From Pseudobdellovibrionaceae bacterium (lineage in GTDB: Bacteria > Pseudomonadota > Alphaproteobacteria > Micavibrionales > Micavibrionaceae), in the NCBI GenBank assembly GCA_050251555.1, contig JBFWMN010000001.1, forward strand, positions 26,806 through 90,805: a stretch of DNA of 64,000 nt, written 5' to 3'. Positions within the stretch are counted from its first letter, which is position 1; each line of letters starts with the position of its first letter. Below, piece after piece: positions 1 to 64,000 of the stretch. A program made the position numbers and the translations under genes. The notes beneath the pieces are model-generated. The model was not told where the DNA came from. It did not search any database and saw only the letters and a program-made list of their open reading frames with translations.

Positions 1-562
1 TGGAGATAAAGAACAACCCGTCACTGTCTTTGTCACGCATCATCGCATCCGTGCCGTTGCCGTGATGAACGTCGAAATCCAGCAGGGCAACGCGTTGTGC
101 GCCGTTCGCACGGGCATAGCTTGCGGCAATAAAGACAGTATTCAGAAAACAAAAGCCCATGGCTTTGTGGGGTTCGGCATGGTGTCCTGGCGGGCGAGAA
201 GCAATAAAAACATGATTTGCCCGACCTGCCAGCAGATCATCAACCCCCTGCAGGGCAGCACCTGCGGCAAGTTTGGCGGCATCCAGAGAAGCAGGGTTCA
301 TTGAGGTATCACCATCCAGCATCGTGTAATCCTCATCAGGTACGGATTCCTCTAGGATATCGAGGTAAGAGGCCTTATGGGCGCGTAAGATATCCTCGCG
401 TTCAGCCATGCGGGTCACGTCAAGGCAGGCTTGGGCGTAATAAGGGGTGCTTTCGAATAAAGCTTTCAAACTTTCCAGTCTTTTGGGGGATTCCGGATGG
501 GAAAGCCCCATTTCATGTTGGAAAAAGCGCGGATTGCTATATATCCTGTATGTGAAACCCAT
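1..562 (-). CDS. HDAC/AcuC-family deacetylase (arginase-deacetylase superfamily), 5' part; the gene continues past the left window edge
   Basis: Absent from the ORF track because there is no stop inside the window. My reverse-strand translation from ATG 562..560 reads MGFTYRIYSNPRFFQHEMGLSHPESPKRLESL...HVFIASRPPGHHAEPHKAMGFCFLNTVFIAASYA...RVALLDFDVHHGNGTDAMM. HPE-P-R, RPPGHHA and DxDxHHGNGT are the family signatures. Confidence 0.85.
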   Translation of the reverse strand, partial: MGFTYRIYSNPRFFQHEMGLSHPESPKRLESLKALFESTPYYAQACLDVTRMAEREDILRAHKASYLDILEESVPDEDYTMLDGDTSMNPASLDAAKLAAGAALQGVDDLLAGRANHVFIASRPPGHHAEPHKAMGFCFLNTVFIAASYARANGAQRVALLDFDVHHGNGTDAMMRDKDSDGLFFIS

Positions 563-1331
563 GTCCGAGACTTTCATTAAAACACATCATGCAATCCCCG
601 CAGGCACCCGCATTTATGCGATCGGTGACTTGCACGGGCATTTGAGCGCGCTGCAAAAAATGCATCTTGCCATTGATAATGATATGGCAAAGCGTGAAGA
701 GATGCCGACAACCATTATCTATCTCGGTGACTATATCGACCGCGGCCCTGAAAGCAAAGCGCTTGTTGAGCGTCTGGCGATGCTGCAAGCCCAAGATGAC
801 GGCATCAATCGTGTGTTCTTACGCGGCAATCACGAGAACGCTTTTCTGGGTTTCTTGCGCGATCCCATGCGTTACGGTCTTGCTTGGCTGAAATATGGCG
901 GGATTGAAACTTCATTGAGCTATGGGGCGAAAATTCCCGAAGGCGGTATTTTTACACCCTCCGATATGGAAAAACTGGCTGCCGAGCTGATTGAGAAAGT
1001 CCCCGAACATCACATTCTTTTTATGCGCGATCTGCTCTATCGCTATGAACTGGGTAATTATCTGTTCGTACATGCGGGAGTTCGGCCGGGGGTGCCTCTC
1101 CATGAACAGGACCGTTTTGATCTGGTGACGATCCGCGAGCCGTTTCTGTCCTCGCCGCATGATCACGGCTATCGGGTTGTGCATGGGCATACTATTACGC
1201 CTGCGCCCGTCGTTTTGCCCAATCGCATCGGTCTTGATACGGGATTTTATGATCAGGGTGTGCTGACGGCCTTACGCCTTGAGGGGAATGACGGCGAAAT
1301 TCTGCAAATTAGCGATCCGGACTTTGCGTAA
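561..1331 (+). CDS. PPP-family metallophosphatase (bacterial Ser/Thr phosphatase / ApaH-like)
   Basis: Track ORF 447..1331, with the start moved to ATG 561 (MSETF...). All PPP motifs are intact: IGDLHGH, LGDYIDRGPES, LRGNHE, FVHAG, VHGHT. Confidence 0.8.
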   Translation: MSETFIKTHHAIPAGTRIYAIGDLHGHLSALQKMHLAIDNDMAKREEMPTTIIYLGDYIDRGPESKALVERLAMLQAQDDGINRVFLRGNHENAFLGFLRDPMRYGLAWLKYGGIETSLSYGAKIPEGGIFTPSDMEKLAAELIEKVPEHHILFMRDLLYRYELGNYLFVHAGVRPGVPLHEQDRFDLVTIREPFLSSPHDHGYRVVHGHTITPAPVVLPNRIGLDTGFYDQGVLTALRLEGNDGEILQISDPDFA

Positions 1332-1362
1332 AGCGTGAAGAGGCGGTATAAGGCTTGCTGAT

Positions 1363-2334
1363 ATGACGACAAAAGCACCTCTTCTTATTCGCCTTGCGGC
1401 ACCGCGTGGATTTTGCGCAGGTGTTGACCGTGCGATCCAGATTGTCGAAAAGGCCCTCGAGAAATACGGCGCACCCGTTTATGTGCGCCATGAGATCGTT
1501 CATAACGCCTTTGTTGTCGATAATTTGAAGGCCAAAGGCGCGATCTTTGTCGAGGAGCTGACCGAAATTCCTGATGACGGGCAACCTGTTATTTTTTCAG
1601 CGCATGGCGTACCGAAATCCGTCCCCAAAGACGCCGAAGAGCGCGAGATGTTTTATATCGATGCGACATGCCCGTTGGTGAGCAAAGTGCATCGTGAGGC
1701 CGAGCGTCATTTTAACGAGGGGCGGGAAATACTCCTGATCGGTCATAAAGGTCACCCCGAAGTGATCGGCACGATGGGCCAGCTTCCGCAAGGCGCCGTG
1801 CAGCTTGTCGAGACATTGGATGATATTGAAAAGCTGAATGTCACCAATCCCGATAATCTGGCCTATTGCACGCAAACCACGCTGTCGGTGGATGATACGG
1901 CGGAACTTGTAGAGGCTTTAAGGTTACGTTTTCCCAATATCCGTTTACCGCACAAAGAAGATATTTGTTACGCGACCACCAATCGTCAGGCCGCGGTCAA
2001 ACATATTGCCGCGACATGCGATGCGATGATTGTGATTGGCGCACCCAACTCATCCAATTCCAACCGCCTTGTCGAGGTCGCACGTTCCTATGGCTGCGCT
2101 CGAGCCATGCTGGTGCGCGACGGTGCGGATGTCGATATCGACTGGCTGAAGGGTGTCAAAGTTTTAGGCTTAACAGCAGGGGCCTCCGCACCCGAAGTTT
2201 TGGTCGAAAATGTGATTGCGACCCTTGAGACGCATTTTGATGTGACGCGTGAGGAAGTGGTGCTCGAAGAAGAGACCGTCGTGTTCAATATTCCGCGTAT
2301 TTTACGTGAATCCGAGGAAAGAAAAGTCTCGTGA
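1363..2334 (+). CDS. ispH: 4-hydroxy-3-methylbut-2-enyl diphosphate reductase
   Basis: 323 aa. N-terminus is [13 protein letters not shown], followed by SAHGV and the [10 protein letters not shown] cysteine motifs typical of IspH/LytB. Confidence 0.93.
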
Positions 2335-2777
2335 CAGCCAAAGGCAAAGTCATCATTTATACGGATGGTGCGTGCTCGGGGAATCCGGGGCCGGGCGGCT
2401 GGGGTGCGATCCTTGCCTACAATGGTAGCGAGAAAGAGCTTTACGGCGGCGAACCTGAAACCACCAATAACCGTATGGAGCTGATGGCAGCCATTAAGGC
2501 ACTGGAGGCGCTGACGCGTCCTGTCAAAATAGAACTTTATACGGACAGCTCCTACGTCCAAAAGGGTGTTATGGAGTGGATGTCGGGGTGGAAAGCCAAA
2601 GGCTGGCGCACTTCTGACAAGAAAGAGGTCAAGAACCGCGATCTCTGGGAGGAGCTGGACGCACTGGTCTCCAAACACGATGTGACCTTCCATTGGGTGA
2701 AGGGACACGCCGGACACCCTGAAAATGAGCGGGCTGACGCTCTGGCTGTCAAAGGTCGCGATTCGATGATGGTTTGA
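2331..2777 (+). CDS. rnhA: Ribonuclease HI
   Basis: 148 aa. The GTG start overlaps the ispH TGA (GTGA). Motifs [31 protein letters not shown] and [18 protein letters not shown]. Confidence 0.93.
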
Positions 2778-2978
2778 CCAATCAGCCGATTTGGTTAGAC
2801 AAAAATCCCCGCTTCACGTATTCTTATCCACATATCCACAAAGAAAACAGACCATTCGGGCACTTTTGGCCCGCGTTAAGAGTCTGTTAAGGGCTTGGGC
2901 GAAGCATGGAAGTATGAGGTGCAAAAAACAAAGGCACCCGCACTTTTCAAAAAGACGCGTATGAGGAAGGAGAGCCCC

Positions 2979-3419
2979 ATGAAGTCGAACGATAACAGAG
3001 TGAACAGTTTCTCGAGTAAGATTATTCTACCCCTGCCGCCTGAAGATCCGATTACACAGGCCATGGAAATGGATGTATATGCGCAGTTTATGCGTCACCT
3101 ACGTCATCTGAACCATTCCCGCATGGAAGTCAAAATCTTGAATTCCATTGATTATGTGGCCCATATGACAGGTAATTCCGAAGCCCATGTGACCAAAATC
3201 CTTGTGGATTTAGGTCTTCGTGCCCCGCGCTTTGCGCTGCCTGCCTCGTATTTGGATTTTGCAGATGCGGCAATGGTTCGTACAGCTTACGCACTGGCTC
3301 CATCACAAGCCTTGAGAGAGCTGGAGCATCATTGGGAAGAGATTGGCGATGACCGTTTTGCAGCACTCAGACAGCAAAACTGGTTGCGTATGGATGAGGA
3401 TTTGTTCTCAAGAGCCTAA
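2979..3419 (+). CDS. Hypothetical protein
   Basis: Track ORF 2895..3419. I prefer the in-frame ATG 2979 because it is preceded by AGGAAGGAG. I recognise no family. Confidence 0.5.
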   Translation: MKSNDNRVNSFSSKIILPLPPEDPITQAMEMDVYAQFMRHLRHLNHSRMEVKILNSIDYVAHMTGNSEAHVTKILVDLGLRAPRFALPASYLDFADAAMVRTAYALAPSQALRELEHHWEEIGDDRFAALRQQNWLRMDEDLFSRA

Positions 3420-3444
3420 GAGGCGATGTGGTCTTTTCTCGTCT

Positions 3445-5451
3445 TTAGTCGTTAAAGCGGCCATAGCCGACATTTTCGCCATACCCGTCCGCATTATCAG
3501 GGTGGGCTGATTGAACATCATTTCTGTTACCTGCATTCAACGGTATCACACCGTTTTCACCGTCGCTGTTTTCGCCGAATGAAAAGATGCGGGTCAAAAG
3601 ATTGCCAAAGCTGTTGCTTGAACCCATCATTTCCTCATAAGGGGCAGGGGTGGGGTCTGCCATCGCCGCCTGAACAATTGCCTTCCATGAACGCGCAGGG
3701 AAAGAACCGCCTGTTACGCGTGCCGTGGGGGAGTTGTTATCATTCCCGTACCAGACAAGGGCGATATAATCATTGGTGAAACCGTCAAACCATGCATCAC
3801 GGTGCTCCTGCGAAGTTCCTGTCTTACCGGCAGCCCAGACACCCGGATTGGCAGCAGCGCCTGTCCCTTGGACAACAACCGAGTGCATCATCTCCTTTAA
3901 TTGTGTGACGGGGTAGCCTGGAATGACTTGCGGAGGTTTGGCTTCGGCGCGCTTATACAGCACAGTGCCGTCTTTTTTCTTCACGCGCTTGATGCCAAAT
4001 GGTTCAATCGCCAGGCCGTTTGAACGAATGGATGCATAGACTGAAGCCATCTCGACCATTGTCACGCCGTTACTGCCCAAAGCCGTGGAGAGGTTGGGAA
4101 CCAAATCCGAGGTAATCCCCATCATGCGGGCCGTATCAATGATGTTTTGACCTCCGACATTGTAAGCCAGTTGTACGGCGACGGTGTTTAAGGAAAGGGT
4201 CAGGGCCTCATACAATGTGACGGGGCCGTAATATTTATTCCCGAAATTTTCTGGTCTGTAGCCGTTATAGGAAATCGGTTCATCAATGACCACGCTATCC
4301 AAACCGTACCCTGCACGCAGCGCCGTCAGATAGACGATCGGTTTGAAGGATGATCCGGGTGATCTCATGGCTTTTGTAGCGCGGTTGAACTGGCTTTGCG
4401 AATAGCTGGCACCACCGACAAGCGCGATAACCGAACCGTCGGGGCGCAGTACCATCGAGGCCCCTTCAGAAAATTTATTCTTTGCGCCTGACTCGGTCAC
4501 CGTACGGGTAATTTCCATGGCGACGGCTTTTTCAACGTCGGGGTCCATGGTGGTTTCGACAATCACGTCACCGGCCTCGACCACGTTTATGAGATCATCC
4601 AGTTGCTCGACAATCCAGTCGGAATAGTAGCGTGCCGCATTTTTCGGTGTCGGTTTTTTCTCGGGAACGGGTAGGGATGTGCCGCGTTTCTTGACGTCGG
4701 ATTCCTTTAAATAACCGGCATCCACCATGTTGTTCAATACGACATTGGCGCGCTCATTGGACGCTTTCGGATTGCTGATCGGCGAATAGCGGGAAGGGGC
4801 CTTCAATAGACCAGCAAGAATGGCGCATTCACGTAAATTCAAATCTTCAGGATCTTTGTCAAAATAGACGCGCGATGCGGCATCGACGCCGTAAGCCCCA
4901 CCGCCTAAATAGACGCGGTTCAGATAGGCGCTTAAGATCTCATCTTTGGAGAGCTTGACCTCCAGCCAGATGGCAAGCATCGCTTCCTGAATTTTACGTG
5001 ACAATGTGCGGTCTTTCGTCAGGAACAGGTTTTTGGCAAGCTGCTGGGTGATGGTGGATGCACCTTGCACGACACCTTTATGGGTTGCATTCACGACGAT
5101 GGCGCGCATGATCCCGATCGGATCAAGACCGAAATGATAGTAAAAGCGGCGGTCTTCGGTTGCCAGAACCGCATGAACAAGGTCTTCGGGCAAATCTTTA
5201 ACGGACAGGTTACGGCCTTTATGATCGCCGTAGCGGGCGACGACCGAACCGTCATTGGCTAAAACCGTAATGGCGGGTTTGCGGACAAACTGAGCATTGC
5301 GCATCAATTCAGGCAATTCGCGCCCGTACCATGCCAAAATGCCGACCAGAAGAATGGCACACCATAGGCCGAAGACGAAAAGCCATTTGACCAGTCCTCC
5401 GATAAAGGATCTGTCCTGCTTCGTTTTTGTCTTTTTCGTGTTTTTTGCCAT
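3445..5451 (-). CDS. Class A penicillin-binding protein (glycosyltransferase GT51 plus transpeptidase), PBP1A family
   Basis: 668 aa with an N-terminal TM anchor. GT51 motifs are EDRRFYYHFG and GASTITQQLAKN. Transpeptidase motifs are SPGSSFKP (SxxK) and KTGTS. Confidence 0.9.
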   Translation of the reverse strand: MAKNTKKTKTKQDRSFIGGLVKWLFVFGLWCAILLVGILAWYGRELPELMRNAQFVRKPAITVLANDGSVVARYGDHKGRNLSVKDLPEDLVHAVLATEDRRFYYHFGLDPIGIMRAIVVNATHKGVVQGASTITQQLAKNLFLTKDRTLSRKIQEAMLAIWLEVKLSKDEILSAYLNRVYLGGGAYGVDAASRVYFDKDPEDLNLRECAILAGLLKAPSRYSPISNPKASNERANVVLNNMVDAGYLKESDVKKRGTSLPVPEKKPTPKNAARYYSDWIVEQLDDLINVVEAGDVIVETTMDPDVEKAVAMEITRTVTESGAKNKFSEGASMVLRPDGSVIALVGGASYSQSQFNRATKAMRSPGSSFKPIVYLTALRAGYGLDSVVIDEPISYNGYRPENFGNKYYGPVTLYEALTLSLNTVAVQLAYNVGGQNIIDTARMMGITSDLVPNLSTALGSNGVTMVEMASVYASIRSNGLAIEPFGIKRVKKKDGTVLYKRAEAKPPQVIPGYPVTQLKEMMHSVVVQGTGAAANPGVWAAGKTGTSQEHRDAWFDGFTNDYIALVWYGNDNNSPTARVTGGSFPARSWKAIVQAAMADPTPAPYEEMMGSSNSFGNLLTRIFSFGENSDGENGVIPLNAGNRNDVQSAHPDNADGYGENVGYGRFND

Positions 5452-5535
5452 TCAATTACTATCCCTTGCGCACAGTCTTTTACGTCACGGACGGGTTTTT
5501 CGCAAGGGAAGAAGTGGAGAGGGGTTTGGCTCAGC

Positions 5536-6069
5536 TTAGCCGCAAGCAACCCAGAAGCGTTTACGTGAAGGAAAGCAATCGGTTGCAGGTGTTTCATCCC
5601 AGAATTCACCGCCTTGGCTCTCGATAATATGGGCGGCACGGTTTGCATCGGGGGCGATCGTCACAAGGGCCTTATCAATGCCTAGGTGATGGGCAATGGG
5701 AAGCGCTTTGCGCAGGATTTTTTTGCCAAAACCCTTGCCGCGCAGGGATGGACGGATCTGGAAATGCAGATGTCCGCCCCATTTTTCCAAATGCCAGTTC
5801 AAGCGGTGGCGGATTTCGACAGAGCCGATATAGATATCGTCTTTGACAAGCCAGAGAACGGTTTCGGGCACGATCTCAACCCATTCCTGACAAGGCTTAT
5901 GGAGCATGCGGCGCTCGGTGCGCAACATCTCAATAAATTCCTCGAAATTTTCCTGCAAATAGCCGGGTGAGATATGCTTATAGCGCCCTTCCGTATGATA
6001 TTCATACAGGGCCTCAATCACACTGTCCTTATAGCGGACATCAGGTCTCACAAGTTTGGATGCGCTCAT
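5536..6069 (-). CDS. GNAT-family N-acetyltransferase
   Basis: 177 aa. Acetyl-CoA binding motif IRPSLRGKGFGKKILRKAL. Confidence 0.7.
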   Translation of the reverse strand: MSASKLVRPDVRYKDSVIEALYEYHTEGRYKHISPGYLQENFEEFIEMLRTERRMLHKPCQEWVEIVPETVLWLVKDDIYIGSVEIRHRLNWHLEKWGGHLHFQIRPSLRGKGFGKKILRKALPIAHHLGIDKALVTIAPDANRAAHIIESQGGEFWDETPATDCFPSRKRFWVACG

Positions 6070-6183
6070 ATACTTTATATAGGCCGAATGGGTGTCATGT
6101 TTAATTCAGCATATGCTTATACTTTAACATGAATTTTTGCACACGCACAAATCGCAAAGATGCATGCCTGAATTGTCTTTTTT

Positions 6184-7617
6184 TTACATGAGGAAAAGTG
6201 CGGCAAGGCCGAGGAAGGCGAAAAAGCCGACAACATCGGTGACCGTCGTCAACAAGACGGTTGAGGCAAGGGCAGGGTCACCGCCAGCCTTTTCGATGAG
6301 GACGGGAATGGATGCGCCAAACAGGCCTGCTGCGACCAGATTAACAATCATTGCAAGTGCAATCACAATGCCGATCCCGATATCCTGAAACCACAGACCT
6401 GCGACGATACCTGCGATTATTGCAAAGGCCGAGCCGTTAATGGCGCCGACCAGTGTTTCTTTCCAGATGACACGCATGGCGTTAGTGGACGACAGCTCCT
6501 TGGTTGCCAGAGCGCGCACGGCAACGGTCAGGGCCTGTGTTCCCGCATTTCCACCCATTGAGGCGACAATCGGCATCAGAACGGCGAGTGCCACAATCTG
6601 CTGGATCGTCGCATCGAAAAAGGAAATGACGAAAGATGCCAGAATGGCGGTGAAGAGGTTCACGAGAAGCCATGAAAAACGCGAACGCGTCGTGGAGAGA
6701 ACGGCGCGATACAAGTCACCCGTATCAACCCCCCCGAGTTTCAGGAAGTCTTCTTCGGCTTCTTCATGGATAACTTCCAAGATATCATCAACCGTGACCA
6801 CACCGATCAGGCGCTCATCTTCATCAATAACAGGCGCGGAACCCAGATTTTCACGTTGGAAAAGACGCGCAACTTCTTCCTGGTCCATTGTGGCGGGGAT
6901 AGTGTGCACATCATCGAGCGTCAGATTCTCAAGCTTTTCCTTACGCTGTGAACGAATGAGGCGGTTCAGCGGAATCTCGCCCGCCACGTGATAGTCAGGT
7001 GTAATCACAATAATATCGAAGAAGTCTGTAGGCAGGTCATCGGCGGCAGCACGCAGATAATCAATGGTTTTACCGACAGTCCAGTTTTTCGGCACGGCAA
7101 CGAACTCGCGTTGCATCAATCGTCCGGCGGAATCTTCGGGGTAGCTCAAACCCTCGCGGATGGCGGCACGGGTTTTGGCGGAAACGAGTTTAATAATCGC
7201 GTCTTGGTCTTCCGGGTCAAGCGGTAGAATAAGGTCAAGGGCGTCATCGGAGTCGAGGTCAGCAATAATCCGCGCAATCGAGCGATTGGGCAGAAATTCC
7301 AGCATTTCCTTACGCAAACCTTCATCCAGATGCAGGAAGGTTTCGGGCTGGATATGCTCGCGATAGGCCTCGAGATAGCGGATGCGGTCTTCGGGATCGA
7401 TCTTTTGTAGGAAGTCGGCAGTATCGGCAGCCGACAGCTCTTCGGCAAAGATATGTGCGACATCTTCGGGGTCGTTGGCTTCCAAACGGTCCCACAGACG
7501 ATCAATCTCGCGGTCGTTCAGTACAACCGTGTCGTAAGGCTCGAAGGCTTCGGCGGCGGCTTCGGAAAGCTCGATACCGGGCGCGATTTCGTCTTTGGGC
7601 TGTTCGGTTTTAGCCAT
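6184..7617 (-). CDS. mgtE: Magnesium transporter MgtE
   Basis: 477 aa: acidic N-domain, tandem CBS region, and a C-terminal 5-TM domain with MGGNAGTQALTV and GGDPALAS motifs. Confidence 0.9.
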   Translation of the reverse strand: MAKTEQPKDEIAPGIELSEAAAEAFEPYDTVVLNDREIDRLWDRLEANDPEDVAHIFAEELSAADTADFLQKIDPEDRIRYLEAYREHIQPETFLHLDEGLRKEMLEFLPNRSIARIIADLDSDDALDLILPLDPEDQDAIIKLVSAKTRAAIREGLSYPEDSAGRLMQREFVAVPKNWTVGKTIDYLRAAADDLPTDFFDIIVITPDYHVAGEIPLNRLIRSQRKEKLENLTLDDVHTIPATMDQEEVARLFQRENLGSAPVIDEDERLIGVVTVDDILEVIHEEAEEDFLKLGGVDTGDLYRAVLSTTRSRFSWLLVNLFTAILASFVISFFDATIQQIVALAVLMPIVASMGGNAGTQALTVAVRALATKELSSTNAMRVIWKETLVGAINGSAFAIIAGIVAGLWFQDIGIGIVIALAMIVNLVAAGLFGASIPVLIEKAGGDPALASTVLLTTVTDVVGFFAFLGLAALFLM

Positions 7618-7685
7618 GTGCTTTTTCCGCGCCTTTCCGGTTGAAGCCGGAAAGTGTGGAGGCTGCTCCGGCTGATTAAATTATC

Positions 7686-10028
7686 TTAGAAGATTTGATG
7701 ATGCGCAAGAACGCCTTTCTCGCTTTCAGTTTCATATACTTGTGCAGCCACAGTTGCAAGGGCTGTGACATTCACAATGCCCCTCGGTGTTGCTGACGGG
7801 GTCAGGATATGAACAGGTTGCGAGACACCCAGCAATAACGGGCCGATAGATACGCCATCCGTCATCATTTTCAAGAGGTTGAACGAAATATTCGCGGCAT
7901 CAACATCAGGCATGATGAGAAGATTGGCTTCGCCCGTTAACTGTGCGTGCGGCATCGTGTCCTTGCGGATTTTTTCGGACAGGGCCGCGTCCGCTTGCAT
8001 TTCGCCCTCAATCTCAAGGGAAGGGGCGCGTTTCTTCAGCTCAGCAACGGCCTTGCGCAGTGTGCAGGCGCGTTCTGTGTCATGTGTGCCAAAGTTAGAG
8101 TGGGAAACCAGCGCGATTTTCGGCGTAATCCCGAAACGCTTGATTTCCTCTGCGGCATGCAGCGTGATTTCGACAATCTGGTCGACAGAAGGCTGCGGGT
8201 TTACATGTGTATCGCAGACAAAGGTGGCACCTTTGCTGTGAATCAGGATCGACAGAGCCGCAGCCGTATCAACGGTGCTTTTCAGGCCGACAATATCATT
8301 CACATGTTTCAGGTGACGGTGATAATGGCCCAATGTGCCGCAAATCATCGCATCGGCCTCGCCTTTGCGCACCATCAGAGCACCGATAACAGTGGTGTTT
8401 GTACGCAAGATGGTTTTGGCATCCGCAGGGGTGACACCGCGACGCGCCATAATGTCGTGGTAATAGCTCCAATATTCCTTGTAGCGGGGGTCATCCTCGG
8501 GATCGACAAGGTCGATGTCCTTTTCGAGATCGATACGCAGGCGCATACGCTTCAAACGTGTCTCGATCACATGTTTACGACCAATCAGGATCGGTTGGGC
8601 AAGGCCGTCATCGAGAATGACCTGAATGGCGCGTAAGGTTTTTTCTTCTTCCCCTTCACAAAAAACAATGCGCTTCGGGTTGGATTTGGCACGCGTGAAA
8701 ATAGGGCGCATGACCATATCGGTGCGATAGAAATATTGCTGCAACTTCTCGCGATATGCCTTCATATCCGTGATCGGACGGGCGGCAACACCCGTATCCA
8801 TCGCGGCTTGGGCGGCGGCAGCCGAGACCTCGACAATGAGGCGCGGATCAAAAGGTTTGGGAATAAGGTACTCAGGCCCGAATTCCAATTGCTCGTCAGC
8901 ATACAGTGTCGCCACTTCAGCGGTGGCTTCTTTACGGGTCAGCTCGGCAAGTGCACGCACGCAAGCCAGTTTCATTTCCTCATTGATTGTGGTCGCGCCA
9001 ACATCGAGCGCGCCACGGAAGATAAAGGGGAAGCAAAGAACGTTATTGACCTGGTTCGGGTAATCCGAGCGGCCTGTGCAGATAATGGCTTCGGGCTGCG
9101 CTTCGCGGGCTTCCTCGGGCATAATCTCGGGGGTCGGGTTGGCAAGCGCCATAATAAGGGGCGCCTTTGACATTTTGGCAACCATCTCCTTGGTGATCGC
9201 ACCCGGTCCTGAAAGACCGAGGAACACGTTCGCACCGACAATGGCTTCTTCAATCGTGCGCGCCTTCGTGTCGTTGGCAAATTCTTCCTTGGCAGGGTCC
9301 ATATTGGTATTGCGGCCTTTATAGACAACGCCTTCACGGTCGCAAATGGTAATGTTTTCACGCGGCAGGCCGGCTTCGACCAGCAAACGCAGGCAGGCAA
9401 TCGCGGACGCACCTGCGCCAGATCCGACCAGTTTGGTCTTTTTAAAGTCACGGCCCGTGTAATGCATCCAGTTTAAGAAGGCTGCAGCCACAATAATGGC
9501 TGTACCGTGCTGATCGTCATGAAAGACGGGAATGTTCATGCGCTCGCGGAGGCGGCGTTCGATCTCGAAACACTCGGGGGCTTTGATGTCTTCCAGATTG
9601 ATCCCGCCGAATGAAGGCTCAAGGGCAGCAACAACTTCGACAAATTTATCAATGTCGGTTTCATCAACCTCAATATCGACGGAATCGATGTTGGCGAATT
9701 TTTTGAAAAGGCAGCATTTGCCTTCCATCACAGGCTTGGAGGCCAGCGCGCCGATATTGCCGAGGCCTAAAACGGCGGTTCCGTTCGAGATAACGGCGAC
9801 AAGGTTACCGCGACTTGTGTAATCGAGAGCTTTGAGAGGGTCTTTTTCAATTTCAAGGCAGGGGATCGCCACACCGGGGGAATAAGCCAAGGACAGATCG
9901 CGCTGCGTTGTCAGTGGTTTTGTCGGAACAAGGGAGAGCTTACCGGGGGTGGGCTTCAAGTGGTACTCGAGCGCGGCTTCCGTTAAATCTTTATTCTTGT
10001 TGGAGTAGGTTTCCGAAACGTCGGTCAT
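7686..10028 (-). CDS. maeB: NADP-dependent malic enzyme with C-terminal phosphotransacetylase-like domain
   Basis: 780 aa. Motifs [18 protein letters not shown] and [10 protein letters not shown] (Rossmann), followed by a PTA-like domain of about 330 aa. This is the MaeB architecture. Confidence 0.92.
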
Positions 10029-10107
10029 TGGCTTTGATATCCCTTGCCTCTTGCAGGCTTTGGCTTTGGCTTTAAAAAATTACAAGCAGATCAGAGAAGA
10101 AGAAAGA

Positions 10108-10195
10108 TGGTGCGGCCAAGAAGACTCGAACTTCCACGGGCTCAATGCCCACAGCGACCTCAACGCTGCGCGTCTACCAATTCCGCCATGGCCGC
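10108..10195 (-). tRNA. tRNA-Leu, anticodon GAG
   Basis: The reverse complement folds by hand as GCGGCCA-TG-GCG..CGC-G-CAGCG-TTGAGGT-CGCTG-long variable arm (GGGC ATTGA GCCC)-GGAAG TTCGAGT CTTCT-TGGCCGC-ACCA. It has a 7-bp acceptor stem, encoded CCA, and a class II variable arm. Confidence 0.9.
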
Positions 10196-10364
10196 ACTAT
10201 TTTCTTTCTCTGCGCGGGGTGCAGGTCAGACCTTTCATCAAGGGTGATTCCCGCTCTCGCACATGTGAGATATCAAATCCCGTGACGGCCCGCAACAGCG
10301 TTTCACGTTGCATTGCGGCATCTCGGGTTGCGCCTATAAAGCACACCTGCTAGGAGATTGCAAT

Positions 10365-11021
10365 ATGGAGTATGAATTTTCGCAAAAACCCGTGCCGTAC
10401 GAGGCCGCGCTTGAGCTGATGGAGACCCGCGTGGCACAAATCGGGCAGGGTCTTGCAGACAATCTTTTATGGGCGTTGGAACACCCCCCTGTCTATACGG
10501 CAGGAACGTCTGCCAAAGACTCCGATCTTGTCGATTCCCGTTTTCCGGTAATTAAGACGGGGCGGGGCGGACAATATACGTATCACGGCCCTGGACAGCG
10601 TGTTTATTACGTGATGTATAACTTGAAGGAAATCTTCCAAACGCCTGATATCAAATGCTATGTCTGGATGTTAGAGGAGGTGCTTATCCGCACGCTTGCA
10701 GCTTTCGGAATCACAGGTGAACGCCGTGAAGGCCGTGTAGGAATCTGGGTGGTGGACCCTCAATCAGGTAAAGAAAACAAGATTGCCGCCCTCGGCGTGC
10801 GCGTTCGGAAGTGGGTCGCTTTTCATGGTGTGTCTTTGAATGTCGATCCTGATTTGTCCCATTTTACAGGGATTGTCCCGTGCGGCATTCATGAGCATGG
10901 TGTTACATCCATGGCGGCTTTGGGTATTAAACCCGCGCAAGATGAAATTGACCGTGTTTTTGCACGGGAACTGGAGGCGGTTCTGGCGAAGCCTCAATCG
11001 GCGGCTTGTGCCAAGTCATAG
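10365..11021 (+). CDS. lipB: Octanoyltransferase (lipoyl(octanoyl) transferase)
   Basis: Track ORF 10308..11021, with the start moved to MEYEF (ATG 10365). Motifs EHPPVYT, RGGQYTYHGPGQ, KIAALGVRV and CG. Confidence 0.85.
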   Translation: MEYEFSQKPVPYEAALELMETRVAQIGQGLADNLLWALEHPPVYTAGTSAKDSDLVDSRFPVIKTGRGGQYTYHGPGQRVYYVMYNLKEIFQTPDIKCYVWMLEEVLIRTLAAFGITGERREGRVGIWVVDPQSGKENKIAALGVRVRKWVAFHGVSLNVDPDLSHFTGIVPCGIHEHGVTSMAALGIKPAQDEIDRVFARELEAVLAKPQSAACAKS

Positions 11022-11875
11022 GATTTAATCTCGGCAATAACCTCACCCGTTAAATCCTGTAAATCCTGCCGCAATTTTTCGAATGCGGCGGGCTTTTTCA
11101 CGAGTTTCTTTTCGTCCATATAAAGAGCGCGGTTGATCTCAAGCTGGAGTGAGTGAAAACCCACTTGCGGGCGACCATATTTTTTAAGGATTTCAGCGCC
11201 CTTGTAAGGATTGTTGATACCGACCCTATAGCCGCGTTTCATCAGAAAATGGGTGATGAAGTGGGTAAAACCTTGTTCGCAACTTGTGCCGTTCCGATCG
11301 CCAATGACGAAATCAGGCAGGTTTTGAAAGCTTTGTTTGGAGGGCATGGAGTGACAATTGATATGCCAAACCTGCCCGAAGCGCGTCACAAGTTCCTCAA
11401 GGCGCGTATTGAGTGCGCCGTGATACGGGTCGTAATAGTCTTCCAGTCGCTGCTTGATGGTCGCAGGCGGCAGGCGCATCCCGTATATATCCGACCCGTC
11501 ATGACCACGGCGATAAATGACGCCATGTCCGACATCGGCGCGGCCTTTTTTATCAATCGGGCCTTCCCAGATTCCGTCCAGCAGCTTTAGATCAATGTCA
11601 TCGCGTGAGCGGTTCACATCAATGAATGTGCGTGGGAAGAGGGCGGACAGAAGTGTGCCGCCTTGTGAGGGAACATGGGCGTAGAGTTCGTCGACAAACA
11701 GATCGGCATAACGCATCAAATCGTCTTTGTCGCAACGATAATCGAAGCTTTCAGGGAAATCCGTTCCCGAATGGGGAGAGTCGCACACAAAAGGGACGGA
11801 AAAATCATCTTCCGGCTTGTCAAGGCTATAAACCCGCTTTACGGATGGGGTCACTCTCATTACCATCCTTTCCAT
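10994..11875 (-). CDS. N-formylglutamate amidohydrolase family protein
   Basis: 293 aa. Motifs SPHSGTDFP and [10 protein letters not shown] are typical of the FGase family (PF05013-like, by recognition). It overlaps the lipB 3' end by 28 nt in convergent orientation. Confidence 0.65.
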
Positions 11876-11928
11876 TAGGCCCGTTTTTTGAACGCAATCA
11901 CAAGAGTTTTTTGAAATTAAAGAGACCC

Positions 11929-13206
11929 ATGCACGATATTAAAGCCCTCCGCGAGACTCCTGAAAAATATGATGCCAACTGGGCGCGCCGCGGTTTGTCT
12001 CCGCAAACGCCCGAGCTTCTGGCTTTGGATAAAGAGCGCCGTGCGGCGCAAACCGAGTTGCAAGCCATGCAGCAGGCGCGCGGTGAAAAATCCAAAGAGA
12101 TCGGCATGATCAAAAGTAAGGGCGGCAATGCTGACGCGCTGATGGCGGAAGTGGCAGCGCTGAAAGAGCAGATGAGCGCTTTGGAAGAAAAAGAGCGCGA
12201 ACTCGGCGAAGCCTTGGATATGAAGCTGGCCTCCATTCCCAATTTGCTGGCTGACGATACGCCCGACGGAAAATCGGAAAGCGATAATGTCGAAGTCGGC
12301 TCATATGGCACGCCGAAAAACCCGAATGCGGATGTGCCTGACCACCAGACAATCGGTGAAGCTCTGGGGCTGATGGATTTTGAAGCGGCAGCAAAAATAT
12401 CGGGCGCACGCTTTGTGTTCCTCAAAGGCGCATTGGCCCGTATGGAGCGTGCCTTGGCGCAATTCATGCTGGATACGCAAACAGGTGAAAACGGTTACAC
12501 GGAGGTGTCGCCGCCGCTTTTGGTGCGCGACAATGCGCTTTACGGGACAGGGCAGCTTCCCAAATTTGCCGAAGATCTGTTTAAGACCACCACAGACCAT
12601 TGGCTCATCCCCACTGCCGAAGTGTCGCTGACCAATATGGTCTATGACGAAATTCTGGATGTTGCCAGTCTGCCGCGCCGTTATACGGCTTTTACCCCGT
12701 GTTTCCGTTCTGAGGCGGGGTCAGCAGGGCGCGACACCAGAGGCATGATCCGCCAACATCAATTTTATAAGGTTGAACTCGTCTCTATCACATTGCCTGA
12801 CCAATCCGAGGCCGAGCATGAGCGCATGACAAAATCCGCCGAAAGCATCCTTGAAAAACTCGAGCTGCCTTACCGCCGCATGGCTTTGTGCGCAGGCGAT
12901 ATCGGCTTTGGTGCGATGAAAACCTATGATCTGGAAGTCTGGGTCCCGTCGCAAAAGACCTACCGCGAAATCTCATCTTGTTCCAATTGCGGAGATTTTC
13001 AGGCGCGCCGTATGAATGCGCGTACCAAAATTGATGGTGAGAAGGGCACAAGCTTCGTTCACACGTTGAATGGTTCGGGACTGGCTGTCGGACGTACGCT
13101 TGTCGCCGTCATTGAAAATTACTACGACCCTGCCGATGGCAGCATTTTCGTGCCCAAAGCCCTGCAACCTTATATGGGCGGCCTGACCAAGATTACAAAA
13201 GTTTAA
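11929..13206 (+). CDS. serS: Seryl-tRNA synthetase
   Basis: Track ORF 11626..13206, with the start moved to MHDIKALRE (ATG 11929). It has an N-terminal coiled coil, class II motif 2 ([21 protein letters not shown]) and motif 3 ([17 protein letters not shown]). Confidence 0.93.
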
Positions 13207-13214
13207 ACGCCAAC

Positions 13215-13901
13215 ATGAACGAACTCGACACACGTAAAATTCGCCTGATTATGCAGCTCCGAAGCCTCGGCATTCAGGATACTGCCGTGCTGTCGGCAAT
13301 CGAGACGACGCCGCGTGAATTGTTCGTGCCGCAAGCCATTCGCCATCAGGCTTATGAAGATAAAGCTCTGCCGATCGGTCTGGAACAAACCATCTCCCAG
13401 CCCTATATCGTGGCATTGATGACGCAAGCTTTGGAGCTCAATGATCGCCATAAAGTCCTCGAAGTTGGAACGGGGTCCGGCTATCAGGCGGCAATTTTGG
13501 CCAAGCTCTGCCGTCGTGTCTATACGGTGGAGCGTCACCGCCCGCTCTTGGAAGTGGCTGAGCAGCGCTTTGATCAATTGAAACTGAGAAACATTACGGC
13601 ACTGGCTGCTGACGGGATGAAAGGCTGGCCCGAGCAAGCCCCCTTTGACCGTATGATTTTGACCGCTGCAGCCTTTAACGAGCCACCCCAAGCTCTTCTG
13701 GACCAGATGGCGGACGGCGGCATTATGGTTGCACCCGTGACCCGCGCCGATAAAGTCCAGATGCTGCGCCGTTACCGTAAGGAAAGCGCCGATACGTTCG
13801 CCATCAAGGATTTGTGCGAGGTGCGTTTCGTGCCGCTATTGCCCGATGTTGTGGCGCGTACCGTCTATACGGACGGAGATTTGCGCGAGGTGAAGGCATG
13901 A
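13215..13901 (+). CDS. pcm: Protein-L-isoaspartate O-methyltransferase
   Basis: 228 aa. Motifs ISQPYIVALM and the SAM motif VLEVGTGSGYQAAILA. Confidence 0.9.
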   Translation: MNELDTRKIRLIMQLRSLGIQDTAVLSAIETTPRELFVPQAIRHQAYEDKALPIGLEQTISQPYIVALMTQALELNDRHKVLEVGTGSGYQAAILAKLCRRVYTVERHRPLLEVAEQRFDQLKLRNITALAADGMKGWPEQAPFDRMILTAAAFNEPPQALLDQMADGGIMVAPVTRADKVQMLRRYRKESADTFAIKDLCEVRFVPLLPDVVARTVYTDGDLREVKA

Positions 13902-14962
13902 GAGGTTTGAAAACGCTTCTGGTACTGTCACTGGCTGTTTTGCCGACAGCGTGTGCGAGTGAGAACAACGCCAATGTCCCTGTCTATTATTACGGGCAAG
14001 GGAAGGGGGCAGGCTCTACCGGTGCGCATGTCGCGATGATGGGCGATACGGTGGACACCATTGCGGCGCGCTATAATGTACCGCGCCTTGATTTGATCGA
14101 GCTCAATCATTTGGAACAGCCCTATACGCTGTTTGTCGGGCAGCGTTTACTGTTGCCCGCGCCGCGTACCTATACGGTCGGGCAGGATGACTCGGTGGCC
14201 TCCATCGCCAAAACATTCGGGACAAGCCCCGAAGAGTTGGCGCGTTTGAATAATCTGCAAGCGCCGTTTCGCCTGACATTGGGGCAAAAACTGGAAATTC
14301 CGGCACTTTCGGGCGCGGCAAACGATTCCGCCTCCATGGCTTATCTGACCCTTGAGCCACCCGTTCCCAAAGTTGAAGGTGCGGCGCTTGAGCCTTTGAA
14401 TACCTTCCCGCCAGCGATGGACACGCCGCCGCAAGGGCAACCCCTTCCTGCCGAGACACCGCCACCAACGCAGACAGCGTCCTTGCCGCAACCTGCCGTG
14501 CCTCAAGCCGTACCACCACCCCAAGCGCCACCCAAACCTGCGGGGCAGGCGATTGATGTCTCCAAAATTAAAGTCCCTGCAAGAGGGGGTGCCAAAATGG
14601 TGCGGCCCGTACAGGGGAATATTGCCTCCAGCTTCGGCCCGAAAGCCGATACGTTACAAAATGACGGCATCAATATTGTCGCGGTACGCGGGGCACCTGT
14701 CCGCGCTGCCGAAAACGGTGTTGTCATCTATGCGGGTGAGGATCTCGCCAGCTATGGCAAGCTGACCCTCGTGAAACATGAGGGCGGTCTGGTGACAGCC
14801 TATGCGCATCAGGACAAGTTTCTGGTGACAAAGGGCCAAGTGGTCAATCGCGGGCAGACCATCGGTACGGTGGGCTCAAGCGGGAATGTCCAGACCCCGC
14901 AACTTCATTTTGAAGTCCGTAAAGGCTCCAAGCCCGTTAATCCGACCGCTTATCTTGAGTAA
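13898..14962 (+). CDS. nlpD: LysM-LysM-dLytM (degenerate M23) lipoprotein, NlpD type
   Basis: Track ORF 13814..14962, with the start moved to ATG 13898, which overlaps the pcm stop (ATGA). It has a lipoprotein-like signal (...LAVLPTAC), two LysM repeats, a Pro-rich linker and a C-terminal M23 domain. In that domain HxxxD reads NDGIN and HxH reads QLH. This is the non-catalytic NlpD/EnvC-type pattern (E. coli NlpD, as I recall it: NKGID / RLH). Confidence 0.88.
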   Translation: MRGLKTLLVLSLAVLPTACASENNANVPVYYYGQGKGAGSTGAHVAMMGDTVDTIAARYNVPRLDLIELNHLEQPYTLFVGQRLLLPAPRTYTVGQDDSVASIAKTFGTSPEELARLNNLQAPFRLTLGQKLEIPALSGAANDSASMAYLTLEPPVPKVEGAALEPLNTFPPAMDTPPQGQPLPAETPPPTQTASLPQPAVPQAVPPPQAPPKPAGQAIDVSKIKVPARGGAKMVRPVQGNIASSFGPKADTLQNDGINIVAVRGAPVRAAENGVVIYAGEDLASYGKLTLVKHEGGLVTAYAHQDKFLVTKGQVVNRGQTIGTVGSSGNVQTPQLHFEVRKGSKPVNPTAYLE

Positions 14963-15090
14963 AACGAAGCCCTATACGTTGCCTTTTTCATGCAATGGCA
15001 TGATAAAGGTTTTTATAGGCACACGTGTTTCTGGCTCTTTCGCATAACTTTAGAAAATGTGACTTTGCAATAATTGACTCTTCAGAATTT
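14553..15090. repeat. Direct repeat copy 1: nlpD 3' end, terminator and downstream promoter region
   Basis: Hand alignment to 16266..16797. About 94 percent identical in the coding part, and 54/56 identical over the last 56 nt. Confidence 0.9.
14982..15014 (+). terminator. Rho-independent terminator of nlpD
   Basis: CCTTTTTCATGC-AATG-GCATGATAAAGG (12-bp stem, one mismatch) followed by TTTTTA, 20 nt after the nlpD stop. Confidence 0.6.
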
Positions 15091-15100
15091 GCGCTATAAG
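15074..15100 (+). promoter_or_regulatory. Candidate sigma70-type promoter for the 15138 gene
   Basis: TTGACT (15074-15079) and TATAAG (15095-15100), with a 15-16 nt spacer that is suboptimal. The -35 part lies inside a block conserved between both repeat copies. Confidence 0.25.
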
Positions 15101-15137
15101 TGTAAAGAAATCTTATACGCGCAGGGAAAAAATAAAA

Positions 15138-15905
15138 ATGCTTAACAGAGGCAATCGGTTAGCAAAGGCTTGGGGGTTTTTCAGGCTTTTTTTATTGTGT
15201 GTCTTGGCAGTATGTATCTTACCAACGCCGTCCAGTGCGATGGAATGTCTCCGCCGCCCCCCTTTAAGTGAGGCAATCAAAAACTCAGATGTCATCGTTA
15301 AAGTATTTGTAGATCATCAAAAATCCAAATCTCCTCTCGTTGTAGAACGTATCTACAAAGATAATTCAAAAAGTTTGAAAGAAGGCCAGAGAGTTTCTGC
15401 ATCAGAAGCCGGCGCACTTTTTTCAGGTTTTAACTATGAAGATGGAGAAGAATGGTTCATCTATGGGAACAAAACTGAGCGCGCATTTATCAAAAACGCC
15501 TGTGGACCAAGCTTTCTCACACCTGATTATTTGATCCATCATTTTGGGGAAACGTCTAAAACAGAATATTACCTCAAAAATGGCTATCTTGTTTTTACTG
15601 GAAAACTTTTAGATACAAGTGACGATCAGTTCCAGTTCCGAATAGAGAAGCTTCTTGGCGGTGGATACGAAAAAGCTGAAATTTCAATAATATTTAAAGA
15701 CCCAAAATGTTCTAAAAACTTTGAAAAAGACAAAGAATACTTTGTTATAGCCGGATCAAATAATATACCTACAGCTCCAAAATTTCTGGGTCAATGTACC
15801 AATTATTCACCTTATCCAACTGATTTAGAAAAAACTTTAAATGGCTTAAACCCTAGGAGTTCATTATGGCATTCACTGTCCCAACAAATTATGAAGTTCT
15901 TTTAA
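15138..15905 (+). CDS. Secreted hypothetical protein with two tandem TIMP/NTR-like modules (putative metalloprotease inhibitor; function is inferred)
   Basis: 255 aa with a signal-peptide-like N-terminus (...CILPTPSSA/MEC). It is a paralog of 16844..17680. C-LRRPPLSEAIKNSDVIVKV and KCSKNFEKDKEYFVIAG resemble the TIMP N-domain. It lies directly 5' of a serralysin-like ORF. Confidence 0.7.
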   Translation: MLNRGNRLAKAWGFFRLFLLCVLAVCILPTPSSAMECLRRPPLSEAIKNSDVIVKVFVDHQKSKSPLVVERIYKDNSKSLKEGQRVSASEAGALFSGFNYEDGEEWFIYGNKTERAFIKNACGPSFLTPDYLIHHFGETSKTEYYLKNGYLVFTGKLLDTSDDQFQFRIEKLLGGGYEKAEISIIFKDPKCSKNFEKDKEYFVIAGSNNIPTAPKFLGQCTNYSPYPTDLEKTLNGLNPRSSLWHSLSQQIMKFF

Positions 15906-16676
15906 CGTGGAACACGCCTGTAGACAATCCCAACTCTCTAGAAGATGAGTTTTTCAATTCCATTGGTGCCGTAGAGCCTTGGTCATGGACAGGATATTCC
16001 GGTACTAGTGCCACCATCAATTATAGCCTGCTAGCGGCAAACTCTTTTTTTGCAGGATCATCAATCCCATTTACCCCTACTTCCTCTACAGACTTACCTG
16101 CAACTGTGATTGCAATTCAACCTATCTTAAATTTGATAAAGAATGTCGCAAATGTAAGTTTTATAAATGATGATACAAATCCTGATTTTGTCATATCTAC
16201 TGTAAATACAACTTCCTACGCCGGTTTAGCAGTACCCTCAATAACAAACCAAGATGTATCTGTAGTTGATGTTTCCAAAATTAAAGTCCCTGCAAGGGGG
16301 GGGCGCAAAAATGGTGCGCCCCGTTCAGGGCAATATTGCCTCCGGCTTCGGGCCGAAAGCCGATACGTTACAAAATGACGGCATCAATATTGTCGCCGTG
16401 CGCGGGGCACCTGTCCGTGCTGCCGAAAACGGTGTTGTCATCTATGCGGGTGAGGATCTCGCCAGCTATGGCAAGTTGATCCTCGTGAAACATGAAGGCG
16501 GGCTGGTGACAGCCTACGCGCATCAGGATAAGTTTCTGGTGACAAAGGGTCAAGTGGTCAATCGCGGGCAGACCATCGGTACGGTGGGTTCAAGCGGGAA
16601 TGTCCAGACCCCGCAACTCCATTTTGAAGTCCGCAAAGGCTCCAAACCCGTTAATCCGACGACCTATCTTGAGTAA
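15866..16676 (+). pseudogene. Chimeric ORF: serralysin-like N-terminal fragment (about 133 codons) joined to a second copy of the nlpD dLytM domain, interrupted by a net +1 frameshift
   Basis: ORF 15866..16378 has AGGAG 6 nt upstream of its ATG. Its first 133 aa parallel the N-terminus of the 17715 protein (W-WTG, ILNLIKNVANVSF versus VLKLISNVANINF) but end before any HEXXH. From 16266 it enters the nlpD copy in frame (VDVSKIKVPARGG), then loses the frame at 16296-16311. The dLytM reading frame continues as track ORF 16266..16676. Confidence 0.75.
16296..16311 (+). other. G8 and A5 homopolymer tracts containing the net +1 nt relative to nlpD
   Basis: nlpD has GCAAGAGGGGGTGCCAAAATGG (24 nt through ATGGTG). 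The copy has GCAAGGGGGGGGCGCAAAAATGG (25 nt). Confidence 0.85.
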
Positions 16677-16688
16677 GAAGTGGCGTTG

Positions 16689-16724
16689 CCCTTTTCATGC
16701 AATGGCATGATAAAGTTTTATTTA
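16689..16724 (+). terminator. Copy of the nlpD terminator hairpin
   Basis: CTTTTCATGC-AATG-GCATGATAAAG followed by TTTTATTT. It is the same palindrome TCATGCAATGGCATGA seen in copy 1. Confidence 0.5.
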
Positions 16725-16843
16725 GTCACGCGTATTTCTGCCTCTTTCGCATAACTTTAGAAAATGTGACTTTGCAGTCATTGACTCTTCAGAATTTCAC
16801 CTTTAAGGCTAGAAATCCATACATACACGGGGGAACATTTCTT

Positions 16844-17680
16844 ATGCTCAAAAGAGCCAAAAGCATCTTCAAAAAATCGTCTCGCAAATCTTATGTATTG
16901 GCCTTGTTTATCGCGGTGCTATTAGTGGTGCTGTATAGCGGAATAAATATGTCTTCTGCTGACCGAGATCCGGATGCGCCGGGGTTTGACGGTCGCACTT
17001 CATTAGAATGGGCTCATGAACATTCAAGCTTAATCTTTTTAGGACGAATTCTGAGCGAGAAGCATCCATACGATGTTGAGGTTCTTGAAGTATTCAAGGA
17101 CTCAAAGAACAGGCTAGAAGGCAAGAAACATGTTCTGATTGAGCATGTTCTGTCGATGGGCGAATACTACCTTGGCGCACATAAAGATGAAGTACTCATC
17201 ATTTTTGCCGGATACGATGAAAAGAACAAAGCCATACGCGTTTCGGAGAGATCGCGCACGCAATATCCACCCCAATATTTTGTTAAACATATCCAAAATG
17301 CCAAGGGGCGTTGGGAAGGATGGAGCGACACTGAAAAATATACAGTCTTTGTCGGTACGGTCGATAAGATCATAAAATCCGAGGACAGGAAAGATACAGC
17401 AATCCTCTTCAAAGATGTTTCTCTTGTTTCAGGCTCGCTTGAAGGAGAGTCAACGGATCACTTGAACGTAAGCTTTCAATACGACGCGCGCTGTGCAGAT
17501 TTATACAAGGAAAAAAATCGATATGTTGTCTTTGTAAAGAAACAATACAAAACACTAGATACACGGGAAAACGGGAAGGAAAAACGCGTATTTCAAAAAT
17601 TCAACAGTACTTATTGCGCTTTATATCAACCATATGACTTTGACATCTTAGAAAAACTGCGTAATTGGAAAGTTAAATAA
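16844..17680 (+). CDS. Membrane-anchored or exported hypothetical protein, paralog of 15138..15905 (tandem TIMP/NTR-like pattern; putative metalloprotease inhibitor)
   Basis: Track ORF 16697..17680. The upstream 49 codons are the repeat/promoter region, so I start at ATG 16844 (MLKRAKSIFKK..., GGGGGA 9 nt upstream). It has an N-terminal hydrophobic anchor, YVLALFIAVLLVVLY. It lies 34 nt upstream of the RTX protease gene. Confidence 0.7.
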   Translation: MLKRAKSIFKKSSRKSYVLALFIAVLLVVLYSGINMSSADRDPDAPGFDGRTSLEWAHEHSSLIFLGRILSEKHPYDVEVLEVFKDSKNRLEGKKHVLIEHVLSMGEYYLGAHKDEVLIIFAGYDEKNKAIRVSERSRTQYPPQYFVKHIQNAKGRWEGWSDTEKYTVFVGTVDKIIKSEDRKDTAILFKDVSLVSGSLEGESTDHLNVSFQYDARCADLYKEKNRYVVFVKKQYKTLDTRENGKEKRVFQKFNSTYCALYQPYDFDILEKLRNWKVK

Positions 17681-17714
17681 AAAAATATCAAATTTTGCAC
17701 GTGGGGTAGCAGAT

Positions 17715-20700
17715 ATGACTTGGACAATTAATCCTGATGATCTCGACGATAATGTTGAAAAACTTTTTGTATGGCCTGAGTATGGGTTGTTTTCGTGGAC
17801 AGGTCAGCTTGGTGCTACAGCAAATGTAACTTTTACGCTTAATCCCAGTTCCCTCCACCCCGGCTCATCAGGCCAACCCACATCTTCTGTTTCTTGGGGG
17901 GATGCAGGTCAAACAGCGGCGTTTGCAGATGACATATCAGATGTTTTGAAATTGATCTCGAATGTAGCAAATATCAACTTCACATACTCTACATCTGCTT
18001 CAGTCAACGATATAGCTTTTGCTCTTGCGGATAAAGATACGTTTATATACACAGACACTGAAGACAATGAATATCCCATAGCAGGTCACGCATATACCCC
18101 AACCCCTTATTCCAACCAAACGACGGGGTATGCAGATATATATTTTTCTGATTATTATGATGATTTTAGTGTAGGCTCTAGAGGCAGCTCAACCTTGCTT
18201 CATGAGGTTTTACACGCCTTAGGAATAAGCCACCCTAACGGTGTTCCTGATGATGACGATTTCAACAAAATAAGCACGGTCATGAGCGATGTGCCCTCCG
18301 GTATAGCTGATCCCAACTTGGTAACAGATGAATTTCGTTCCGATAACAGTTACGCGCCAGCTACCCTTATGCCCTATGATATTGCGGCGCTGCAATATTT
18401 GTATGGTGTCAACAACACATATAATGCAAATGATAATGTCTACATATTCCATCAAAACGGAACGATTTCTATTTCAAATCCTCAAAATTCTGAAGCAACA
18501 ATTGTCGGTAATCTGGTTGCAATTTGGGATGCTGGTGGTGACAATGATGAATATAAGCTGGATGCCACTATAATAGCGGACTCAAGAATAGATTTGAGAG
18601 CAGGCGCTGTTGCAGAAGAGGATCAGTATTATAAAGATCACACGAATATGAAGGTTTATGCTTCTCATATTGCATTCTCCGATGGAACCTCTCTTACGGT
18701 GGCTAATTCACTACCCGTGAGTGGCGTTGACCCACTCATTGAAAATGCAACGGGAGCACAAGGCAAAGACACTATCATTGGAAATGATAAGGCAAACATC
18801 CTTAAAGGTGAGGGTGGGGGCGATACCCTTGTTGGTGGTGCTGGCGTAGATACTTTATTCGGTGGAGCAGGTAACGATACGTTTATAGCTCATGTTGGGG
18901 TTTCAGGTCTTGACGGTGATTCCTATTATGGAGGTGACGAAAATTCTAGGGGGGAAGCTGATGGCATTGATACGGTTGATTATAGTGCAATAGACTCTGA
19001 TGCCTATGGCATAGCCAAAGTAAATATAGGTACAGGCGAGGACGTTGTCTGGTTTTACAAAAAAGATTTTTTATCGGATGGCAGCCTTGTATTTGGAGCA
19101 AAAGATTATCTCTACTCGATTGAAAATATTGTTTTTGGCGGAGATGTTATTTCTCTGGTAAATGGAACAGATGGAAATGACACACTGAATGATACAGATT
19201 ACTATATTTTAGAGATTCTATACGGTGGGCTGGGTGACGATGACATAAGCTTAGGCTACAATGATATCGCAGATGGTGGGGATGATAATGATACTTTCCA
19301 TACTTCCTTAGATTCATTAGCTGTATCTGGATATGGCGAAGCACAAATTCTTGGCGGGTCAGGGACCGACACTTTGGATTTGGTTATTGATAGCTCTTAC
19401 AGTACCTCAAATGCAGCTAAGTCAGAAAACGTATTTATTTCAAAAAGCCAAGGTGTGATCTCTGTCAGTGGTGCTTACACTTTAGTGCAAGCAAAAGACG
19501 TGGAAACCATCACTTTTACTGCAAGCGATACCAGATACAAGTCTCCGTTGTTACTGGCTAATCAGTTTGGCAGCGGCAATCTAAACTACGGAGATATCAC
19601 GAGCGGCACCATCAACGGTTTCACGGGGTTAAACCGTCTGGATTACTCATCTTCGTCCAGCGGAATGACGTATTCATCTACCCTGTCCGGATCTCACACT
19701 ATACTGACAAACAGCCTGTCTCAATCGGCTGTCAATGTAACAGAACTGTATGGCACCAACAAAGGTGACTACATCACTTTGCAAGACAGTACAAACACTC
19801 GCGTGTATCTGGGAACGGGTGATGACACGCTGATTTTAAATAATGCAAGTACATCTTATGGGTATGTCGTCGGGTACAGCGGTGGCGATGATCTTATCCA
19901 GTCCACCGGCTATTCTTACGGGGCAAGTCTTATTATTCAAGTCGATAAAAATATCACACTTTCGGACTTAGTTAGTATTACGCCAGAGTCAGGCGTTAAT
20001 TATAACGACCCGTTTGAAGTCGTTTTTGATTTCGGCAGCAAAGGTTCTCTGACCATCTCTGCATTTACAAAGAACTCGACCTTATCCATTAACGATCCAG
20101 CTAATGACAGAGAAGCCTACCTTAAATTCAATTACGGATACAACAACACTACTGAACTATACGACCCATTTCTAACCACCTCATATACAGCCTATTCCAC
20201 TTCAAAAGAGTTTACATTCAGAGGGACGTGGGATGATGACGTCATTCACGGCACATCTGCAAGAGACTCAATTTGGGCTCTTGGTGGTAACGATACCGTT
20301 TATGGTAGCGACAATGACGATTACATCTATGGCGGCGATGGCAATGATATCCTAGTCGGCGAAGAAGGAACCGACCATATTTATGGTGGTGCGGGAGGTG
20401 ACACAATCTACGCTGAAGATCAGAGCACAACACCAACGACAATTTCTTTTAACTGGCTATACGCAGGTGATGGTGATGACACTGTTTACGGCAGTCAGGG
20501 AGGCGATTATGTGGAAGGTGGTAATGGCGATGATGTCATATATGTCTTCGGCGGCTCTAATACAGTCTACGCTGGTAACGGCAATGATATTCTTCAAGGC
20601 GCTTTTAATGAAGTTTATGGCGGCGACGGTGATGATACCATCACAGCAGAGGGCAGCTCTTATTATGTTAACGGTGATTCTGGCAACGACATCATTCACA

Positions 20701-22652
20701 TTGTAGGCACTGCAGCATATGTCTATGGCGGCGACGGTGATGATGTCATATATGGGGCGGTCGATAATGAGGACTCCCGCATATATGGGGATGATGGGAA
20801 TGATATCATCTTTGGTCGCGGAGGAAATGACACCCTGTATGGTGGTAATGGGGATGATTTCTTGTATTCAAACACGGATAGCTCATTTGCATCTGACGCT
20901 GGGGATTTTGTTCTTCTATACGGAGAAGATGGCAATGACTTTATTCAAGGTGCAGATGGCGCTGATTATGCCTCCGGTGGCGCAGGTAGTGATATTCTCA
21001 AAGGCGGCAATGGCGGAGACACCCTATCAGGTGACGATGGAGACGATCAGCTATTTGGGGAAGATGGAAATGATAACATAAGCGGCGACGAGGGAGATGA
21101 TCTCTTATACGGCGGAGCAGGTAATGACACACTTGAAGGCGGTTTGGGTTACGACATTCTGATTGGTGGGGCTGGGAATGACACCTTATATGGCGGAAAT
21201 AGTGCAGCCATATGGAATAGTAACTTATTCGTTTTTGAGAGTGGCTTTGGTCATGATACTGTCGATGACTTTGTTACCTCGCTTGATAAGATTGATCTGA
21301 CCGATTTTTCATCAATTTCAGATGTATCGCAATTGGATATTTATGTCTTCACCAACTCTTATGGATCGACAACGACGATTACCATAAGCGCGACGGAAAT
21401 TATCACTTTGTCGCATGAGCTGCGCTACGATAACATCTACACTCTAACAAACGATAATTTCATTTTTGCGCATCCGAGTACTGACTACGGTAACTCCAGC
21501 GATGACCTATTGATGGGCACATCGGGTGCCGATACACTCGATGGTCGTGCTGGGAATGATACTTTGGAGGGCCTTGGCGGGAATGACATTCTCACGGGTG
21601 GGGTAGGTTCTGACGTCTTTATCTACTCGGGTAGCTTTGGTAATGACACCATAACGGACTTCGAACTCAATATTGATAAGATTGATCTTTCTCAGATACA
21701 AGCCGTTGCCGGCTATAGCAACCTGATACTCTCTCAAGTTGGGTCTGATACTTTAATTAGCTTCTCAGGAACTTCAGACTCGATCCTTTTGGAGGGTATT
21801 AATAGATACAGTTTAAACAGTTCTCAGTTTAAATTCGGTACTTACGGCACTTCTGGCAATGATTATATCGAAGGCACGTCTGGTGATGACTCAATCTTTG
21901 GCCTTGGGGGCAGCGATGAAATCTATGGCCTTGGTGGAAATGACCGCGTTGAAGGTGGTGACCAGAATGACTGGGTTTACGGAGGCACTGGCAATGACAT
22001 TGTGAAAGGCAATGCCGGAAATGATGTTGTTGCAGGTGATGATGGAAATGACACCCTCTATGGGGGCATCGGACAAGATTACCTCTGGGGTAATAAAGGT
22101 AATGACACGCTCTATGGTGAAGCGGATATTGATGCTCTCAGAGGCATGGAAGGTGATGACATTCTATACGGTGGAGAGGGGAACGACAATTTGCGCGGCG
22201 ATGATGTTGACTCTCTTTCCAACTTTGCGGGTGCCGGTAACGACATCCTGTATGGCGGCGCGGGCAATGATAACCTCGAAGGCGGGGCAGGCGACGATAT
22301 CCTTGTCGGCGGCACTGGTGCAGATATTATGAACGGAAGCGCAGGTTCGGATACGTTCTACTATGAAGCTGCGGATATTGATGGTTCACGGGATGCAATA
22401 TATGGTTTTCAGGCTGGTATAGGTGGGGACATCATCGATATATCCGATGTTCTGCAATATGACAGCGCAACGGATAATCTGTCAGACTTCGTATTTCTTG
22501 TTCAAGGTGGCAGCTACACACGGATCAATATTGACATTGATGGTACGGGTACAAATTACAGTTCTCAGTCACTGGCACAACTTCAGGGCGTGACGGGCCT
22601 TAATCTTACTGACATGGTCAATAGCGGTAATCTGGTTGTTGAGGCGGCCTAA
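17715..22652 (+). CDS. Giant serralysin-family (M10B) zinc metalloprotease with multiple RTX Ca-binding repeat blocks and a type I secretion C-terminal domain
   Basis: 1645 aa. Metzincin motif HEVLHALGISHP with the Met-turn candidate STVMSD. Serralysin-type motifs LMPYDIAALQYLYGVN and AIWDAGGDNDEY. There are dozens of GGxGxDxUx nonapeptides in four blocks. The C-terminal GDIIDISDVL...FVFLV...TRINIDIDGTG...LAQLQGV...LVVEAA resembles the VC_A0849-type T1SS target domain. Confidence 0.9.
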   Translation: MTWTINPDDLDDNVEKLFVWPEYGLFSWTGQLGATANVTFTLNPSSLHPGSSGQPTSSVSWGDAGQTAAFADDISDVLKLISNVANINFTYSTSASVNDIAFALADKDTFIYTDTEDNEYPIAGHAYTPTPYSNQTTGYADIYFSDYYDDFSVGSRGSSTLLHEVLHALGISHPNGVPDDDDFNKISTVMSDVPSGIADPNLVTDEFRSDNSYAPATLMPYDIAALQYLYGVNNTYNANDNVYIFHQNGTISISNPQNSEATIVGNLVAIWDAGGDNDEYKLDATIIADSRIDLRAGAVAEEDQYYKDHTNMKVYASHIAFSDGTSLTVANSLPVSGVDPLIENATGAQGKDTIIGNDKANILKGEGGGDTLVGGAGVDTLFGGAGNDTFIAHVGVSGLDGDSYYGGDENSRGEADGIDTVDYSAIDSDAYGIAKVNIGTGEDVVWFYKKDFLSDGSLVFGAKDYLYSIENIVFGGDVISLVNGTDGNDTLNDTDYYILEILYGGLGDDDISLGYNDIADGGDDNDTFHTSLDSLAVSGYGEAQILGGSGTDTLDLVIDSSYSTSNAAKSENVFISKSQGVISVSGAYTLVQAKDVETITFTASDTRYKSPLLLANQFGSGNLNYGDITSGTINGFTGLNRLDYSSSSSGMTYSSTLSGSHTILTNSLSQSAVNVTELYGTNKGDYITLQDSTNTRVYLGTGDDTLILNNASTSYGYVVGYSGGDDLIQSTGYSYGASLIIQVDKNITLSDLVSITPESGVNYNDPFEVVFDFGSKGSLTISAFTKNSTLSINDPANDREAYLKFNYGYNNTTELYDPFLTTSYTAYSTSKEFTFRGTWDDDVIHGTSARDSIWALGGNDTVYGSDNDDYIYGGDGNDILVGEEGTDHIYGGAGGDTIYAEDQSTTPTTISFNWLYAGDGDDTVYGSQGGDYVEGGNGDDVIYVFGGSNTVYAGNGNDILQGAFNEVYGGDGDDTITAEGSSYYVNGDSGNDIIHIVGTAAYVYGGDGDDVIYGAVDNEDSRIYGDDGNDIIFGRGGNDTLYGGNGDDFLYSNTDSSFASDAGDFVLLYGEDGNDFIQGADGADYASGGAGSDILKGGNGGDTLSGDDGDDQLFGEDGNDNISGDEGDDLLYGGAGNDTLEGGLGYDILIGGAGNDTLYGGNSAAIWNSNLFVFESGFGHDTVDDFVTSLDKIDLTDFSSISDVSQLDIYVFTNSYGSTTTITISATEIITLSHELRYDNIYTLTNDNFIFAHPSTDYGNSSDDLLMGTSGADTLDGRAGNDTLEGLGGNDILTGGVGSDVFIYSGSFGNDTITDFELNIDKIDLSQIQAVAGYSNLILSQVGSDTLISFSGTSDSILLEGINRYSLNSSQFKFGTYGTSGNDYIEGTSGDDSIFGLGGSDEIYGLGGNDRVEGGDQNDWVYGGTGNDIVKGNAGNDVVAGDDGNDTLYGGIGQDYLWGNKGNDTLYGEADIDALRGMEGDDILYGGEGNDNLRGDDVDSLSNFAGAGNDILYGGAGNDNLEGGAGDDILVGGTGADIMNGSAGSDTFYYEAADIDGSRDAIYGFQAGIGGDIIDISDVLQYDSATDNLSDFVFLVQGGSYTRINIDIDGTGTNYSSQSLAQLQGVTGLNLTDMVNSGNLVVEAA
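18201..18236 (+). other. Zinc-binding active-site motif HEVLHALGISHP (HEXXHXXGXXH)
   Basis: Read from the DNA: cat gag gtt tta cac gcc tta gga ata agc cac cct, in frame with 17715 (residue 163). Confidence 0.9.
20251..21200 (+). repeat. Main RTX nonapeptide repeat block (coding)
   Basis: Runs from GGNDTVYGSDNDDYIYGGDGNDILVGEEGTDHIYGGAGGDTIY to GGAGNDTLYGG. Smaller blocks lie at about 18748-18893 and about 21500-21640. Confidence 0.85.
21845..22362 (+). repeat. C-terminal RTX nonapeptide repeat block (coding)
   Basis: Runs from GTSGNDYIEGTSGDDSIFGLGGSDEIYGLGGNDRVEGG to GGTGADIMNGSAGSDTFYY. Confidence 0.85.
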
Positions 22653-22699
22653 AGACATAACTCCCTTCTTTGCAATGTTATCCCCCGTGATTGGCTGGC

Positions 22700-22723
22700 G
22701 GGGCAGGCTGCCCCCTTGTATTT
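22700..22723 (+). terminator. Weak candidate terminator after the RTX gene
   Basis: GGGGCA-GGC-TGCCCC followed by CTTGTATTT. The stem is short and the loop only 3 nt. Confidence 0.3.
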
Positions 22724-22794
22724 GCAAGGGAACGGGCTATAGTCGCCTGCAATGAATTCTGACACGTATAATTGATAAGGAAGACGATAAAGAG

Positions 22795-23154
22795 ATGTTT
22801 ATTTCCAAAGCCTTGGCTCAAACCGCAGAAGTGATCGAGGAAACAGCCGCAACGCCCGATGCCCCGAATGCCATGGAGGCCTTCATCATGAATATGGGCC
22901 TGATCGCTATTCTCGTTGTCCTGTTCTATGTCCTGATGATCCGCCCGCAGCAACGCCGCATGAAGGAACACCAGAAAATGCTGGGCGGTCTTGAAAAAGG
23001 CTCGACCATTGTCACGCAAGGCGGTGTAATCGGAAAAATCGAAAAGGTGCTGGATGACAATTCTCTGCTGATCAAATCCGGTAACACGGAAATGACAATC
23101 CTGCGCTCGGCGATCATGTCGACATTGGACGAAGCGACACCATCGAAAAAGTAA
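22795..23154 (+). CDS. yajC: Preprotein translocase subunit YajC
   Basis: 119 aa with a single TM, then MIRPQQRRMKEHQKML and GGVIGKI. Confidence 0.88.
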   Translation: MFISKALAQTAEVIEETAATPDAPNAMEAFIMNMGLIAILVVLFYVLMIRPQQRRMKEHQKMLGGLEKGSTIVTQGGVIGKIEKVLDDNSLLIKSGNTEMTILRSAIMSTLDEATPSKK

Positions 23155-23167
23155 GAAGTCTCACTCA

Positions 23168-24712
23168 ATGATCCATTTCTCCCGCTGGAAAACCATCCTG
23201 ATTTTGGGCCTGACTGCTCTGGCCTTCATTTTCGCGTTTCCCAATATCCTGCCTCAAGACACACGCGACCAAATGGCGGAAACCATGCCTGCTTGGGTTC
23301 CGACCTCTTCGGTTAATCTGGGGCTGGATCTGCAAGGTGGTTCGCACCTTCTTTTGCAGGTGGATATCGAGAGTGTGATCAAGGAACAATTGCAGGATAT
23401 GGTCGCACAGGTGCGTTCATCTTTGCGCGAAGATCATATCCGCTTTACCCGTCTGACACCTGACGGGAACGGTTTTGTCCTTACCCTTCAACAGGCAGGT
23501 GACATGGATGCCGCGAAAAAGGCCATCCGAGACCTCAGCACCGACTATTTTATTGATGAGACGGGTGAAACATCACTCAAAGCCAGTTTCTCGGATGCAG
23601 GGCTGCGTAAACTGAGAGAGGATACGGTATCGCAATCTATCGAGATTGTCCGTCGCCGTATTGATGAAACGGGCACGAATGAGCCTGTTATTACCAAGCA
23701 AGGCGATGACCGTATTGTTGTTCAGCTTCCGGGGCTTGGTTCTCCTGCACGTATTAAAGAGCTTTTGGGTAAAACCGCGAAGCTGACCTTCCACCTTGTC
23801 GATATGGATGGCGGTGTTGATACGACATCGTTGCCGATGCGTGAAAATCCCGAGCAGAAAATCTCGATCAAGCGTCGTCCCTCTATTACGGGTGAAATGC
23901 TGACCAATGCGGCGGCAACCTTCCAGCAAGGCCAGCCTGTTGTATCCTTTCGCCTGAACGGCACGGGAGCCAAACGCTTTTGTAAATTGACACGTGAGCA
24001 TACGAACGAGCCGTTTGCGATTGTTCTGGATGAGCAGGTTGTGTCTGCCCCCAATATCAATGAGCCGATTTGTGGCGGTCAGGCGATCATTTCAGGTCGC
24101 TTTACGGTTCAGGAAACAGCCGATACCGCACTTTTGTTACGCGCAGGGGCTTTGCCCGCACCTTTGAAAATTATCGAGGAACGCACTGTCGGGCCGACAT
24201 TGGGGCGTGACTCGGTTGAAGCAGGAAAAATCGCGGGGCTTGTGGCCTTAGGCGTGGTTCTTGTCTTCATGTTTCTGTCCTATGGACTGTTCGGCTTTTT
24301 TGCCGCGGTTGCCCTGGTTGTGAACATGATCATGATTTTTGCGATCCTCTCCATGCTGGGCGCGACCCTGACATTGCCGGGGATCGGCGGGATTATCCTG
24401 ACCATCGGTATGGCGGTGGATGCCAACGTGCTGATTTTCGAGCGTATCCGCGAAGAAATGCGTGAAGGCCGCACGGTTCTTTCTGCCATTGATGCGGGTT
24501 ACAAAAATGCGATGAGCACGATTGTGGATGCCAACATCACGACCCTGATTGCCGCAGTGTTCCTGTATTCCTTTGGTTCGGGGCCTGTGCGCGGGTTTGC
24601 CGTGACCCTGACAATCGGTATTGTGACCTCGATGTTCTCTGCCATTTGGCTGACACGTCTGATGGTTGCGACTTGGCTTGGCAAAAAACGCCCCTCAGAG
24701 CTTCATATTTAA
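23168..24712 (+). CDS. secD: Protein translocase subunit SecD
   Basis: 514 aa with a large periplasmic loop. Motifs LGLDLQGG and GMAVDANVLIFERIREE. Confidence 0.93.
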   Translation: MIHFSRWKTILILGLTALAFIFAFPNILPQDTRDQMAETMPAWVPTSSVNLGLDLQGGSHLLLQVDIESVIKEQLQDMVAQVRSSLREDHIRFTRLTPDGNGFVLTLQQAGDMDAAKKAIRDLSTDYFIDETGETSLKASFSDAGLRKLREDTVSQSIEIVRRRIDETGTNEPVITKQGDDRIVVQLPGLGSPARIKELLGKTAKLTFHLVDMDGGVDTTSLPMRENPEQKISIKRRPSITGEMLTNAAATFQQGQPVVSFRLNGTGAKRFCKLTREHTNEPFAIVLDEQVVSAPNINEPICGGQAIISGRFTVQETADTALLLRAGALPAPLKIIEERTVGPTLGRDSVEAGKIAGLVALGVVLVFMFLSYGLFGFFAAVALVVNMIMIFAILSMLGATLTLPGIGGIILTIGMAVDANVLIFERIREEMREGRTVLSAIDAGYKNAMSTIVDANITTLIAAVFLYSFGSGPVRGFAVTLTIGIVTSMFSAIWLTRLMVATWLGKKRPSELHI

Positions 24713-24726
24713 GAGAGTTGAACAAG

Positions 24727-25653
24727 ATGAAAACACTCAAACTCGTCCCTCAGGAAACCAATGTCGATTTTATGCGCATGCGCTTTATCGGCTATATCGT
24801 ATCCGCTCTTGTGATTTTCGGTTCATTTGCGCTGCTGGGTGTCAAAGGGCTTAATCTGGGCGTCGATTTCACGGGTGGAACGCTCATTGAAATTCAGGTG
24901 CAAAAAGCGCCTAACATACCTGAGCTGCGCACACATCTTGATGCGCTTGATCTGGGCGATATTTCACTTCAGGAATTCGGTGCGCCGAATGATCTGTTGC
25001 TGCGTCTTGGTCAACAGCCAGGCGGTGAAGATGAGCAAAAAGCAGCGATTGAAAAAGTGCGCACCTCCATCGACAAATTCTTTGCTGATCAAACCGTAGA
25101 TTACCGCCGCGTCGAATATGTCGGGCCGCAGGTCGGGGAAGAGCTGAAACGCGCAGGCTTGTTGGCTTTCGTCCTCTCAATGCTCGGGATCATGGCCTAT
25201 ATGTGGTATCGCTTTGAATGGCAGTTCGGCGTGGGTGCCGTGTTGGCTCTGTTCCACGATTCCATCGGCGTTTTGGGATATTTTGCCCTGACGGGTAAGG
25301 CGTTTGACTTGTCTACTCTGGCAGCAGTGATGCTGGTTGCGGGTTACTCGATCAACGATACGGTGGTGGTATATGACCGTATCCGCGAGAATTTGCGTAA
25401 ATTCAAGAAGATGCCCTTTAAGGATCTGTTCAACCTTTCGGTCAATCAGATGCTGTCACGCTCGATTATGACGTCGCTGACAACCGTGATAGTGCTGGTC
25501 GTGTTGTGGTTGCTGGGTGGCGAAGTGATCCGTTCTTTTGCTGAAGCCCTGATCTTCGGTATCTTCTTGGGAACATTCTCATCCATTTACGTGGCGGCAC
25601 CAATCCTTGAGTTGCTGCGCCTTCCACGTGGTTCATCCCGCGACGACGGTTAA
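24727..25653 (+). CDS. secF: Protein translocase subunit SecF
   Basis: Track ORF 24646..25653, with the start moved to MKTLKLVPQ (ATG 24727). Motifs GVDFTGGT and GYSINDTVVVYDRIREN. Confidence 0.92.
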   Translation: MKTLKLVPQETNVDFMRMRFIGYIVSALVIFGSFALLGVKGLNLGVDFTGGTLIEIQVQKAPNIPELRTHLDALDLGDISLQEFGAPNDLLLRLGQQPGGEDEQKAAIEKVRTSIDKFFADQTVDYRRVEYVGPQVGEELKRAGLLAFVLSMLGIMAYMWYRFEWQFGVGAVLALFHDSIGVLGYFALTGKAFDLSTLAAVMLVAGYSINDTVVVYDRIRENLRKFKKMPFKDLFNLSVNQMLSRSIMTSLTTVIVLVVLWLLGGEVIRSFAEALIFGIFLGTFSSIYVAAPILELLRLPRGSSRDDG

Positions 25654-25669
25654 GGTCAAGGACTCAATT

Positions 25670-26041
25670 ATGGATGTCACTCCACTTATCCGTTCCGACC
25701 AGCAGGTCATTCAGGCTTATGCGGGTGAAACATTCAAAGTGAGTGGCAAGACATATCAAGGTGCCATTCTGGTGCGCCCTGATGCCACAACTGCATGGGA
25801 TGCGCCTGCGTTCGAAGATCTTCAACCACAAGATTTCACATTTTCTGAAAAAGACAGGCCCGATGTTATTTTGCTGGGGGTCGGGAAACTCAGCCGCTTT
25901 TTAACGCGTGAGCAAAAGCAGGCTTTTGCGTCTGCGGGCATTCACATTGAGGTGATGGATACGGGGGCGGCGTGTCGCACGTATAATGTGCTGATGGCAG
26001 AAGGTCGCCTTGTTGCGGCGGCCTTATATCCTTATCTTTAA
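25670..26041 (+). CDS. Mth938/DUF498 domain protein (NDUFAF3-like)
   Basis: Track ORF 25607..26041, with the start moved to MDVTPLI (ATG 25670). Motifs IQAYAGETFKVSGKTYQGAILV, ILLGVG and IEVMDTGAACRTYNVL. Confidence 0.75.
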   Translation: MDVTPLIRSDQQVIQAYAGETFKVSGKTYQGAILVRPDATTAWDAPAFEDLQPQDFTFSEKDRPDVILLGVGKLSRFLTREQKQAFASAGIHIEVMDTGAACRTYNVLMAEGRLVAAALYPYL

Positions 26042-26056
26042 GCTTAAGCCTGAGCT

Positions 26057-26677
26057 TTAAGCAGCGGCCTTGATCGGGCCTTTATTCATCAATTCTGCGA
26101 CATGTTCCCAATTGATCAGCGTATCAAAGAAGGCTTCCGTGTATTTGGGGCGCAGGTTGCGGTAATCAATATAGTAGGCGTGTTCCCAGACATCACAGGT
26201 CAGAAGCGGTGTTTTGCCGTCTGTGAGCGGGCAACCCGCATTTGAGGTCGAGGAGACTTCGAGTTTGCCTGTTGCGTTATCCATCGTCAGCCATGACCAG
26301 CCTGAACCGAATTGGGTTTGTCCGGCCTTCAAGAAGGTGTCACGGAAGGCATCATAGCCGCCCAGATCTTCAGAAATTTTCTTTTCCAGTTCGGATGGCA
26401 TGGATTTCCCGCCGCCATTCGGTTTCATCGAATTCCAAAAGAGTGTGTGGTTGTATACCTGACCGAGTTGGTTGAAGAGGCCGTTATTGCCTTCCTTATG
26501 CGCTTTGACAATTGCGGCTTCCAGCTCGTCATCCGAAATGGAATTGTTGGACAGCTCGTTACCCTTCACAACATAGGCGTTATGGTGCTTGTCATGGTGA
26601 AACTCCAATGTTTCGCCTGACATATAAGGGTCAAGCGCATCGTAGGCGTAAGGTAGGGGGGGAAGCGTTAAAGCCAT
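26057..26677 (-). CDS. sodB: Iron superoxide dismutase
   Basis: 206 aa. Motifs FHHDKHHNAYV and DVWEHAYYIDYRNLRP. The IDYRN form matches the Fe type rather than the Mn type. Confidence 0.9.
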   Translation of the reverse strand: MALTLPPLPYAYDALDPYMSGETLEFHHDKHHNAYVVKGNELSNNSISDDELEAAIVKAHKEGNNGLFNQLGQVYNHTLFWNSMKPNGGGKSMPSELEKKISEDLGGYDAFRDTFLKAGQTQFGSGWSWLTMDNATGKLEVSSTSNAGCPLTDGKTPLLTCDVWEHAYYIDYRNLRPKYTEAFFDTLINWEHVAELMNKGPIKAAA

Positions 26678-26764
26678 GGGGTCACTCCTCGTATTCTCTC
26701 GTTTATTTTAAAATCGAACCATCTTAGCGGTTGACTAAGTGTGAAGCTAGCGTGAAAGTTCCGA

Positions 26765-27568
26765 ATGTCTATGGAAGATCGTGAATTCGAAAAGCTTTTA
26801 AGAAAACACGACGCGGATCGGTTTCTCGTTTCGCTGTACGCACCACGCCCTTTGCAAGCTGATCTGTGGCCCCTTTATCTCTTCAACTATGAAATTGCCA
26901 AAACCCGCGAGGTAGTGACTGAAACACGACTTGGCCTCATCCGTCTGCAGTGGTGGCGCGAAGCTTTAGAGCCGGCCTTTACAGGCGGACAGCTACTTTC
27001 CCATGAGATTGTCGAGGCTGTGGGGGCGCTTATTCAAAAATATGATCTGCCGCAAAAACCGTTCGAAACCCTTCTATATGCTCGCGAATTTGATCTCGAA
27101 GACGTTCAGCCCGAAACTTTGGAAGGCCTCGTCAATTACGCCGATTTTACCAATACGCCGCTTTTGGAACTCACTCGTATCATTTGCGGGCTGGAAGGGG
27201 TGTCGGAGGAAGATTTACGACCGCTCGGGGTTGCTTATGGCCTGACGGGTCTGATGCGTGCGGTACTGGCACATGCCAAAGATAAGCGCATCCTTTTGCC
27301 GACCGATCTGTGTGAGGCACATCATGTCTCGCTTTCGCGCTATTACGAGGGACAGCCGCAAGACGGGATTTGCGGGGTTTTGTTTGATATCGCGGGGGAG
27401 GCTGCACGCAATCTTGATATGCTGGACGGGAAAAGTCTGCCGCATCCATTTCGGGCACAGGCCAAGCTCGTGCGCCTCTATTTGAATATGATGCGCAAAA
27501 GCGGCTATGACCCGTTTGACAGTAAGTATTACAAAGAGCCAGCCTTAAAAGCCTTGCGCTTGCTTTAG
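26765..27568 (+). CDS. Squalene/phytoene synthase-fold family protein (NDUFAF6-like)
   Basis: 267 aa. [21 protein letters not shown] and YCxxTAGxL-like regions typical of the short alphaproteobacterial members. Assigned by recognition only. Confidence 0.6.
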
Positions 27569-28945
27569 CGGACGCTCTATTGCGGCGCTTTCGCCTTGTG
27601 CCTCCAGCCAATTCGTAAAATCATCCATGGCGCGCTCAGCCAAAGCGACTTTTCTGTCCTTGCCCTTGGCAGGACGGCCTTTGGCATTCAAGACTTCAAT
27701 CGGTGGGAAGAGGCCGAAATTGACATTCATTGGCTGGAAGGTCTCAGCCTCACCGCCGCCTGTGATATGAGAGATCAATGCGCCGTGCGCCGTCGTTGCG
27801 GGAAGGGCGGGGAGCTCTTCGCCCAATATTTCAGCCGCTGCCATACGACCTGCCATCAACCCGACAGAGGCACTTTCGACATAGCCTTCGCAGCCTGTCA
27901 TCTGCCCTGCAAAACGTAATCTGGGTTGGGCTTTGAGGCGGAGTTGTCCGTCCAAAAGCCTTGGCGAATTGATGAAGGTGTTGCGGTGAAGGCCGCCAAG
28001 TCTTGCAAACTCGGCATTTTCCAAACCCGGGATGGTTTTAAAGACACGCACCTGATCGGCGTATTTCATCTTGGTCTGGAAGCCCACCATGTTGTAGAGC
28101 GTACCCAGCGCATTGTCTTGTCTGAGCTGAATGACGGCATAAGGGCGCTCGTCCTTATGCGGGTTGGTGAGGCCTACAGGTTTCATCGGACCAAAGCGCA
28201 AGGTTTCGGGGCCACGCGAGGCCATCACTTCAATCGGCATGCAGCCTTCAAAGTAAGGTGTATCCTTTTCCCATTCTTTAAACTCGGTTTTGGGCGCGTC
28301 CAGTAACTCTTGAATGAAGGCGTAATACTCCTCCTTGTTCATCGCGCAGTTGATATAGTCCGAGCCTGTTCCTGCGGGGCCTGCCTTATCATAGCGTGAC
28401 TGAAACCAGACTTTGTCGAAATCGATGCTCTCTTTGTGAATGATCGGGGCAATCGCATCGAAGAAAGCCAACTCCCCTTCGCCTGTGAGTTCCTGCACAG
28501 CCTTTGCCAGCGGGGCAGAGGTGAGGGGGCCTGTGGCGATAATCACATATTCCCAATCTTGGGGCGGCAGTCCTGAGACTTCGCCGCGTTCAATGGTGAT
28601 ATTGGGATGGTCTTCGAGAGCTTTTGTCACACCATCCGAAAAGATATCACGGTCAACAGCCAGCGCCCCGCCTGCGGGCACGGCAGCCTTGTCGCCTTCG
28701 CGCATGATGATCGAGCCTGCCATACGCATTTCGGCATGCAAAAGACCGACGGCATTATTGTAGGGGTCATCTGAGCGGAAAGAGTTCGAGCAAACAAGCT
28801 CGGCGAGGCCTTGGGTCTGGTGTGCCTCCGTCATTTTGACGGGACGCATTTCGTGAAGGACAACCTGTATGCCCTTGTTCGCAGCTTGCCATGCAGCTTC
28901 AGAGCCTGCCATGCCACCGCCGATAATGTGGAGAGTTTTATTCAT
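27545..28945 (-). CDS. trmFO: Methylenetetrahydrofolate--tRNA-(uracil54-C5)-methyltransferase
   Basis: 466 aa. N-terminal FAD motif [14 protein letters not shown] and length typical of TrmFO/Gid. Confidence 0.9.
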
Positions 28946-28971
28946 GGGGCAAAGTCTTACCCCATTTCAGG

Positions 28972-29793
28972 TCACGCTTCAAATAAATCGAAAAGTTCTG
29001 CGCCGCGATCAAAACCGGCACAAGCCAGAGTGCCGCCAAAGCCGCATCCGCCGTCAATGGTCGCTGTGACACCATTCACATACAAACCTTCATGGTCAGG
29101 GTCATAGCCGCGCACAATGCGTGAGAAGGGGGCGTAAGGGGCGTGGATTGTGTTGAAGCTTTTCGTGCCCCACCAAAAACTGTCGCCCTGATCATCGAGA
29201 GGTTTATTAAACGAGATACCCGCATTCACAAACAGCATCGGCCCTTCGGATTGCAGGTTGGAGTGGGCCGCCTTTCGGAGCGAGCCCATGAAGTGATCGT
29301 AACCGTTCACGGATTTTAGTGCGGTTTTAACCTGCCCCGTCCAGCGGCAAAGCGCCATCACGCCTGAGCGGGCGGCATACAGGCCGTCATGGCGGTCGAT
29401 ATCAAGGCCTTCCAGTGTTTCTGCAAGGCCGTTTGTGATCATCCAGTTGTAAATCGCTTCAGGGTCTGGCGCGAAAGGAAGTTGAGCAAGCTTGGAGAGG
29501 ATTTCTTCCTGGCTTCCGCGCAAATAGACAATGTCATGGGCTGTGACGCCCGGAATGGAGAGGATGACACGGCGGAAGCTTAACAGCTCTTCCAATGTCT
29601 CGCGGGGGTAATAACCGTAACCGATATAATTTCCGGTATAGATGATCTTGTCACCAGACTGGAAGCGCGACAGCAACTCATCGTGAAGCTCAATAAGACG
29701 GTCAATATCGCCGTGGATCGAGCCGATGGTCCAGCATCTTTCAGTAGGGCTGAATCCGTGAACGGCAAGAAAACGATCTTGAATGCGGCACAT
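28972..29793 (-). CDS. Degenerate PPP-family metallophosphatase homolog (predicted catalytically inactive)
   Basis: 273 aa, colinear with the 561..1331 phosphatase, but the motifs read GSIHGD (for GDxHG), TGNYIGYG (for GDxxDRG), RGSQEE (for GNHE), FVNAG (for VHAG) and RGYD (for HGHT). Confidence 0.7.
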   Translation of the reverse strand: MCRIQDRFLAVHGFSPTERCWTIGSIHGDIDRLIELHDELLSRFQSGDKIIYTGNYIGYGYYPRETLEELLSFRRVILSIPGVTAHDIVYLRGSQEEILSKLAQLPFAPDPEAIYNWMITNGLAETLEGLDIDRHDGLYAARSGVMALCRWTGQVKTALKSVNGYDHFMGSLRKAAHSNLQSEGPMLFVNAGISFNKPLDDQGDSFWWGTKSFNTIHAPYAPFSRIVRGYDPDHEGLYVNGVTATIDGGCGFGGTLACAGFDRGAELFDLFEA

Positions 29794-29917
29794 GTGGCGG
29801 CAGGTCTTTCGAAGAAATGTACGAGCGGATCGTACGGGGAGGGAGAGAGGCTCGGCAAATGAATTACCAGAATCTTTTATAGATTACATGAAAATCAGAC
29901 AGATAGAAAGAGTCTAG

Positions 29918-29959
29918 CCAAAAATAAAAACGACCCGAAACTGCACATTTCGGGTCGTT
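29918..29959 (-). terminator. Rho-independent terminator of carD
   Basis: On the minus strand: AACGACCCGAAA-TGTGCAG-TTTCGGGTCGTT (perfect 12-bp stem) followed by TTTATTTTT, about 57 nt after the carD stop. Confidence 0.8.
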
Positions 29960-30015
29960 CAAAGTCGGAAATTTGGGAAAATGATCTTAAATTTCCTGAA
30001 ACTGTTTATAGCGCA

Positions 30016-30576
30016 TTATGCAGCTTCTTCAATATCCTCATCTTCCTCATCGAGGTCGGAGAGCGCTTTTGTGCGGTCGATACCCATAACGCCTTCGAGG
30101 CGGACAACGGCTTCGGCTTCTGTGATTTGCTCAACAGCGGCAACTTCGCGGGCGAGGCGCTCAAGAGCTGACTCATAAATTTGACGCTCGGAGTAGGATT
30201 GCTCGGAATCATCGTTGGCGCGCTTCAGATCACGCAGAACTTCAGCAATCGCAACAGGATCGCCTGAGTTGATCTTGCCTTCATATTCTTGTGCGCGACG
30301 TGACCACATGACGCGACGAACGCGTGAGCGACCTTTCAGTGTTGTCATCGCATCTTCGATCATTGAAGAGGAGGAGACTTTACGAAGACCTGCGGCATTG
30401 GCTTTGAACACAGGCACTTTCAAGCGCATACGATCTTTTTCAAAGCTGATCGCATACAAAGAGACTTCCATGCCGCCGATTTTCTGTGTTTCGATGCCGT
30501 CGATGCGACCCACGCCGTGAGCGGGGTAAACTACATAATCACCGGTTTTGAATGCATGATTGTCGTTCAGCGCCAT
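30016..30576 (-). CDS. carD: CarD/CdnL-family RNA polymerase-binding transcription factor
   Basis: 186 aa. N-terminal FKTGDYVVYPAHGVGRIDGIE. It carries an acidic C-terminal tail, DLDEEDEDIEEAA. Confidence 0.9.
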   Translation of the reverse strand: MALNDNHAFKTGDYVVYPAHGVGRIDGIETQKIGGMEVSLYAISFEKDRMRLKVPVFKANAAGLRKVSSSSMIEDAMTTLKGRSRVRRVMWSRRAQEYEGKINSGDPVAIAEVLRDLKRANDDSEQSYSERQIYESALERLAREVAAVEQITEAEAVVRLEGVMGIDRTKALSDLDEEDEDIEEAA

Positions 30577-30829
30577 GTTTTTTGTCCTTTTGTTATCTTT
30601 TATAAAAAAGAGGCTTGTCAGTATGCCTCGAACCCTCTAAACAAAACGTATCTGTTACAGCGACCAGAGTCGCGTCTTCGTTTCTTTTGTCTTGAATAGG
30701 ACATTAGAGATAGCACATGTTTTCCCAAAATTCAACTTTTCTTAACATTTCGTTAGGAAATTCCTATGGAAACGGCTTCCAGGGCCGTTTTGCAGTGCAA
30801 AAAATCTGTGTGAGACTTTTAAAAGCGGC

Positions 30830-31168
30830 TTAATCGCCTTCGCCGGGCTTCTCGGAAAACTCGGCAGGGTACTTGTTCTTGCGGTCTTTGGCCTCTTCCG
30901 CGCCGTCCATTTTGGGCTTTTTGCGCGTCAGAACGGGCCATTTTTCTGAAAAATCACGATTAAGTTCTAAAAACGCATCAGCGCGGGAATCGGAATCGGG
31001 AACAATCGCCTCAATCGGGCATTCGGGCTCGCAAACACCGCAATCGATACATTCGTCAGGGTGGATGACCAGCATATTTTCACCCTCATAAAAGCAATCA
31101 ACGGGACAAACTTCCACACAATCGGTGTATTTGCAGTTGATACAGATATCGAGAACAACGTAGGTCAT
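30830..31168 (-). CDS. fdxA: 7Fe ferredoxin (3Fe-4S plus 4Fe-4S)
   Basis: 112 aa. [29 protein letters not shown]...[12 protein letters not shown]. Confidence 0.92.
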
Positions 31169-31370
31169 GTCAGGCTCTGGCGGTTGGTTAGCGTAGTGGT
31201 TTTGCCTGTGAAAGTCATACTGTTAAACGGCCTCAAAAATCAAGAGGGGAGCGTTCCTGTCGACAAATATGCATTTTTTATAATAATCGACTTGATCTCA
31301 CTCTCATTTTGCTTCTAATGTTTCACATATAAAAACAATACATAATAAATAAACAGGAAGGACCTGCGTA

Positions 31371-31700
31371 ATGGGTATATCAAGCGCCGCACACATCCCT
31401 TTTGATGTGAGCGAAAGAAGCCAAAAATTTCAATTGAAAGCCTCCCTTTATTTCCGTGCTGCGGCGGATGGTCGTCGCCAAGATATGATCCAGACGATTT
31501 TAAAAATCTGTCGTGGAGATGATCTAAGTTGGAGAGAGAGAAGTGCTTTGGGGTATGCCAAAATGGCCGATCAGCAAGGTGTTGACCGCGAGACACGTTT
31601 TGTCGAAACGATGGTTGACCGCTTTGGTGTGCAGGTTTTGCATGAAATGGGCGGTTTTAAGGGCTTAGAAGGCCCACGTTCGCCTTTCGGCATGAATTAA
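31371..31700 (+). CDS. Hypothetical protein
   Basis: 109 aa with AGGAAGGA 8 nt upstream of the ATG. No family recognised. Its stop abuts the ldcA stop (TAATTA). Confidence 0.5.
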   Translation: MGISSAAHIPFDVSERSQKFQLKASLYFRAAADGRRQDMIQTILKICRGDDLSWRERSALGYAKMADQQGVDRETRFVETMVDRFGVQVLHEMGGFKGLEGPRSPFGMN

Positions 31701-32615
31701 TTATCCTAGTTTGAAAGTCACGCCTGTCTTTACAGCCTTAAGCGTGGCTTTCATTCCAATCGGTAAAATCTTCATACTCTCGCCATGCCCGAACGGCGCA
31801 TCCATGATCACAGGGATATGCATGCCTTCGGTATGTTCGTTAATGAGATCCTCGACCGTGTAAGGGAAGGGGACGCGCCCGCCGTTCAAATTCATCGTAA
31901 AGCCACCGACCATTAAGCCTGCGATGTGTTCCATATGGCCTGCACGCTTTAAATGAATGAGCATACGGTCGATATTGCGCAACTCCTCCATTTCATCCTC
32001 GATGAAAAGGATTTTCCCCTTTAAATCGGGCTGGTCTTTCGTGCCCATCAGATAATTAAAGATGCATAAATTGCCGCCGACAAGTTCGCCCGAGGCCTCG
32101 CCGTAACGCAGAATTCTTGCCTCATCCCATTTATCTTCGGTTTCGGGTTCACCTGTGAGGTGCACCAGAAAATCATCAATAAAGGGTTGGGGCTCTTCGC
32201 GGGAAAAATGTCCTGCATCGGGGCCGTGATAGGTCACGATGTTCAGGCGTACGCTCAATGCGTTAATCAGGGCGGTCGCATCCGAAAATCCCATGATAAT
32301 CTTATTGTACCCTTTGAGCTTTTCCCAATCGAGATATTGCATCATGTGCAGTGTGCGTGTGCCGCCTGCCGCGCACAGGATCATCTTTATTTCAGGATCG
32401 CACCAGTAATCGGTAAAAGCTGCGCCGCGCTCTTTGGGAGACCCTGCCCATTCATGTAGGCGTAGCGCATTGTTGGGATGAATTTTGACCTTGTAGCCCA
32501 GAACCTCCAGGTGTGATTTGGCACGCTGCAAGCCTTCAGGGGCGCGCCAGCGGGCGGTGGCGACAATCCCGATTGTGTCGCCTTTTTTGAGAGGTGGAGG
32601 GGCGGTGAACTTCAT
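31701..32615 (-). CDS. ldcA: LD-carboxypeptidase (peptidase S66, muramoyltetrapeptide carboxypeptidase)
   Basis: 304 aa. Nucleophile motif GFSDATAL and C-terminal FGHG. Confidence 0.82.
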   Translation of the reverse strand: MKFTAPPPLKKGDTIGIVATARWRAPEGLQRAKSHLEVLGYKVKIHPNNALRLHEWAGSPKERGAAFTDYWCDPEIKMILCAAGGTRTLHMMQYLDWEKLKGYNKIIMGFSDATALINALSVRLNIVTYHGPDAGHFSREEPQPFIDDFLVHLTGEPETEDKWDEARILRYGEASGELVGGNLCIFNYLMGTKDQPDLKGKILFIEDEMEELRNIDRMLIHLKRAGHMEHIAGLMVGGFTMNLNGGRVPFPYTVEDLINEHTEGMHIPVIMDAPFGHGESMKILPIGMKATLKAVKTGVTFKLG

Positions 32616-32647
32616 AAGTGTATTCTATCCTTTGGACGTGGCCTTTG

Positions 32648-34078
32648 TTAACCCGCTTTTTTGATCTTCTCGTAAGCGTCTAAGGCAGCATCTCTTGCGG
32701 CCTTATGGTCAACAAGCGGGGCGGGATAATTTTTCGGGCGATCTTTTGCGGGAGCTTCCCACGGCTTATGTACGTATTTATCGGGGACGTCTTTCAGTTC
32801 AGGGACATATTTGCGCACGTAATCGCCATTGGGGTCGAACTTTTCACCCTGTAATACGGGATTGAAGATGCGGAAATAGGGCGCGGCATCCGCGCCGCAG
32901 CCTGCAACCCATTGCCAGCTTGCCGAATTATTGGCTAAATCCGCATCAAACAGCGTATCCCAGAACCATTTCTCACCCTCTGACCAATGAATAAGTAAAT
33001 CCTTGATCAGGAATGAGGCGGCAATCATCCGCACACGATTATGCATATACCCTTCCTGCCAAAGCTGGCGCATGCCGGCGTCTACGATGGGATAGCCGGT
33101 TAAGCCTTTTTGCCAGGCAGCCAAAGCCTTCTCGTTCTTTTCCCATGGGAAGGCCTTGAATTTTTCGTTCAACGGTTGGTCGGTAATGCGTTCTTTGAAG
33201 TGATAGAGAAGGTGGTAGGAAAATTCCCGCCAGGCAAGCTCCGCCTGAAACTTAGCGGCACCTTGCGAGTGAATGGCATTGGCAGCCAATCTTTTTTCAA
33301 TCTCATGCCAGATCATGCGCGGGGAGATTTCCCCGAAATGTAGATGCGGGGAGAGGCGTGAAACATAGCTTTTGTCAGGACGATCTCTTCCTTCAGCGTA
33401 ATGGTCGATTTCCGCATCCAGAAAATCATCAAGGCGCTGCCATGCACCGGCTTCGCCGACATCCCATGTGTCGAGCATATGCTCATCCCAACGCGGTTTG
33501 ACGGGCAGTAATTGCAGATCGTCAAGGTCCAGCACCCCTTTAGGCGCATCTTCATAGATCAGTCGCTCGGGTGCGGGAAGGGGGGCGCGTGGTTGTTCTG
33601 CAGCCAGACAGCCTTTTTTGTAAAAGGGGGTAAAGACCTGATAGGGAGTGCCGCCCCCTGTTTTAATCTCCCACGGTTCCCATAACAGATTGGCTTTGAA
33701 GGTTTCAACCGTGATGCCGGCCTCTTTCAAGGATTGCTTAATCTTTGTGTCTCGCGCCATGCGCCATGGTTCGTAACATCTGTTCCAGTAAACGGCAGTT
33801 GCGCCTGTTTGTTTGACCAGATCGGGTAAAATCTCGTCTGCTTTCCCCTTAAAAAGGGCAAGGTGGTCGCTCAGCGAGGTATTGAGACTTGCAAGTGAAT
33901 GATGCAGCCAGACATTCGAGGCTGCGCCCCGTTTCCAGCTTTTCGCATTGTCATCATCATGGATAAAAACGGGCAGGATGCGTGCGCCTTCAACCTCATA
34001 GGCAGCATGAAGGGCAGGATTATCCGCACGGCGTAAATCCTGACGAAACCAGACAATGATTGTTTGGGGCTTGCTCAT
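32648..34078 (-). CDS. phrB: Deoxyribodipyrimidine photolyase (CPD class I)
   Basis: 476 aa. Motifs WFRQDLRRADNPAL, SRLSPHLHFGEIS, GYMHNRVRMI, WQWVAG and APYFRIFNP. Confidence 0.92.
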   Translation of the reverse strand: MSKPQTIIVWFRQDLRRADNPALHAAYEVEGARILPVFIHDDDNAKSWKRGAASNVWLHHSLASLNTSLSDHLALFKGKADEILPDLVKQTGATAVYWNRCYEPWRMARDTKIKQSLKEAGITVETFKANLLWEPWEIKTGGGTPYQVFTPFYKKGCLAAEQPRAPLPAPERLIYEDAPKGVLDLDDLQLLPVKPRWDEHMLDTWDVGEAGAWQRLDDFLDAEIDHYAEGRDRPDKSYVSRLSPHLHFGEISPRMIWHEIEKRLAANAIHSQGAAKFQAELAWREFSYHLLYHFKERITDQPLNEKFKAFPWEKNEKALAAWQKGLTGYPIVDAGMRQLWQEGYMHNRVRMIAASFLIKDLLIHWSEGEKWFWDTLFDADLANNSASWQWVAGCGADAAPYFRIFNPVLQGEKFDPNGDYVRKYVPELKDVPDKYVHKPWEAPAKDRPKNYPAPLVDHKAARDAALDAYEKIKKAG

Positions 34079-34120
34079 AACCTCTTCAAATCTAGTGTGA
34101 TTTGAGGCTGGAGAACAGCT

Positions 34121-35089
34121 TTAGCCATTCTCGGCGAGAATTCTCTCCACGATTTTCTTCAGCGTGTCATCGGCCTTCAGATTATCAACCTGGCAGGTTC
34201 CTGCCGCCGCATGACCGCCGCCGCCATACTCCAGCATCAGATGGCCGATATGGACGGGGCTGGTTTTATTTAAGATGGATTTTCCCACTGCAATAACTGT
34301 GTTCTGGCGGTTCTTCCCCCACATCACATGCGCCGAGATATTGCATTGCGGATAAAGCGCATAAACGACAAAACGGTTACCTGCCCAGATCTCGTCTTCC
34401 TTGCGAAGATCGACAATCGCAAGACCACCTTCCATGCGGGTGCAATCCATCAATTGTTTTTTGTGGCGTTCCTTATGATCCATAAAGAGATCGACGCGCT
34501 CTTTGACGTCGGGAAGGTCAAGAATGGCCTCTATCTCGTCATGTTCGCGGCAATGATCGATCAGTTGCATCATGAGCTGGTAATTCGAGATATTGAAATC
34601 GCGGAAGCGCCCGAGGCCCGTTCGCGCATCCATCAACATGCCAAGCAATACCCAGCCTTTAGGATCAAGAATATCATCGCGCGTGAGGCTTGCGGAATCG
34701 ACTTTATCAACGGCCTCCATCATGTCGTAAGAAACACGCGGGAAGGTTTTTGCGCCGCCGAAATAGTCATAGAGGACGCGTGAAGCCGATGGCGCATCGC
34801 CGTCAATAACGTGATTGTCAGCACTTGAGCCGACGCGCTTCAATTCGGATGTGTGATGGTCAAAGGCCAGATACACATCGGGGTGATAGGGAAGGTTGGC
34901 ACTGATGTCATTGCCGTCGACTTCGATCAGCCCGTCTTGCATGTCTTTGGGGTGGACGAACATGATATCGTCAACGATACCGAGCTCTTTGAGTAAAACA
35001 GAACAGACCAGTCCGTCCATGTCTGAACGGGTGATCAAACGGTAAGATGTATTCTTTTTAGGCAGAAGTTTTGCAGCGGCTGATGACAT
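34121..35089 (-). CDS. DHH/DHHA1-family phosphoesterase (NrnA-like)
   Basis: Track ORF 34121..35140, with the start probably at MSSAAAK (ATG 35089). Motifs DMDG, AFDHH and GGGGHAAAG. Confidence 0.7.
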   Translation of the reverse strand: MSSAAAKLLPKKNTSYRLITRSDMDGLVCSVLLKELGIVDDIMFVHPKDMQDGLIEVDGNDISANLPYHPDVYLAFDHHTSELKRVGSSADNHVIDGDAPSASRVLYDYFGGAKTFPRVSYDMMEAVDKVDSASLTRDDILDPKGWVLLGMLMDARTGLGRFRDFNISNYQLMMQLIDHCREHDEIEAILDLPDVKERVDLFMDHKERHKKQLMDCTRMEGGLAIVDLRKEDEIWAGNRFVVYALYPQCNISAHVMWGKNRQNTVIAVGKSILNKTSPVHIGHLMLEYGGGGHAAAGTCQVDNLKADDTLKKIVERILAENG

Positions 35090-35212
35090 GTCTTCGTCTC
35101 CTCCAACGAAAAAGAGGCCTGATTGCATTACACAGATCATAGCCTCTTTTCAGTATAGCTTAAAAGCAGTCACAAATTCGATTTCAATTCGTGCTGCAAA
35201 TGCGAAGTCGGT

Positions 35213-36511
35213 CTAGTTGGCGGCCTCTTTCACAGGCTCATCCTTGGATTTGCCTTTGGATTTTTTCTTGGCGTCCTTGCTATGAACCAGCACGGGCGGC
35301 TCGCCTTTTTCAACTGTTTCCTTGTTGATGACAACTTCTTCGACATCATCCAGATCAGGCAGATCATACATGGTGTCCAAAAGCATGTTTTCAAGGATAG
35401 AGCGCAGACCGCGAGCACCTGTTTTGCGCTCAATTGCCTTCTTCGCAATGGCATGCAATGCATCGTCTGTAAAGGTCAGCTTGGTGTCTTCCAGATCGAA
35501 AAGCTTCTTGTACTGTTTGACCAGAGCGTTTCTTGGCTCAGTCAGAATTTGAACAAGTGCGTCTGAATCCAGATCTTCCAGCGTGGCAACCACAGGCAGA
35601 CGACCGACAAATTCAGGGATCAGACCGAATTTCAGCAGATCTTCGGTATCCAGACCTTTCAGAGCTTCACCGACCAGCTTTTCTTCGGCACCGTGCACGT
35701 TGGCACCGAAACCGATGCTCTTTTGTGCCGTACGCTGACCGATCACTTTTTCAATACCTGCAAACGCACCACCACAGATGAAGAGGATGTTCGAGGTATC
35801 AACCTGCAAAAACTCTTGTTGGGGGTGTTTACGACCACCTTGCGGGGGAACGGAGGCAACCGTGCCTTCCATCATTTTCAGCAAGGCCTGCTGCACACCT
35901 TCACCCGACACGTCACGTGTGATGGAGGGGTTGTCGGATTTACGCGAGATTTTGTCGATTTCGTCGATATAGACGATACCGCGTTGAGCGCGCTCGACAT
36001 TATAATCGCAAGATTGCAGCAATTTCAGGATAATGTTTTCAACGTCCTCACCCACATAACCGGCTTCGGTCAATGTCGTGGCGTCCGCCATTGTGAACGG
36101 GACATCAAGAACGCGTGCCAGTGTTTGTGCCAGAAGCGTCTTACCCGAACCGGTGGGGCCGAGAATCAGAATGTTCGATTTTTGCAGCTCAACATCCGAC
36201 CCGCGCTGACCGTGTTCCAGACGTTTATAGTGGTTGTGAACAGCCACTGACAAAACGCGTTTGGCCCAGTCCTGACCGATCACATACTCGTCAAGGAAGG
36301 CTTTAATTTCGGAAGGTGAGGGAACGCCTTCGTCGGAGCGTACGATGGAGCTTTTGTCTTCTTCCTGAATAATGTCCATACACAGTTCGACACATTCATT
36401 ACAGATGAAGACGTTCGGCCCTGCAATGAGCTTGCGCACTTCATGCTGGCTCTTGCCGCAGAAGGAGCAGTAAAGCGTGTTCTTGCTATCGGTTGAATCG
36501 GATTTGCTCAT
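35213..36511 (-). CDS. clpX: ATP-dependent Clp protease ATP-binding subunit ClpX
   Basis: 432 aa. Zinc finger CSFCGK...CNEC, Walker A GPTGSGKT, and the IGF-type loop GFGA. Confidence 0.95.
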
Positions 36512-36737
36512 TGTGGTGAAAACCTCTTGGGTCTTTTGGGGTGGGCTAGGGTTACGTCTTTATTCTTTCGACGCGTCCCATACGATTTGTTTTTCAAAGA
36601 TCATATTGGCATTGCCTGAAAGCCTGTTCAAGCCTTTTCACATGCGGCACTGCCTTGAATCTTTCTCTAAATAACTATATGACGACTGTCAACACAAGGC
36701 GAGTGCTGACCTGAAAAAAAGCACGAGAAAGACGGGA

Positions 36738-37148
36738 ATGGCCCAAACACTTGATGATTTCGTTGCGGATTTTGCTCTTTTCGATGATTGGGAAGGGCGT
36801 TTTGCCTATCTGATTGATTTGGGAAAAGCCTTGCCTGATCTTGATGATTCTTACAAAACCGACGAATTTCTGGTGAGGGGCTGCACCTCCAAAGTCTGGC
36901 TTGTGGCTGACCGCGAAGGTGACAAGCTCATTTTTAAGGCCGACAGCGATGCCTTTATCGTCAAAGGACTGATTGCTTTACTGCTGGCCGCATATAGCGG
37001 TAAGACGGCACAGGAGATTCTGGCAACCGATATTGAGGCTGCCTTTACCGAAATGGGGTTGGAGACACATTTGTCACCCAACCGCCGTAACGGATTCTTC
37101 GCGATGGTCAAGAAAATGCGTGATTATGCGCAGAGCCTTGCGGCGTAA
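36738..37148 (+). CDS. sufE: SufE-family cysteine desulfuration protein
   Basis: 136 aa. Motif VRGCTSKVWL with the active Cys. Confidence 0.85.
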   Translation: MAQTLDDFVADFALFDDWEGRFAYLIDLGKALPDLDDSYKTDEFLVRGCTSKVWLVADREGDKLIFKADSDAFIVKGLIALLLAAYSGKTAQEILATDIEAAFTEMGLETHLSPNRRNGFFAMVKKMRDYAQSLAA

Positions 37149-37159
37149 TTTTTTCGAAT

Positions 37160-37792
37160 CTACTGATCATCGGTCTTCAAATTGATATTTCTAAGGATGT
37201 TGGTGAACATGGCGTTGGCATCGTCCAGCATGGGGCCGTTATTCTGAATTTCAAACAGCAGCAGGGAGTTTTGCGTCAGCCACAATTGGTAGGTGACGAA
37301 AGACTGGCCTTCCATGCCGCGCTTGCTGCCCAATAAAATTCCTGCACGAGCGCCTGTCTCTTCGTCGGTAAAGATTTTTTCACCCGTTGAAACAATGTCA
37401 TTGTCTTTAATATAGGCGGCAATCGTGTTGCGGATGGCGGCATCATTCAGCATGTTGCGTTCACCCGGAACAAGGGAGCGGCAGTTCGCCTCCATATAAA
37501 TGGAATTGGTCGGAGAAAAGACCTTGGAGAAACTCAGATGGTCTTCTTTGACCATTTCCCCTGAAGAGGCCGGAACATCATTCGTGGAAATTTCAGGTTC
37601 TTCGGGGAAGCCTAACTGAAAGTCGCAATAGGGCGCGGTATAGATATGCGAATAAGTTTCGGCCTTCAGCTCCTTTTGAATGGTTGAGCTGCTTTGTTGT
37701 TCCTGTGCATGGGCAAAAGCCGCGTTGAGCATAACGCCCGTAGCCGCCAAAACACCTAACATACGCAGTAAACGACAAGAGCTTTTTACCAT
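37160..37792 (-). CDS. Secreted hypothetical protein
   Basis: 210 aa with signal peptide MLGVLAATGVMLNAAFAHA/QEQ. Its start directly abuts the hisS stop (TGAATG). Confidence 0.6.
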   Translation of the reverse strand: MVKSSCRLLRMLGVLAATGVMLNAAFAHAQEQQSSSTIQKELKAETYSHIYTAPYCDFQLGFPEEPEISTNDVPASSGEMVKEDHLSFSKVFSPTNSIYMEANCRSLVPGERNMLNDAAIRNTIAAYIKDNDIVSTGEKIFTDEETGARAGILLGSKRGMEGQSFVTYQLWLTQNSLLLFEIQNNGPMLDDANAMFTNILRNINLKTDDQ

Positions 37793-39112
37793 TCAATTTT
37801 TCTCCCAGCTTGCAGGGTCGGCCTCGGTTTGTGTGCCTTTTACCAGATCTTTCACCTCGTGCGGGCGATCATCCTCAAAAGGCGGGAACCATACATATGA
37901 TATGCCCTTTTTCTCCGCATAGGCCAGTTGTTTACTGATCTTTTGCGGAGCGTGGTACATTTCGACATTCAGGCCACGTCCTCGCAATATCCGTGCCGTG
38001 TCGGATGCCAGAGCACGTTTTTCTTCGGAAGGCAGCATCATCAGAATATCAGCAGGTGATTTGGGGCCGGGTTTGATGTGACCGCTTTGCTTCAGCACAT
38101 CAAAGAGGCGGCTCAGACCGATTGAAATACCAACGCCGGGCAAGTGGCGCGGAATATAGCTGCCTGCCAGATCATCATAGCGTCCGCCCGAGCAGACCGA
38201 GCCGGTAAATTGCGGAATATCGAGAAGACGTGTTTCATAAACCGTTCCCGTATAATAATCCAAGCCCCGCACAATCGAGAGATCAGCAATCGCACCGTGT
38301 TCAGGCAGGTGGGACAAATTATCCATGACGAAGGCGAGCTCTTCGATGCCCTCTGCCATCATCTCATTTTCGGCTGTAATGGAGCGCACGGCATCACCGC
38401 GTCCCGAGACCTTGGTCAGGTCGAGAATTTTCTTGATGGAAGAGTCATTTAAAGACTGCTCTTTAAGCAATTTGGCAACTTCGTCTTTGCCGATTTTTTC
38501 CAGCTTATCCACGGCGCGTGTCACTTGTATTACGGCCTCTTCATCCGTGACATCCATGCTGTTGAGCAAACCGATCAGGATTTTGCGATTATTGATGCGA
38601 AGCTGAATGCGCCCGATCTGCAGTCCATCCAGAACCTCGTACATGACGGCAGGCATCTCCGCATCAAAGGAGAGCGGCAAGCCGTCAACGCCGATCACAT
38701 CGATATCGCATTGATAGAACTCGCGCATACGGCCCAGTTGTGGGCGCTCACCGCGCCAGACTTTTTGCATCTGATAGCGTTTGAAAGGGAACACGAGATC
38801 ATTGAAGTGTAGGGCAACATAGCGCGCCAACGGCACGGTCTGGTCAAAATGGAGCGCCAGACGGGATTCCTTGTCATCCTCGGGGTCGGCTTGTAGGCGC
38901 GACAAAGCGTAAATCTCTTTATCAACCTCGCCTTTGGCTGTCAGAACGTCAATTTCCTCAACGGCGGGCGTTTCAATTGAGCAATAGCCGTAAGATTCAA
39001 AGACGCGACGAATATGGTCCATCCAGCGTTGTTCAACAATCCGGAATTCTGGCAGCCACTCGGGAAATCCTGAAATGGGTTTGGGCTTATAAATCTGCTT
39101 TTTTACGCTCAT
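37793..39112 (-). CDS. hisS: Histidyl-tRNA synthetase (type 2, alphaproteobacterial form)
   Basis: 439 aa. Motifs GFPEWLPE, WRGERPQLGRMREFYQCD (motif 2) and GGRYD...GVGISIG (motif 3). Confidence 0.85.
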   Translation of the reverse strand: MSVKKQIYKPKPISGFPEWLPEFRIVEQRWMDHIRRVFESYGYCSIETPAVEEIDVLTAKGEVDKEIYALSRLQADPEDDKESRLALHFDQTVPLARYVALHFNDLVFPFKRYQMQKVWRGERPQLGRMREFYQCDIDVIGVDGLPLSFDAEMPAVMYEVLDGLQIGRIQLRINNRKILIGLLNSMDVTDEEAVIQVTRAVDKLEKIGKDEVAKLLKEQSLNDSSIKKILDLTKVSGRGDAVRSITAENEMMAEGIEELAFVMDNLSHLPEHGAIADLSIVRGLDYYTGTVYETRLLDIPQFTGSVCSGGRYDDLAGSYIPRHLPGVGISIGLSRLFDVLKQSGHIKPGPKSPADILMMLPSEEKRALASDTARILRGRGLNVEMYHAPQKISKQLAYAEKKGISYVWFPPFEDDRPHEVKDLVKGTQTEADPASWEKN

Positions 39113-39172
39113 AACGTCCTTGGCACGTGGTCTTCATGGGTTGAAGTAGCGTTATAGCGTGTTTTCAAGCAC

Positions 39173-39547
39173 TTATAAAGGGGCAGGTGCAAGGGAGGGC
39201 GCGTGACCCGAAAAGCGCTGTTTCAAGACTGCGGCGGCGGTTTCGGGTACGAGAATTTCATCAGCCTCAATGGCGTATGTTGCCATGTTTCTTTCGGCTT
39301 CGTCGTCGATCAGGATGTCGGCGTGTTTCAGTTCTTCGGATAAGTCTTCGCGGCTTTTGAAATTGACGTTATCGGTGAGGGCGGAATCGGACTGCAGACA
39401 AAGGACAAGTGCTGCCATACCGGGTTCTTTGGTCACAAAGGTGACTTCATGGCCTTGTTCACGCAGGTCAAGGAGCGTGGAGAGCAGTTGCTCATCCAAT
39501 TCATTGTTACGCATCAACGTTCCTGTGAAATCACACATAATATGCAT
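39173..39547 (-). CDS. Small HAD-like hypothetical protein
   Basis: 124 aa. CDFTGTL resembles HAD motif I (DxDGTL) with the second Asp replaced. There is no clear SD, and the start is uncertain. Confidence 0.45.
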   Translation of the reverse strand: MHIMCDFTGTLMRNNELDEQLLSTLLDLREQGHEVTFVTKEPGMAALVLCLQSDSALTDNVNFKSREDLSEELKHADILIDDEAERNMATYAIEADEILVPETAAAVLKQRFSGHAPSLAPAPL

Positions 39548-39599
39548 GGGAATTAATATACATAGTGCTGACCAGAAATCAAATATTTTAGGATGTTAT

Positions 39600-41483
39600 C
39601 TAAAGATCAAACAGATCATCGAGCTGGTGGATCAGAGCCTCGCCAAGATCCGATGCGTCTGTGATTTTGATGGCGCGCTTGTAGTGACGCGTGACGTCAT
39701 GTCCGATACCGATTGCCGCAATCTCAATGTCTGAGCGGTTTTCAATCCAATTCACAACATTTTGCAGGTCGGCTTCCAAGATGTTTGACGGGTTAACCGA
39801 TAGGGTGGAATCATCAACGGGTGCGCCATCCGATATCACAATCAGAATTTTGCGTTTTTCGGGACGGGCTGCCAGACGGTTATGCGCCCAGACAATCGCT
39901 TCACCATCGATATTCTCTTTCAAAAGTCCTTCTTTGAGCATCAATCCGAGATTGTTTTTGACGCGTCGCCATGGCTGATCTGCCGATTTATAGATGATGT
40001 GGCGCAAATCATTCAAACGACCCGGCAGGGTGGGGCGGCCTTCCTGCATCCACATGTCGCGAGATTTCCCGCCTTTCCAGGCCCGCGTTGTAAAGCCGAG
40101 AATTTCGACCTTCACCTGACAGCGCTCCAGTGTTTTGGCAAGAATATCGGTGCAAAGGGCCGCAATTGTAATCGGCCGACCGCGCATGGAGCCTGAATTA
40201 TCAAGCAGTAGGGTCACAACCGTATCCCTGAACTCTGTCTGGCGTTCCTGCTTAAAGGTAAGGGGCACGGTGGGGTTGGCAACGATACGTGCCAGACGGG
40301 CACTGTCGAGCTGTCCTTCTTCCAGATCAAAGGCCCATGTCGTTTGCTGACGCGCCTGTAATTTGCGTTGCAAACGGTTGGCGAGTTTGAAGATAACCGA
40401 TTGCATTGTTGCGGCTTGCTTGTCCAGCAAAGCACGAAGGCGCGAGAGTTCGTAAGGTTCGGCGAGATCGGCAGCCTTCACAATTTCGTCAAACTGGTCG
40501 GTGTAGATGAGGTAAGAGGTTTTGAGGCCTGCCTCTTTATTGCGCGGGGCAAATTTGATCTCACCCTCGTGGTCGGCGGCAGCTTCACCTTCGCCCGTAT
40601 CCTCGCCGTCTTCCTCAAAGTCGGATGTTGCTTGCTCCTCATCTTCCCCATGATCATCCTGAGGACTTGTATCCCCCTGATCCTCACTGACCTGATCTTG
40701 CGCGTCCTGCTGTTCCTCATGATCTTGCTGCTCGGGCTGGTTCGGCGTGTTTTCAGTGTCTGCCTGATCGGCTTGCTGGTCGCTTGCATCTTGGCCTCCA
40801 TCATCGGGGGCTGCCATGTAATCAAGTTTTTGCAAGACATGGCGCAAAGCCGACGCAAAATCCTGCTGACTGGAAAGCGTCTCTTTTAAAGCCGCAAACG
40901 GGTTTTCGCCAAGGCGGGCCTCAATATAAGGTTTCCAAAGGGACACGACATTTTGCGCGTCCTGAGGTAAGGCTTCGCCTGTAAAGGCTTCGCGAGCCAG
41001 CAGATAGAGGGCCTCTGCTGTCGGGATATCCTCTTTACTCTCAAGGGCTGCGTAATTTTGTTTTCGGGCGTGTTCGGCAAGAACCGCATTCAAATTCTGG
41101 GCAATCCCTTTACCTTCTTTCGCGCCCAAAGCCTCAAAGCGGGCTTGCTCAAGAGATTCAAAAATGGCGGCAGCCGTTTCATCGCTCGGGCGGTTGCCGG
41201 CATGGAGTTTGGCATTGTGATGTTTCAGGTAAAGCGCCTCTGTATCAGCCGTGCCGCGAATGAGGGCGCGCTCTTCAGGGGTCAGGTCGGCATGCGAGGG
41301 AATAGGGATGCGGGCCTTGGTACGGTAACGCCACTCGGAGAGTTTTGGGCGATCAAAGCGGTCAGAGGGTTTATAAAGAACATCGGCATCCTTGTCGCCT
41401 GACAGGGCGCGGATCGTTGCTGAAACACCTTCTTTGAAGGCATCAAGCTGCTTTTCTTTCTCTTTATCGTTTCCGCCTGCCAT
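39600..41483 (-). CDS. cobT: CobT-family protein (vWA domain; cobaltochelatase CobT-like)
   Basis: 627 aa with a central acidic low-complexity region ([11 protein letters not shown]...[15 protein letters not shown]). The C-terminal vWA domain has DNSGSMRG (MIDAS). Its ATG shares one base with the cobS TAA (TAATG). Confidence 0.85.
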
Positions 41484-42493
41484 TATTGGGCATCCAGAAG
41501 GTCCACCCCGAAACAGCGTTGGTAATATTCCGCCAGAACAGGGTGTTCCAGCTCATCCGACTTGTTCCAGAATGTCATGCGGAAGGCAAAGTCGCGGTCG
41601 CCGAAAATCTGCATATTCTCAAGCCAGCTTAAAACCGTACGCGGGCTCATCACAATTGAGATATCGCCGTTTTTGAAGCCTTGGCGTGTGAGGTGCGCCA
41701 TCTTAATCATGCCCTCAATCGTGTCACGACCCTGCGCATTATCCATGTCAGGCATTTTGGCAAGCATGATGCGGACTTCTTCGTCATGGGGCAGGTAATT
41801 CAGGACAGTCACGATATTCCAGCGGTCCATCTGGCCTTGGTTCAATTGTTGTGTCCCATGATAAAGCCCTGTCGTATCCCCCAGACCCACTGTATTGGCA
41901 GTGGCAAAAAGGCGGAATGCAGGGTGAGGGCGAATAACGGTGTTCTGGTCCAGAAGGGTCAGGCGACCTTCGGCCTCAAGCACGCGTTGGATCACGAACA
42001 TCACATCGGGGCGGCCCGCATCATATTCATCAAAGACCAACGCCACGGGGTTTTGCAACGCCCAAGGCAAAAGTCCTTGTTTATATTCCGTGACTTGCTT
42101 GCCTTCTTTTAAAACGATCATGTCTTTGCCCAACAGATCAAGGCGCGAGACGTGACTATCGAGGTTGATCCGCACGCAAGGCCAGTTCAGGCGTGCCGCA
42201 ACCTGTTCAATATGCGAGGATTTTCCCGTTCCGTGATAGCCCTGTACCATGACGCGGCGGTTATGGGTGAAGCCTGCCAAAATCGCGAGAGTTGTCGTGC
42301 GGTCAAACTGATAGGTCTCATCAATTGCCGGAATATTTGGGTTCTCGTCCGAGGTAAAGCCCGGCACGTCAAAATCGGCATCAATCCCGAAAGTCTCACG
42401 GACATTGAATTTGCGATCAGGTATGGACAGATGTTTCCCCGTTGCGTGCAGTTGGGTCACATCAAAGGAATTGTTTTTATCGGCGTCGGTCAT
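41483..42493 (-). CDS. cobS: CobS-family AAA+ (MoxR-like) ATPase
   Basis: Track ORF 41483..42565. I prefer the MTDADKNN start (42493), which avoids overlap with the upstream gene. Walker A GYHGTGKS and Walker B LVFDEYD. Confidence 0.85.
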
Positions 42494-42548
42494 GGGATTT
42501 ATAATGGTGTGATTTTCGGCAAATGAGAAGGGGGCAGCGCTTAAAAAC

Positions 42549-43151
42549 TTAGCGCGTCTTCTCAAGGTTTTCGTAAGAGGCGTAAGCGACTTTAAGAAGT
42601 GTGAAAGCCATGTTGATTTCTTTCAGACGTTCCTCGGCCTGCGGGTCTTCGCGGTTATGGTCGGGATGGAAGGTTTTGACCAGTCTTTTATAAGCCACTT
42701 TAATCTCGGCAAAGGTAACAGGCGGGGCCAGCCCCATAATTGCCAGCGCTTCCATCTCGGGCGCCGCTTTCAGATGCTCGGGGATGTCATCCTTTTTCTT
42801 GGCTTTTTCGCCTTCATTTTCGCCGCGATAGGCATTGGTTTTGCGGAACAGCTCTTCTTCCAAATTCACGAAATCGCGGTATTTCCATGTTGGGCGGTCG
42901 CCGTACCAGTCTTTGAGGATTTGCGCACGCACTTCGTCTTCGGACATGCCGTCAAAGAAATTCCAAGCTTTATTATATTCGCGCACATGATCAAGGCAGA
43001 AATAATGATACTCGTTCAGGCCTCTGTGCTTAGGCGCTTTATATTCGCCCTGATCAATGCATCCGGGCATTTCACACATATGGGTTTTGGTGCGTGGCTC
43101 GTTCGCACTCTCAAAATCAGGTGAATTGCGTTTCAGGCGTATCGTAGGCAT
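42549..43151 (-). CDS. J-domain protein (C-terminal DnaJ domain, N-terminal Cys/His-rich region)
   Basis: Track ORF 42549..43226, with the start probably at MPTIRLKR (43151). Motifs CEMPGC...FCLDHVREYN. The C-terminal J domain is FAEIKVAYKRLVKTFHPDHN (HPD). Confidence 0.8.
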   Translation of the reverse strand: MPTIRLKRNSPDFESANEPRTKTHMCEMPGCIDQGEYKAPKHRGLNEYHYFCLDHVREYNKAWNFFDGMSEDEVRAQILKDWYGDRPTWKYRDFVNLEEELFRKTNAYRGENEGEKAKKKDDIPEHLKAAPEMEALAIMGLAPPVTFAEIKVAYKRLVKTFHPDHNREDPQAEERLKEINMAFTLLKVAYASYENLEKTR

Positions 43152-43255
43152 AGCTATCTTTAGTTTATCGTATAATTGCCTGCAAATGGAAGGACTATCC
43201 TTTAGGCAAGGGCGCTTAAACAGCATATAGTATGCGGCAAATGAAGGAGCAAGTC

Positions 43256-43513
43256 ATGACGGGACGAAAAGAACGCATCGAAGCCATTTTGCAGGAAATG
43301 CTGCAGCCGACCCATCTGGAAGTCGTCAATGAGACGGCTGCACATCACGGTCATGCCGGTGATGACGGTTCAGGCGAAAGTCACTTTTGCGTCATCGTCG
43401 CGGCACCCATGTTTGAGGGAAAAACAAGGGTCGAGCGGCATCGTATGATCAATGAGGCTTTGGCGGGACTATTTGCCGAAGGCCTGCATGCGCTGCGTAT
43501 TGTGACAAAATAA
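43256..43513 (+). CDS. bolA: BolA-family protein
   Basis: Track ORF 43232..43513, with the start moved to ATG 43256, which has GAAGGAG 6 nt upstream. Motifs LEVVNETAAHHGHAG and F.G......RHRMINEAL. Confidence 0.85.
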   Translation: MTGRKERIEAILQEMLQPTHLEVVNETAAHHGHAGDDGSGESHFCVIVAAPMFEGKTRVERHRMINEALAGLFAEGLHALRIVTK

Positions 43514-43622
43514 TTGCACTTATAACGCGAAAAAGTATGTGATATATAAACTTTTTTGTTGATGTTTTGTTCTCTTTGCTGTTATCCCTATTTGAAATGA
43601 TAACAAATGTGGGAGAACGAAA

Positions 43623-44027
43623 ATGCAGGGGTCATACCAGCGAAAAAGCGATCAGATAAAGTATCTGGATCTGGACGCCGTTACTAAAAAAGATACAACC
43701 TTTCGTAGCACGCTTATTAGCAAAAACGTATGTATTGGAAATAAGCGCACATCCATACGTTTGGAGCCGGAAATGTGGCAAGCATTAAAAGACATTGCCC
43801 GTCGTGAGAAGTGCTCTGTAAACGAAGTGTGTACCCTTGTCTTCTTATGCAAACGTTCGATGTCGTCTTTGACGGCATCCATCCGTGTGTTCCTGATGCT
43901 CTACTATCGTGCAGCCTCAACAGAAGAGGGGCACATTCAGGCAGGGCACGGAAATCTGGGTCGTATGCGCGACAAGGTGCAGCGAATTGCGCAGCGTCAT
44001 GAAGGGGAAAATATGGCGCAGGCCTGA
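43623..44027 (+). CDS. Ribbon-helix-helix domain protein (COG4321-like)
   Basis: 134 aa with GGGAG upstream. KRTSIRLEPEMWQALKDIARREKCSVNEVC is the conserved RHH core of this alphaproteobacterial family, by recognition. Confidence 0.7.
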   Translation: MQGSYQRKSDQIKYLDLDAVTKKDTTFRSTLISKNVCIGNKRTSIRLEPEMWQALKDIARREKCSVNEVCTLVFLCKRSMSSLTASIRVFLMLYYRAASTEEGHIQAGHGNLGRMRDKVQRIAQRHEGENMAQA

Positions 44028-44052
44028 AAGGGCGCCATGAAAAAGTGATTTT

Positions 44053-44086
44053 AAAAAAGCCGGCTGGTTTCAGTCGGCTTTTTTAT
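44053..44086. terminator. Bidirectional Rho-independent terminator between the RHH gene and accA
   Basis: AAAAAA-GCCGGCTG-GTTT-CAGTCGGC-TTTTTT: an 8-bp stem with one G-U pair, an A-run on the 5' side and a T-run on the 3' side. Confidence 0.7.
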
Positions 44087-44089
44087 ATT

Positions 44090-45034
44090 CTACAGATTGC
44101 GTCCCATATTCAGGAATTTCTTCCGACGCATTTTCACAAGTTGGTCGCCGCTGAATGTCGTCAGCTCATCCAAACTTTCATTGATTTTGCTTTGGACGCG
44201 TTTGATCGCTTTTTCGGGCTGGCGGTGTGCGCCGCCCAAAGGTTCGCGGATGATTTCATCAATGAGGCCGAGCTTCAGCATGTCATCCGACGTCAGTTTC
44301 AATGCTTGCGCGGCATCTTTCGCGTAATCGGCAGAGCGCCACAAAATAGAAGCGCAGCCTTCAGGCGAAATAACGGAATAGACAGAGTGTTCTAGCATGA
44401 AAATACGGTCGGCTGCGGCAATCGCAATCGCGCCGCCCGATCCGCCTTCACCGATAATGACCGAAACCAGCGGAGTTTTCACAGACAGACAGACCTCGAT
44501 CGAACGGGCAATGGCTTCGGATTGACCGCGCTCTTCCGCACCAAGACCGGGATATGCACCTGCGGTATCAACAAGGGTGACGATAGGCAAACCGAATTGC
44601 TCAGCCATTTCCATCAGGCGTTGGGCTTTGCGGTAGCCTTCGGGGCGCGCCATACCGAAATTGTGACGGATGCGTTCGGCGGTATCGCGGCCTTTTTCCT
44701 GACCCATAATGACGACCGAGCGTCCATCAAGGCGACCGATACCGCCAATCAGGGCTTCGTCTTCACCATACAGGCGGTCGCCTGCAAGCGGGGTGAAGTC
44801 GGTGATCATCTGTGCCACATAATCCATCATGTGCGGTCGGTCGGCGTGACGCGCAACGCGCACTTTTTGTGAGGCGGACAGGTCGGAATATGTTTGTTGC
44901 AACAGGCGCGCAGCCTTGTTTTGCATACGGGTGATCTCGGCAGCAAAATCCATCGAACCGTCATCGGTCGAGACTTTGCGGAGTTCGGCAATTTTGCTTT
45001 CCAGCTCAAGGATCGGTTTTTCAAAATCCAGCAT
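44090..45034 (-). CDS. accA: Acetyl-CoA carboxylase carboxyltransferase subunit alpha
   Basis: 314 aa. Motifs RHADRP, PEGYRKA, DTAGAYPG and IGEGGSGGA. Confidence 0.93.
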   Translation of the reverse strand: MLDFEKPILELESKIAELRKVSTDDGSMDFAAEITRMQNKAARLLQQTYSDLSASQKVRVARHADRPHMMDYVAQMITDFTPLAGDRLYGEDEALIGGIGRLDGRSVVIMGQEKGRDTAERIRHNFGMARPEGYRKAQRLMEMAEQFGLPIVTLVDTAGAYPGLGAEERGQSEAIARSIEVCLSVKTPLVSVIIGEGGSGGAIAIAAADRIFMLEHSVYSVISPEGCASILWRSADYAKDAAQALKLTSDDMLKLGLIDEIIREPLGGAHRQPEKAIKRVQSKINESLDELTTFSGDQLVKMRRKKFLNMGRNL

Positions 45035-45090
45035 GGTTATCCTATTTCAGAATAGTGTGGGTCTTAAGGGAAACAGCAATAGCACGTCGC

Positions 45091-45140
45091 TTCAGGAAAA
45101 GAAACAGGCAGGAAAGGGGTTATCCCATATCCTGCCTGTT
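45091..45140 (-). terminator. Candidate terminator of xerD
   Basis: A perfect 10-bp stem, AACAGGCAGG/CCTGCCTGTT, with an 18-nt loop, followed on the minus strand by TCTTTTCC. Confidence 0.45.
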
Positions 45141-45180
45141 GTCGTATCTCTCGTAACCTGACCCTTATGAAGTGGGTGGT

Positions 45181-46176
45181 TTACTTGTTGCCTGCGGCCT
45201 TTTTGGCCAGAGGATGTTTTTCCTCGACGGTTTTCTTTTTCTGACCGTCCAGAATGTGCGTGTAAATTTGTGTCGTTGCGATATCGGCGTGACCCAGCAT
45301 TTTCTGGACCGAACGCAGATCGGCACCGTTTTTGAGAAGATGTGTCGCAAAAGCATGGCGCAGAACGTGCGGTGACACTTTTCCGTCTTCCATACCAGCA
45401 GCAGCAGCCAGATCTTTCAAGAGCTGGGCAAAACGCTGACGTGTGAGGTGACCTGAATCCGATGTTTTGGACGGGAACAGCCATTGAGCCTGTGCACCGT
45501 TATCTTCTTCACCGATGAATTTTGTGCGGACATTCATGTATGTCTTGATCGCTTTTTGTGCGCTCGAGGAGACGGGAACCATACGCTCGTGACCGCCTTT
45601 ACCTTCAACCATTAGGAACTGTGCGTTCTCGCCAACGGCAGAAAGGGGCAGACCGACAAGCTCGGATACGCGAAGGCCTGTGGCATACAGCATTTCAAGA
45701 AGAGCAACCAGACGCACGCTTTCAGGCGTACCTTTTTCACCGGCTGTGGCGATCAGCATATCGACTTCGCCCTCTGTCAGTGTTTTAGGAAGTGTGCGTG
45801 TTTGTTTGGGGCTCTCGATTGTCGAGGTCGGATCTTCTGTCACAACATTTTCAGAAATGAGGTAACGGAAGAATTGGCGAAGGGCGGAGAGGCGACGCGC
45901 AATTGTGCGGTCGGCAATCATGCCTTTCTTGTCGCCTTTGACGTGCTGACGGTTCGCCAGCTCTTTCATATAGGCTTTGATATCGGTAGATGTTGTAGCT
46001 TCAATCTCTTTGGATTTGTCGTCACGCAGCCAAACGCTGTAATCAGCCAGATCGCGCCAGTAAGCCTGACGTGTGTTCAGGGCGGCACCGCGCTCTGTAA
46101 GCAGCATTTCAATAAAAGAATCCACGCGCTTGGAAAGTGAAGGTTTCTCTAAGGGTGGGCGACCGGGTCTAGCCAT
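45181..46176 (-). CDS. xerD: Site-specific tyrosine recombinase XerD
   Basis: 331 aa. Motifs ATGLRVSELVGL, LRHAFATHLL and LGHADIATTQIYTH (the R..HxxR..Y catalytic set). Confidence 0.88.
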   Translation of the reverse strand: MARPGRPPLEKPSLSKRVDSFIEMLLTERGAALNTRQAYWRDLADYSVWLRDDKSKEIEATTSTDIKAYMKELANRQHVKGDKKGMIADRTIARRLSALRQFFRYLISENVVTEDPTSTIESPKQTRTLPKTLTEGEVDMLIATAGEKGTPESVRLVALLEMLYATGLRVSELVGLPLSAVGENAQFLMVEGKGGHERMVPVSSSAQKAIKTYMNVRTKFIGEEDNGAQAQWLFPSKTSDSGHLTRQRFAQLLKDLAAAAGMEDGKVSPHVLRHAFATHLLKNGADLRSVQKMLGHADIATTQIYTHILDGQKKKTVEEKHPLAKKAAGNK

Positions 46177-46593
46177 TTTTAAGCTCCTGATAAAATCAAA
46201 AAGTCAGTTTCTCTCGTATTACTCGAATTCTTTATCATCGAATCTATATTCATAATTCGGCGACACTGTTTTCGAGTGTAGTCCGCACCTGCGGATCGTA
46301 AACACATAAATTGCCCCTTATCGGGGTTATTCACGCTTCTTTACGTATCCAAGGCCGGTGAGGCCGGAATTTCTGCTTGTTACAGCGAAATCCCCACGAA
46401 AACTGAAAGCGTGGTATAGGCATTACATAATCTATTAATGCAAGTCAAGCGAAAAAGTTTACGTAACATTGTAAAATTCGTATTTTTTCATATTTAGGGT
46501 TTCCTTGTTTTTCAACAGTTTAGATTAAGTGAAGTTGAAGTTTGAGAATTCCCTGATTTGTCAAAACACTGTTTTCATGCGATAGGATTTCTG

Positions 46594-47175
46594 ATGACAG
46601 AGAATCCACTTTACGCACGATTGAAAGCGAATCTCAGTTCCCCCGTAATCCTGATTGGCATGATGGGGACTGGGAAGACGGCACTTGCCAAAAAGCTTGC
46701 CGAGAAAATTGGTCAGCAAGCTATTGATATAGATAGCGAAATTGTCAAACGGGCAGGGCTGACTATCCCCGAGATTTTTGAAAAGCATGGCGAGGAAAGC
46801 TTCCGCCGTCTGGAGTTCGACGTGCTGGAATCGATTCTGAACGCCGCAAAAGAGCAGGGCGCTTGCCCGATTATCGCGACAGGCGGCGGGATTGTCACCG
46901 TTCCCGAATGTGCGGCCCTCATAAAAAAAGGCGGGGTGTCCGTCTGGCTCAAGGCTGATCTGGACCATCTTGCCGCACGGTTGGCGCTTGATAAATCTCG
47001 TCCGATGTTGGAGGGCGCTGAAAATGTCAAAGCCCGCCTGACGGAGCTGATGCGGGTACGTGAACCGCTCTATGCGGCTGCGGATATCACCTTTGTGACG
47101 CATCAGGAGCCGCTTTATAAAACCGTCCCGTTGCTGGCGGAGGCTTTGTTGGCGCATTTCGATGCGGGTGCTTGA
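46594..47175 (+). CDS. aroK: Shikimate kinase
   Basis: Track ORF 46558..47175, with the start moved to MTENPLY (ATG 46594). Motifs GMMGTGKT, FRRLE and TGGG. Confidence 0.88.
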   Translation: MTENPLYARLKANLSSPVILIGMMGTGKTALAKKLAEKIGQQAIDIDSEIVKRAGLTIPEIFEKHGEESFRRLEFDVLESILNAAKEQGACPIIATGGGIVTVPECAALIKKGGVSVWLKADLDHLAARLALDKSRPMLEGAENVKARLTELMRVREPLYAAADITFVTHQEPLYKTVPLLAEALLAHFDAGA

Positions 47176-47222
47176 AAAAAAGCTTAAACGCGTTTGCAAA
47201 ACCTTGTATAACAACAGGTAAC

Positions 47223-48350
47223 ATGAGTGACGCTGCCCTTCCTGACGTAATTACCCTTTCTGTTGAAGCACTGGGAGACGCCTATCCGATTTACATTGGA
47301 TCGGGGCTCTTGCATGGTGCGGATCAGTTGATCCCGCTTGATCTGGCAGGGCGCCAGATTTTCGTGATTGGCGATGCCAATTCCTCGAACCGCTTTATTA
47401 AAGACCTCAAAAAGGCGCTGAAGAGCACGGATGCCAAGTTCCATTCGCTCTCGCTTGCGCCGGGTGAGGCAACAAAATCATTTGAGTCGTATCAAAAAGT
47501 CATCGATTGGATCATGGATTACGCGCCGACACGCGATTCTGTGCTGGTGGCCCTTGGCGGCGGTGTGATCGGTGACCTGACGGGATTTGTCGCGGCGACA
47601 TTGCTGCGCGGCGTACCTTTTATCCAGATACCGACAACGCTTCTGTCGCAAGTCGACAGCTCGGTCGGCGGCAAAACGGCGATTAACGTGCAGGCTGGTA
47701 AAAATCTGGTTGGTTCCTTTTATCAGCCTGTCTCTGTGATTATCGATACCGATACGCTCTCAACCCTTCCGCCCCGCGAATATGCGGCGGGCATGGCGGA
47801 GGTGATCAAATATGCTTTCATTGGGGATGCGAACTTTCTGACATGGCTTGAGGCCAACAAGGTTGCGATTTCCAACAAGGAAGCCGTGCCCGTCAGCCAG
47901 ATGATCGCGCATTGCTGTGCGATGAAATCCAATGTCGTGTCCTATGACGCCAAGGAAACATCGGGCGTGCGCGCACTTCTTAATTTTGGGCATACATTCG
48001 GTCATGCCCTTGAAAAGCTTGCGGGCTATGACGGTACGCTTTTACATGGTGAAGCTGTTGCTTTAGGCATGGTAATGGCAGCACATCTTTCCATCGTACA
48101 TGGTGGCTATAAGCCCGAAGATGTCGCAAGGTTAGAGAATATTCTGCAAAGCTATGATTTGCCGATCCGCCTACGTGACAAAGGCTTGGGCTATACGTCA
48201 GACGCCATTTTGCATGCCATGATCGGTGACAAGAAAGCCGATCGTCATGGTTTGAAATTCATCCTTCTTAAAAATATCGGTGAGGCACAAATCGTGCGCG
48301 ATATTCCGCAAGGGGATGTGAAGGCTGCCATTGAGGCCGTTCTTTCATAA
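47223..48350 (+). CDS. aroB: 3-dehydroquinate synthase
   Basis: Track ORF 47172..48350, with the start moved to MSDAALP (ATG 47223). Motifs GGGVIGDLTGF, DSSVGGKT, NFGHTFGHA and HGEAVA. Confidence 0.92.
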   Translation: MSDAALPDVITLSVEALGDAYPIYIGSGLLHGADQLIPLDLAGRQIFVIGDANSSNRFIKDLKKALKSTDAKFHSLSLAPGEATKSFESYQKVIDWIMDYAPTRDSVLVALGGGVIGDLTGFVAATLLRGVPFIQIPTTLLSQVDSSVGGKTAINVQAGKNLVGSFYQPVSVIIDTDTLSTLPPREYAAGMAEVIKYAFIGDANFLTWLEANKVAISNKEAVPVSQMIAHCCAMKSNVVSYDAKETSGVRALLNFGHTFGHALEKLAGYDGTLLHGEAVALGMVMAAHLSIVHGGYKPEDVARLENILQSYDLPIRLRDKGLGYTSDAILHAMIGDKKADRHGLKFILLKNIGEAQIVRDIPQGDVKAAIEAVLS

Positions 48351-48405
48351 ATGAAAACGACACGCCGTAATGCCCGTTTTATCTTTTTAGGGGATTTATA
48401 AAACC

Positions 48406-49665
48406 ATGTTGCTTGCAACCTCTCTTGCCATTTTTACGCTTCTTTTGCTCTCGGCCTTTTTTTCGGGATCAGAAACGGCCTTTACTGCTGCCTCCAGAGC
48501 GCGTTTGCGCACTTTGGAAAAGGAAGGCAATGCACGCGCCAGCGATGTCTTGCATGTGATTGAAAAGAAAGAGCGCATGATCGGCGCACTTTTGTTAGGG
48601 AACAACCTCGTCAACATTCTGGCCTCGGCCCTTGCCACCAGCCTCTTCATTACCCTCTTTGGCGATAAGGGGGTCTTTTACGCGACCGCCATCATGACGG
48701 TCTTGGTGCTGATTTTCGCCGAAGTGCTGCCCAAAACCTATGCTTTGCATCATGCCAATACTTTGACTCTCTTTTTGGCGCCGTTTATTCGCATTTTGAT
48801 TTTCGTACTTTCACCCATTACCGAACTGATTACGGGGATCGTGCGCGTGACCCTGAAAATCTTCGGAGCGGACATTTCAAAAGTCAAAAGCGGCTCGCAC
48901 GTCGAGTTGTTGCGCGGTGTGATTGAACTGTATGTGGGGGATGCCGAAGAAGTGCAGGCGCAGCGCGCCATGTTGCGCTCCATTCTGGACCTGGCGGATG
49001 TCGAGGTCGAGGAGATCATGACCCACCGCAAGAATGTCACGATGATCGATGCTTCAATGGAGATTGAGCAATTGGTCAACGAGGTCTTGAGCAGCCCTTA
49101 TACGCGTATCCCTGTTTATAGAAATGAGCAGGACAATATTATCGGCGTTCTACATGCCAAACAGCTTTTGCGTGCTCTTCATGAGAATAATAACGACTTT
49201 TCCAAGATTGTTCTGGATGAAGTGATTTCCGCACCGTGGTTTATTCCCGATGTGACGCCACTTTATGACCAGCTTCAGGCCTTTAAGAAGCGTCGTGAGC
49301 ATTTTGCCGTAGTGGTGGATGAATACGGGACATTCTTAGGCGTTGTGACACTTGAAGATATTCTGGAAGAGATTGTCGGTGAGATTGATGATGAACATGA
49401 CATCACTGTGCCCGGTGTCCGTAAGGAAGCCAACGGCTCGGTGCTGGTGCAAGGCTCAGTCACAATCCGCGACCTGAACCGCCAGTTTGAATGGAATTTG
49501 CCTGATGATGAGGATTATTCAACCGTAGCAGGGCTTGTGCTGTATGAATCGCAAATCCTGCCCGAGGCAGGACAAGCGTTCGTCTTTCACGGATTCCGTT
49601 TCCAGATCTTAAAGAAAAGCGGCAATCAGCTCGCGCTGTTACGCATTACACCTCAGGACGATTAA
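48406..49665 (+). CDS. CNNM/HlyC/CorC-family transporter (DUF21, CBS pair, CorC_HlyC domain)
   Basis: 419 aa. FFSGSETAF in the N-terminal TM domain, a tandem CBS pair, and a C-terminal transporter-associated domain. Confidence 0.85.
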   Translation: MLLATSLAIFTLLLLSAFFSGSETAFTAASRARLRTLEKEGNARASDVLHVIEKKERMIGALLLGNNLVNILASALATSLFITLFGDKGVFYATAIMTVLVLIFAEVLPKTYALHHANTLTLFLAPFIRILIFVLSPITELITGIVRVTLKIFGADISKVKSGSHVELLRGVIELYVGDAEEVQAQRAMLRSILDLADVEVEEIMTHRKNVTMIDASMEIEQLVNEVLSSPYTRIPVYRNEQDNIIGVLHAKQLLRALHENNNDFSKIVLDEVISAPWFIPDVTPLYDQLQAFKKRREHFAVVVDEYGTFLGVVTLEDILEEIVGEIDDEHDITVPGVRKEANGSVLVQGSVTIRDLNRQFEWNLPDDEDYSTVAGLVLYESQILPEAGQAFVFHGFRFQILKKSGNQLALLRITPQDD

Positions 49666-49678
49666 GTCTTTAGAGGGC

Positions 49679-52414
49679 TTAGGCCAGTTTCCCGTGGCAC
49701 TGCTTGTATTTCTTGCCTGAACCACAAGGGCAGGGGGAGTTTCTGCCCACAGAGCCTTCCCATGTCGAGGGGTCGCTTTCATCAAAGCTTTTGCGAACCG
49801 TTGTCTGCAATGCGGCTTCACCTGATGGTGCGGCATTTGCATGGCCTTCAAGGGCAGGGTCCATACGCGATGTTTCAGCCTGACGCATCACTTCGGCGGC
49901 CTGAGCCGCGACAATCTGACGCAAGACTTCCTGATCAATGGTGAATTCGACGTGGGAGAGGTCATGCACGATATTCTCTCTTAAGCCGTCCAGCATGCCT
50001 TCGAAAAAGGCGAAGGCTTCTGTCTTATATTCATTGAGCGGGTCTTTCTGACCAAAAGCGCGCAAATTGATCCCTTGGCGCAAATGGTCGAGATTGAGCA
50101 AATGCTCTTTCCAAGCGGCATCCAGAGCCTGCAATGTCATGGATTTCTGGATTTGTTTAAAGACGTCGCCGCCTTTGGAGGCTTTAATCTCCATTAATTG
50201 GTCGGACGCAGCGATAATGCGCTCAACAAGCTCGTCTTCAGCAATGCCTTCTTCCTTCGCCCAGTCTTTGACAGGGACCTTGAGGTTGAGGACGCGCTCG
50301 ACTTCGCCTTCCAGCGTATCGGTGTCCCATTCCTCAGGATAGGCTTTGGGAGGAATGCAGTTGGCGACAATCTCTTCAATCGTCTGATGACGCATTTCGG
50401 TCACCAGATCGGAGATATCGGGGGAATCCATAATCTCGCGACGTTGTTCGTATATCACGCGGCGTTGGTCATTCATCACGTTATCGAATTTCAGAAGCGT
50501 TTTACGCACTTCAAAGTTTTGCTGTTCCACGCGGGCTTGTGCGCGTTCCAGCGCTTTGGTCAGCCACGGGTGGGTGAGGGCTTCACCTTCTCTCAAACCG
50601 ATAGAACGGTTGGAAAGCACGGCTTCCAAAGCTTCGGGAGAGAAAATACGCATCAGATCATCCTGTGTGGACAGGAAGAAGATTGAGGCACCGGGGTCAC
50701 CCTGACGGCCTGATCGACCGCGCAACTGGTTGTCAACGCGACGCGATTCATGGCGTTCAGTACCAATCACGAAGAGACCGCCTGCCTCGCGTACAGTGGC
50801 GCGATCCTCCTCAATCTCGGATTTGATCTTGGCGAGAAGCTTTTCGCGCTTTGTCTCATCAACGGTTTCATCAATTTCCTGAGAAATGCGCATCTCCAGA
50901 TTACCGCCAAGCTGGATATCGGTTCCGCGACCTGCCATGTTGGTGGCGATGGTAACAGCACCGGGACGGCCTGCTTGTGCGATAATCTCGGCTTCTTTTT
51001 CGTGGTAGCGTGCATTCAAGACCGCATGCGGAATTTTACGCTTTTTCAATTCGTTGGAAAGAATTTCTGATTTTTCGATTGAAACCGTACCAATCAAAAC
51101 GGGCTGTTTTCTTTCCTGACATTCGCCGACCAGATTGACGATGGCTTCCACTTTTTCCGCAAAGGATTTGTAGATTTGGTCATCGTGATCAAGACGTGCA
51201 ACGGGCACGTTGGTCGGGATATCGATAACGCCGAGCTTATAAATTTCCATGAATTCGGTGGCTTCTGTAACAGCCGTTCCGGTCATGCCCGCCAGTTTCG
51301 GATACATGCGGAAATAGTTCTGGAAGGTGATCGAAGCGAGCGTCTGGTTCTCGTTCTGTATTTCAACGCCTTCTTTGGCCTCCAATGCCTGATGCAGACC
51401 TTCGGAGAAGCGTCGTCCTTCCATCATGCGGCCTGTAAACTCATCGATGATGATGACTTTATTGTCCTTAACGATGTAGTCGGTATCACGTGAAAAGAGC
51501 TTGTGGGCGCGCAAAGCCTGATTGGAGTGGTGAACCAGTGAAATATTGAGGGCATCATACAGATTGCCCTCTGTGAGAATGCCGTGTTCACGCAGCAGAT
51601 TTTCGACATGCTCTGTGCCTTCGTCGGTAAAGGTGACGGTGCGCATTTTCTCATCAACATCATAATCGGCGTCAACAAGGTGAGGGATGACTTTATCCAC
51701 CTTCACATACAGATCAGCGGCACTCTCGGACGGGCCGGAGATAATCAACGGCGTACGGGCTTCATCAATCAGGATCGAGTCAACTTCGTCGACAATCGCA
51801 AAATTGAAGGGGCGTTGTGCCATATCAGCCAGCGCGTATTTCATGTTGTCGCGCAAATAATCAAAGCCGAATTCATTGTTCGTCCCGTAAGTGATATCTG
51901 ACGCGTAGGCTTCTTTACGCAGTGAGTCATCCATATTGGAGGTGATGCACCCGACAGTCAGGCCCAGCCAGTTATAGAGGCGGCCCATCCAGTCCGCATC
52001 ACGCACAGCCAGATAATCATTGACGGTTACGACGTGCACGCCTTTGCCCGACAGAGCATTCAGATAAACGGCGAGAGTTGCCATCAAGGTTTTCCCTTCA
52101 CCCGTGCGCATCTCTGCGATCTTCCCGCGATGGAGGGTAATGCCCCCGATTAACTGGACATCGAAATGGCGCATGCCCATCACGCGTTTTGAGGCTTCGC
52201 GCACAACGGCAAATGCTTCGGGGAGAAGATCATCTTCGGTTTCGCCTTCAGCCAGTCGCAGACGGAAGGCATCCGTTTTGGCTTTCAGCTCGGCATCGGT
52301 AAGTGCTTCTGTTTCCGCTTCCAGTGCGTTGATCTTTTCAACGAGGGGACGCATGCGGCGCAGCTCGCGGTCATTGGTAGAGCCGATAATCTTCGTGGCA
52401 ATCTTTAAAAGCAT
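49679..52414 (-). CDS. secA: Preprotein translocase ATPase SecA
   Basis: 911 aa. Walker [28 protein letters not shown], and the C-terminal zinc motif [14 protein letters not shown]. Confidence 0.97.
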
Positions 52415-52637
52415 TTAAAAACCTTAAGTGGTTTACGGATCGTATGGACCGTTTTCTTGTTTTTACGGGGCGGCCCTTGAAATTCCAAGGTCCGTTTCTC
52501 ATATAAGGGGCTGTACAGTGCACGTCAATCAGGATGCACGAAAAACAGGTTGCTTAAGCGTATGCCCTGTGTATGAATGACGTGGTTATTTTTAAGAAAA
52601 ACAGCTTTTTGGCCTTAAATAAGGGGATAGAAAACCG

Positions 52638-53783
52638 ATGGCACGTAAATCCGAAGATCAAGACGAAAACAAACAAGCCAACAATGCAAAGGTCGGCCTT
52701 GTGGCTGTGATCGCACTGGCGCTGATTCTGGCGGCAGGGGTCGGTATTTTCATGACCAAGCAGGTCGACACCGAAGCAACTGATGAAGCGACTAGCGAAA
52801 TGGCTGCCGCTGACGCATCCAGCGAAGATGCTGCGAAATCCACATCAGGTGAAACTGACGTTGCTGACGAGAGCGGTACGGATGAAACCGGTGAAGTGGT
52901 AATTGCCCGCGTGAATGGCGAGCCGATCACACGTGCCGATGCTGAGGGCTTTATTGCCAACATTCCCCAGTTGCAGGGTGCTCCTTTTGAAGAAGCCATG
53001 CCGATTGCACGTGATGAAATGATCACAGGCACGATTATCGACCAATTGGCGAAAAAATCAGGCACGGCTAATGATCCTGAAGTTGAGAAACGTCTGCAGA
53101 TGGCCCGTGAAGGCATTATCCGCTCCGTTTTCCTTGAGGAGATGGTTAAGAAGGAAATGACCGACGCGAAACTGCAGGAAGCCTATGCTGCCTTTAAGAA
53201 AGAGCAGGAAGCGACGTCCAAAGAACAGGTCAAAGCCAAGCATATTCTGGTAGCTACTGAAGAAGAAGCCATGAGCGCACTCACGCGTTTGAAAGAAGGT
53301 GAGAGCTTTGACGATCTGGCTAAAGAAATCTCTGCTGATAAAGCCTCAGGTGCCAATGGTGGCGAACTGGGCTGGTTCTCTGAGGGCGATATGGTTCCTG
53401 AATTTTCTCAAGCCGCTTTTGCCTTGAATGTTGGTGAAGTGTCCTCCGAACCTGTCAAAAGTCAATTCGGCTACCACATCATCAAGGTCGAAGATAAGCG
53501 TAAAGAACCTGTTCCTTCAATTGAGGAAGTTAAGCCTTATCTTGAAGTGCAACAGCGCCGCGCCATTCTCGAAGGTCACATTGCCGACTGGCGCAACGAG
53601 GCTGATGTGAAGCTTTACAATATGGACGGTTCGGAAGTTGCTCCCGCTACTGGCGAAATGAGTACGCCTGATGCCGCTTCGGAAGTTGAAGCCGCACCTG
53701 CCGAAACTGAAACCGAGAAGATGGTAGATCCTGCTTCCGAAGAAGGTGACGAAGCCCTCGAAAGCGATACACCTAGCGAATAA
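52638..53783 (+). CDS. Membrane-anchored parvulin-type peptidyl-prolyl isomerase (PpiD/SurA-like)
   Basis: 381 aa with an N-terminal TM and acidic Ser/Thr-rich linkers. Parvulin core: KAKHILV, GGELGWFSEGDMVPEF and FGYHIIKVEDKR. Confidence 0.82.
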   Translation: MARKSEDQDENKQANNAKVGLVAVIALALILAAGVGIFMTKQVDTEATDEATSEMAAADASSEDAAKSTSGETDVADESGTDETGEVVIARVNGEPITRADAEGFIANIPQLQGAPFEEAMPIARDEMITGTIIDQLAKKSGTANDPEVEKRLQMAREGIIRSVFLEEMVKKEMTDAKLQEAYAAFKKEQEATSKEQVKAKHILVATEEEAMSALTRLKEGESFDDLAKEISADKASGANGGELGWFSEGDMVPEFSQAAFALNVGEVSSEPVKSQFGYHIIKVEDKRKEPVPSIEEVKPYLEVQQRRAILEGHIADWRNEADVKLYNMDGSEVAPATGEMSTPDAASEVEAAPAETETEKMVDPASEEGDEALESDTPSE

Positions 53784-53784
53784 G

Positions 53785-54243
53785 ATGGAATTGAAAACAT
53801 CTTGTCATGAAGAGTTAGAGAAGCCCTGGCCGGAAAAGCCGGGGCTTCCGCTTTTACTGGTGGCGGCTGCCGCCATTCTTGATGCTGATGGGCGCATTCT
53901 GATTACGCAGCGCCCAGAAGGAAAGTAGCTTGCGGGCCTTTGGGAGTTTCCGGGCGGTAAAGTTGATGAGGGGGAAACCCCTGAATATGCGTTGATGCGC
54001 GAATTGAGGGAGGAGTTGGATATTGAAACACGGCCCTGCTGTTTCTCACCGCTTGCCTTCGCATCCTATACTTATCAGTCATTTCATCTGATGATGCCGC
54101 TTTATGTGATCCGTGTTTGGGCGGGTGAAGCCAAAGGCATGGAAGGGCAGGCCATCAAATGGGTGTATCCGAGAGATTTATACGATTACCCGATGCCACC
54201 AGCCGACCTGCCGCTAATTCCGCAAATTCTCGATAATCTGTGA
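53785..54243 (+). pseudogene. mutT: MutT/Nudix 8-oxo-dGTP diphosphatase interrupted by an in-frame TAG (53926..53928)
   Basis: Track ORFs 53746..53928 and 53992..54243 are in the same frame. The read-through sequence is ...[43 protein letters not shown]. The stop lies just ahead of the complete Nudix box GX5EX7REUXEEXGU. Confidence 0.8.
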
Positions 54244-54259
54244 TAGGCTTTCTGCCAAG

Positions 54260-55033
54260 ATGTATCACAGCGCCGCCGATTTTCAGAAATTTTACCATAC
54301 ACGCGAAGGCTTCGTGATCCGTCGTATGATCCGCTCCCATATCAAAATTCTGGGGGCAGGGGATGCACATGGCGAAGTTGCGGGGCTTGGCTATTCATTG
54401 CCATATTTGGATTTATTTGAAGGGCGGACAGAGCGCACATACGCGCTGATGCCGTCATCCATAGGGGCTGCGTCATGGCCCAAATCGGGACCGAATTTAA
54501 CGGCGCTTGTCCATTCGGCGGAATTGCCGCTGCCCGCCAACAGTCTGGATGTGGCTTTGGGAGTTCATTTTCTTGAGTTTGCCGAATATCCGGAAGCGGT
54601 GTTACAGGAAATTTGGCGCGTGCTTAAGCCCACGGGCAAGCTGATCCTGATTGTGCCGAACCGTACAGGCTTATGGGCGCGATCCGAATGGTCGCCGTTC
54701 GGGCACGGCAAACCGTTTTCGCTTACGCAATTACAAGATGATTTATCCGAGGCGCAGTTTGTGACTGAGACCATACGTCCCGCACTTTTTATGCCGCCTT
54801 TGAAATGGCGTTGGATGCTCAAAGCGGCTTGGAGTTTCGAGCAAGCGGGAAATATCCTGTTTCCGGGGGTCAGTGGCCTGCATTGCGTGACAGCCGTCAA
54901 GCAGCTATATGCGCCTGCCAGCCCGCCGAAAGGGCGAGCCATACGTGTGGCGGGTACGGCTGCTGCGGATTTAAAACCTGCGGCAAGCTCACTCGCCGCG
55001 CCACTCAATCACAGGAAGGTCACCAAGGCGTAA
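54260..55033 (+). CDS. Class I SAM-dependent methyltransferase-like protein
   Basis: 257 aa. LEFAEYPEAVLQEIWRVLKPTGKLILIVPN is a typical post-II/III methyltransferase region. Motif I is not clearly recognisable. Confidence 0.55.
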   Translation: MYHSAADFQKFYHTREGFVIRRMIRSHIKILGAGDAHGEVAGLGYSLPYLDLFEGRTERTYALMPSSIGAASWPKSGPNLTALVHSAELPLPANSLDVALGVHFLEFAEYPEAVLQEIWRVLKPTGKLILIVPNRTGLWARSEWSPFGHGKPFSLTQLQDDLSEAQFVTETIRPALFMPPLKWRWMLKAAWSFEQAGNILFPGVSGLHCVTAVKQLYAPASPPKGRAIRVAGTAAADLKPAASSLAAPLNHRKVTKA

Positions 55034-55756
55034 CGGGCCAAGATAGGCGGCCCCGTTTTGCGTTGCCAGCGGTGCGGTAATCCACGCCCGACCACTGGCA
55101 TCGGTTTTTTCCAAAACCTTCAAAACGGACATGGCCAAGCGGGCTTCATCTTTCTTGATCAGTTTCTCATCCACAAGACGGTCCAGAAGCTCGGCATAAC
55201 CGGAAACCGACATGCTGACATCGGTATAGGGTTGCAGACTTTCATCCAGATGCACTTCTCCGATGGCTTTTAAGAAAATATCGCCGCTTTTGATAAAGAA
55301 GCGCGATATGGTGATTTCTTCGCCATCTTTCTGCCACTCGCGCATACCAGCCTTTGTGAAATTATCGGGGTAATCGGAAAATGTCGCGACAAGATGGGCG
55401 CGGTCTAGCGTAACTGACTTGTCATTATGAGTGCTTATTTTTACGCCGTAAGGCATATCAAGAGCAATCTTGTTGCCTGGTAAAAACCACGATGTCAGAC
55501 GCAGTGAACCTGTCTCGGCTTGCATAAAGGGTGTGATGATCTCGCCGACATAATGGTAACGGAATTGTAAGGGGAAGTGGACAGGACCGCTTAGCGTGCC
55601 ACTGAAAACGATATTGTTGTCAGCGCTTTGTTGCATCGCCTTTTCAATCTGCTTTTTCAGAACAAAGCCGATCCCGTACCACGTTGCCAGATACAAGGTT
55701 GCGCAAAGTGCGATCCCGATAATGAGATTACCTAAACGATCAATTAGACGGCTCAA
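54989..55756 (-). CDS. Membrane-anchored hypothetical protein
   Basis: 255 aa with N-terminal TM LIIGIALCATLYLATWYGIGF. No family securely recognised. Confidence 0.55.
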   Translation of the reverse strand: MSRLIDRLGNLIIGIALCATLYLATWYGIGFVLKKQIEKAMQQSADNNIVFSGTLSGPVHFPLQFRYHYVGEIITPFMQAETGSLRLTSWFLPGNKIALDMPYGVKISTHNDKSVTLDRAHLVATFSDYPDNFTKAGMREWQKDGEEITISRFFIKSGDIFLKAIGEVHLDESLQPYTDVSMSVSGYAELLDRLVDEKLIKKDEARLAMSVLKVLEKTDASGRAWITAPLATQNGAAYLGPLRLGDLPVIEWRGE

Positions 55757-55806
55757 TAAACAACTCCCCCGACACCGATATTTTTTGGTTGTACGACATG
55801 ACTTTC

Positions 55807-56601
55807 TTACGATTCCTTTCGAAGTGCAAGGTCTCTGAGGCGATTACTTTCCTCCTCAATTTGCTTTGTCATCGTTTTCATCAACTCTTCAGTGCTCATT
55901 TGGTGGGAGAGAGGCGGCAGGATTGAGAAAGTGGCAATACCGGGTTTTTTAAAAAAAGCCTTCTTTTCCCAGAACAGTCCCGTATTCATCGCCATCGGCA
56001 CAATGTCCAGATGGGCGGCCTTTGCCATCTTCACAATACCCGGGCGGTAACGATATTGTTCGGGCGAGGAATTAACAGGTACGCGTGTGCCTTGCGGGAA
56101 AATCACAATCGGGCGCCCCGTTTTTTTGATGCGCTTAGCACCTTCTGTGAGTGAGGCAACGGCTATTTCGCGGCTTTTTCTATTAATGGCAATCGCTCCT
56201 GATTTAAGGGCAATCCAGCCCCAAAGCGGAATCCAAGCAAGCTCTCGCTTCAAAATGATCGCAGGATCATTGAATAACAGGTAGAGCTTCATTGTCTCGT
56301 AAGCTGACTGGTGTTTGGCGGCAACCAGAAAGGTTTTTCCATCCTTGGGTAAGTTTTCCGCGCCGATCACAACGTAATCCAGACCCAGAATATATTTTTC
56401 CAGTAAGTGTACGCTTTTGAAATAGGCGGTCACAGCCACAACATAGATTTTGTGGGGCATAATCAGGAAGGGCAGCATCAAAAAGCAGGAAATCGTTGTC
56501 CAGCCGTAAAATGCGATATTGAAGAGAATTTGACGGATGAAAAGCATCTGTTTTTCGATTTTTCTATCTGTTGAATTATTGCCCAAAGGCACGGCGGACA
56601 T
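55807..56601 (-). CDS. plsC: 1-acyl-sn-glycerol-3-phosphate acyltransferase
   Basis: 264 aa. Motifs AAKHQSAYET (HX4D/E block), FPQGTR and IVPMA. The start is uncertain, with alternative MLFIRQ at 56547. Confidence 0.8.
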   Translation of the reverse strand: MSAVPLGNNSTDRKIEKQMLFIRQILFNIAFYGWTTISCFLMLPFLIMPHKIYVVAVTAYFKSVHLLEKYILGLDYVVIGAENLPKDGKTFLVAAKHQSAYETMKLYLLFNDPAIILKRELAWIPLWGWIALKSGAIAINRKSREIAVASLTEGAKRIKKTGRPIVIFPQGTRVPVNSSPEQYRYRPGIVKMAKAAHLDIVPMAMNTGLFWEKKAFFKKPGIATFSILPPLSHQMSTEELMKTMTKQIEEESNRLRDLALRKES

Positions 56602-57184
56602 AGCTTCCGACCGTTTTGGTGTATTCTTTTAAGATGAAAAGAAGCGTGTCTTTCTGGCTCATCTCGTTCGTGTCTAGGGGCAGGGGGTATTCATAGATCA
56701 TGAAGCGGTCGCGCTCTCCCTCATTGAAAGCCGTGTTGCGCAGCGCAATCTCCAGCTCATTACGCGCACGGCGCATATGATAGGCGGATGTGACCAGAAT
56801 GAAGGAATGAATGTCATTGGCACGGATCCATTTTACTGTCCCCGAGGCATTGCCGATCGTGTCCTGAGGTTCGGGGTCGAGATCAATACAGCAACGCCAC
56901 TTCGCATCCATATGTTCAAGCTGTAAAATATCTTCCAGTTTTACGGATTCATGCGTGCCGCTGATCAAAAGCTTTTTGCCTTTGCCGCTGATCAATAACT
57001 CCAAAGCCGTATTGACGCGGTTTTTGCCACCCGTAAGGACAATGACGGCATCGGTTTTCAGATCATCTTCCAGTTGAGGCGCGGCCTGAAACGTATAAAT
57101 GCCATAGGCGGTCAGACCCAGAACCCAAAGGGTGAGCAGAAGGCCGACTGTGGTTATCGTTCCGAAAAGAAATGTTCTGAACAT
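56576..57184 (-). CDS. DUF218 (YdcF/ElyC-like) domain protein
   Basis: 202 aa with an N-terminal TM. Motifs VLTGG, LLISG and LVTSAYHMRRA. Confidence 0.75.
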   Translation of the reverse strand: MFRTFLFGTITTVGLLLTLWVLGLTAYGIYTFQAAPQLEDDLKTDAVIVLTGGKNRVNTALELLISGKGKKLLISGTHESVKLEDILQLEHMDAKWRCCIDLDPEPQDTIGNASGTVKWIRANDIHSFILVTSAYHMRRARNELEIALRNTAFNEGERDRFMIYEYPLPLDTNEMSQKDTLLFILKEYTKTVGSYVRRAFGQ

Positions 57185-57193
57185 GGCTCTAAT

Positions 57194-58192
57194 TTAAGCG
57201 AGCTTGCCTAGGGAGGACAAGACACTTGCGCGTGTTGTCCCGTAAACAAGTGCAAGAATAAGAAGGGGCAGCCCCGCCAGCAGTAAGACAAAGCTTGTGA
57301 CATGCGGTGCACCGTTTAAGGAACTGCTCATCGGGTCAAGGAAGGCCCATGCGCCGCCGATTAATACCAGCGCTCCCACGAGACCAATGAGAACCGCTTG
57401 CCCTGAAAGCTTGAGCATATGGGTGTGAAATTCTTTGAGGATAAAGCCATCTGTCGCCCCCATAATGTGAAGAAGGCTGATGACCTCCATATTCAAAAGG
57501 ATTTTATCTCTAACCAGCATGGAGAGCGTTAAAGCCATCACAAGAAGGAGTGCCACCGCAACAGATGCCGTCAGGAAGCGAATGAGAGAAGCGTTGCTCA
57601 TGGCAGCCGCCAGCCAATTTTCGTGGGCATCAAAGCTGATATCTTTATTTACGGCCTTAATTGTGAAAGCGAGCTTTTCAAGTGCCAGCTTGTCACGTGT
57701 TGCGAGTTTGAGCGTCACAATAGTCGGTAGTGGCACCTCACCCGCATCCAGCCCATCAAGGCTGAGCCATGGGGAGACGCTTTGTAAAAGGTCTTCGCGG
57801 CTGAGGATCGTAAAGCTCTCAATCACATCCTGAGTAGAGAGGGTGGTTTTAAGCCGCTCCATCAATTCGGGTGAGCTGAGACTTCCAGGGATTTCAAGGG
57901 TGGCGACTTCCTTCAGATGAGATTCCCAGCTTCCGGCAAGAGACGCGAAATAGACAGTCGATGCCGTGACCAGCATCACAAGGGCGGTCATCAGGGCCAA
58001 CATCGCAGTAAGGTAACGGTCGGACTGACGGTTTTTAAGCGGTAAAATAGCGCGTGAGGGGCCGCGCTGCGCACGTGGTGACGGCAAGCTTTCGGGCAGA
58101 CGAAATTTCGGCATGCGCTTTTTCTTTTGCGTGCCTTCAGGCGTTTTGGGCTTTTTGGGCGAAGGGGTGGGGATGGACAGATTTAAGCTCAT
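57194..58192 (-). CDS. ftsX: Cell-division ABC transporter permease-like protein FtsX
   Basis: 332 aa with four TM segments, a periplasmic loop after TM1 and a basic N-terminal extension of about 60 aa. It overlaps the ftsE stop by 4 nt. Confidence 0.8.
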   Translation of the reverse strand: MSLNLSIPTPSPKKPKTPEGTQKKKRMPKFRLPESLPSPRAQRGPSRAILPLKNRQSDRYLTAMLALMTALVMLVTASTVYFASLAGSWESHLKEVATLEIPGSLSSPELMERLKTTLSTQDVIESFTILSREDLLQSVSPWLSLDGLDAGEVPLPTIVTLKLATRDKLALEKLAFTIKAVNKDISFDAHENWLAAAMSNASLIRFLTASVAVALLLVMALTLSMLVRDKILLNMEVISLLHIMGATDGFILKEFHTHMLKLSGQAVLIGLVGALVLIGGAWAFLDPMSSSLNGAPHVTSFVLLLAGLPLLILALVYGTTRASVLSSLGKLA

Positions 58193-58896
58193 GGCAAGGC
58201 AATCCCCGCACGTCCCGAGCCGCCTGAACGTGCCCGTTTCAAATGAATGGTACCGTTCTCCAGATGGAGTTGTGGGTGCGGAAACTCATCGATAATGGCA
58301 AGATTATGCGTCGCCATCACAATGGTTGTTCCCATACGGTGCAATTGTTCGAAAAGTTTTAACAGGCGTGAGGAAATATGGTCGTCCAAATTCCCTGTCG
58401 GCTCATCCGCCAGCAGAAGGTGCGGCTGGGAAATTACAGCACGGGCGATTGAGACGCGTTGCTGTTCACCGCCCGAAAGAGTAAGCGGGTAGAAATCCAT
58501 GCGGTCACCAAGCCCGACCCAATGCAGCAATTCCTCAACATTATCCTTGATGCTTTTGGCATCAGTGCCGCGTAATCTCAAGGGGAGCGCAACATTTTCA
58601 AAAACGCTCAAATGATTGAGCAGGCGATAATCTTGATAAACAATGCCGATTTTGCGACGCACGGGCACAAGCTCGTTGCGCGTGGCTGCGGTCAAAGACG
58701 TATGTGTGTCAAACATGCGGATTGCACCGCGTGTCGGCTTTTGCATGAGACCCAGTAAACGGATCATTGAGGTTTTCCCCGCACCCGATGCACCCGTCAG
58801 ATAATGAAATGAGCCTTGATGGAGCGTAAAATTCAGATCCGATAAGATTTCAGGGTGAATGCCGTAGCGTAAACCCACATTTTCAAATTCGATCAT
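58189..58896 (-). CDS. ftsE: Cell-division ABC ATPase FtsE
   Basis: 235 aa. Walker [10 protein letters not shown], signature [14 protein letters not shown] and Walker [13 protein letters not shown]. Confidence 0.9.
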
Positions 58897-59693
58897 GGGG
58901 CGACGTCCTCCCCGTCTTCGGTTACAACCGTATGGCCTTGCAGATGATCAAGAATAGCTTGCAGGGCAGAGGCGCGCATATAGGCATTATCCACCATATT
59001 TGCCGCCTGAATTGCCGATTTGATATCGCCTGCTTTCAAAAAGATGCCGCTGATCGTACGTGCTGATTTATTGCGGTAGGAGTGCGATGTAATCTGTGAG
59101 AGAGCCTTAAAGGCTTGCAACGTATCACCGCGCTCTGCCGCAACTTCGCCGATCTCACCGAAAGCTTTATGCTGAAGCGCGTCGTTTTTCATGGCAGATG
59201 CCGTCTTGAACGCCTCCTCATATAGCCCTGCAAAAGACTGGCTCATGGCGATATAGGTTTCGGCGATATCATGCGAGGGCAGGTGCGTGATCGTGTCCTT
59301 TTTGGCCTTCAACTGTGTAAACAGGCTGTCATAGGCTGCTTTATCCAGCTTGAGGTCCGCCGCGGCCATGCCGATTCCGCGAATGGTCATAGCCTTCGTG
59401 TCAGGGGTTTCGATCTTGTCGATCAGGGAGAGGGCTTTGTCGAAATAACGATCGGATGCATAGGATTTGGCAAGCTCACGATAAGCCGCATCGCGCCAGC
59501 TCTTTTCCTTGATTTGTGCTGCGGCTTGCCTGACGGCTTCGGACAGGCATTTCGCATCAGGCTTTTCCATCTCGCCGCATTCGACCAGCATTTCGGGCGG
59601 CGTGACGTCATCCTCGTTTTGCGCAAGCGCATGCGTCAGGGGAGCAGCGCTGCCCATAACAGTCAAAGTGAGGATAATAGCTGCGAAACGCAT
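58893..59693 (-). CDS. Secreted helical-repeat (TPR-like) hypothetical protein, translationally coupled to ftsE
   Basis: 266 aa with signal peptide MRFAAIILTLTVMGSAAPLTHALA/QNE. It has repeated A/K/Y-rich helical segments. Its stop overlaps the ftsE ATG (ATGA). Confidence 0.65.
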   Translation of the reverse strand: MRFAAIILTLTVMGSAAPLTHALAQNEDDVTPPEMLVECGEMEKPDAKCLSEAVRQAAAQIKEKSWRDAAYRELAKSYASDRYFDKALSLIDKIETPDTKAMTIRGIGMAAADLKLDKAAYDSLFTQLKAKKDTITHLPSHDIAETYIAMSQSFAGLYEEAFKTASAMKNDALQHKAFGEIGEVAAERGDTLQAFKALSQITSHSYRNKSARTISGIFLKAGDIKSAIQAANMVDNAYMRASALQAILDHLQGHTVVTEDGEDVAP

Positions 59694-59792
59694 GCGGGCG
59701 ACTTTTCCTAAAACTGATAAACCGATATAGTCTCGTGAGAACTTTTTAAGCCAATCACCTTTTTATACAAGAATACAGGCGGTTTCCAAGGG

Positions 59793-60614
59793 ATGATTCT
59801 GACTTGTCCAGAATGTACGAAGCAATTCAAAGTGCCGAGCGATAAAATCGGCCCTGAAGGCCGTATGGTGCGTTGCCAATCCTGCAAAACCAAATGGTTT
59901 GTGGATGCTCCCGACTTTGCCGATGTGCTGAATGAAACATCTGGTGATGCGGGTAAAGATGTTTCCGCAGCCATTGATTCCTTCCGTGAGGCCGAAGAAG
60001 AAGAGCGATTGCGCGCTGAGGCAGAACGTCGCGCCCGTGAGGAAATGGCGGAAGAGCGCGCCAAGGCCCGTGCTGAAGCACGTGCCGCACAAGGTCATGT
60101 CCCCAAAGAAAGAAAACTTCATGTCGAAGGCACTGATAAAGGACAAAACACGGTCTTGTCTGTATGTGCGGGCATTATCGGTTTTCTGCTGCTTGTGATG
60201 CTGAGTCTGCCTTTTCATCAGGCACTCAGTACGGCCTGGCCTCCTTTGAATTCACTATACAGCGTTATCGGTTTTCCAATGGAGGTCCCGGGCGAGGGGC
60301 TTGTGTTTGACTCGGTTGTCGTGGACCAGGACGGGAAAACAGTGAAACTTGATGGGCGTATTATCAACCTGACACCCAAGCTTTCCGATATTCCCTCAAT
60401 TGCTCTTATCTTGCTGCCGACAGAAGATGATGCGCACGCCGAAGTCGAAGACGGGGAGGTAAAGCCCTTAGCTGAGCCTATTCACTTCACGCTTCCGGAA
60501 AAAGAGATTAATGGGGAAAGTGAATTGACCTTTACACATGTCGAGCCTTTGCCCAAAGATTGGGCCCAAAAAGACTTTCAGGTTAAACTTGAATTTCTTC
60601 CTGTAATAGACTAA
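59793..60614 (+). CDS. MJ0042-type zinc-ribbon domain protein with central TM segment
   Basis: 273 aa. Zinc ribbon MILTCPECTKQFKVPSDKIGPEGRMVRCQSCKTKWF, a charged EERLRAEAERRAREE region, and a TM segment. Confidence 0.8.
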   Translation: MILTCPECTKQFKVPSDKIGPEGRMVRCQSCKTKWFVDAPDFADVLNETSGDAGKDVSAAIDSFREAEEEERLRAEAERRAREEMAEERAKARAEARAAQGHVPKERKLHVEGTDKGQNTVLSVCAGIIGFLLLVMLSLPFHQALSTAWPPLNSLYSVIGFPMEVPGEGLVFDSVVVDQDGKTVKLDGRIINLTPKLSDIPSIALILLPTEDDAHAEVEDGEVKPLAEPIHFTLPEKEINGESELTFTHVEPLPKDWAQKDFQVKLEFLPVID

Positions 60615-60626
60615 TTATAAAGCAAA

Positions 60627-63125
60627 TTACCATTGTCTTAGAAGGCGTTTATAATAGTCGCGCTCGATCAACGGGCGTTCCTGCTGGCGAGCGCGTTCCC
60701 GTAAAAGCTTCATGATTTCTTCAATGGGTTTCTCACCATTCTTGTCGGGAACTTTAACATCCGAATAATCGCTGATCGGCCCTTTGCCGTTACGGCCAAA
60801 GGGATCGGGCTGGGGTTGCCCACCTTTAAAGCCGAAGGGAAGCCCTCCTGATTTGGCAAGCTGCTGCTGGAATTTCTTGGCCAGAGAATCCTGTGCACCC
60901 TTTAACTGGTCTAAGGCGTGTTGCATATGTTTTGAGGCGGGTTCGGGATTATTGCCCAAAAGCTCCTGCACGGCAGCCCCCATAGCGGCATTGGCTTTGG
61001 CAAGCGGGTTCGTGTCCATTCCCAATTGCTGCATCAAGGTTTCCATTTGGGCAATTTGCTTTTGCAGCCCGCTTTGTTTGTCAGCGATATTGCTGCAATT
61101 CGGGTCGTATTTGCCTTCCTCGACATGCTGGCCCGCTTTTTTCAGCGTCTCTTTGAGAATGTCTTCCTGATCCGAAATCATATCCTGCATATTGCCCAGA
61201 GCTTGCGCTGTCTCACGCATCTCGGGGCTCATCGATTGGGCCATAGAGGGGTTCAAGCTTTTCAGCATGTTTTCCATCTGGGCAAACATTTGTTCGACTT
61301 TCTCCATATTGCCGTCCAGCATTTCTTGCTCGATTTGCGCCAGAAAATCATCCATGGCACCGGGGTCAATCATTTGACCTGCCATTTCAGGATCAATGGT
61401 CGGCAGCGGTTCGCCTCGGGCCAGACGGTCTTGCGCTTCCTTCATGTAATCCTGCCAGAATTTCTGTAAGGCTTCGCGTAGTTTGGATAAAGCCTCCATT
61501 TTGCTTTCTTTGGTGCTGTTCGGGTCATGCAGCTTTTCCATGAAACCTTCACGTGCCTTGGCGACTTCCTGCGAGGAGCGATAGAGGTGGCCTTGTTCGC
61601 GCTCCATTGCAATATCCCAAAGCATACCGACGACGCTTAAGGTGGCCTCATCATCCGCTTCCATATGGAGGCGATGCCCCGCAATGGTAAGAGCCAGAAA
61701 GATGGTTTTGTCGCCATCATAACGGTGCAACTCGTTCCTGAGGAAGAACAAGCTGTCACCAAGGGCGCGGCGCTGATAATCCTTTGAAAAGGCCAGCTCT
61801 TTGCGAATCTGAATAATGTCTTTGGCAAAGGGGTCGTGGAATTTTCGCTCGGGCAGGGTGAGGGGGATCGGATCGCTTTGCCCGATATGGCCTGCCGCAT
61901 CTGTTACCAGAAAGCGCAGCTCAACTCTGTTTCCTGCCCAAATATGGCCTGTGAGATCAAAACGCTCGGAAATCTCTTTGGGCTCCCCTTTATTGAGCGG
62001 AAGCGCCAAAAGCCGCTCCTCGGAGGCGGGTTTGCCGATAGGCACTGGGAAGGTGTCGGGAGGCAAAGACATGCGTACTTTGATGCGCATGATGCCGTAA
62101 TCATCTTCAACCTTAAGCGGGAAGGTCAGCGCGCCATCCATATCTTTTGACGGCTCACCGTTTAAGGCAACTTTCGGTGCCTCATCAGGCAGGAGTGTGA
62201 CGGGAACACGCAAGCGCGAAAACCCATGTTGGATAATCTTGAGTGGCTCTTTCGTAACGGTGCCCGTCAAAGTGGTTTCCAGCCCGTAAACATCATCATC
62301 CAGCTTTTTAAAAGGGGTTTTGATATCCTGCCATTTTAAGTCGGGTTTACCGAAATGTGTTTTCAAAAGAAAGCGGGCTTTTGTCCCTTCGGGCAATTCC
62401 AGGAGCTTTGTACTCAACTCTCTTTTTGTGAATGTCTTTTGTTCAAGCCGCGTATATTCAGGCGGGATGAAGGTGATACTCAGAGCGCTGTCTTGCGATT
62501 GTTTCGCGCTCTCTCGGAACGGTACGAAGGTCTCGCCTAAACGTACAGACCAGTCTTTTCCTGCCATCACGAAACCGATCAGCAGCAAGAGCGCGGCAAA
62601 TACGCCGATGGCAAACGGGTCTTTTGGGGAAAAGGAAAAGCGTGGAGGTCTAACTTTAAGGCGATGACGCAAAATGTCTTTTAAGCGCCAGATATGAAGA
62701 CGCCACAGGGCCTGTCTTTCATAATCACCGGCTTCGACCAAGTGGTCTTCGACACCGCTTAAGGGCGTGTGGCGTAATTTACTGTCAGCTTCAAGGCGCG
62801 CATCAATTTCTTTTTTGTCGGGTATTTGAAAGGTTTGAAGGCCGCGCACAAAGGTGAGAGCAAAGCCAATGAGCCCTATAATGGCAAAGACTGTCCGCCC
62901 GGCAGTGCCCATTGCTTGGGGGAGGCCCGTCATGGCAAGCCCGCCCATCACAGCAATGACGATGAAGCAGGCAAAGAAACATGCGCCGATTTCTTCGGCC
63001 CATAGGATCAAAGCGGCTTTACCGCGCTTGGAAGCTAAGAAATGCGCAAATTCATGCCCGAAAGGCGTTTTTTTTGCGCTTTGGGGTGGTGGTGTTTCAA
63101 TATTCGGGTCGTCTGGAGTGCTCAA
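60627..63125 (-). CDS. Large membrane protein of the alphaproteobacterial DUF4175 / TIGR02302-like family
   Basis: 832 aa with a TTG start. It has N-terminal TM segments and a long C-terminal coiled-coil/Q-M-rich region. The family call is by recollection only. Confidence 0.6.
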   Translation of the reverse strand: MSTPDDPNIETPPPQSAKKTPFGHEFAHFLASKRGKAALILWAEEIGACFFACFIVIAVMGGLAMTGLPQAMGTAGRTVFAIIGLIGFALTFVRGLQTFQIPDKKEIDARLEADSKLRHTPLSGVEDHLVEAGDYERQALWRLHIWRLKDILRHRLKVRPPRFSFSPKDPFAIGVFAALLLLIGFVMAGKDWSVRLGETFVPFRESAKQSQDSALSITFIPPEYTRLEQKTFTKRELSTKLLELPEGTKARFLLKTHFGKPDLKWQDIKTPFKKLDDDVYGLETTLTGTVTKEPLKIIQHGFSRLRVPVTLLPDEAPKVALNGEPSKDMDGALTFPLKVEDDYGIMRIKVRMSLPPDTFPVPIGKPASEERLLALPLNKGEPKEISERFDLTGHIWAGNRVELRFLVTDAAGHIGQSDPIPLTLPERKFHDPFAKDIIQIRKELAFSKDYQRRALGDSLFFLRNELHRYDGDKTIFLALTIAGHRLHMEADDEATLSVVGMLWDIAMEREQGHLYRSSQEVAKAREGFMEKLHDPNSTKESKMEALSKLREALQKFWQDYMKEAQDRLARGEPLPTIDPEMAGQMIDPGAMDDFLAQIEQEMLDGNMEKVEQMFAQMENMLKSLNPSMAQSMSPEMRETAQALGNMQDMISDQEDILKETLKKAGQHVEEGKYDPNCSNIADKQSGLQKQIAQMETLMQQLGMDTNPLAKANAAMGAAVQELLGNNPEPASKHMQHALDQLKGAQDSLAKKFQQQLAKSGGLPFGFKGGQPQPDPFGRNGKGPISDYSDVKVPDKNGEKPIEEIMKLLRERARQQERPLIERDYYKRLLRQW

Positions 63126-63268
63126 TGGGCCGGATCCGTGTTCGGATTAGGATAGATTTCCGGGAACGTATCTTTTTTCACGCCTTCGGGCGCGTCCACT
63201 TCCTTCGGTTTGATGCCGCAGCCGCTAAGTAAAACTGTCATAAGAATAAGAAGAGTGCAAAAACGCAT
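63122..63268 (-). CDS. Small lipoprotein, 48 aa (below the ORF-track size cutoff)
   Basis: My translation: MRFCTLLILMTVLLSGCGIKPKEVDAPEGVKKDTFPEIYPNPNTDPAH. It has lipobox LLSGC and GGAAAG about 7 nt upstream of the ATG. Its TGA overlaps the TTG start of the 832-aa gene (ATTGA). Confidence 0.6.
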   Translation of the reverse strand: MRFCTLLILMTVLLSGCGIKPKEVDAPEGVKKDTFPEIYPNPNTDPAH

Positions 63269-63409
63269 AGTGTGCTTTCCGATACCGTGCTATGAAAAAA
63301 TTAACTGCTTATACTGCATCATAAAAGAGATGGTCGGGGGAGGCCAGTCATCTTTCCCCCAAAATTCTGTCAATCTTGCCCTGAAAACAGATAGTTTTTG
63401 ACACCGCGC

Positions 63410-64000
63410 ATGTCCAACACCACTCAAAACGCCGATAAGAACGAGGTTTTTACCCAAGCTCAACTGGATGGGCTGGCGGCGCTTCATCAGCGATTCTTGC
63501 AAGGACGACTGGGCGGCAAGCGTGCCGTATTGCGCCATGTAGACCTGACTGGTTTGTCTTTGGCAGGAAAAGATATGCGTCAGGCCGATTTCACATCCGT
63601 CATTATGCGGACGATGGATTTGACGGGAACGTCTTTTCAGGAAGGGACGCTGTATTCATGTGATCTGAGCTATGCCACGTTGAACCGCGCCTCCTTTCTA
63701 AGGGCCGATCTTAGAGGCTCACGCATTGAAGGTGCAGATTTACAACGTACGGATTTGAAAGATGCGGATTTGCGCGAAGGTGGCGTTATGGACGCCTCCG
63801 GGAATGGCGGCATTTCCACGGTGAATTTCAGAGGCGCAAATCTGACGGGCGCGCGTCTTTCAGGATGTCTGGCAAACCGAGCCGACTTTTCCGATGCGAT
63901 TTTGGCTAAAGCCCATCTTGGACATGCCGATTTTCGCGGTGCCGTTATGGAAGGGGCTGATCTGACGGGTGCGGAAATTGAGGGCATTCAGCTTTCGGGA
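63410..64000 (+). CDS. Pentapeptide-repeat protein, 5' part; continues past the right window edge
   Basis: Not in the track because it has no stop in the window. My translation from ATG 63410: MSNTTQNADKNE...LRHVDLTGLSLAGKDMRQADFTSVIMRTMDLTGTSFQEGTLYSCDLSYATLNRASFLRADLRGSRIEGADLQRTDLKDADL..., which follows the A(D/N)LXX periodicity. Confidence 0.75.
   Translation, partial: MSNTTQNADKNEVFTQAQLDGLAALHQRFLQGRLGGKRAVLRHVDLTGLSLAGKDMRQADFTSVIMRTMDLTGTSFQEGTLYSCDLSYATLNRASFLRADLRGSRIEGADLQRTDLKDADLREGGVMDASGNGGISTVNFRGANLTGARLSGCLANRADFSDAILAKAHLGHADFRGAVMEGADLTGAEIEGIQLSG

What the first reader, a model, noticed from the sequence alone, without database searches (positions are those of the whole stretch)
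14553..16797. 0.54-kb direct repeat of the nlpD 3' end brackets the first cassette, and its coding part differs from resident nlpD almost only at synonymous sites
Seen in sequence: 14553..15090 and 16266..16797 are direct repeats covering the last 136 or so codons of nlpD, its terminator hairpin and the downstream promoter region.

I hand-aligned the 122 codons from ATGGTG to TAA (14597..14962 versus 16311..16676). There are 22 nucleotide differences: 18 synonymous codon changes and only 3 amino-acid changes (S>G, T>I, A>T).

The genes between and after the repeats (15138 versus 16844, and 15866 versus 17715) are far more diverged than the repeat itself.

Inference: the second dLytM copy accumulated its differences while under purifying selection as a protein. 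It is therefore not a decaying in-situ duplicate. There are two readings:
- It is a xenologous nlpD 3' end imported from a related lineage together with the 16844-17715 cassette. This would have required homologous DNA on one side and an illegitimate junction inside the resident protease gene on the other.
- It is still expressed.

The resulting layout is a displaced orphan inhibitor-like gene plus a protease 5' stub in front of an incoming intact cassette. This resembles the orphan modules of polymorphic toxin/immunity loci.
Basis: partly seen in the sequence, partly recalled or inferred. Interest (0 to 1): 0.7.

Follow-up and report, generated by a model that had tools for sequence, protein, structure and literature searches.

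The report
Recombination scar beside a protease cassette
A second, truncated copy of the end of the cell-wall gene nlpD sits 1.7 kb downstream of the real gene, and its differences show it evolved as a working gene in a related lineage before being stranded here, an ordinary but clear scar of gene-cassette exchange between strains.

Summary
Window 14553-15112 and 16266-16817 are the only long repeat in the window (90% identity over 561 nt). Over the 121 shared sense codons there are 22 differences: 18 synonymous codons and 3 replacements. NG86 dN/dS is 0.045; GY94 omega is 0.052 (p=3e-9 against omega=1; p=1e-5 against 0.5, the value expected if one copy drifted neutrally).

Differences are evenly spread, with no conversion tracts. 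Both copies carry derived changes relative to the nearest relative (NlpD 77% identical). The adjacent gene pairs are only 19-29% identical.

Copy B lacks the lipoprotein signal and LysM domains. It is joined in frame, behind at most 7 nt of microhomology, to a serralysin-like protease stub cut about 22 residues before HEXXH. A G8 run then breaks the frame.

Best reading: one illegitimate join between DNA of two lineages, of the homology-facilitated kind. It left an orphan upstream gene, a protease stub and an nlpD fragment. Which cassette arrived cannot be decided.

"Inhibitor-like" and "toxin/immunity" are unsupported by any family or structure match. The source is a MAG, so read-level confirmation is needed (SRR27751818).

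The parts
13898..14962 (+). Resident full-length nlpD (354 aa): lipoprotein signal, two LysM domains and a C-terminal degenerate LytM (M23) domain. This is copy A of the duplicated 3' end.
   Evidence: Pfam finds LysM x2 (1.3e-22) and Peptidase_M23 (1.6e-29). The 354-aa product is in NCBI as MGE4312676. serS-pcm-nlpD-yajC-secD synteny is shared with relatives. The lipobox LPTAC and the degenerate motifs NDGINI / QLHFE are read directly from the translation.
14553..15112 (+). Repeat copy A: the last 136 codons of nlpD plus 150 nt downstream (hairpin and putative promoter).
   Evidence: Self-BLAST 90.2% over 561 columns; alignment A1; identity by segment.
14963..15112 (+). Left end of the island, copy A: hairpin followed by a U run (about 14980-15015), and TTGACT-N15-TATAAG (about 15074-15100).
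   Evidence: The fold gives -21.8 kcal/mol, z=-4.5. The sequence was read directly. This stretch is not homologous to the nlpD-yajC spacer of the closest relative L005. The promoter was not reported by the consensus scan.
15138..15905 (+). Cassette-A upstream gene ('inhA', 255 aa): an N-terminal hydrophobic signal/anchor, no known family; the retained orphan.
   Evidence: Intact ORF. It is in NCBI as hypothetical protein AB7E85_00215, and there is no other homologue among 5.8 billion proteins. No Pfam or PDB match. Weak collinear match to the inhB family.
15866..16265 (+). 5' stub (133 codons) of a serralysin-like protease gene (prtA'), cut about 22 residues before the HEXXH zinc site.
   Evidence: 29% identical to the prtB N-terminus, E=1e-5. 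42% identical to P0125 and P0126. The alignment places the break at the conserved 'AD(IY)'. There are no stop codons in the 133 codons.
16266..16817 (+). Repeat copy B: a xenologous nlpD 3' fragment (16266-16676) plus the island left end (16677-16817). It is fused in frame to the stub at 16265|16266.
16296..16303 (+). G8 run that shifts the stub/nlpD reading frame by +1. A G7 run would give an in-frame stub::dLytM fusion.
   Evidence: Sequence read directly. The stub ORF reads VDVSKIKVPARGG and then goes out of frame. This is the only G or C run of 8 or more in the 64 kb.
16311..16676 (+). 121-aa ORF covering only the dLytM domain of copy B. It is annotated in the source record as 'murein hydrolase activator EnvC' and is probably a pseudogene fragment.
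   Evidence: Pfam M23 4.3e-31; exact match to MGE4312678; no signal peptide or LysM domain.
16844..17680 (+). Cassette-B upstream gene ('inhB', 278 aa), with an N-terminal hydrophobic anchor and no known family.
   Evidence: Homologues P0123 (68%) and P0124 (83%) lie in other contexts without a protease. No Pfam match.
17715..22652 (+). Intact cassette-B protease prtB (1645 aa): serralysin-type catalytic domain (HEVLHALGISH) plus a long RTX repeat region; a type I secretion substrate.
   Evidence: PDB sequence hits to alkaline protease and serralysin, E=6e-10. Pfam HemolysinCabind 2e-96 and a weak Peptidase_M10 match. The NCBI name is 'type I secretion C-terminal target domain-containing protein'.
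22678..22794 (+). Ancestral nlpD-yajC spacer. It marks the right edge of the 7.7-kb low-GC island (14963-22677).
   Evidence: It aligns with the 120-nt spacer that directly follows the nlpD stop in L005. GC is 38-46% inside the island against about 51% outside.
22795..23154 (+). yajC, the conserved right flank.

Best explanation
This is the scar of a single recombination event between two related lineages of a Micavibrio-like alphaproteobacterium. It is not a working system.

Background (shown):
- In this lineage a 7.7-kb low-GC island sits directly after the nlpD stop codon.
- The island consists of a 150-nt leader (hairpin plus putative promoter), a gene for a signal-bearing protein of unknown family, and a serralysin-like RTX protease gene.

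Inference about the two lineages: lineages A and B share nlpD and the leader, with a synonymous divergence of about 0.25, but carry very different cassettes.

The event (inferred):
- A DNA end from one lineage was joined illegitimately to DNA of the other, at roughly TTGAT(GT).
- The join links codon 133 of protease A to a point 136 codons before the end of nlpD-B.
- The other side was presumably resolved by homology (homology-facilitated illegitimate recombination).

The product, in order:
- intact nlpD-A
- leader A
- orphan gene inhA
- a catalytically dead protease stub fused to a stranded nlpD-B fragment
- leader B
- inhB
- intact prtB

Current state of the fragment:
- Shown: it has no export signal, and its frame is broken by one extra G.
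- Inferred: it has been neutral only briefly, at most about 0.03 substitutions per site.

Unresolved: whether cassette B came in from the yajC side, or cassette A came in from the nlpD side.
For: 1. Purifying selection on copy B.
- Omega is 0.045-0.052. Omega=1 is rejected at p=3e-9 and omega=0.5 at p=1e-5.
- P(3 or fewer replacements among 22 changes) is 9e-6 if copy B were neutral and copy A fully constrained.

2. Both copies carry derived states relative to outgroup L005: 11 A-derived, 7 B-derived and 4 ambiguous. This fits two independently evolving functional genes.

3. No conversion tracts. The longest identical run is 58 nt; permutation P=0.40.

4. A/B differences sit 8 nt and 30-41 nt from the junction. 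Against L005, the state at 8 nt is B-derived, and at 38 and 41 nt copy B keeps the ancestral base where copy A is derived. The junction therefore joins A-type to B-type DNA directly. A prior duplication followed by homologous allele replacement would need a crossover inside fewer than 30 nt.

5. The left boundary is sharp. The stub breaks at the conserved AD(IY), about 22 residues before HEXXH.

6. The cassettes are 19-29% identical against 97.5% for the dLytM fragment.

7. The event looks recent. The stub has no stop codons in 133 codons, the only disabling lesion in the fragment is the G8 frameshift, and there are at most 3 replacements.

8. The closest relative has nlpD directly followed by yajC, and the ancestral spacer survives at 22678-22794.

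9. The same process has been proposed for V. cholerae T6SS effector/immunity arrays (PMC5361080).
Against: - No genome or contig of a B-type (or any close) lineage was found. The nearest NlpD is 77% identical, and the 90% cluster of the dLytM fragment holds only the two copies from this MAG. The donor is therefore inferred, and A and B are each other's closest known relatives.
- The homologous crossover on the far side cannot be seen.
- The incoming fragment carried 0.55 kb of 90%-identical homology that was not used for a clean swap.
- The source is a MAG, and the junction has not been checked in reads. The Logan assembly of the same run breaks inside the repeat, at window 14668.
- The in-frame junction at a domain boundary could hint at a once-selected fusion protein.
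Confidence: 0.6

Rival explanations
1. Old in-situ tandem duplication of the 1713-nt unit (nlpD 3' end, leader, upstream gene, protease 5' end). The cassette genes then diverged extremely fast, or one cassette was replaced. The nlpD/leader part stayed similar because the stub::dLytM fusion (or the 121-aa ORF) was expressed and selected, or because of gene conversion from nlpD.
For: - A single tandem duplication gives exactly this topology, including the junction.
- The junction is in frame and falls in the linker just before the complete dLytM domain. G7 instead of G8 would restore a 269-aa fusion.
- An AAGGGGGG stretch 7 nt upstream of ATG 16311 could act as a ribosome-binding site.
- A and B are each other's closest known relatives.
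Against: - The cassette genes are 19-29% identical while synonymous sites of the repeat differ by only 0.25.
- There are no conversion tracts.
- Neutral drift of copy B after a conversion is rejected: p=1e-5 (omega=0.5), and only 2 of the 7 B-derived changes are replacements.
- The product would lack a signal peptide and a type I secretion signal, so a dLytM domain could not reach periplasmic amidases (established NlpD biology).
- The frame is currently broken.
- The non-coding leader is conserved to a similar degree, which selection on the protein cannot explain.
Confidence: 0.13
2. Assembly chimera. Two co-existing strains, one with cassette A and one with cassette B, were merged into one MAG contig, so the duplication does not exist in any one cell.
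For: - The source is a MAG.
- The Logan contig from SRR27751818 that matches window 10161-14668 at 100% stops inside the repeat, where A and B share a 44-nt identical run. This shows a branch in the read graph.
- The complete inhA and inhB products are recorded only from the NCBI contig, not from Logan.
Against: - The join 16265|16266 links protease codon 133 to an internal nlpD codon with at most 7 nt of shared sequence. A k-mer graph cannot jump there; a strain chimera would switch inside the shared repeat and would not create a stub::nlpD junction.
- A true duplication produces the same graph branch.
- The junction is in frame and sits at a microhomology, as real illegitimate joins do.
Confidence: 0.12
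3. The locus is a genuine polymorphic effector/immunity site. The upstream genes are cognate inhibitors of the RTX proteases, and inhA is kept by selection as an orphan immunity gene against A-type proteases of kin.
For: - inhA is an intact ORF with an export signal and its own copy of the leader.
- Its position upstream of a serralysin-like protease recalls the inhibitor genes linked to serralysin genes (PMC4070987; own knowledge).
- Recombination between the 0.55-kb direct repeats would delete inhA, yet it is present.
- The layout mirrors V. cholerae orphan immunity arrays (PMC5361080).
Against: - There is no match to the Inh family or any other family, and no usable structure model.
- inhB homologues in L008 and L009 have no adjacent protease.
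- No population data exist.
- If the event is recent, the intact state of inhA needs no selection.
Confidence: 0.12

Closest known systems
Homology-facilitated illegitimate recombination (Acinetobacter, S. pneumoniae, P. stutzeri; de Vries & Wackernagel 2002, Prudhomme 2002 and Meier & Wackernagel 2003, as cited in PMC5361080)
   Same: Diverged DNA is joined to resident DNA at a short microhomology, with part of a resident gene lost. The other side is presumably resolved through conserved flanking genes.
   Different: The anchor crossover is not observable here. The incoming end also carried 0.55 kb of 90% homology that went unused, so a direct repeat was created. Direction and uptake route are unknown. 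This is a natural case inferred from one MAG, not an experiment.
Orphan immunity-gene arrays from sequential displacement of T6SS effector/immunity modules in Vibrio cholerae (PMC5361080); C-terminal displacement in Rhs/CDI loci
   Same: A new module enters next to a conserved segment. The old effector gene is truncated or lost while its partner gene survives as an orphan. The conserved segment ends up repeated.
   Different: - The order is mirrored here: the partner gene and a 5' stub are kept upstream.
- The repeated conserved segment is the 3' end of a housekeeping gene (nlpD) plus a leader, not part of the effector gene.
- The effector is a type I-secreted serralysin-like protease.
- Toxin/immunity function is unproven, and there is one orphan rather than an array.
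Serralysin (M10B) protease genes with a linked periplasmic inhibitor gene (Pseudomonas AprA/AprI, Dickeya/Serratia Inh; PMC4070987; own knowledge)
   Same: prtB has the HEXXHXXGXXH site, similarity to the serralysin fold, and RTX repeats. A small exported protein is encoded next to it.
   Different: - The upstream proteins are 255-278 aa, against roughly 100 aa for Inh (own knowledge).
- They match no Inh profile.
- Their homologues also occur away from proteases.
- No type I secretion genes lie in the window.
- prtB is 1645 aa.
E. coli NlpD/EnvC degenerate-LytM amidase activators
   Same: Copy A has a lipoprotein signal, LysM domains and an M23 domain with degenerate zinc ligands. Copy B is 97.5% identical over that domain.
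   Different: Copy B is only the domain, without export signal or LysM domains. Its annotation as 'EnvC' in the source record is an over-call on a gene fragment.

Membership tests
Product of homology-facilitated illegitimate recombination | The segment next to the junction comes from a diverged lineage rather than being a local copy. | tested here: met
   dS=0.25 with omega=0.05. Neutral drift of copy B is rejected. Both copies carry derived changes relative to L005. A/B differences lie within 8-41 nt of the junction, and there A has derived states that B lacks. The donor itself was not found.
Product of homology-facilitated illegitimate recombination | An illegitimate junction at a few nucleotides of microhomology. 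| tested here: inconclusive
   The boundary at 16265|16266 is sharp. The shared TTGATGT, and the alignment of the stub's 'VD' with the conserved 'AD' of homologues, suggest 5-7 nt of microhomology.
Product of homology-facilitated illegitimate recombination | A homologous crossover (anchor) on the opposite side. | not testable with these tools
   No A-type or B-type reference genome is available; the nearest relative is 77% identical in NlpD.
Simple in-situ tandem duplication | All parts of the duplicated unit are diverged to a similar degree. | tested here: not met
   The nlpD part is 94% identical in nucleotides and 97.5% in amino acids, and the leader 85-88%. The upstream genes are 19-22% and the protease 5' ends 29% identical in amino acids.
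Polymorphic toxin/immunity locus with orphan modules | The adjacent small gene encodes a specific inhibitor or immunity protein of the effector. | tested here: inconclusive
   No Pfam hit at E<=10, no PDB sequence match, and AlphaFold pLDDT of 45 and 36. Homologues of inhB occur without a protease.
Polymorphic toxin/immunity locus with orphan modules | Alternative cassettes occupy the same site in different strains. | not testable with these tools
   Only this genome carries the island. L005 has nlpD directly followed by yajC. More distant relatives carry a DUF815 gene there.
Serralysin (MEROPS M10B) RTX protease | An HEXXHXXGXXH zinc site in a serralysin-type catalytic domain, followed by RTX nonapeptide repeats. 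| tested here: met
   For prtB, HEVLHALGISH is visible; PDB alkaline protease and serralysin hits reach E=6e-10; 21 HemolysinCabind stretches score 2e-96. The stub lacks the site.
Inh/AprI serralysin inhibitor family | Sequence membership of the Inh family profile. | tested here: not met
   The Pfam scan of inhA, inhB and P0123 at E<=10 returned nothing.
NlpD-type dLytM amidase activator (functional gene) | An export/lipoprotein signal and LysM domains in front of the dLytM domain. | tested here: not met
   This row concerns copy B. Only the M23 domain is present, with no signal and no LysM domain, and the frame from upstream is broken. Copy A meets all of these features.

The most novel reading that the evidence does not exclude
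In this uncultured predator-like lineage, the site between nlpD and yajC is a cassette-exchange locus for type I-secreted proteases and their cognate protective proteins. The nlpD 3' end plus the 150-nt leader would act as a portable homology arm. Displaced partner genes such as inhA would be kept as orphan immunity against the proteases of competing kin. This would be a type I-secretion counterpart of T6SS/CDI/Rhs orphan arrays.
Probability: 0.1. Interest if true: 0.7.

Novelty: new member of a known kind. Interest (0 to 1): 0.35.

Why it matters
- It is a clean natural example of one-sided illegitimate integration of DNA from a sister lineage. The pattern of substitutions alone dates most of the divergence to before the transfer.
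- It shows turnover of a secreted-protease cassette in an uncultured relative of predatory Micavibrio. RTX proteins are thought to matter for predation in that group (PMC3189940).
- It flags an annotation trap: the stranded fragment is deposited as an 'EnvC' protein.
- It shows that such repeats break short-read assemblies.
- It does not reveal a new mechanism.

Tried and rejected
1. Placing both copies in a phylogeny of close nlpD orthologues.
- The GTDB representative scan gave only 32-41% relatives.
- The JGI metagenome scan gave at most 47%.
- The 5.8-billion-protein search gave one 77% relative and then 48% or less.
- Only a three-taxon polarisation was possible.

2. Structure-based test of 'inhibitor-like'. 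The AlphaFold models had pLDDT 45 and 36, too poor for fold search, so no fold search was run.

3. A lead from memory: the inhA N-terminus (ECLRRPPLSEAIKNSDVIVKVFV) recalls the TIMP N-terminal motif. Neither Pfam at E<=10 nor PDB sequences at E<=10 supported it. I dropped it.

4. Searching for an intact protease-A to map the junction. The best relatives are only 42% identical.

5. Rfam on 13000-23500 at E<=1 returned nothing.

6. The consensus promoter/terminator scan did not flag the repeated leader.

7. Exact-protein look-ups with a start codon one codon too early (13895 instead of 13898) failed for that reason. The 354-aa product was later found.

8. Duplication followed by homologous allele replacement was rejected. 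A/B differences begin 8 nt from the junction.


Full report
**Observation**

The window holds one long repeat: 14553-15112 against 16266-16817, 90.2% identical over 561 columns.
- The left edge is abrupt. The 53 nt upstream are 36% identical.
- The right edge fades after about 15100.
- The repeat covers the last 136 codons of nlpD and 150 nt downstream.

- NG86: dS=0.247, dN=0.011, omega=0.045, Fisher p=5e-10.
- My pairwise GY94/F3x4 likelihood fit: omega=0.052. It rejects omega=1 (LRT 34.9, p=3e-9).
- It also rejects omega=0.5, roughly the value expected if one copy were constrained and the other neutral (p=1e-5).
- With at most 3 replacements in 273 non-synonymous sites, any neutral phase of copy B is shorter than about 0.03 substitutions per site (95% Poisson bound). 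That is about a tenth of the synonymous divergence.
- Differences are evenly spread. The longest identical run is 58 nt, with permutation P=0.40, so there are no conversion tracts.

**Context**

The neighbourhood is lipB, serS, pcm, nlpD, [island], yajC, secD, secF, among housekeeping genes.
- The source record is an NCBI MAG named 'Pseudobdellovibrionaceae bacterium' (locus tags AB7E85_00215 and _00225; contig of 105 kb).
- NCBI places Micavibrio in that family. NlpD is 40% identical to that of M. aeruginosavorus. Gene order is alphaproteobacterial.
- The closest available relative is a 4.6-kb Logan contig, L005 (Pcm 96%, NlpD 78%, YajC 86% by tblastn). It has nlpD followed directly by yajC across a 120-nt spacer.
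- That spacer aligns with window 22678-22794.
- So 14963-22677 is a 7.7-kb island inserted right after the nlpD stop codon. Its GC is 38-46% against about 51% outside.
- More distant relatives carry a DUF815 ATPase gene in this interval and no protease.

**Anatomy of the island**

- Leader A (14963-15112) has a hairpin with a U run (-21.8 kcal/mol, z=-4.5). It also has a TTGACT-N15-TATAAG stretch that the consensus scan did not call.
- inhA (15138-15905, 255 aa) has an N-terminal hydrophobic segment and no homologue other than itself.
- The stub (15866-16265) is the first 133 codons of a serralysin-like protease. It is 29% identical to prtB and 42% to P0125/P0126. It breaks at the conserved 'AD(IY)', about 22 residues before HEXXH.
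- The stub runs in frame into the nlpD frame of copy B (…VSVVDVSKIKVPARGG). A G8 run at 16296-16303 then shifts the frame. It is the only G or C run of 8 or more in the 64 kb. A G7 run would read ARGGAKMVRP, as in nlpD.
- Then come leader B, inhB (16844-17680) and prtB (17715-22652).
- prtB has HEVLHALGISH, PDB hits to alkaline protease and serralysin at E=6e-10, and 21 RTX stretches.
- No type I secretion genes lie in the window.
- inhA and inhB are at best remote, collinear homologues.

**What the substitution pattern means**

With L005 as outgroup, 11 differences are derived in copy A (ten synonymous, plus one base of the replaced codon 118). Seven are derived in copy B (5 synonymous, 2 replacements). 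Four are ambiguous. Both copies therefore evolved away from their common ancestor at similar rates (binomial p=0.48), and mostly at silent sites. This is the signature of two orthologous, functional genes in two lineages.

Copy B cannot function as NlpD where it now sits:
- It has only the M23 domain.
- It has no lipoprotein signal and no LysM domains.
- It has no intact reading frame from upstream.
- A cytoplasmic dLytM domain has no access to periplasmic amidases (established NlpD/EnvC biology).

The leader is non-coding yet 85-88% identical, which protein-level selection would not explain.

**Mechanism**

A/B differences lie 8 nt and 30-41 nt from the junction.
- Against L005, the base 8 nt in is B-derived.
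- At 38 and 41 nt, copy B keeps the ancestral base where copy A is derived.
- So the junction joins A-type protease DNA directly to B-type nlpD DNA.

A local tandem duplication followed by homologous replacement with a B allele would need a crossover within fewer than 30 nt. I therefore favour one inter-lineage illegitimate join at about TTGAT(GT), of the homology-facilitated type, with the other side resolved in conserved flanks.

Three geometries give the same product:
- nlpD-A with cassette A, up to protease codon 133, enters from the pcm/nlpD side and joins inside the resident nlpD-B.
- A circularised 1.7-kb A fragment integrates by a single crossover in the 0.55-kb homology.

I cannot choose between them, because no close genome exists.

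The event looks recent:
- The stub has no stop codons.
- There is one frameshift.
- There are at most three replacements.
- The 0.55-kb direct repeats, with identical runs up to 58 nt, have not yet recombined to delete inhA.

**Rivals**

1. Old in-situ duplication kept by selection on a fusion protein, or by conversion.
   - It fits the topology and the in-frame junction at a domain boundary.
   - It is contradicted by the 19-29% identity of the cassettes, the lack of conversion tracts, the conserved leader, and the lack of any export route.
2. MAG chimera of two strains.
   - The Logan contig of SRR27751818 that equals window 10161-14668 stops inside the repeat, where A and B share 44 identical bases. 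The read graph therefore branches there.
   - A true duplication does the same.
   - A k-mer graph cannot create a join with at most 7 shared bases.
   - Only read mapping can settle this.
3. A true effector/immunity locus with inhA as a selected orphan. This is attractive but untested.
   - There is no family or structure match.
   - inhB-like genes in L008 and L009 have no protease beside them. One of them follows a transposase fragment.

**Comparison with known systems**

- The process matches homology-facilitated illegitimate recombination.
- The outcome matches the displacement model for V. cholerae T6SS effector/immunity arrays and for Rhs/CDI orphan modules (PMC5361080).
- It differs in three ways: it is mirrored, it involves a type I-secreted serralysin-like protease, and the 3' end of a housekeeping gene is the repeated segment.
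- RTX proteins are expanded, island-borne and expressed in Micavibrio (PMC3189940). A variable protease cassette is therefore plausible biology for this group.
- Membership in the toxin/immunity class is not shown.

**Verdict**

- The direction of transfer, the inhibitor function and current expression are not supported.
- This is a good example of a known kind of recombination scar in a single MAG, of moderate interest.

Noticed in passing
window 16296-16303: The G8 run is the longest G or C homopolymer in the 64 kb and sits exactly where the stub/nlpD-B frame breaks. Copy A has AGAGGGGGT and L005 has AGAGGCGGC at this position. One G fewer would give an in-frame 269-aa protease-stub::dLytM fusion. 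It could be a slippage mutation, a sequencing error, or a variable tract.
   Followed up: partly
window 14963-22677; 22678-22794: The whole interval is a low-GC (38-46%) island inserted immediately after the nlpD stop codon. The ancestral nlpD-yajC spacer is intact at its right edge. The closest relative L005 lacks the island. More distant relatives (L002, L006, L011) have a DUF815 ATPase gene here instead.
   Followed up: yes
L017 (= window 10161-14668) and L016 (= window 22057-26113): Logan contigs from run SRR27751818 are 100% identical to the window. They end inside the nlpD repeat and inside the RTX repeats of prtB. This identifies the read set to use for checking the junction. The complete inhA and inhB products are not recorded from that Logan assembly.
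   Followed up: partly
L009 160-1193; L008 551-1354: Genes 83% and 68% identical to inhB occur elsewhere. One starts mid-gene right after a DDE transposase fragment. The other stands alone between unrelated genes, with a classical cleavable signal peptide. Neither has a protease neighbour.
   Followed up: partly
window 16311-16676: The source record annotates the stranded 121-aa dLytM fragment as 'murein hydrolase activator EnvC' (MGE4312678). The protease stub is not annotated. In the protein collection, the fragment is the representative of the 90% cluster that contains the real NlpD, which hid NlpD from the homology search.
   Followed up: yes
window 15866-15905: inhA overlaps the start of the protease stub by 40 nt. 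It carries about 14 extra C-terminal residues relative to inhB, whose stop lies 34 nt before prtB. This may reflect a lost stop codon in inhA.
   Followed up: no
window 15063-15071 and 22668-22676: The 9-mer CTTTGCAAT, which contains the palindrome TTGCAA, occurs in leader A and again just inside the right edge of the island. Leader B has CTTTGCAGT. There are three copies in the window against 1.3 expected, so the count is not significant. The placement might reflect an operator or an insertion-site remnant.
   Followed up: partly
window 15138-15260: The region after the inhA signal peptide (ECLRRPPLSEAIKNSDVIVKVFV) resembles, from memory, the N-terminal motif of TIMP metalloprotease inhibitors. 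Pfam and PDB sequence searches at E<=10 gave no support.
   Followed up: partly
window 13898-13901: The nlpD start ATG overlaps the pcm stop (ATGA). The longer GTG-initiated ORF from 13814 is not the annotated gene.
   Followed up: yes

Follow-up and report, generated by a model that had tools for sequence, protein, structure and literature searches.

The window, by which we mean the whole 64,000-nucleotide stretch of DNA analysed here, contains two genes for exported proteins, ORF A and ORF B. Each is preceded by one copy of a 550-bp direct repeat made of the nlpD 3′ end and the adjoining intergenic region (Table 1). Both ORFs have the coordinates and lengths given in an earlier sequence-only reading of this DNA, and both lie on the plus strand. 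The region forms a low-GC island, with 43–47% GC against about 51% in the flanks.

Table 1. Features of the ORF A/ORF B locus (positions are those of the window)
Feature	Position (nt)	Strand	Description
Intact nlpD	about 13898-14962	+	LysM + M23 lipoprotein; Pfam LysM and M23 matches
Direct repeat, copy 1	14553..15105	+	3′ end of intact nlpD and intergenic leader reaching the ORF A start codon; repeat search families D7, D1, D4
ORF A	15138-15905	+	255 aa, exported; predicted signal peptide residues 1-34 (nt 15138-15239); GC 37.5%
Protease A′	15866-16265	+	Remnant of a second serralysin-like gene, about 133 N-terminal residues, without HEXXH; BLASTP and direct sequence reading
Direct repeat, copy 2	16266..16812	+	Partial nlpD (3′ 411 nt) and the same intergenic leader, reaching the ORF B start codon
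ORF B	16844-17680	+	278 aa, exported; predicted signal peptide residues 1-39 (nt 16844-16960)
Serralysin-like (M10B) RTX protease	17715-22652	+	1645 aa; Pfam, NCBIfam and PDB matches
Terminator-like hairpin	22697..22714	+	3′ of the protease gene

The repeat copies are 94% identical in their coding part and 89% identical in their intergenic part (pairwise alignment). The ATGs of ORF A and ORF B line up in this alignment, and identity breaks off abruptly at the start codon. A start for ORF B at 16697, which would give a 327-aa ORF, was set aside because the extension lies inside the repeated leader and the ATG at 16844 is the one that aligns with that of ORF A. Searching genome and metagenome collections with a DNA pattern of the conserved leader returned no match. 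The second nlpD copy carries a complete M23 domain (Pfam E = 4e-31) and is devoid of signal peptide and LysM. Between the two copies dS is 0.247 and dN 0.011; the resulting omega of 0.045 reflects divergence built up under selection in separate genomes, which argues that the second copy came from another genome. According to the repeat alignment, the junction at 16266 connects the middle of a protease gene to the middle of nlpD, two unrelated sequences. We infer that the tandem arose by recombination: DNA of a related organism, extending from mid-nlpD through ORF B and its protease, would have entered the locus, truncating the resident protease A and leaving ORF A whole.

By inspection, both ORFs begin with N-termini that fit Sec signal peptides (...LPTPSSA/MEC in ORF A and ...GINMSSA/DRDP in ORF B, the slash marking the likely cleavage site), in keeping with the export proposed for them earlier, and neither has a lipobox. 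A homologue of ORF B, P0003, has a similarly signal-peptide-like start (...FGASA/FE). The mature proteins comprise 221 aa (ORF A) and 239 aa (ORF B), each folded into two modules in the structural models. Two cysteines and the motif C..Y.PY..D.EK..N are invariant in all four sequences of the alignment. ORF A has five cysteines in the precursor and three in the mature protein, the ORF B family two conserved ones in total; in ORF B, P0003 and P0004 the N-terminal half is free of cysteine and the mature N-termini differ. ORF B evolves under purifying selection, with omega 0.14–0.17 against the P0003 and P0004 genes, and omega values of 0.14–0.22 mark it as a real gene. ORF A is an uninterrupted frame of 255 codons with a signal peptide and the conserved motifs of the family. 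Neither protein, nor P0003, gave a usable match in Pfam, NCBIfam, PHROGs or PADLOC; PDB searches with single sequences and with whole-protein and C-module profiles yielded noise or nothing, so that neither ORF matches an inhibitor family in any of the Pfam, NCBIfam and PDB sequence searches.

ORF A and ORF B are probably distant homologues. MAFFT and hhalign both align them colinearly at 22–23% identity over about 190–220 columns, and reproduce, in unchanged order, every matching segment that had been picked out by eye. The statistical significance of the sequence similarity is marginal (p about 0.003–0.01): BLASTP falls short of significance (a brief off-register match has E = 0.19, the long colinear one E = 9.6), hhalign gives P = 0.009, a global alignment z = 4.8 with the real score reached by 5 of 2000 shuffles, and the score of ORF A with the ORF B family HMM was equalled or exceeded by 55 of 5000 shuffles. 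Stronger support comes from position, namely the repeat copies and the aligned start codons. An internal duplication of each protein, also proposed from the sequence, was rejected at the sequence level; hhalign of the N-module against the C-module profile gives E = 0.65 over 8 columns only.

The sequence-only reading placed each ORF directly 5′ of an M10B frame. A serralysin-like N-terminus does follow both, but the complete gene stands only behind ORF B. Over 96 aa, the remnant behind ORF A shares 29% identity with the N-terminal part of the large protease (BLASTP, E = 1e-5). Its frame has an AGGAG ribosome-binding site upstream, overlaps the 3′ end of ORF A by 40 nt, is cut before the HEXXH by the second copy of the nlpD 3′ end and continues to 16378 through frameshifted nlpD-derived sequence. 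The large protease gene begins 34 nt past the ORF B stop codon; no terminator was found between the two, the one hairpin lying 3′ of the protease. By its zinc motif, catalytic domain and RTX repeats the protein is serralysin-like (M10B). The zinc motif HEVLHALGISHP (about nt 18201–18236) fits HEXXHXXGXXHP; the protein has 23 stretches of RTX repeats, which are typical of type I secretion, and no N-terminal signal peptide. Pfam reports HemolysinCabind (E = 2e-96) and a weak Peptidase_M10, NCBIfam Zn_serralysin at E = 3.8e-21, a hit that falls short of the curated cut-off, and the PDB serralysin 1af0 matches at E = 1.8e-10 with HExxHxxGxxHP, DIAA(L/I)Q.LYG and WDAGG aligned. In the candidate Met-turn, STVMSD, an Asp occupies the position of the zinc-ligand tyrosine of the serralysin S-x-M-S-Y. 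The closest database relatives of the protease are just 31–38% identical, and no comparable small exported gene lies upstream of close relatives P0007, P0012 and P0009, an observation that speaks against an inhibitor role for the ORFs. A scan of ten large ORFs in the window revealed neither T1SS genes nor other toxin-system genes.

The family is very small. ORF A matched itself alone when 5.8 billion clusters were searched by word index; for ORF B there are two further clusters. An exhaustive HMMER search of 1.84 billion representatives with the ORF B family profile returned just the family and an ankyrin-repeat protein, P0005. The latter was rejected as a relative, its score being a repeat-summed artefact of seven GRTALQAAAEGGHL.. 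stretches against one GRTSLEWAHEHSS.. segment. A tblastn search against plasmids gave no match, and a metagenome scan with a degenerate pattern of the A/B alignment detected no relative of ORF A. Mobile elements of Erythrobacteraceae genomes carry standalone homologues of ORF B. All copies but one are IS-truncated relics that have lost the 5′ part and with it the signal peptide; the intact P0003 gene has a response-regulator gene on one side and a convergent AcrB-type gene on the other. In at least five contexts an IS5-type transposase precedes a copy of the P0004 type (209 aa), in a unit that is >99.5% identical across contexts and ends at a tRNA-3′-like sequence; near the homologues at L001 and L002 no tRNA gene was called, only this kind of fragment. 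Within the recovered sequence, a metzincin gene accompanies an ORF B homologue at none of the ten other loci, which also speaks against an inhibitor role. Linkage to metzincins in homologues had been expected if the proteins are inhibitors; its absence weighs against that proposal, but nearly all of the copies are the truncated relics just described.

The sequence-only reading had called the ORF A N-terminus strikingly similar to that of TIMPs. Mature TIMPs (MEROPS I35) start with a CxC motif, the first residue of which, Cys1, coordinates the catalytic zinc through its free alpha-amino group, and their N-domain holds six conserved cysteines in three disulfides. None of these features recurs here: counted from the cleavage site that the -3/-1 rule makes likely, the ORF A cysteine is at about +3 rather than +1, there is no CxC, and two cysteines are conserved in place of the six of the TIMP N-domain and NTR pattern. 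Neither protein has any Pfam match at E <= 1, whether to TIMP (PF00965), to NTR (PF01759, of the TIMP-like OB-fold superfamily) or to another family; PDB sequence searches to E <= 10 yield no TIMP chain, and BLASTP against a TIMP-2 sequence finds nothing (E = 53). With an alignment of TIMP1–4 sequences, hhalign gives local matches only, 19 columns with P = 0.02 and 25 columns with P = 0.12, at probabilities of 0.5–2.4%. The resemblance is not borne out, and TIMP homology is rejected at the sequence level. Nor does the proposed TIMP-type N-terminal wedge suit the ORF B family, whose mature N-terminus has no cysteine and is unconserved.

The proposal of an OB/NTR fold is weakly supported by structural modelling. 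NTR domains of known structure are five-stranded OB-type barrels flanked by helices. Both AlphaFold2 models, built from one shared four-sequence alignment, are of low confidence (pLDDT 51.8 and 54.8, pTM 0.39 and 0.43 for the two proteins). They are beta-rich, with the order b1-b2-b3-helix-b4-b5 in the C-terminal module, and Foldseek ranks OB/NTR modules on top. The best matches of the ORF A model are the complement C345C/NTR domains 6xzu_B (E = 8.6e-4, TM 0.38) and 6s0b_C (E = 3.3e-3), followed lower down by the PCOLCE1 NTR (1uap) and the netrin-like AceES-2 (3nsw); those of the ORF B model are OB folds along with C345C 6xzu_B (E = 0.09), 6s0b_C and agrin NtA 1pxu. The TM-scores of 0.3–0.4 (best 0.38–0.41) lie below 0.5 and were obtained on low-confidence models. 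Chains of TIMPs, of I38 inhibitors and of potempins are all absent from the Foldseek top 50 of both models.

Our best guess, a tentative one, is that ORF A and ORF B encode cognate periplasmic protease-binding inhibitors. They would be long-diverged members of one small exported family, each opening a cassette of two genes in which a type-I-secreted serralysin-like RTX metalloprotease is encoded second. The Sec-exported product may bind the N-terminal catalytic domain of its protease in the periplasm and would serve in self-protection, by analogy with AprI/Inh, BamI and the potempins. It would consist of beta modules, at least the C-terminal one of OB type and NTR-resembling, with one conserved disulfide; inhibition, if any, would proceed via loops or surfaces and not by TIMP-style insertion of Cys1. 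A type-I-secreted protease normally bypasses the periplasm, which poses a compartment problem here as it does for AprI. An argument for an old pairing is the similar divergence of the two cassette members (22–23% identity between the ORFs, 29% between the protease N-termini) behind flanks of 89–94% DNA identity. Both members are extremely diverged behind near-identical flanks; the gene pair has therefore long been adjacent.

The same paired divergence, together with the tight or overlapping spacing of the genes (40-nt overlap for ORF A, 34-nt gap for ORF B), argues against a reading in which the ORFs are exported cargo of the island whose function has no connection with the protease, for instance as periplasmic binding or structural proteins, and which lie next to it only through a shared horizontally acquired low-GC segment. 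This reading is somewhat less likely than a cognate inhibitor. It accords with the low GC of the region, the missing inhibitor-family signature, the protease relatives that have no such neighbour, and the ten metzincin-free loci of a family that is clearly mobile in its IS5-linked unit; but those unlinked copies are, bar one, 5′-truncated relics without a signal peptide.

A polymorphic toxin/immunity-type cassette is unlikely. Here the RTX protein would turn its variable N-terminal metzincin domain against other bacteria as a weapon, and the exported ORF would supply the periplasmic immunity to it. The idiomorph-like break at the ORF start codon, where near-identical flanks give way to strongly diverged contents, suits such a cassette, and so does the NCBI label Pseudobdellovibrionaceae, which takes in Micavibrio and, along with alphaproteobacterial synteny, suggests a Micavibrio-like predator. 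Equally improbable is the corollary that ORF A is an orphan immunity gene kept after displacement of its toxin, with the mobile standalone homologues as acquired immunity, a picture in line with the whole ORF A beside a displaced, truncated protease and with the Erythrobacteraceae mobile elements. Against both stand the single known locus, the lack of support for bacterial-cell targeting by the protease, the scan of the ten large ORFs without T1SS or other toxin-system genes, and the truncation and missing signal peptide of most standalone copies; moreover, the mechanism overlaps that of a cognate inhibitor and differs in purpose alone.

That the tandem is a metagenome mis-assembly of two strains, or ORF A a non-functional relic, is quite unlikely: the source is a MAG, the nlpD copies differ like orthologues of separate genomes, ORF A matches itself alone and its partner protease is truncated, but the 16266 junction joins unrelated sequences that an assembler would not connect from shared k-mers, and the ORF A frame is whole. 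Very unlikely, finally, is a disulfide-poor NTR/TIMP-like OB-fold family acting as periplasmic immunity/inhibitor partner of a polymorphic N-terminal metzincin 'warhead' on the type-I-secreted RTX protein of a Micavibrio-like predator, with cassettes swapped by recombination downstream of nlpD and orphan inhibitor genes either kept once the toxin is displaced (ORF A) or carried by mobile elements into possible prey (Erythrobacteraceae).

If the cognate-inhibitor reading holds, the short list of bacterial metzincin inhibitors (I38, potempins, BamI) would gain a new family without sequence relationship to them. Bacteria would also provide a case in which a metzincin is paired with an NTR/TIMP-like barrel, a matter of interest for the question whether TIMPs and metzincins were paired before animals arose or came together convergently. 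The paired extreme divergence behind near-identical flanks would then offer a natural system for the study of how protease and inhibitor co-evolve. At present the family is tiny, the structural evidence weak and the metzincin linkage confined to one locus, so that the value of the proposal is that of a testable hypothesis rather than a result.

Among known systems, the MEROPS I38 inhibitors AprI, Inh and SmaPI, whose presumed role is self-protection, share with the ORFs an exported product (here Sec-type by inspection) and a gene beside and co-oriented with that of a type-I-secreted serralysin-type protease; this adjacency holds for ORF B with its complete partner, whereas the protease next to ORF A is a remnant. 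Unlike I38 (PF02974), a single eight-stranded barrel of about 105–125 aa, the ORFs have no Pfam or NCBIfam match, about twice the mature size (220–240 aa) in two modules, a predicted OB-like topology and, in the ORF B family, an unconserved N-terminus. With the TIMP N-domain and NTR they may have in common an OB-topology barrel, predicted at low confidence, the best Foldseek matches being C345C, PCOLCE NTR and agrin NtA; they differ in having 2–3 cysteines instead of 6 in the mature protein, no Cys1/CxC and no profile match. By eye, 'C...(6-8)...Y-h-h-h-G' and 'C..Y.PY' sit where, we presume, the TIMP segments VCG...EYLIAG and LCDFIVPW lie.

Precedents for such a pairing have been published in bacteria. 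In Listeria, the gene of the metzincin Mtz adjoins that of Tim, a lipoprotein with a TIMP-like fold predicted at low confidence; in this Gram-positive, phage-derived system the tim gene follows that of the protease, and Tim is a substrate that Mtz cleaves and not a demonstrated inhibitor (PMC8235301). ORF A and ORF B have no detectable sequence relationship to it and share the placing of an exported-protein gene beside a metzincin gene. In Pseudomonas aeruginosa, BamI is encoded by an upstream gene co-transcribed with that of the metzincin Mep72, which is secreted by type II; BamI, reported to be in part natively unfolded, binds Mep72 and alleviates the toxicity of this protease (PMC4334185). 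Here, too, no sequence relationship was detected and the upstream-gene layout is shared. The potempins of Tannerella forsythia are outer-membrane lipoproteins of 98–132 residues encoded directly upstream of the peptidase that they inhibit; PotA, PotC and PotD adopt an OB-fold barrel of five strands, and it is with loops that PotA inhibits an MMP-like metzincin (PMC9890683). The potempin lipobox is missing from ORF A and ORF B, which have twice the length and do not match potempins in sequence; like the potempin genes, they lie upstream of a peptidase frame. With these precedents (PMC8235301, PMC9890683, PMC4334185), the earlier description of such a protease/inhibitor pairing as new to bacteria was overstated.

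The window carries a run of housekeeping genes typical of Alphaproteobacteria: lipB, a formylglutamate-amidohydrolase-like gene, serS, pcm, nlpD (whose product is a LysM and M23 lipoprotein) and later yajC and secD. The segment between nlpD and yajC has a GC content of 43-47% compared to ~51% in its flanks, and houses two exported orphan proteins, ORF A and ORF B, each followed by a serralysin-like frame (proteases A and B). In a Thalassospiraceae MAG reached via nlpD (41% identical) the order surE-pcm-nlpD ... yajC-secDF lacks the protease segment, which is therefore lineage-specific. The closest nlpD relatives among GTDB representatives stem from Rhodospirillales and Thalassospiraceae MAGs and are only 38-41% identical. 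NCBI labels the source MAG as Pseudobdellovibrionaceae, a family that in its taxonomy includes Micavibrio too; the order of serS-pcm-nlpD...yajC-secD, CobS/CobT, a malic enzyme-PTA fusion and DUF4175 suggests an alphaproteobacterium, and the host is probably a deep-branching, Micavibrio-like one.

Features of the two cassettes in the window, and of the mobile unit that carries truncated ORF B homologues at other recovered loci (L numbers)
Feature	Position	Strand	Length
Direct repeat, first copy	14553-15105		
ORF A	15138-15905	+	255 aa
Short serralysin-like frame (protease A)	from 15866	+	
Second, partial copy of nlpD 3' end	between serralysin-like frame and ORF B	+	
Direct repeat, second copy	16266-16812		
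ORF B	16844-17680	+	278 aa
Serralysin-like protein (protease B)	17715-22652	+	1645 aa
Mobile unit	L002 1-1253; L011 5181-6690; L014-L018		

The direct repeat of ~550 bp covers the final 411 nt of nlpD, where the copies are 94% identical, and the intergenic leader, where identity is 89%. The copies can be aligned as far as the initiation codons of the two ORFs, which fall in register (ATGCTTAACAGAGGCAAT vs ATGCTCAAAAGAGCCAAA) and beyond which similarity between the cassettes disappears. The differences between the nlpD copies are nearly all synonymous (dS 0.247, dN 0.011, omega 0.045), which indicates that they diverged as functional genes and hence in two different genomes. The frame 3' of ORF A comprises approximately the first 133 codons of a serralysin-like gene; the encoded remnant shares 29% identity with the N-terminus of protease B (E = 1e-5) and ends before the zinc motif, exactly at the start of the second nlpD copy. 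As the simplest reading of the repeat structure, we infer a resident nlpD-ORF A-protease A locus into which DNA from a related organism, beginning in the middle of nlpD and including ORF B and protease B, would have recombined, truncating protease A. The second nlpD copy (16266-16676) reads as an ORF of 136 aa that retains the entire M23 peptidase domain (Pfam E = 4e-31) but has neither signal peptide nor LysM; a 1-nt difference in a G-run near 16296 places it out of frame with the upstream protease remnant.

On sequence alone, the homology of ORF A and ORF B is suggestive. BLASTP finds no significant match between them (E = 0.19 off-register; 9.6 colinear). The alignment of the ORF B family with ORF A by hhalign has 22% identity across 190 colinear columns (P = 0.009), the global alignment of the two proteins scores z = 4.8 against shuffles (5 of 2000 reach the real score), and the score of the ORF B family HMM against ORF A is reached by 55 of 5000. 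MAFFT leaves two cysteines and the motif C..Y.PY..D.EK..N invariant, and recovers all the matching segments picked out in the sequence-only reading. Homology becomes the parsimonious conclusion once it is added that both proteins sit at corresponding positions after the same leader, are similar in length, have signal-peptide-like N-termini and precede proteases whose N-termini are demonstrably homologous. The proposed internal duplication of each protein was not borne out, as the profiles of the N- and C-modules do not match (E = 0.65).

Protease B is serralysin-like but atypical. It carries the HEVLHALGISHP motif, matches NCBIfam Zn_serralysin (E = 3.8e-21) and PDB serralysins (E = 1.8e-10, in alignments that bring the landmarks DIAA.Q.LYG and WDAGG together), and contains 23 RTX stretches in several blocks. 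It is unusually long, has no N-terminal signal peptide, and in its candidate Met-turn, STVMSD, Asp replaces the zinc-ligand Tyr of serralysins; the nearest relatives of its catalytic domain among 5.8 billion protein clusters reach just 31-38% identity. A terminator-like hairpin lies 3' of the gene, none was found between it and ORF B, and a scan of ten large ORFs in other parts of the window turned up no type I secretion genes. Two of the closest protease relatives, P0007 and P0012, have a Glyco_trans_4_3/Glycos_transf_1 glycosyltransferase gene directly upstream (L003 2524-3849; L004 2617-3858), which diverges from the protease gene in L003 and shares its orientation in L004. L003 also has an AprE-type T1SS membrane-fusion gene close by.

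ORF A and ORF B had been likened to tissue inhibitors of metalloproteinases, and this comparison did not hold in any of the sequence tests. Neither protein matches Pfam TIMP or NTR at E <= 1, and PDB sequence searches return no TIMP or NTR chain at E <= 10. Against TIMP sequences, BLASTP finds no match (TIMP-2) and hhalign short local matches only (TIMP1-4; P = 0.02 and 0.12), which fall at the two places earlier singled out as TIMP-like. The supposedly TIMP-like mature N-terminus of ORF A is left as M-E-C by the -3/-1 rule, so the cysteine does not occupy +1; members of the ORF B family lack an N-terminal cysteine and differ from one another in their mature N-termini, and only two cysteines are conserved compared to six in TIMP. 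As these defining features are absent, a TIMP-type N-terminal wedge is not supported.

The AlphaFold2 models (pLDDT 54.8 and 51.8), which draw on one alignment of four sequences, are of low confidence and mutually non-independent; both are beta-rich and share the order of their elements, and the better-predicted C-terminal module runs b1-b2-b3-helix-b4-b5, as expected of an OB fold. For ORF A the best Foldseek matches are the C345C (NTR) domains of complement C3/C5 (6xzu_B, E = 8.6e-4, TM 0.38; 6s0b_C, E = 3.3e-3), with the NTR domain of PCOLCE1 and the netrin-like AceES-2 further down the list; ORF B retrieves generic OB folds alongside C345C and agrin NtA, with no match reaching E <= 1e-3, and all TM-scores are <0.5. 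Of the predicted OB/NTR/TIMP-like fold, the OB/NTR part is weakly favoured by these low-confidence matches, while no TIMP chain appears in the top 50 for either model. ORF A and ORF B are not TIMPs and not demonstrable NTR family members; they may possess an OB/NTR-like barrel, and its presence in at least one module appears about evenly balanced.

A word-indexed search over 5.8 billion protein clusters, which may miss relatives under ~35% identity, matches ORF A to itself only; ORF B has two further clusters, P0003 (68% identity) and P0004 (83%). An exhaustive HMMER search of 1.84 billion representatives with the ORF B family profile adds nothing except an artefact, a fungal-type ankyrin protein (P0005) with a repeat-summed match (E = 3.8e-5 over seven stretches) that we judge spurious; it originates from ORF B residues 50-77 (window 16991-17074), GRTSLEWAHEHSSLIFLGRILSEKHPYD, which resemble one ankyrin-repeat consensus. 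ORF B is a real gene, its omega against homologues being 0.14-0.22. The P0004 cluster has 31 members, including Erythrobacteraceae isolates (Porphyrobacter sp. MBR-155; split ORFs in Croceibacterium atlanticum), and all listed members are <=209 aa. At every 209-aa locus with upstream sequence recovered, the 5' end of the homologue is cut directly after an IS5-type transposase gene (DUF4096 + DDE_Tnp_1_2). The resulting mobile unit, transposase followed by truncated homologue, is >99.5% identical across at least five different genomic contexts and is bounded ~60 nt 3' of the stop codon by the tRNA-3'-end-like TGGTAGCGGAGGAGGGA; in L014 this boundary is closely followed by a phage-type integrase gene. 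Intact P0003 has a response-regulator gene on one side and, on the other, a convergent gene of AcrB type. On its 3' side (L001 1395-1450) the boundary sequence extends as a longer tRNA 3'-half-like stretch, TGGTAGCGGAGGAGGGACTTGAACCCCCGCCACGCGGATTATGA, where ARAGORN calls no tRNA and which looks like the att-site remnant of an integrative element. The sole tRNA gene of the window, tRNA-Leu(GAG) (10108-10195, minus strand), is unrelated to these fragments.

The anticipated adjacency of homologues to metzincin genes in other genomes was not encountered: the recovered sequence contains no metzincin at any of the 10 ORF B homologue loci, and no small exported gene lies 5' of the closest protease-domain relatives (31-38% identity). 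The linkage is therefore confined to the window, where it is seen in two anciently diverged cassettes.

The sequence-only reading was accordingly confirmed in part as an observation and supported in part as an interpretation. We tentatively favour, as the best-supported reading, that ORF A and ORF B are Sec-exported partners that would bind the catalytic domain of the cognate protease and may work like self-protection inhibitors, mainly because the gene pair has been conserved long-term through extreme divergence, and also because the proteins are exported and the genes tightly spaced. Against it stand the homologues unlinked to metzincins and the weak models. That the ORFs are unrelated island cargo is possible, if somewhat doubtful. 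A polymorphic toxin/immunity-type cassette of a Micavibrio-like predator is unlikely; it would fit the idiomorph-like break, the retention of ORF A and a host whose NCBI family includes Micavibrio and whose synteny is alphaproteobacterial. Least probable is an assembly artefact or a decaying relic, MAG mis-assembly being unlikely because the junction unites unrelated sequences.

The self-protection inhibitor reading also draws on precedents. AprI is one such inhibitor of a metzincin, with self-protection as its presumed role. BamI-Mep72 exemplifies an inhibitor paired with a metzincin, in which BamI relieves the toxicity of the protease (PMC4334185), the potempins are all encoded 5' of their peptidase and some adopt an OB-fold (PMC9890683), and a metzincin/TIMP-like pair in Listeria offers a further parallel (PMC8235301). 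If ORF A and ORF B are inhibitors, they would make up a new family by sequence in a type of system already known, a metzincin together with a co-transcribed exported inhibitor.

Follow-up and report, generated by a model that had tools for sequence, protein, structure and literature searches.

A frameshifted protease-nlpD chimera that probably marks the recombination junction between two stacked protease cassettes

We analysed a window of 64,000 nucleotides (the whole stretch of DNA taken from contig JBFWMN010000001.1 of assembly GCA_050251555.1), in which an open reading frame that begins as a protease and continues as nlpD lies between nlpD and yajC. As the closest outside sequence obtained, the Logan contig L028 served as the outgroup; compared with the proteins of the window, its NlpD shows 77% identity overall and 90% within the LytM portion, and its Pcm shows 96%. 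In L028 and in three genomes of the same genus the genes are arranged as pcm-nlpD-yajC with a nlpD-yajC spacer of ~116 nt, a comparison that shows pcm-nlpD-yajC to be the ancestral order. Since the relatives have yajC ~116 nt after nlpD, and since the native spacer resumes in the window at 22678 (TTATCCCC...), directly after a large protease gene, the 7.7 kb from the nlpD stop codon (14962) to ~22677 constitute a lineage-specific island. The GC content falls from ~0.55 to 0.36-0.47 over 15.0-22.6 kb. No tRNA gene, integrase gene, other mobility gene or Rfam family was found in the island, and site-specific integration was rejected on the basis of the missing tRNA, integrase and mobility genes. 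The main genes of the island and its right-hand border are as follows.

15138-15905, + strand: X_A, exported protein of 255 aa, cassette A (open reading frame list); overlaps the start of the protease stub by 40 nt
16844-17680, + strand: X_B, exported protein of 278 aa, cassette B, from ATG 16844 (open reading frame list)
17715-22652, + strand: P_B, intact serralysin-like RTX protease of 1645 aa, cassette B (open reading frame list, Pfam, structure match)
22678-22794, + strand: native nlpD-yajC spacer (alignment with L028); the right edge of the island is at or just before 22678

The island is built of two units, each with an intergenic block, presumably the site from which the genes are expressed, followed by a gene for an exported protein of ~255-278 aa, here called X, and then by a protease gene. 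The overall order is nlpD - X_A - protease_A(1-132)::nlpD(244-382) - X_B - protease_B - yajC. The protease of cassette B, P_B, contains RTX repeats (Pfam) and aligns with serralysin structures across the HEXXH helix (E=1.8e-10). The X proteins gave no match to a Pfam family. X_A is a distant homolog of X_B and of the product of a 272-aa gene that lies upstream of a protease gene in another contig, L029; this third homolog is 28% identical to X_B (E=8e-9) and also matches X_A (E=5e-5). In L029, which is unrelated to the window, the X and protease genes overlap at their start and stop codons and adjoin genes for an integrase and TraG. X and the protease are a transferable gene pair that occurs elsewhere (L029). 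Between the two cassettes of the window the protein identities are low, at ~20% for X_A and X_B and 29% for P_B and what remains of the protease in cassette A.

This remnant opens the chimeric frame, ORF 15866, whose parts are listed below.

15855-15859, + strand: Shine-Dalgarno (SD) sequence AGGAG, 6 nt before ATG 15866 (read from the sequence)
15866-16378, + strand: ORF 15866, 170 aa, frameshifted, ending at TGA 16376-16378
15866-16261, + strand: protease stub of 132 codons, the pre-HEXXH N-terminus of M10/RTX (serralysin-like) proteases (protein searches, family alignment)
16262-16273, + strand: junction zone GTA GTT GAT GTT (V V D V), candidate microhomology of an illegitimate join (alignments)
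16296-16303, + strand: G8 tract with a single extra G (sequence, alignment with outgroup L028)
16376-16378, + strand: stop codon TGA closing the frameshifted 170-aa frame (open reading frame list)

A preliminary description of this DNA had credited ORF 15866 with a good AGGAG SD sequence, which is indeed present at 15855-15859, 6 nt before the ATG, and had likened its first part to the pre-HEXXH N-terminus of the 1645-aa protease. BLASTP supports this likeness for 132 residues (29% identity, E=1e-5). In a phmmer search of 1.84 billion representative proteins, the relatives of the stub proved to be the N-termini of long M10/RTX proteins, with identities of <=42% and none above 42%; the best were P0002 (3000 aa), P0005 (1052 aa) and a fragment, P0001. 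The family alignment shows that the stub keeps the motifs SWTG and NVAN-F and ends ~20-25 residues short of the HEXXH helix of the family. The hallmark of M10B, the zinc-binding HEXXHXXGXXH helix together with the Met-turn, is missing from it. The stub matched no Pfam family; searched as a protein, it had no match in metagenome contigs and a single match in genome contigs, to a 40%-identical fragment in a Steroidobacteraceae MAG. It is a clean open frame of 132 codons with a good SD sequence in DNA of 37% GC, a state that fits recency and also fits retention.

After codon 132 the DNA is nlpD-derived, and the C-terminal RTX repeats and the T1SS secretion signal are absent from the chimera. By inspection, no Sec signal peptide is encoded in it either; the earlier statement that the fusion lacks both the Sec signal and the T1SS C-terminus thus holds. 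Among the matches of a search of 5.8 billion clusters there was no protein joining both halves, the best matches covering the LytM half only, and an exact look-up of the 170-aa product returned no record, as did a look-up of P0001.

The nlpD-derived part belongs to a direct repeat, R1/R2, with the following components.

14553-15145, + strand: R1, the 3' end of the resident nlpD (stop 14962) with the intergenic region on the island side, reaching into the first codons of X_A (direct repeat with 16266-16850)
16266-16676, + strand: R2, coding part, a copy of nlpD codons ~246-382 with a degenerate LytM/M23 domain (repeat, Pfam)
16311-16676, + strand: open frame of 121 codons that starts at an internal ATG, follows the nlpD frame and encodes the LytM domain alone, without a signal peptide (open reading frame list, Pfam)
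16677-16850, + strand: R2, intergenic part, which contains a conserved promoter-like block and reaches a few nucleotides into X_B (ATG 16844) (repeat alignment)

The repeat is ~0.55 kb long, with identities of 94% in the coding part and 89% in the intergenic part. A 300-nt segment (14585-14884 and 16299-16598) is 94% identical in DNA, and exact common stretches exceed 50 nt. The nlpD copy begins at 16262/16266 and matches nlpD codons ~244-382; the chimera sits precisely on the left edge of R2, and in each copy the repeat runs out shortly after the ATG of X. A repeat of 0.55 kb at 89-94% identity, together with a G8 run that is unique in the assembly, is more than chance produces. The genome contains two copies only of the intergenic block, and no additional copy of this block or of the junction was found in the rest of the genome or in the loci retrieved for comparison. 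Scans for sigma-70 promoters and terminators gave no more sites than in shuffled sequence, and a search of the repeat and the intergenic region for structured RNA gave no Rfam hit at E<=1.

From ATG 16311 the copy encodes a complete domain of Pfam Peptidase_M23 (PF01551; E=3e-31). In the resident NlpD and in the copy alike, HxxxD is replaced by NDGIN and HxH by QLH, as the preliminary description had proposed in assigning the domain to the non-catalytic NlpD type. The lipoprotein signal and the LysM domains lie further upstream, in the resident gene only, and are lacking from the copy. As to the origin of the repeat, a simple tandem duplication was rejected on the identities, which are 89-94% between the repeats in DNA versus ~20% between the X proteins and 29% between the proteases in protein.

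The protease frame continues in the nlpD frame through VVDVSKIKVPARGG, shifts at the G8 tract and stops at TGA 16376-16378; that the stub runs in frame into the nlpD copy and loses the frame at G8 had been noted before and is evident in the sequence. Across the tract the three sequences are AGA GGC GGC GCA AAA ATG in L028, AGA GGG GGT GCC AAA ATG in the resident nlpD and AGG GGG GGG C GCA AAA ATG in the copy. When one G is removed, the copy encodes ARGGAKM, the same as the resident gene and L028. This alignment attributes the loss of frame to a single surplus G within the G tract. The change of AGA to AGG, which merges the Gs, and the added G may have been one mutational event or two. The net +1 had previously been placed in the G8 and A5 homopolymers together. 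The G tract stands, and the A5 run does not: because L028 has GCA AAA ATG, this sequence is ancestral, the A5 run is uninvolved and the GCC of the resident gene is derived. Likewise, removal of one nucleotide restores the frame as suggested, and the length of the resulting read-through product is 269 aa rather than the ~255 aa previously estimated. The assembly, of 1.89 Mb, has 19 G/C homopolymers of 7 nt and, with G8, a single one of 8 nt; the tract length, like the tandem structure, is that of a single draft assembly (97 contigs, 92% complete).

We compared the two nlpD ends at the codon level. With the extra G omitted, the whole copy differs from the resident gene by 23 synonymous and 3 non-synonymous single-base differences (dN/dS 0.037, dS 0.27). 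When the comparison is confined to the 121 codons that begin with Met (14597 in the resident gene, 16311 in the copy) and run to the stop, it yields 18 synonymous differences plus 4 differing bases spread over 3 non-synonymous codons (dN/dS 0.045, dS 0.25). Residues peculiar to the copy include the G of ASGFG and the I of KLILV. The synonymous-only pattern extends to the 15 codons upstream of the internal ATG. When the differences were polarised by L028, which is so distant (dS above 1 to both copies) that some polarisations may be wrong, the copy branch received 7 changes that are synonymous and 2-3 that are not (the neutral probability of so few non-synonymous changes is P = 0.0013-0.0035), and the resident branch 13 synonymous changes and 0 polarisable non-synonymous ones. 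The contrast between synonymous and non-synonymous differences is itself independent of this polarisation.

The near-pure synonymous divergence indicates that the copy evolved until recently within a working full-length nlpD and has been idle only briefly. Its source would most simply be the nlpD of a sister lineage in which the same intergenic block was followed by a different cassette. Metagenome, genome and protein collections yielded neither a sister strain nor a donor lineage, so that we infer the import from the divergence patterns only; an exact 23-mer common to both repeats had no match in metagenome contigs.

Taken together, these results lead us to favour, with a probability of roughly 0.7, the view that 15866-16676 is a non-functional junction pseudogene left by a recombination that stacked two cassettes. 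The preliminary description had also leaned toward a recombination scar or pseudogene, and the present data strengthen this reading: the chimera lies at the novel joint between the stacked cassettes, in an island absent from relatives, its stub ends before HEXXH, it has neither a Sec nor a T1SS signal, and its architecture was not found elsewhere. In the proposed course of events, DNA of a sister lineage with the same nlpD-intergenic left flank (dS ~0.27) and a very different cassette would have recombined with the resident locus. One homologous crossover in the nlpD/intergenic DNA or, in a mirror-image version, downstream of the cassette, and one illegitimate microhomology join at GTnGTTGATGT, linking protease codon ~133 to nlpD codon ~244, would account for the arrangement. 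The sequence GTnGTTGATGT is common to the copy, to nlpD of L028 (VVDVSK) and to the protease family at its (A/V)D(I/V) motif, and up to ~11 nt may have been shared by both parents at the joint. Homology-facilitated illegitimate recombination (HFIR) and Campbell-type single-crossover integration of a circularised fragment would each yield the same topology, and the imported repeat could be R1 or R2. We find at the locus the configuration by which HFIR is recognised, that is, a novel joint at short microhomology beside the homologous R1/R2 anchor.

The joint may be in frame by chance, with an expectation of 1 in 3 and no need of selection, and the two copy-specific amino-acid changes plus the extra G could be the product of a short period without constraint. 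With its good SD sequence the frame may be translated into a truncated protein of 170 aa, presumably without function; this protein has no catalytic helix, no RTX/T1SS part and no signal peptide, and it lacks most of the LytM domain. A read-through fusion would carry a periplasmic activator domain with no route out of the cytoplasm, and the 121-aa internal product, having no signal peptide or lipobox, would face the same export problem.

The low dN/dS of the copy would also be expected if it were under selection at its present site. A functional stand-alone gene of 121 aa, translated from ATG 16311 with the G run as its SD sequence and kept by purifying selection, would accord with the inter-copy dN/dS of 0.04, with the significantly non-neutral copy branch, with the 121-codon open frame containing a complete M23 domain and with the position of the G run, which ends 7 nt before the ATG. 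We nevertheless regard such a gene as quite unlikely. Its product, lacking a signal peptide and lipobox, would leave a periplasmic amidase-activator domain stuck in the cytoplasm; the synonymous-only pattern upstream of ATG 16311 is unpredicted by this model; and both polarisable non-synonymous changes lie on the copy branch. The G-rich element, moreover, which the preliminary description had put forward as an SD-like element for ATG 16311, consists of inherited Arg-Gly-Gly codons that are also present in the resident nlpD and in L028, and is not new to the copy. Because the run is inherited coding sequence, an internal start at 16311 gains nothing from it.

An assembly or sequencing error is an improbable source of the extra G. 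If the true tract were G7, the locus would hold an intact gene of 269 aa for a fusion of the protease N-terminus with dLytM. Consensus indel errors are commonest in homopolymers, G8 is the longest G/C run in the assembly, and the copy minus one G reads ARGGAKM as do the resident gene and the outgroup. On the other side, open frames of 1645, 911, 832 and 780 aa in the window are unbroken, which indicates that indel errors are rare in this assembly. Even an intact fusion would be without a catalytic site and an export signal, and its architecture was not found elsewhere in the search of 5.8 billion clusters.

The topology of the junction, the end of a segment joined to its start, is exactly that of a tandem duplication. 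It could have arisen by an old in-situ duplication of the segment from nlpD(244) through X to protease(133), after which gene conversion kept the two repeats alike and the X and protease genes drifted apart. The identities of ~20% for X and 29% for the protease, however, need far more time than a dS of 0.27 permits, and an idle converted copy should gain mostly non-synonymous changes, which is not observed. We therefore hold this history to be very unlikely.

Selection might also have kept the second nlpD end for a purpose of its own, a G7/G8 switch or ATG 16311 giving a cytoplasmic LytM protein that serves the protease cassette; we consider this very improbable. The same low standing applies to the form that such a selected protein might take, alone or fused to the protease pro-region, for instance as a chaperone or regulator. 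If true, a cytoplasmic LytM protein serving a protease cassette would be a new use of the dLytM domain.

Still harder to sustain is the idea that the G tract acts as a switch by phase variation or slippage, in which a G7/G8 change, or +1 ribosomal or transcriptional slippage, toggles a functional fusion. A G8 run is within the range of appreciable replication slippage, the tract is unique in the genome and, on paper, tRNA-Gly can re-pair in the +1 frame on GGG GGG G. Against this stand the lack of a stimulatory element, the next codon being the common CGC and not a stop or rare codon, the lack of a plausible function or location for the product and the lack of conservation evidence. The genome, furthermore, has no family of such tracts, this being its only 8-mer. 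We judge a switch highly unlikely.

The draft assembly, with its 97 contigs and a completeness of 92%, is probably a metagenome bin, and the repeats have exact common stretches above 50 nt, but an assembly chimera, in which the assembler threaded in tandem two co-occurring strains with one cassette each, is extremely unlikely, as the parents share <=~11 nt at the protease/nlpD joint and we infer from the way assemblers work that this is too short for a k-mer graph and that the junction words must therefore exist in the reads.

Read as a junction pseudogene, the chimera is a dead fragment of little importance alone, and to annotate it as a new fusion of protease and LytM, or as a gene subject to phase variation, would be a mistake. 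The chimera is an ordinary, recently formed recombination junction, and its value lies in being a dated footprint: protease cassettes behind nlpD appear to have been swapped between sister lineages, anchored in the nlpD 3' end and the shared promoter region. It suggests that cassette exchange behind nlpD can stack cassettes rather than replace them. It also provides a worked example in which the near-pure synonymous divergence of a pseudogene fragment points to recent import and not to function.

The locus can be compared with several known systems. Poly-G contingency loci are known in Neisseria, Haemophilus and Campylobacter. As in these, a G8 run lies within a coding frame and its length decides the frame; unlike them, the genome has this single tract without paralogous tracts, and the tract lies in a junction fragment without a plausible product. 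Serralysin-family (M10B) RTX proteases have an adjacent inhibitor gene, as in PrtA/Inh of Serratia and AprA/AprI of Pseudomonas. In a similar manner, a gene for a small exported protein adjoins the protease gene in both cassettes and in L029, whereas the stub keeps only the pre-HEXXH part and no T1SS genes are adjacent. The degenerate LytM state, by the motif definition of PMC8416486, is that of the amidase activators NlpD and EnvC (PMC8416486; PMC5533458). Like E. coli NlpD/EnvC, both the resident NlpD and the copy contain an M23 domain that has lost HxxxD and the first His of HxH to other residues, and a signal of lipoprotein type together with two LysM domains is present in the resident protein; the copy differs in being LytM only, with signal peptide, LysM domains and linker all missing, and in being out of frame with the upstream ORF.

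Homology-facilitated illegitimate recombination was reportedly described by de Vries and Wackernagel in 2002. HFIR with 3-10 bp of microhomology is documented (PMC6382021); the candidate microhomology here, of up to 11 nt, differs in being at or above this reported range, and, unlike in the junction pseudogenes of HFIR or Campbell-type events, the event is read from one genome. The likeness to such pseudogenes is otherwise extensive. One side has a homologous anchor, the nlpD 3' end and intergenic region at 89-94% identity, the other side is joined at short microhomology, and a direct repeat flanks the inserted DNA with a chimeric ORF at the novel joint.

Cassettes A and B both lie within a lineage-specific island, which is listed here together with a small hairpin that occurs twice in it.

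Window 14963-22677: lineage-specific island, 7.7 kb, its left edge abutting the nlpD stop codon
Window 14990-15005 and 16690-16705: perfect small hairpin TCATGC-AATG-GCATGA, just 3′ of the nlpD stop codon in both intergenic copies (the island-side intergenic parts of direct repeats R1 and R2)

The right edge of the island is the native nlpD-yajC spacer (TTATCCCC at 22678). The gene order in the same-genus genomes and in the outgroup contig L028 is pcm-nlpD-yajC, where nlpD and yajC lie about 116 nt apart. The 7.7-kb island contains no tRNA gene and neither an integrase nor any other mobility gene. Of the 18 nt to the left of the native spacer (window 22660-22677), 9 agree with the final codons of nlpD in L028 (TCCTTCTTTG versus TCCTACTTGG); this segment may be what is left, in degraded form, of a third nlpD end, or the resemblance may be due to chance.

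The exported protein of cassette A, X_A, extends about 19 residues beyond the point that matches the end of its cassette B counterpart, X_B, and its original stop codon may have been lost. Its gene overlaps the start codon of the stub (the protease_A N-terminus fused to the nlpD-end copy) by 40 nt (window 15866-15905); in cassette B, 34 nt separate X_B from the intact protease gene, P_B. When the P_B catalytic domain (P_B, window 17715-22652) was used as a query against the whole assembly, it matched P_B only, and the stub matched only itself and P_B. Therefore, the remainder of protease_A is missing from this 92%-complete genome. Across the entire 1.89-Mb assembly, G/C homopolymers reach a length of 8 only once, in the G8 tract at window 16296-16303, and 19 G/C runs are of length 7.

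Further downstream of the hairpin, both intergenic copies carry a near-invariant block, CTCTTTCGCATAACTTTAGAAAATGTGACTTTGCA; this region is probably where the X-protease operons have their promoter or operator.

A similar gene pair is present in an unrelated contig.

L029:5186-9159: X-protease pair, in which an ORF of 272 aa overlaps the start of an M10/RTX protease of 1052 aa

Its neighbours include integrase, TraG/T4SS and LmuB-like defence genes. Because the 272-aa ORF, which overlaps the protease start, is homologous to X_B (E=8e-9, 28% identity) as well as to X_A (E=5e-5), X and the protease form a conserved two-gene module.
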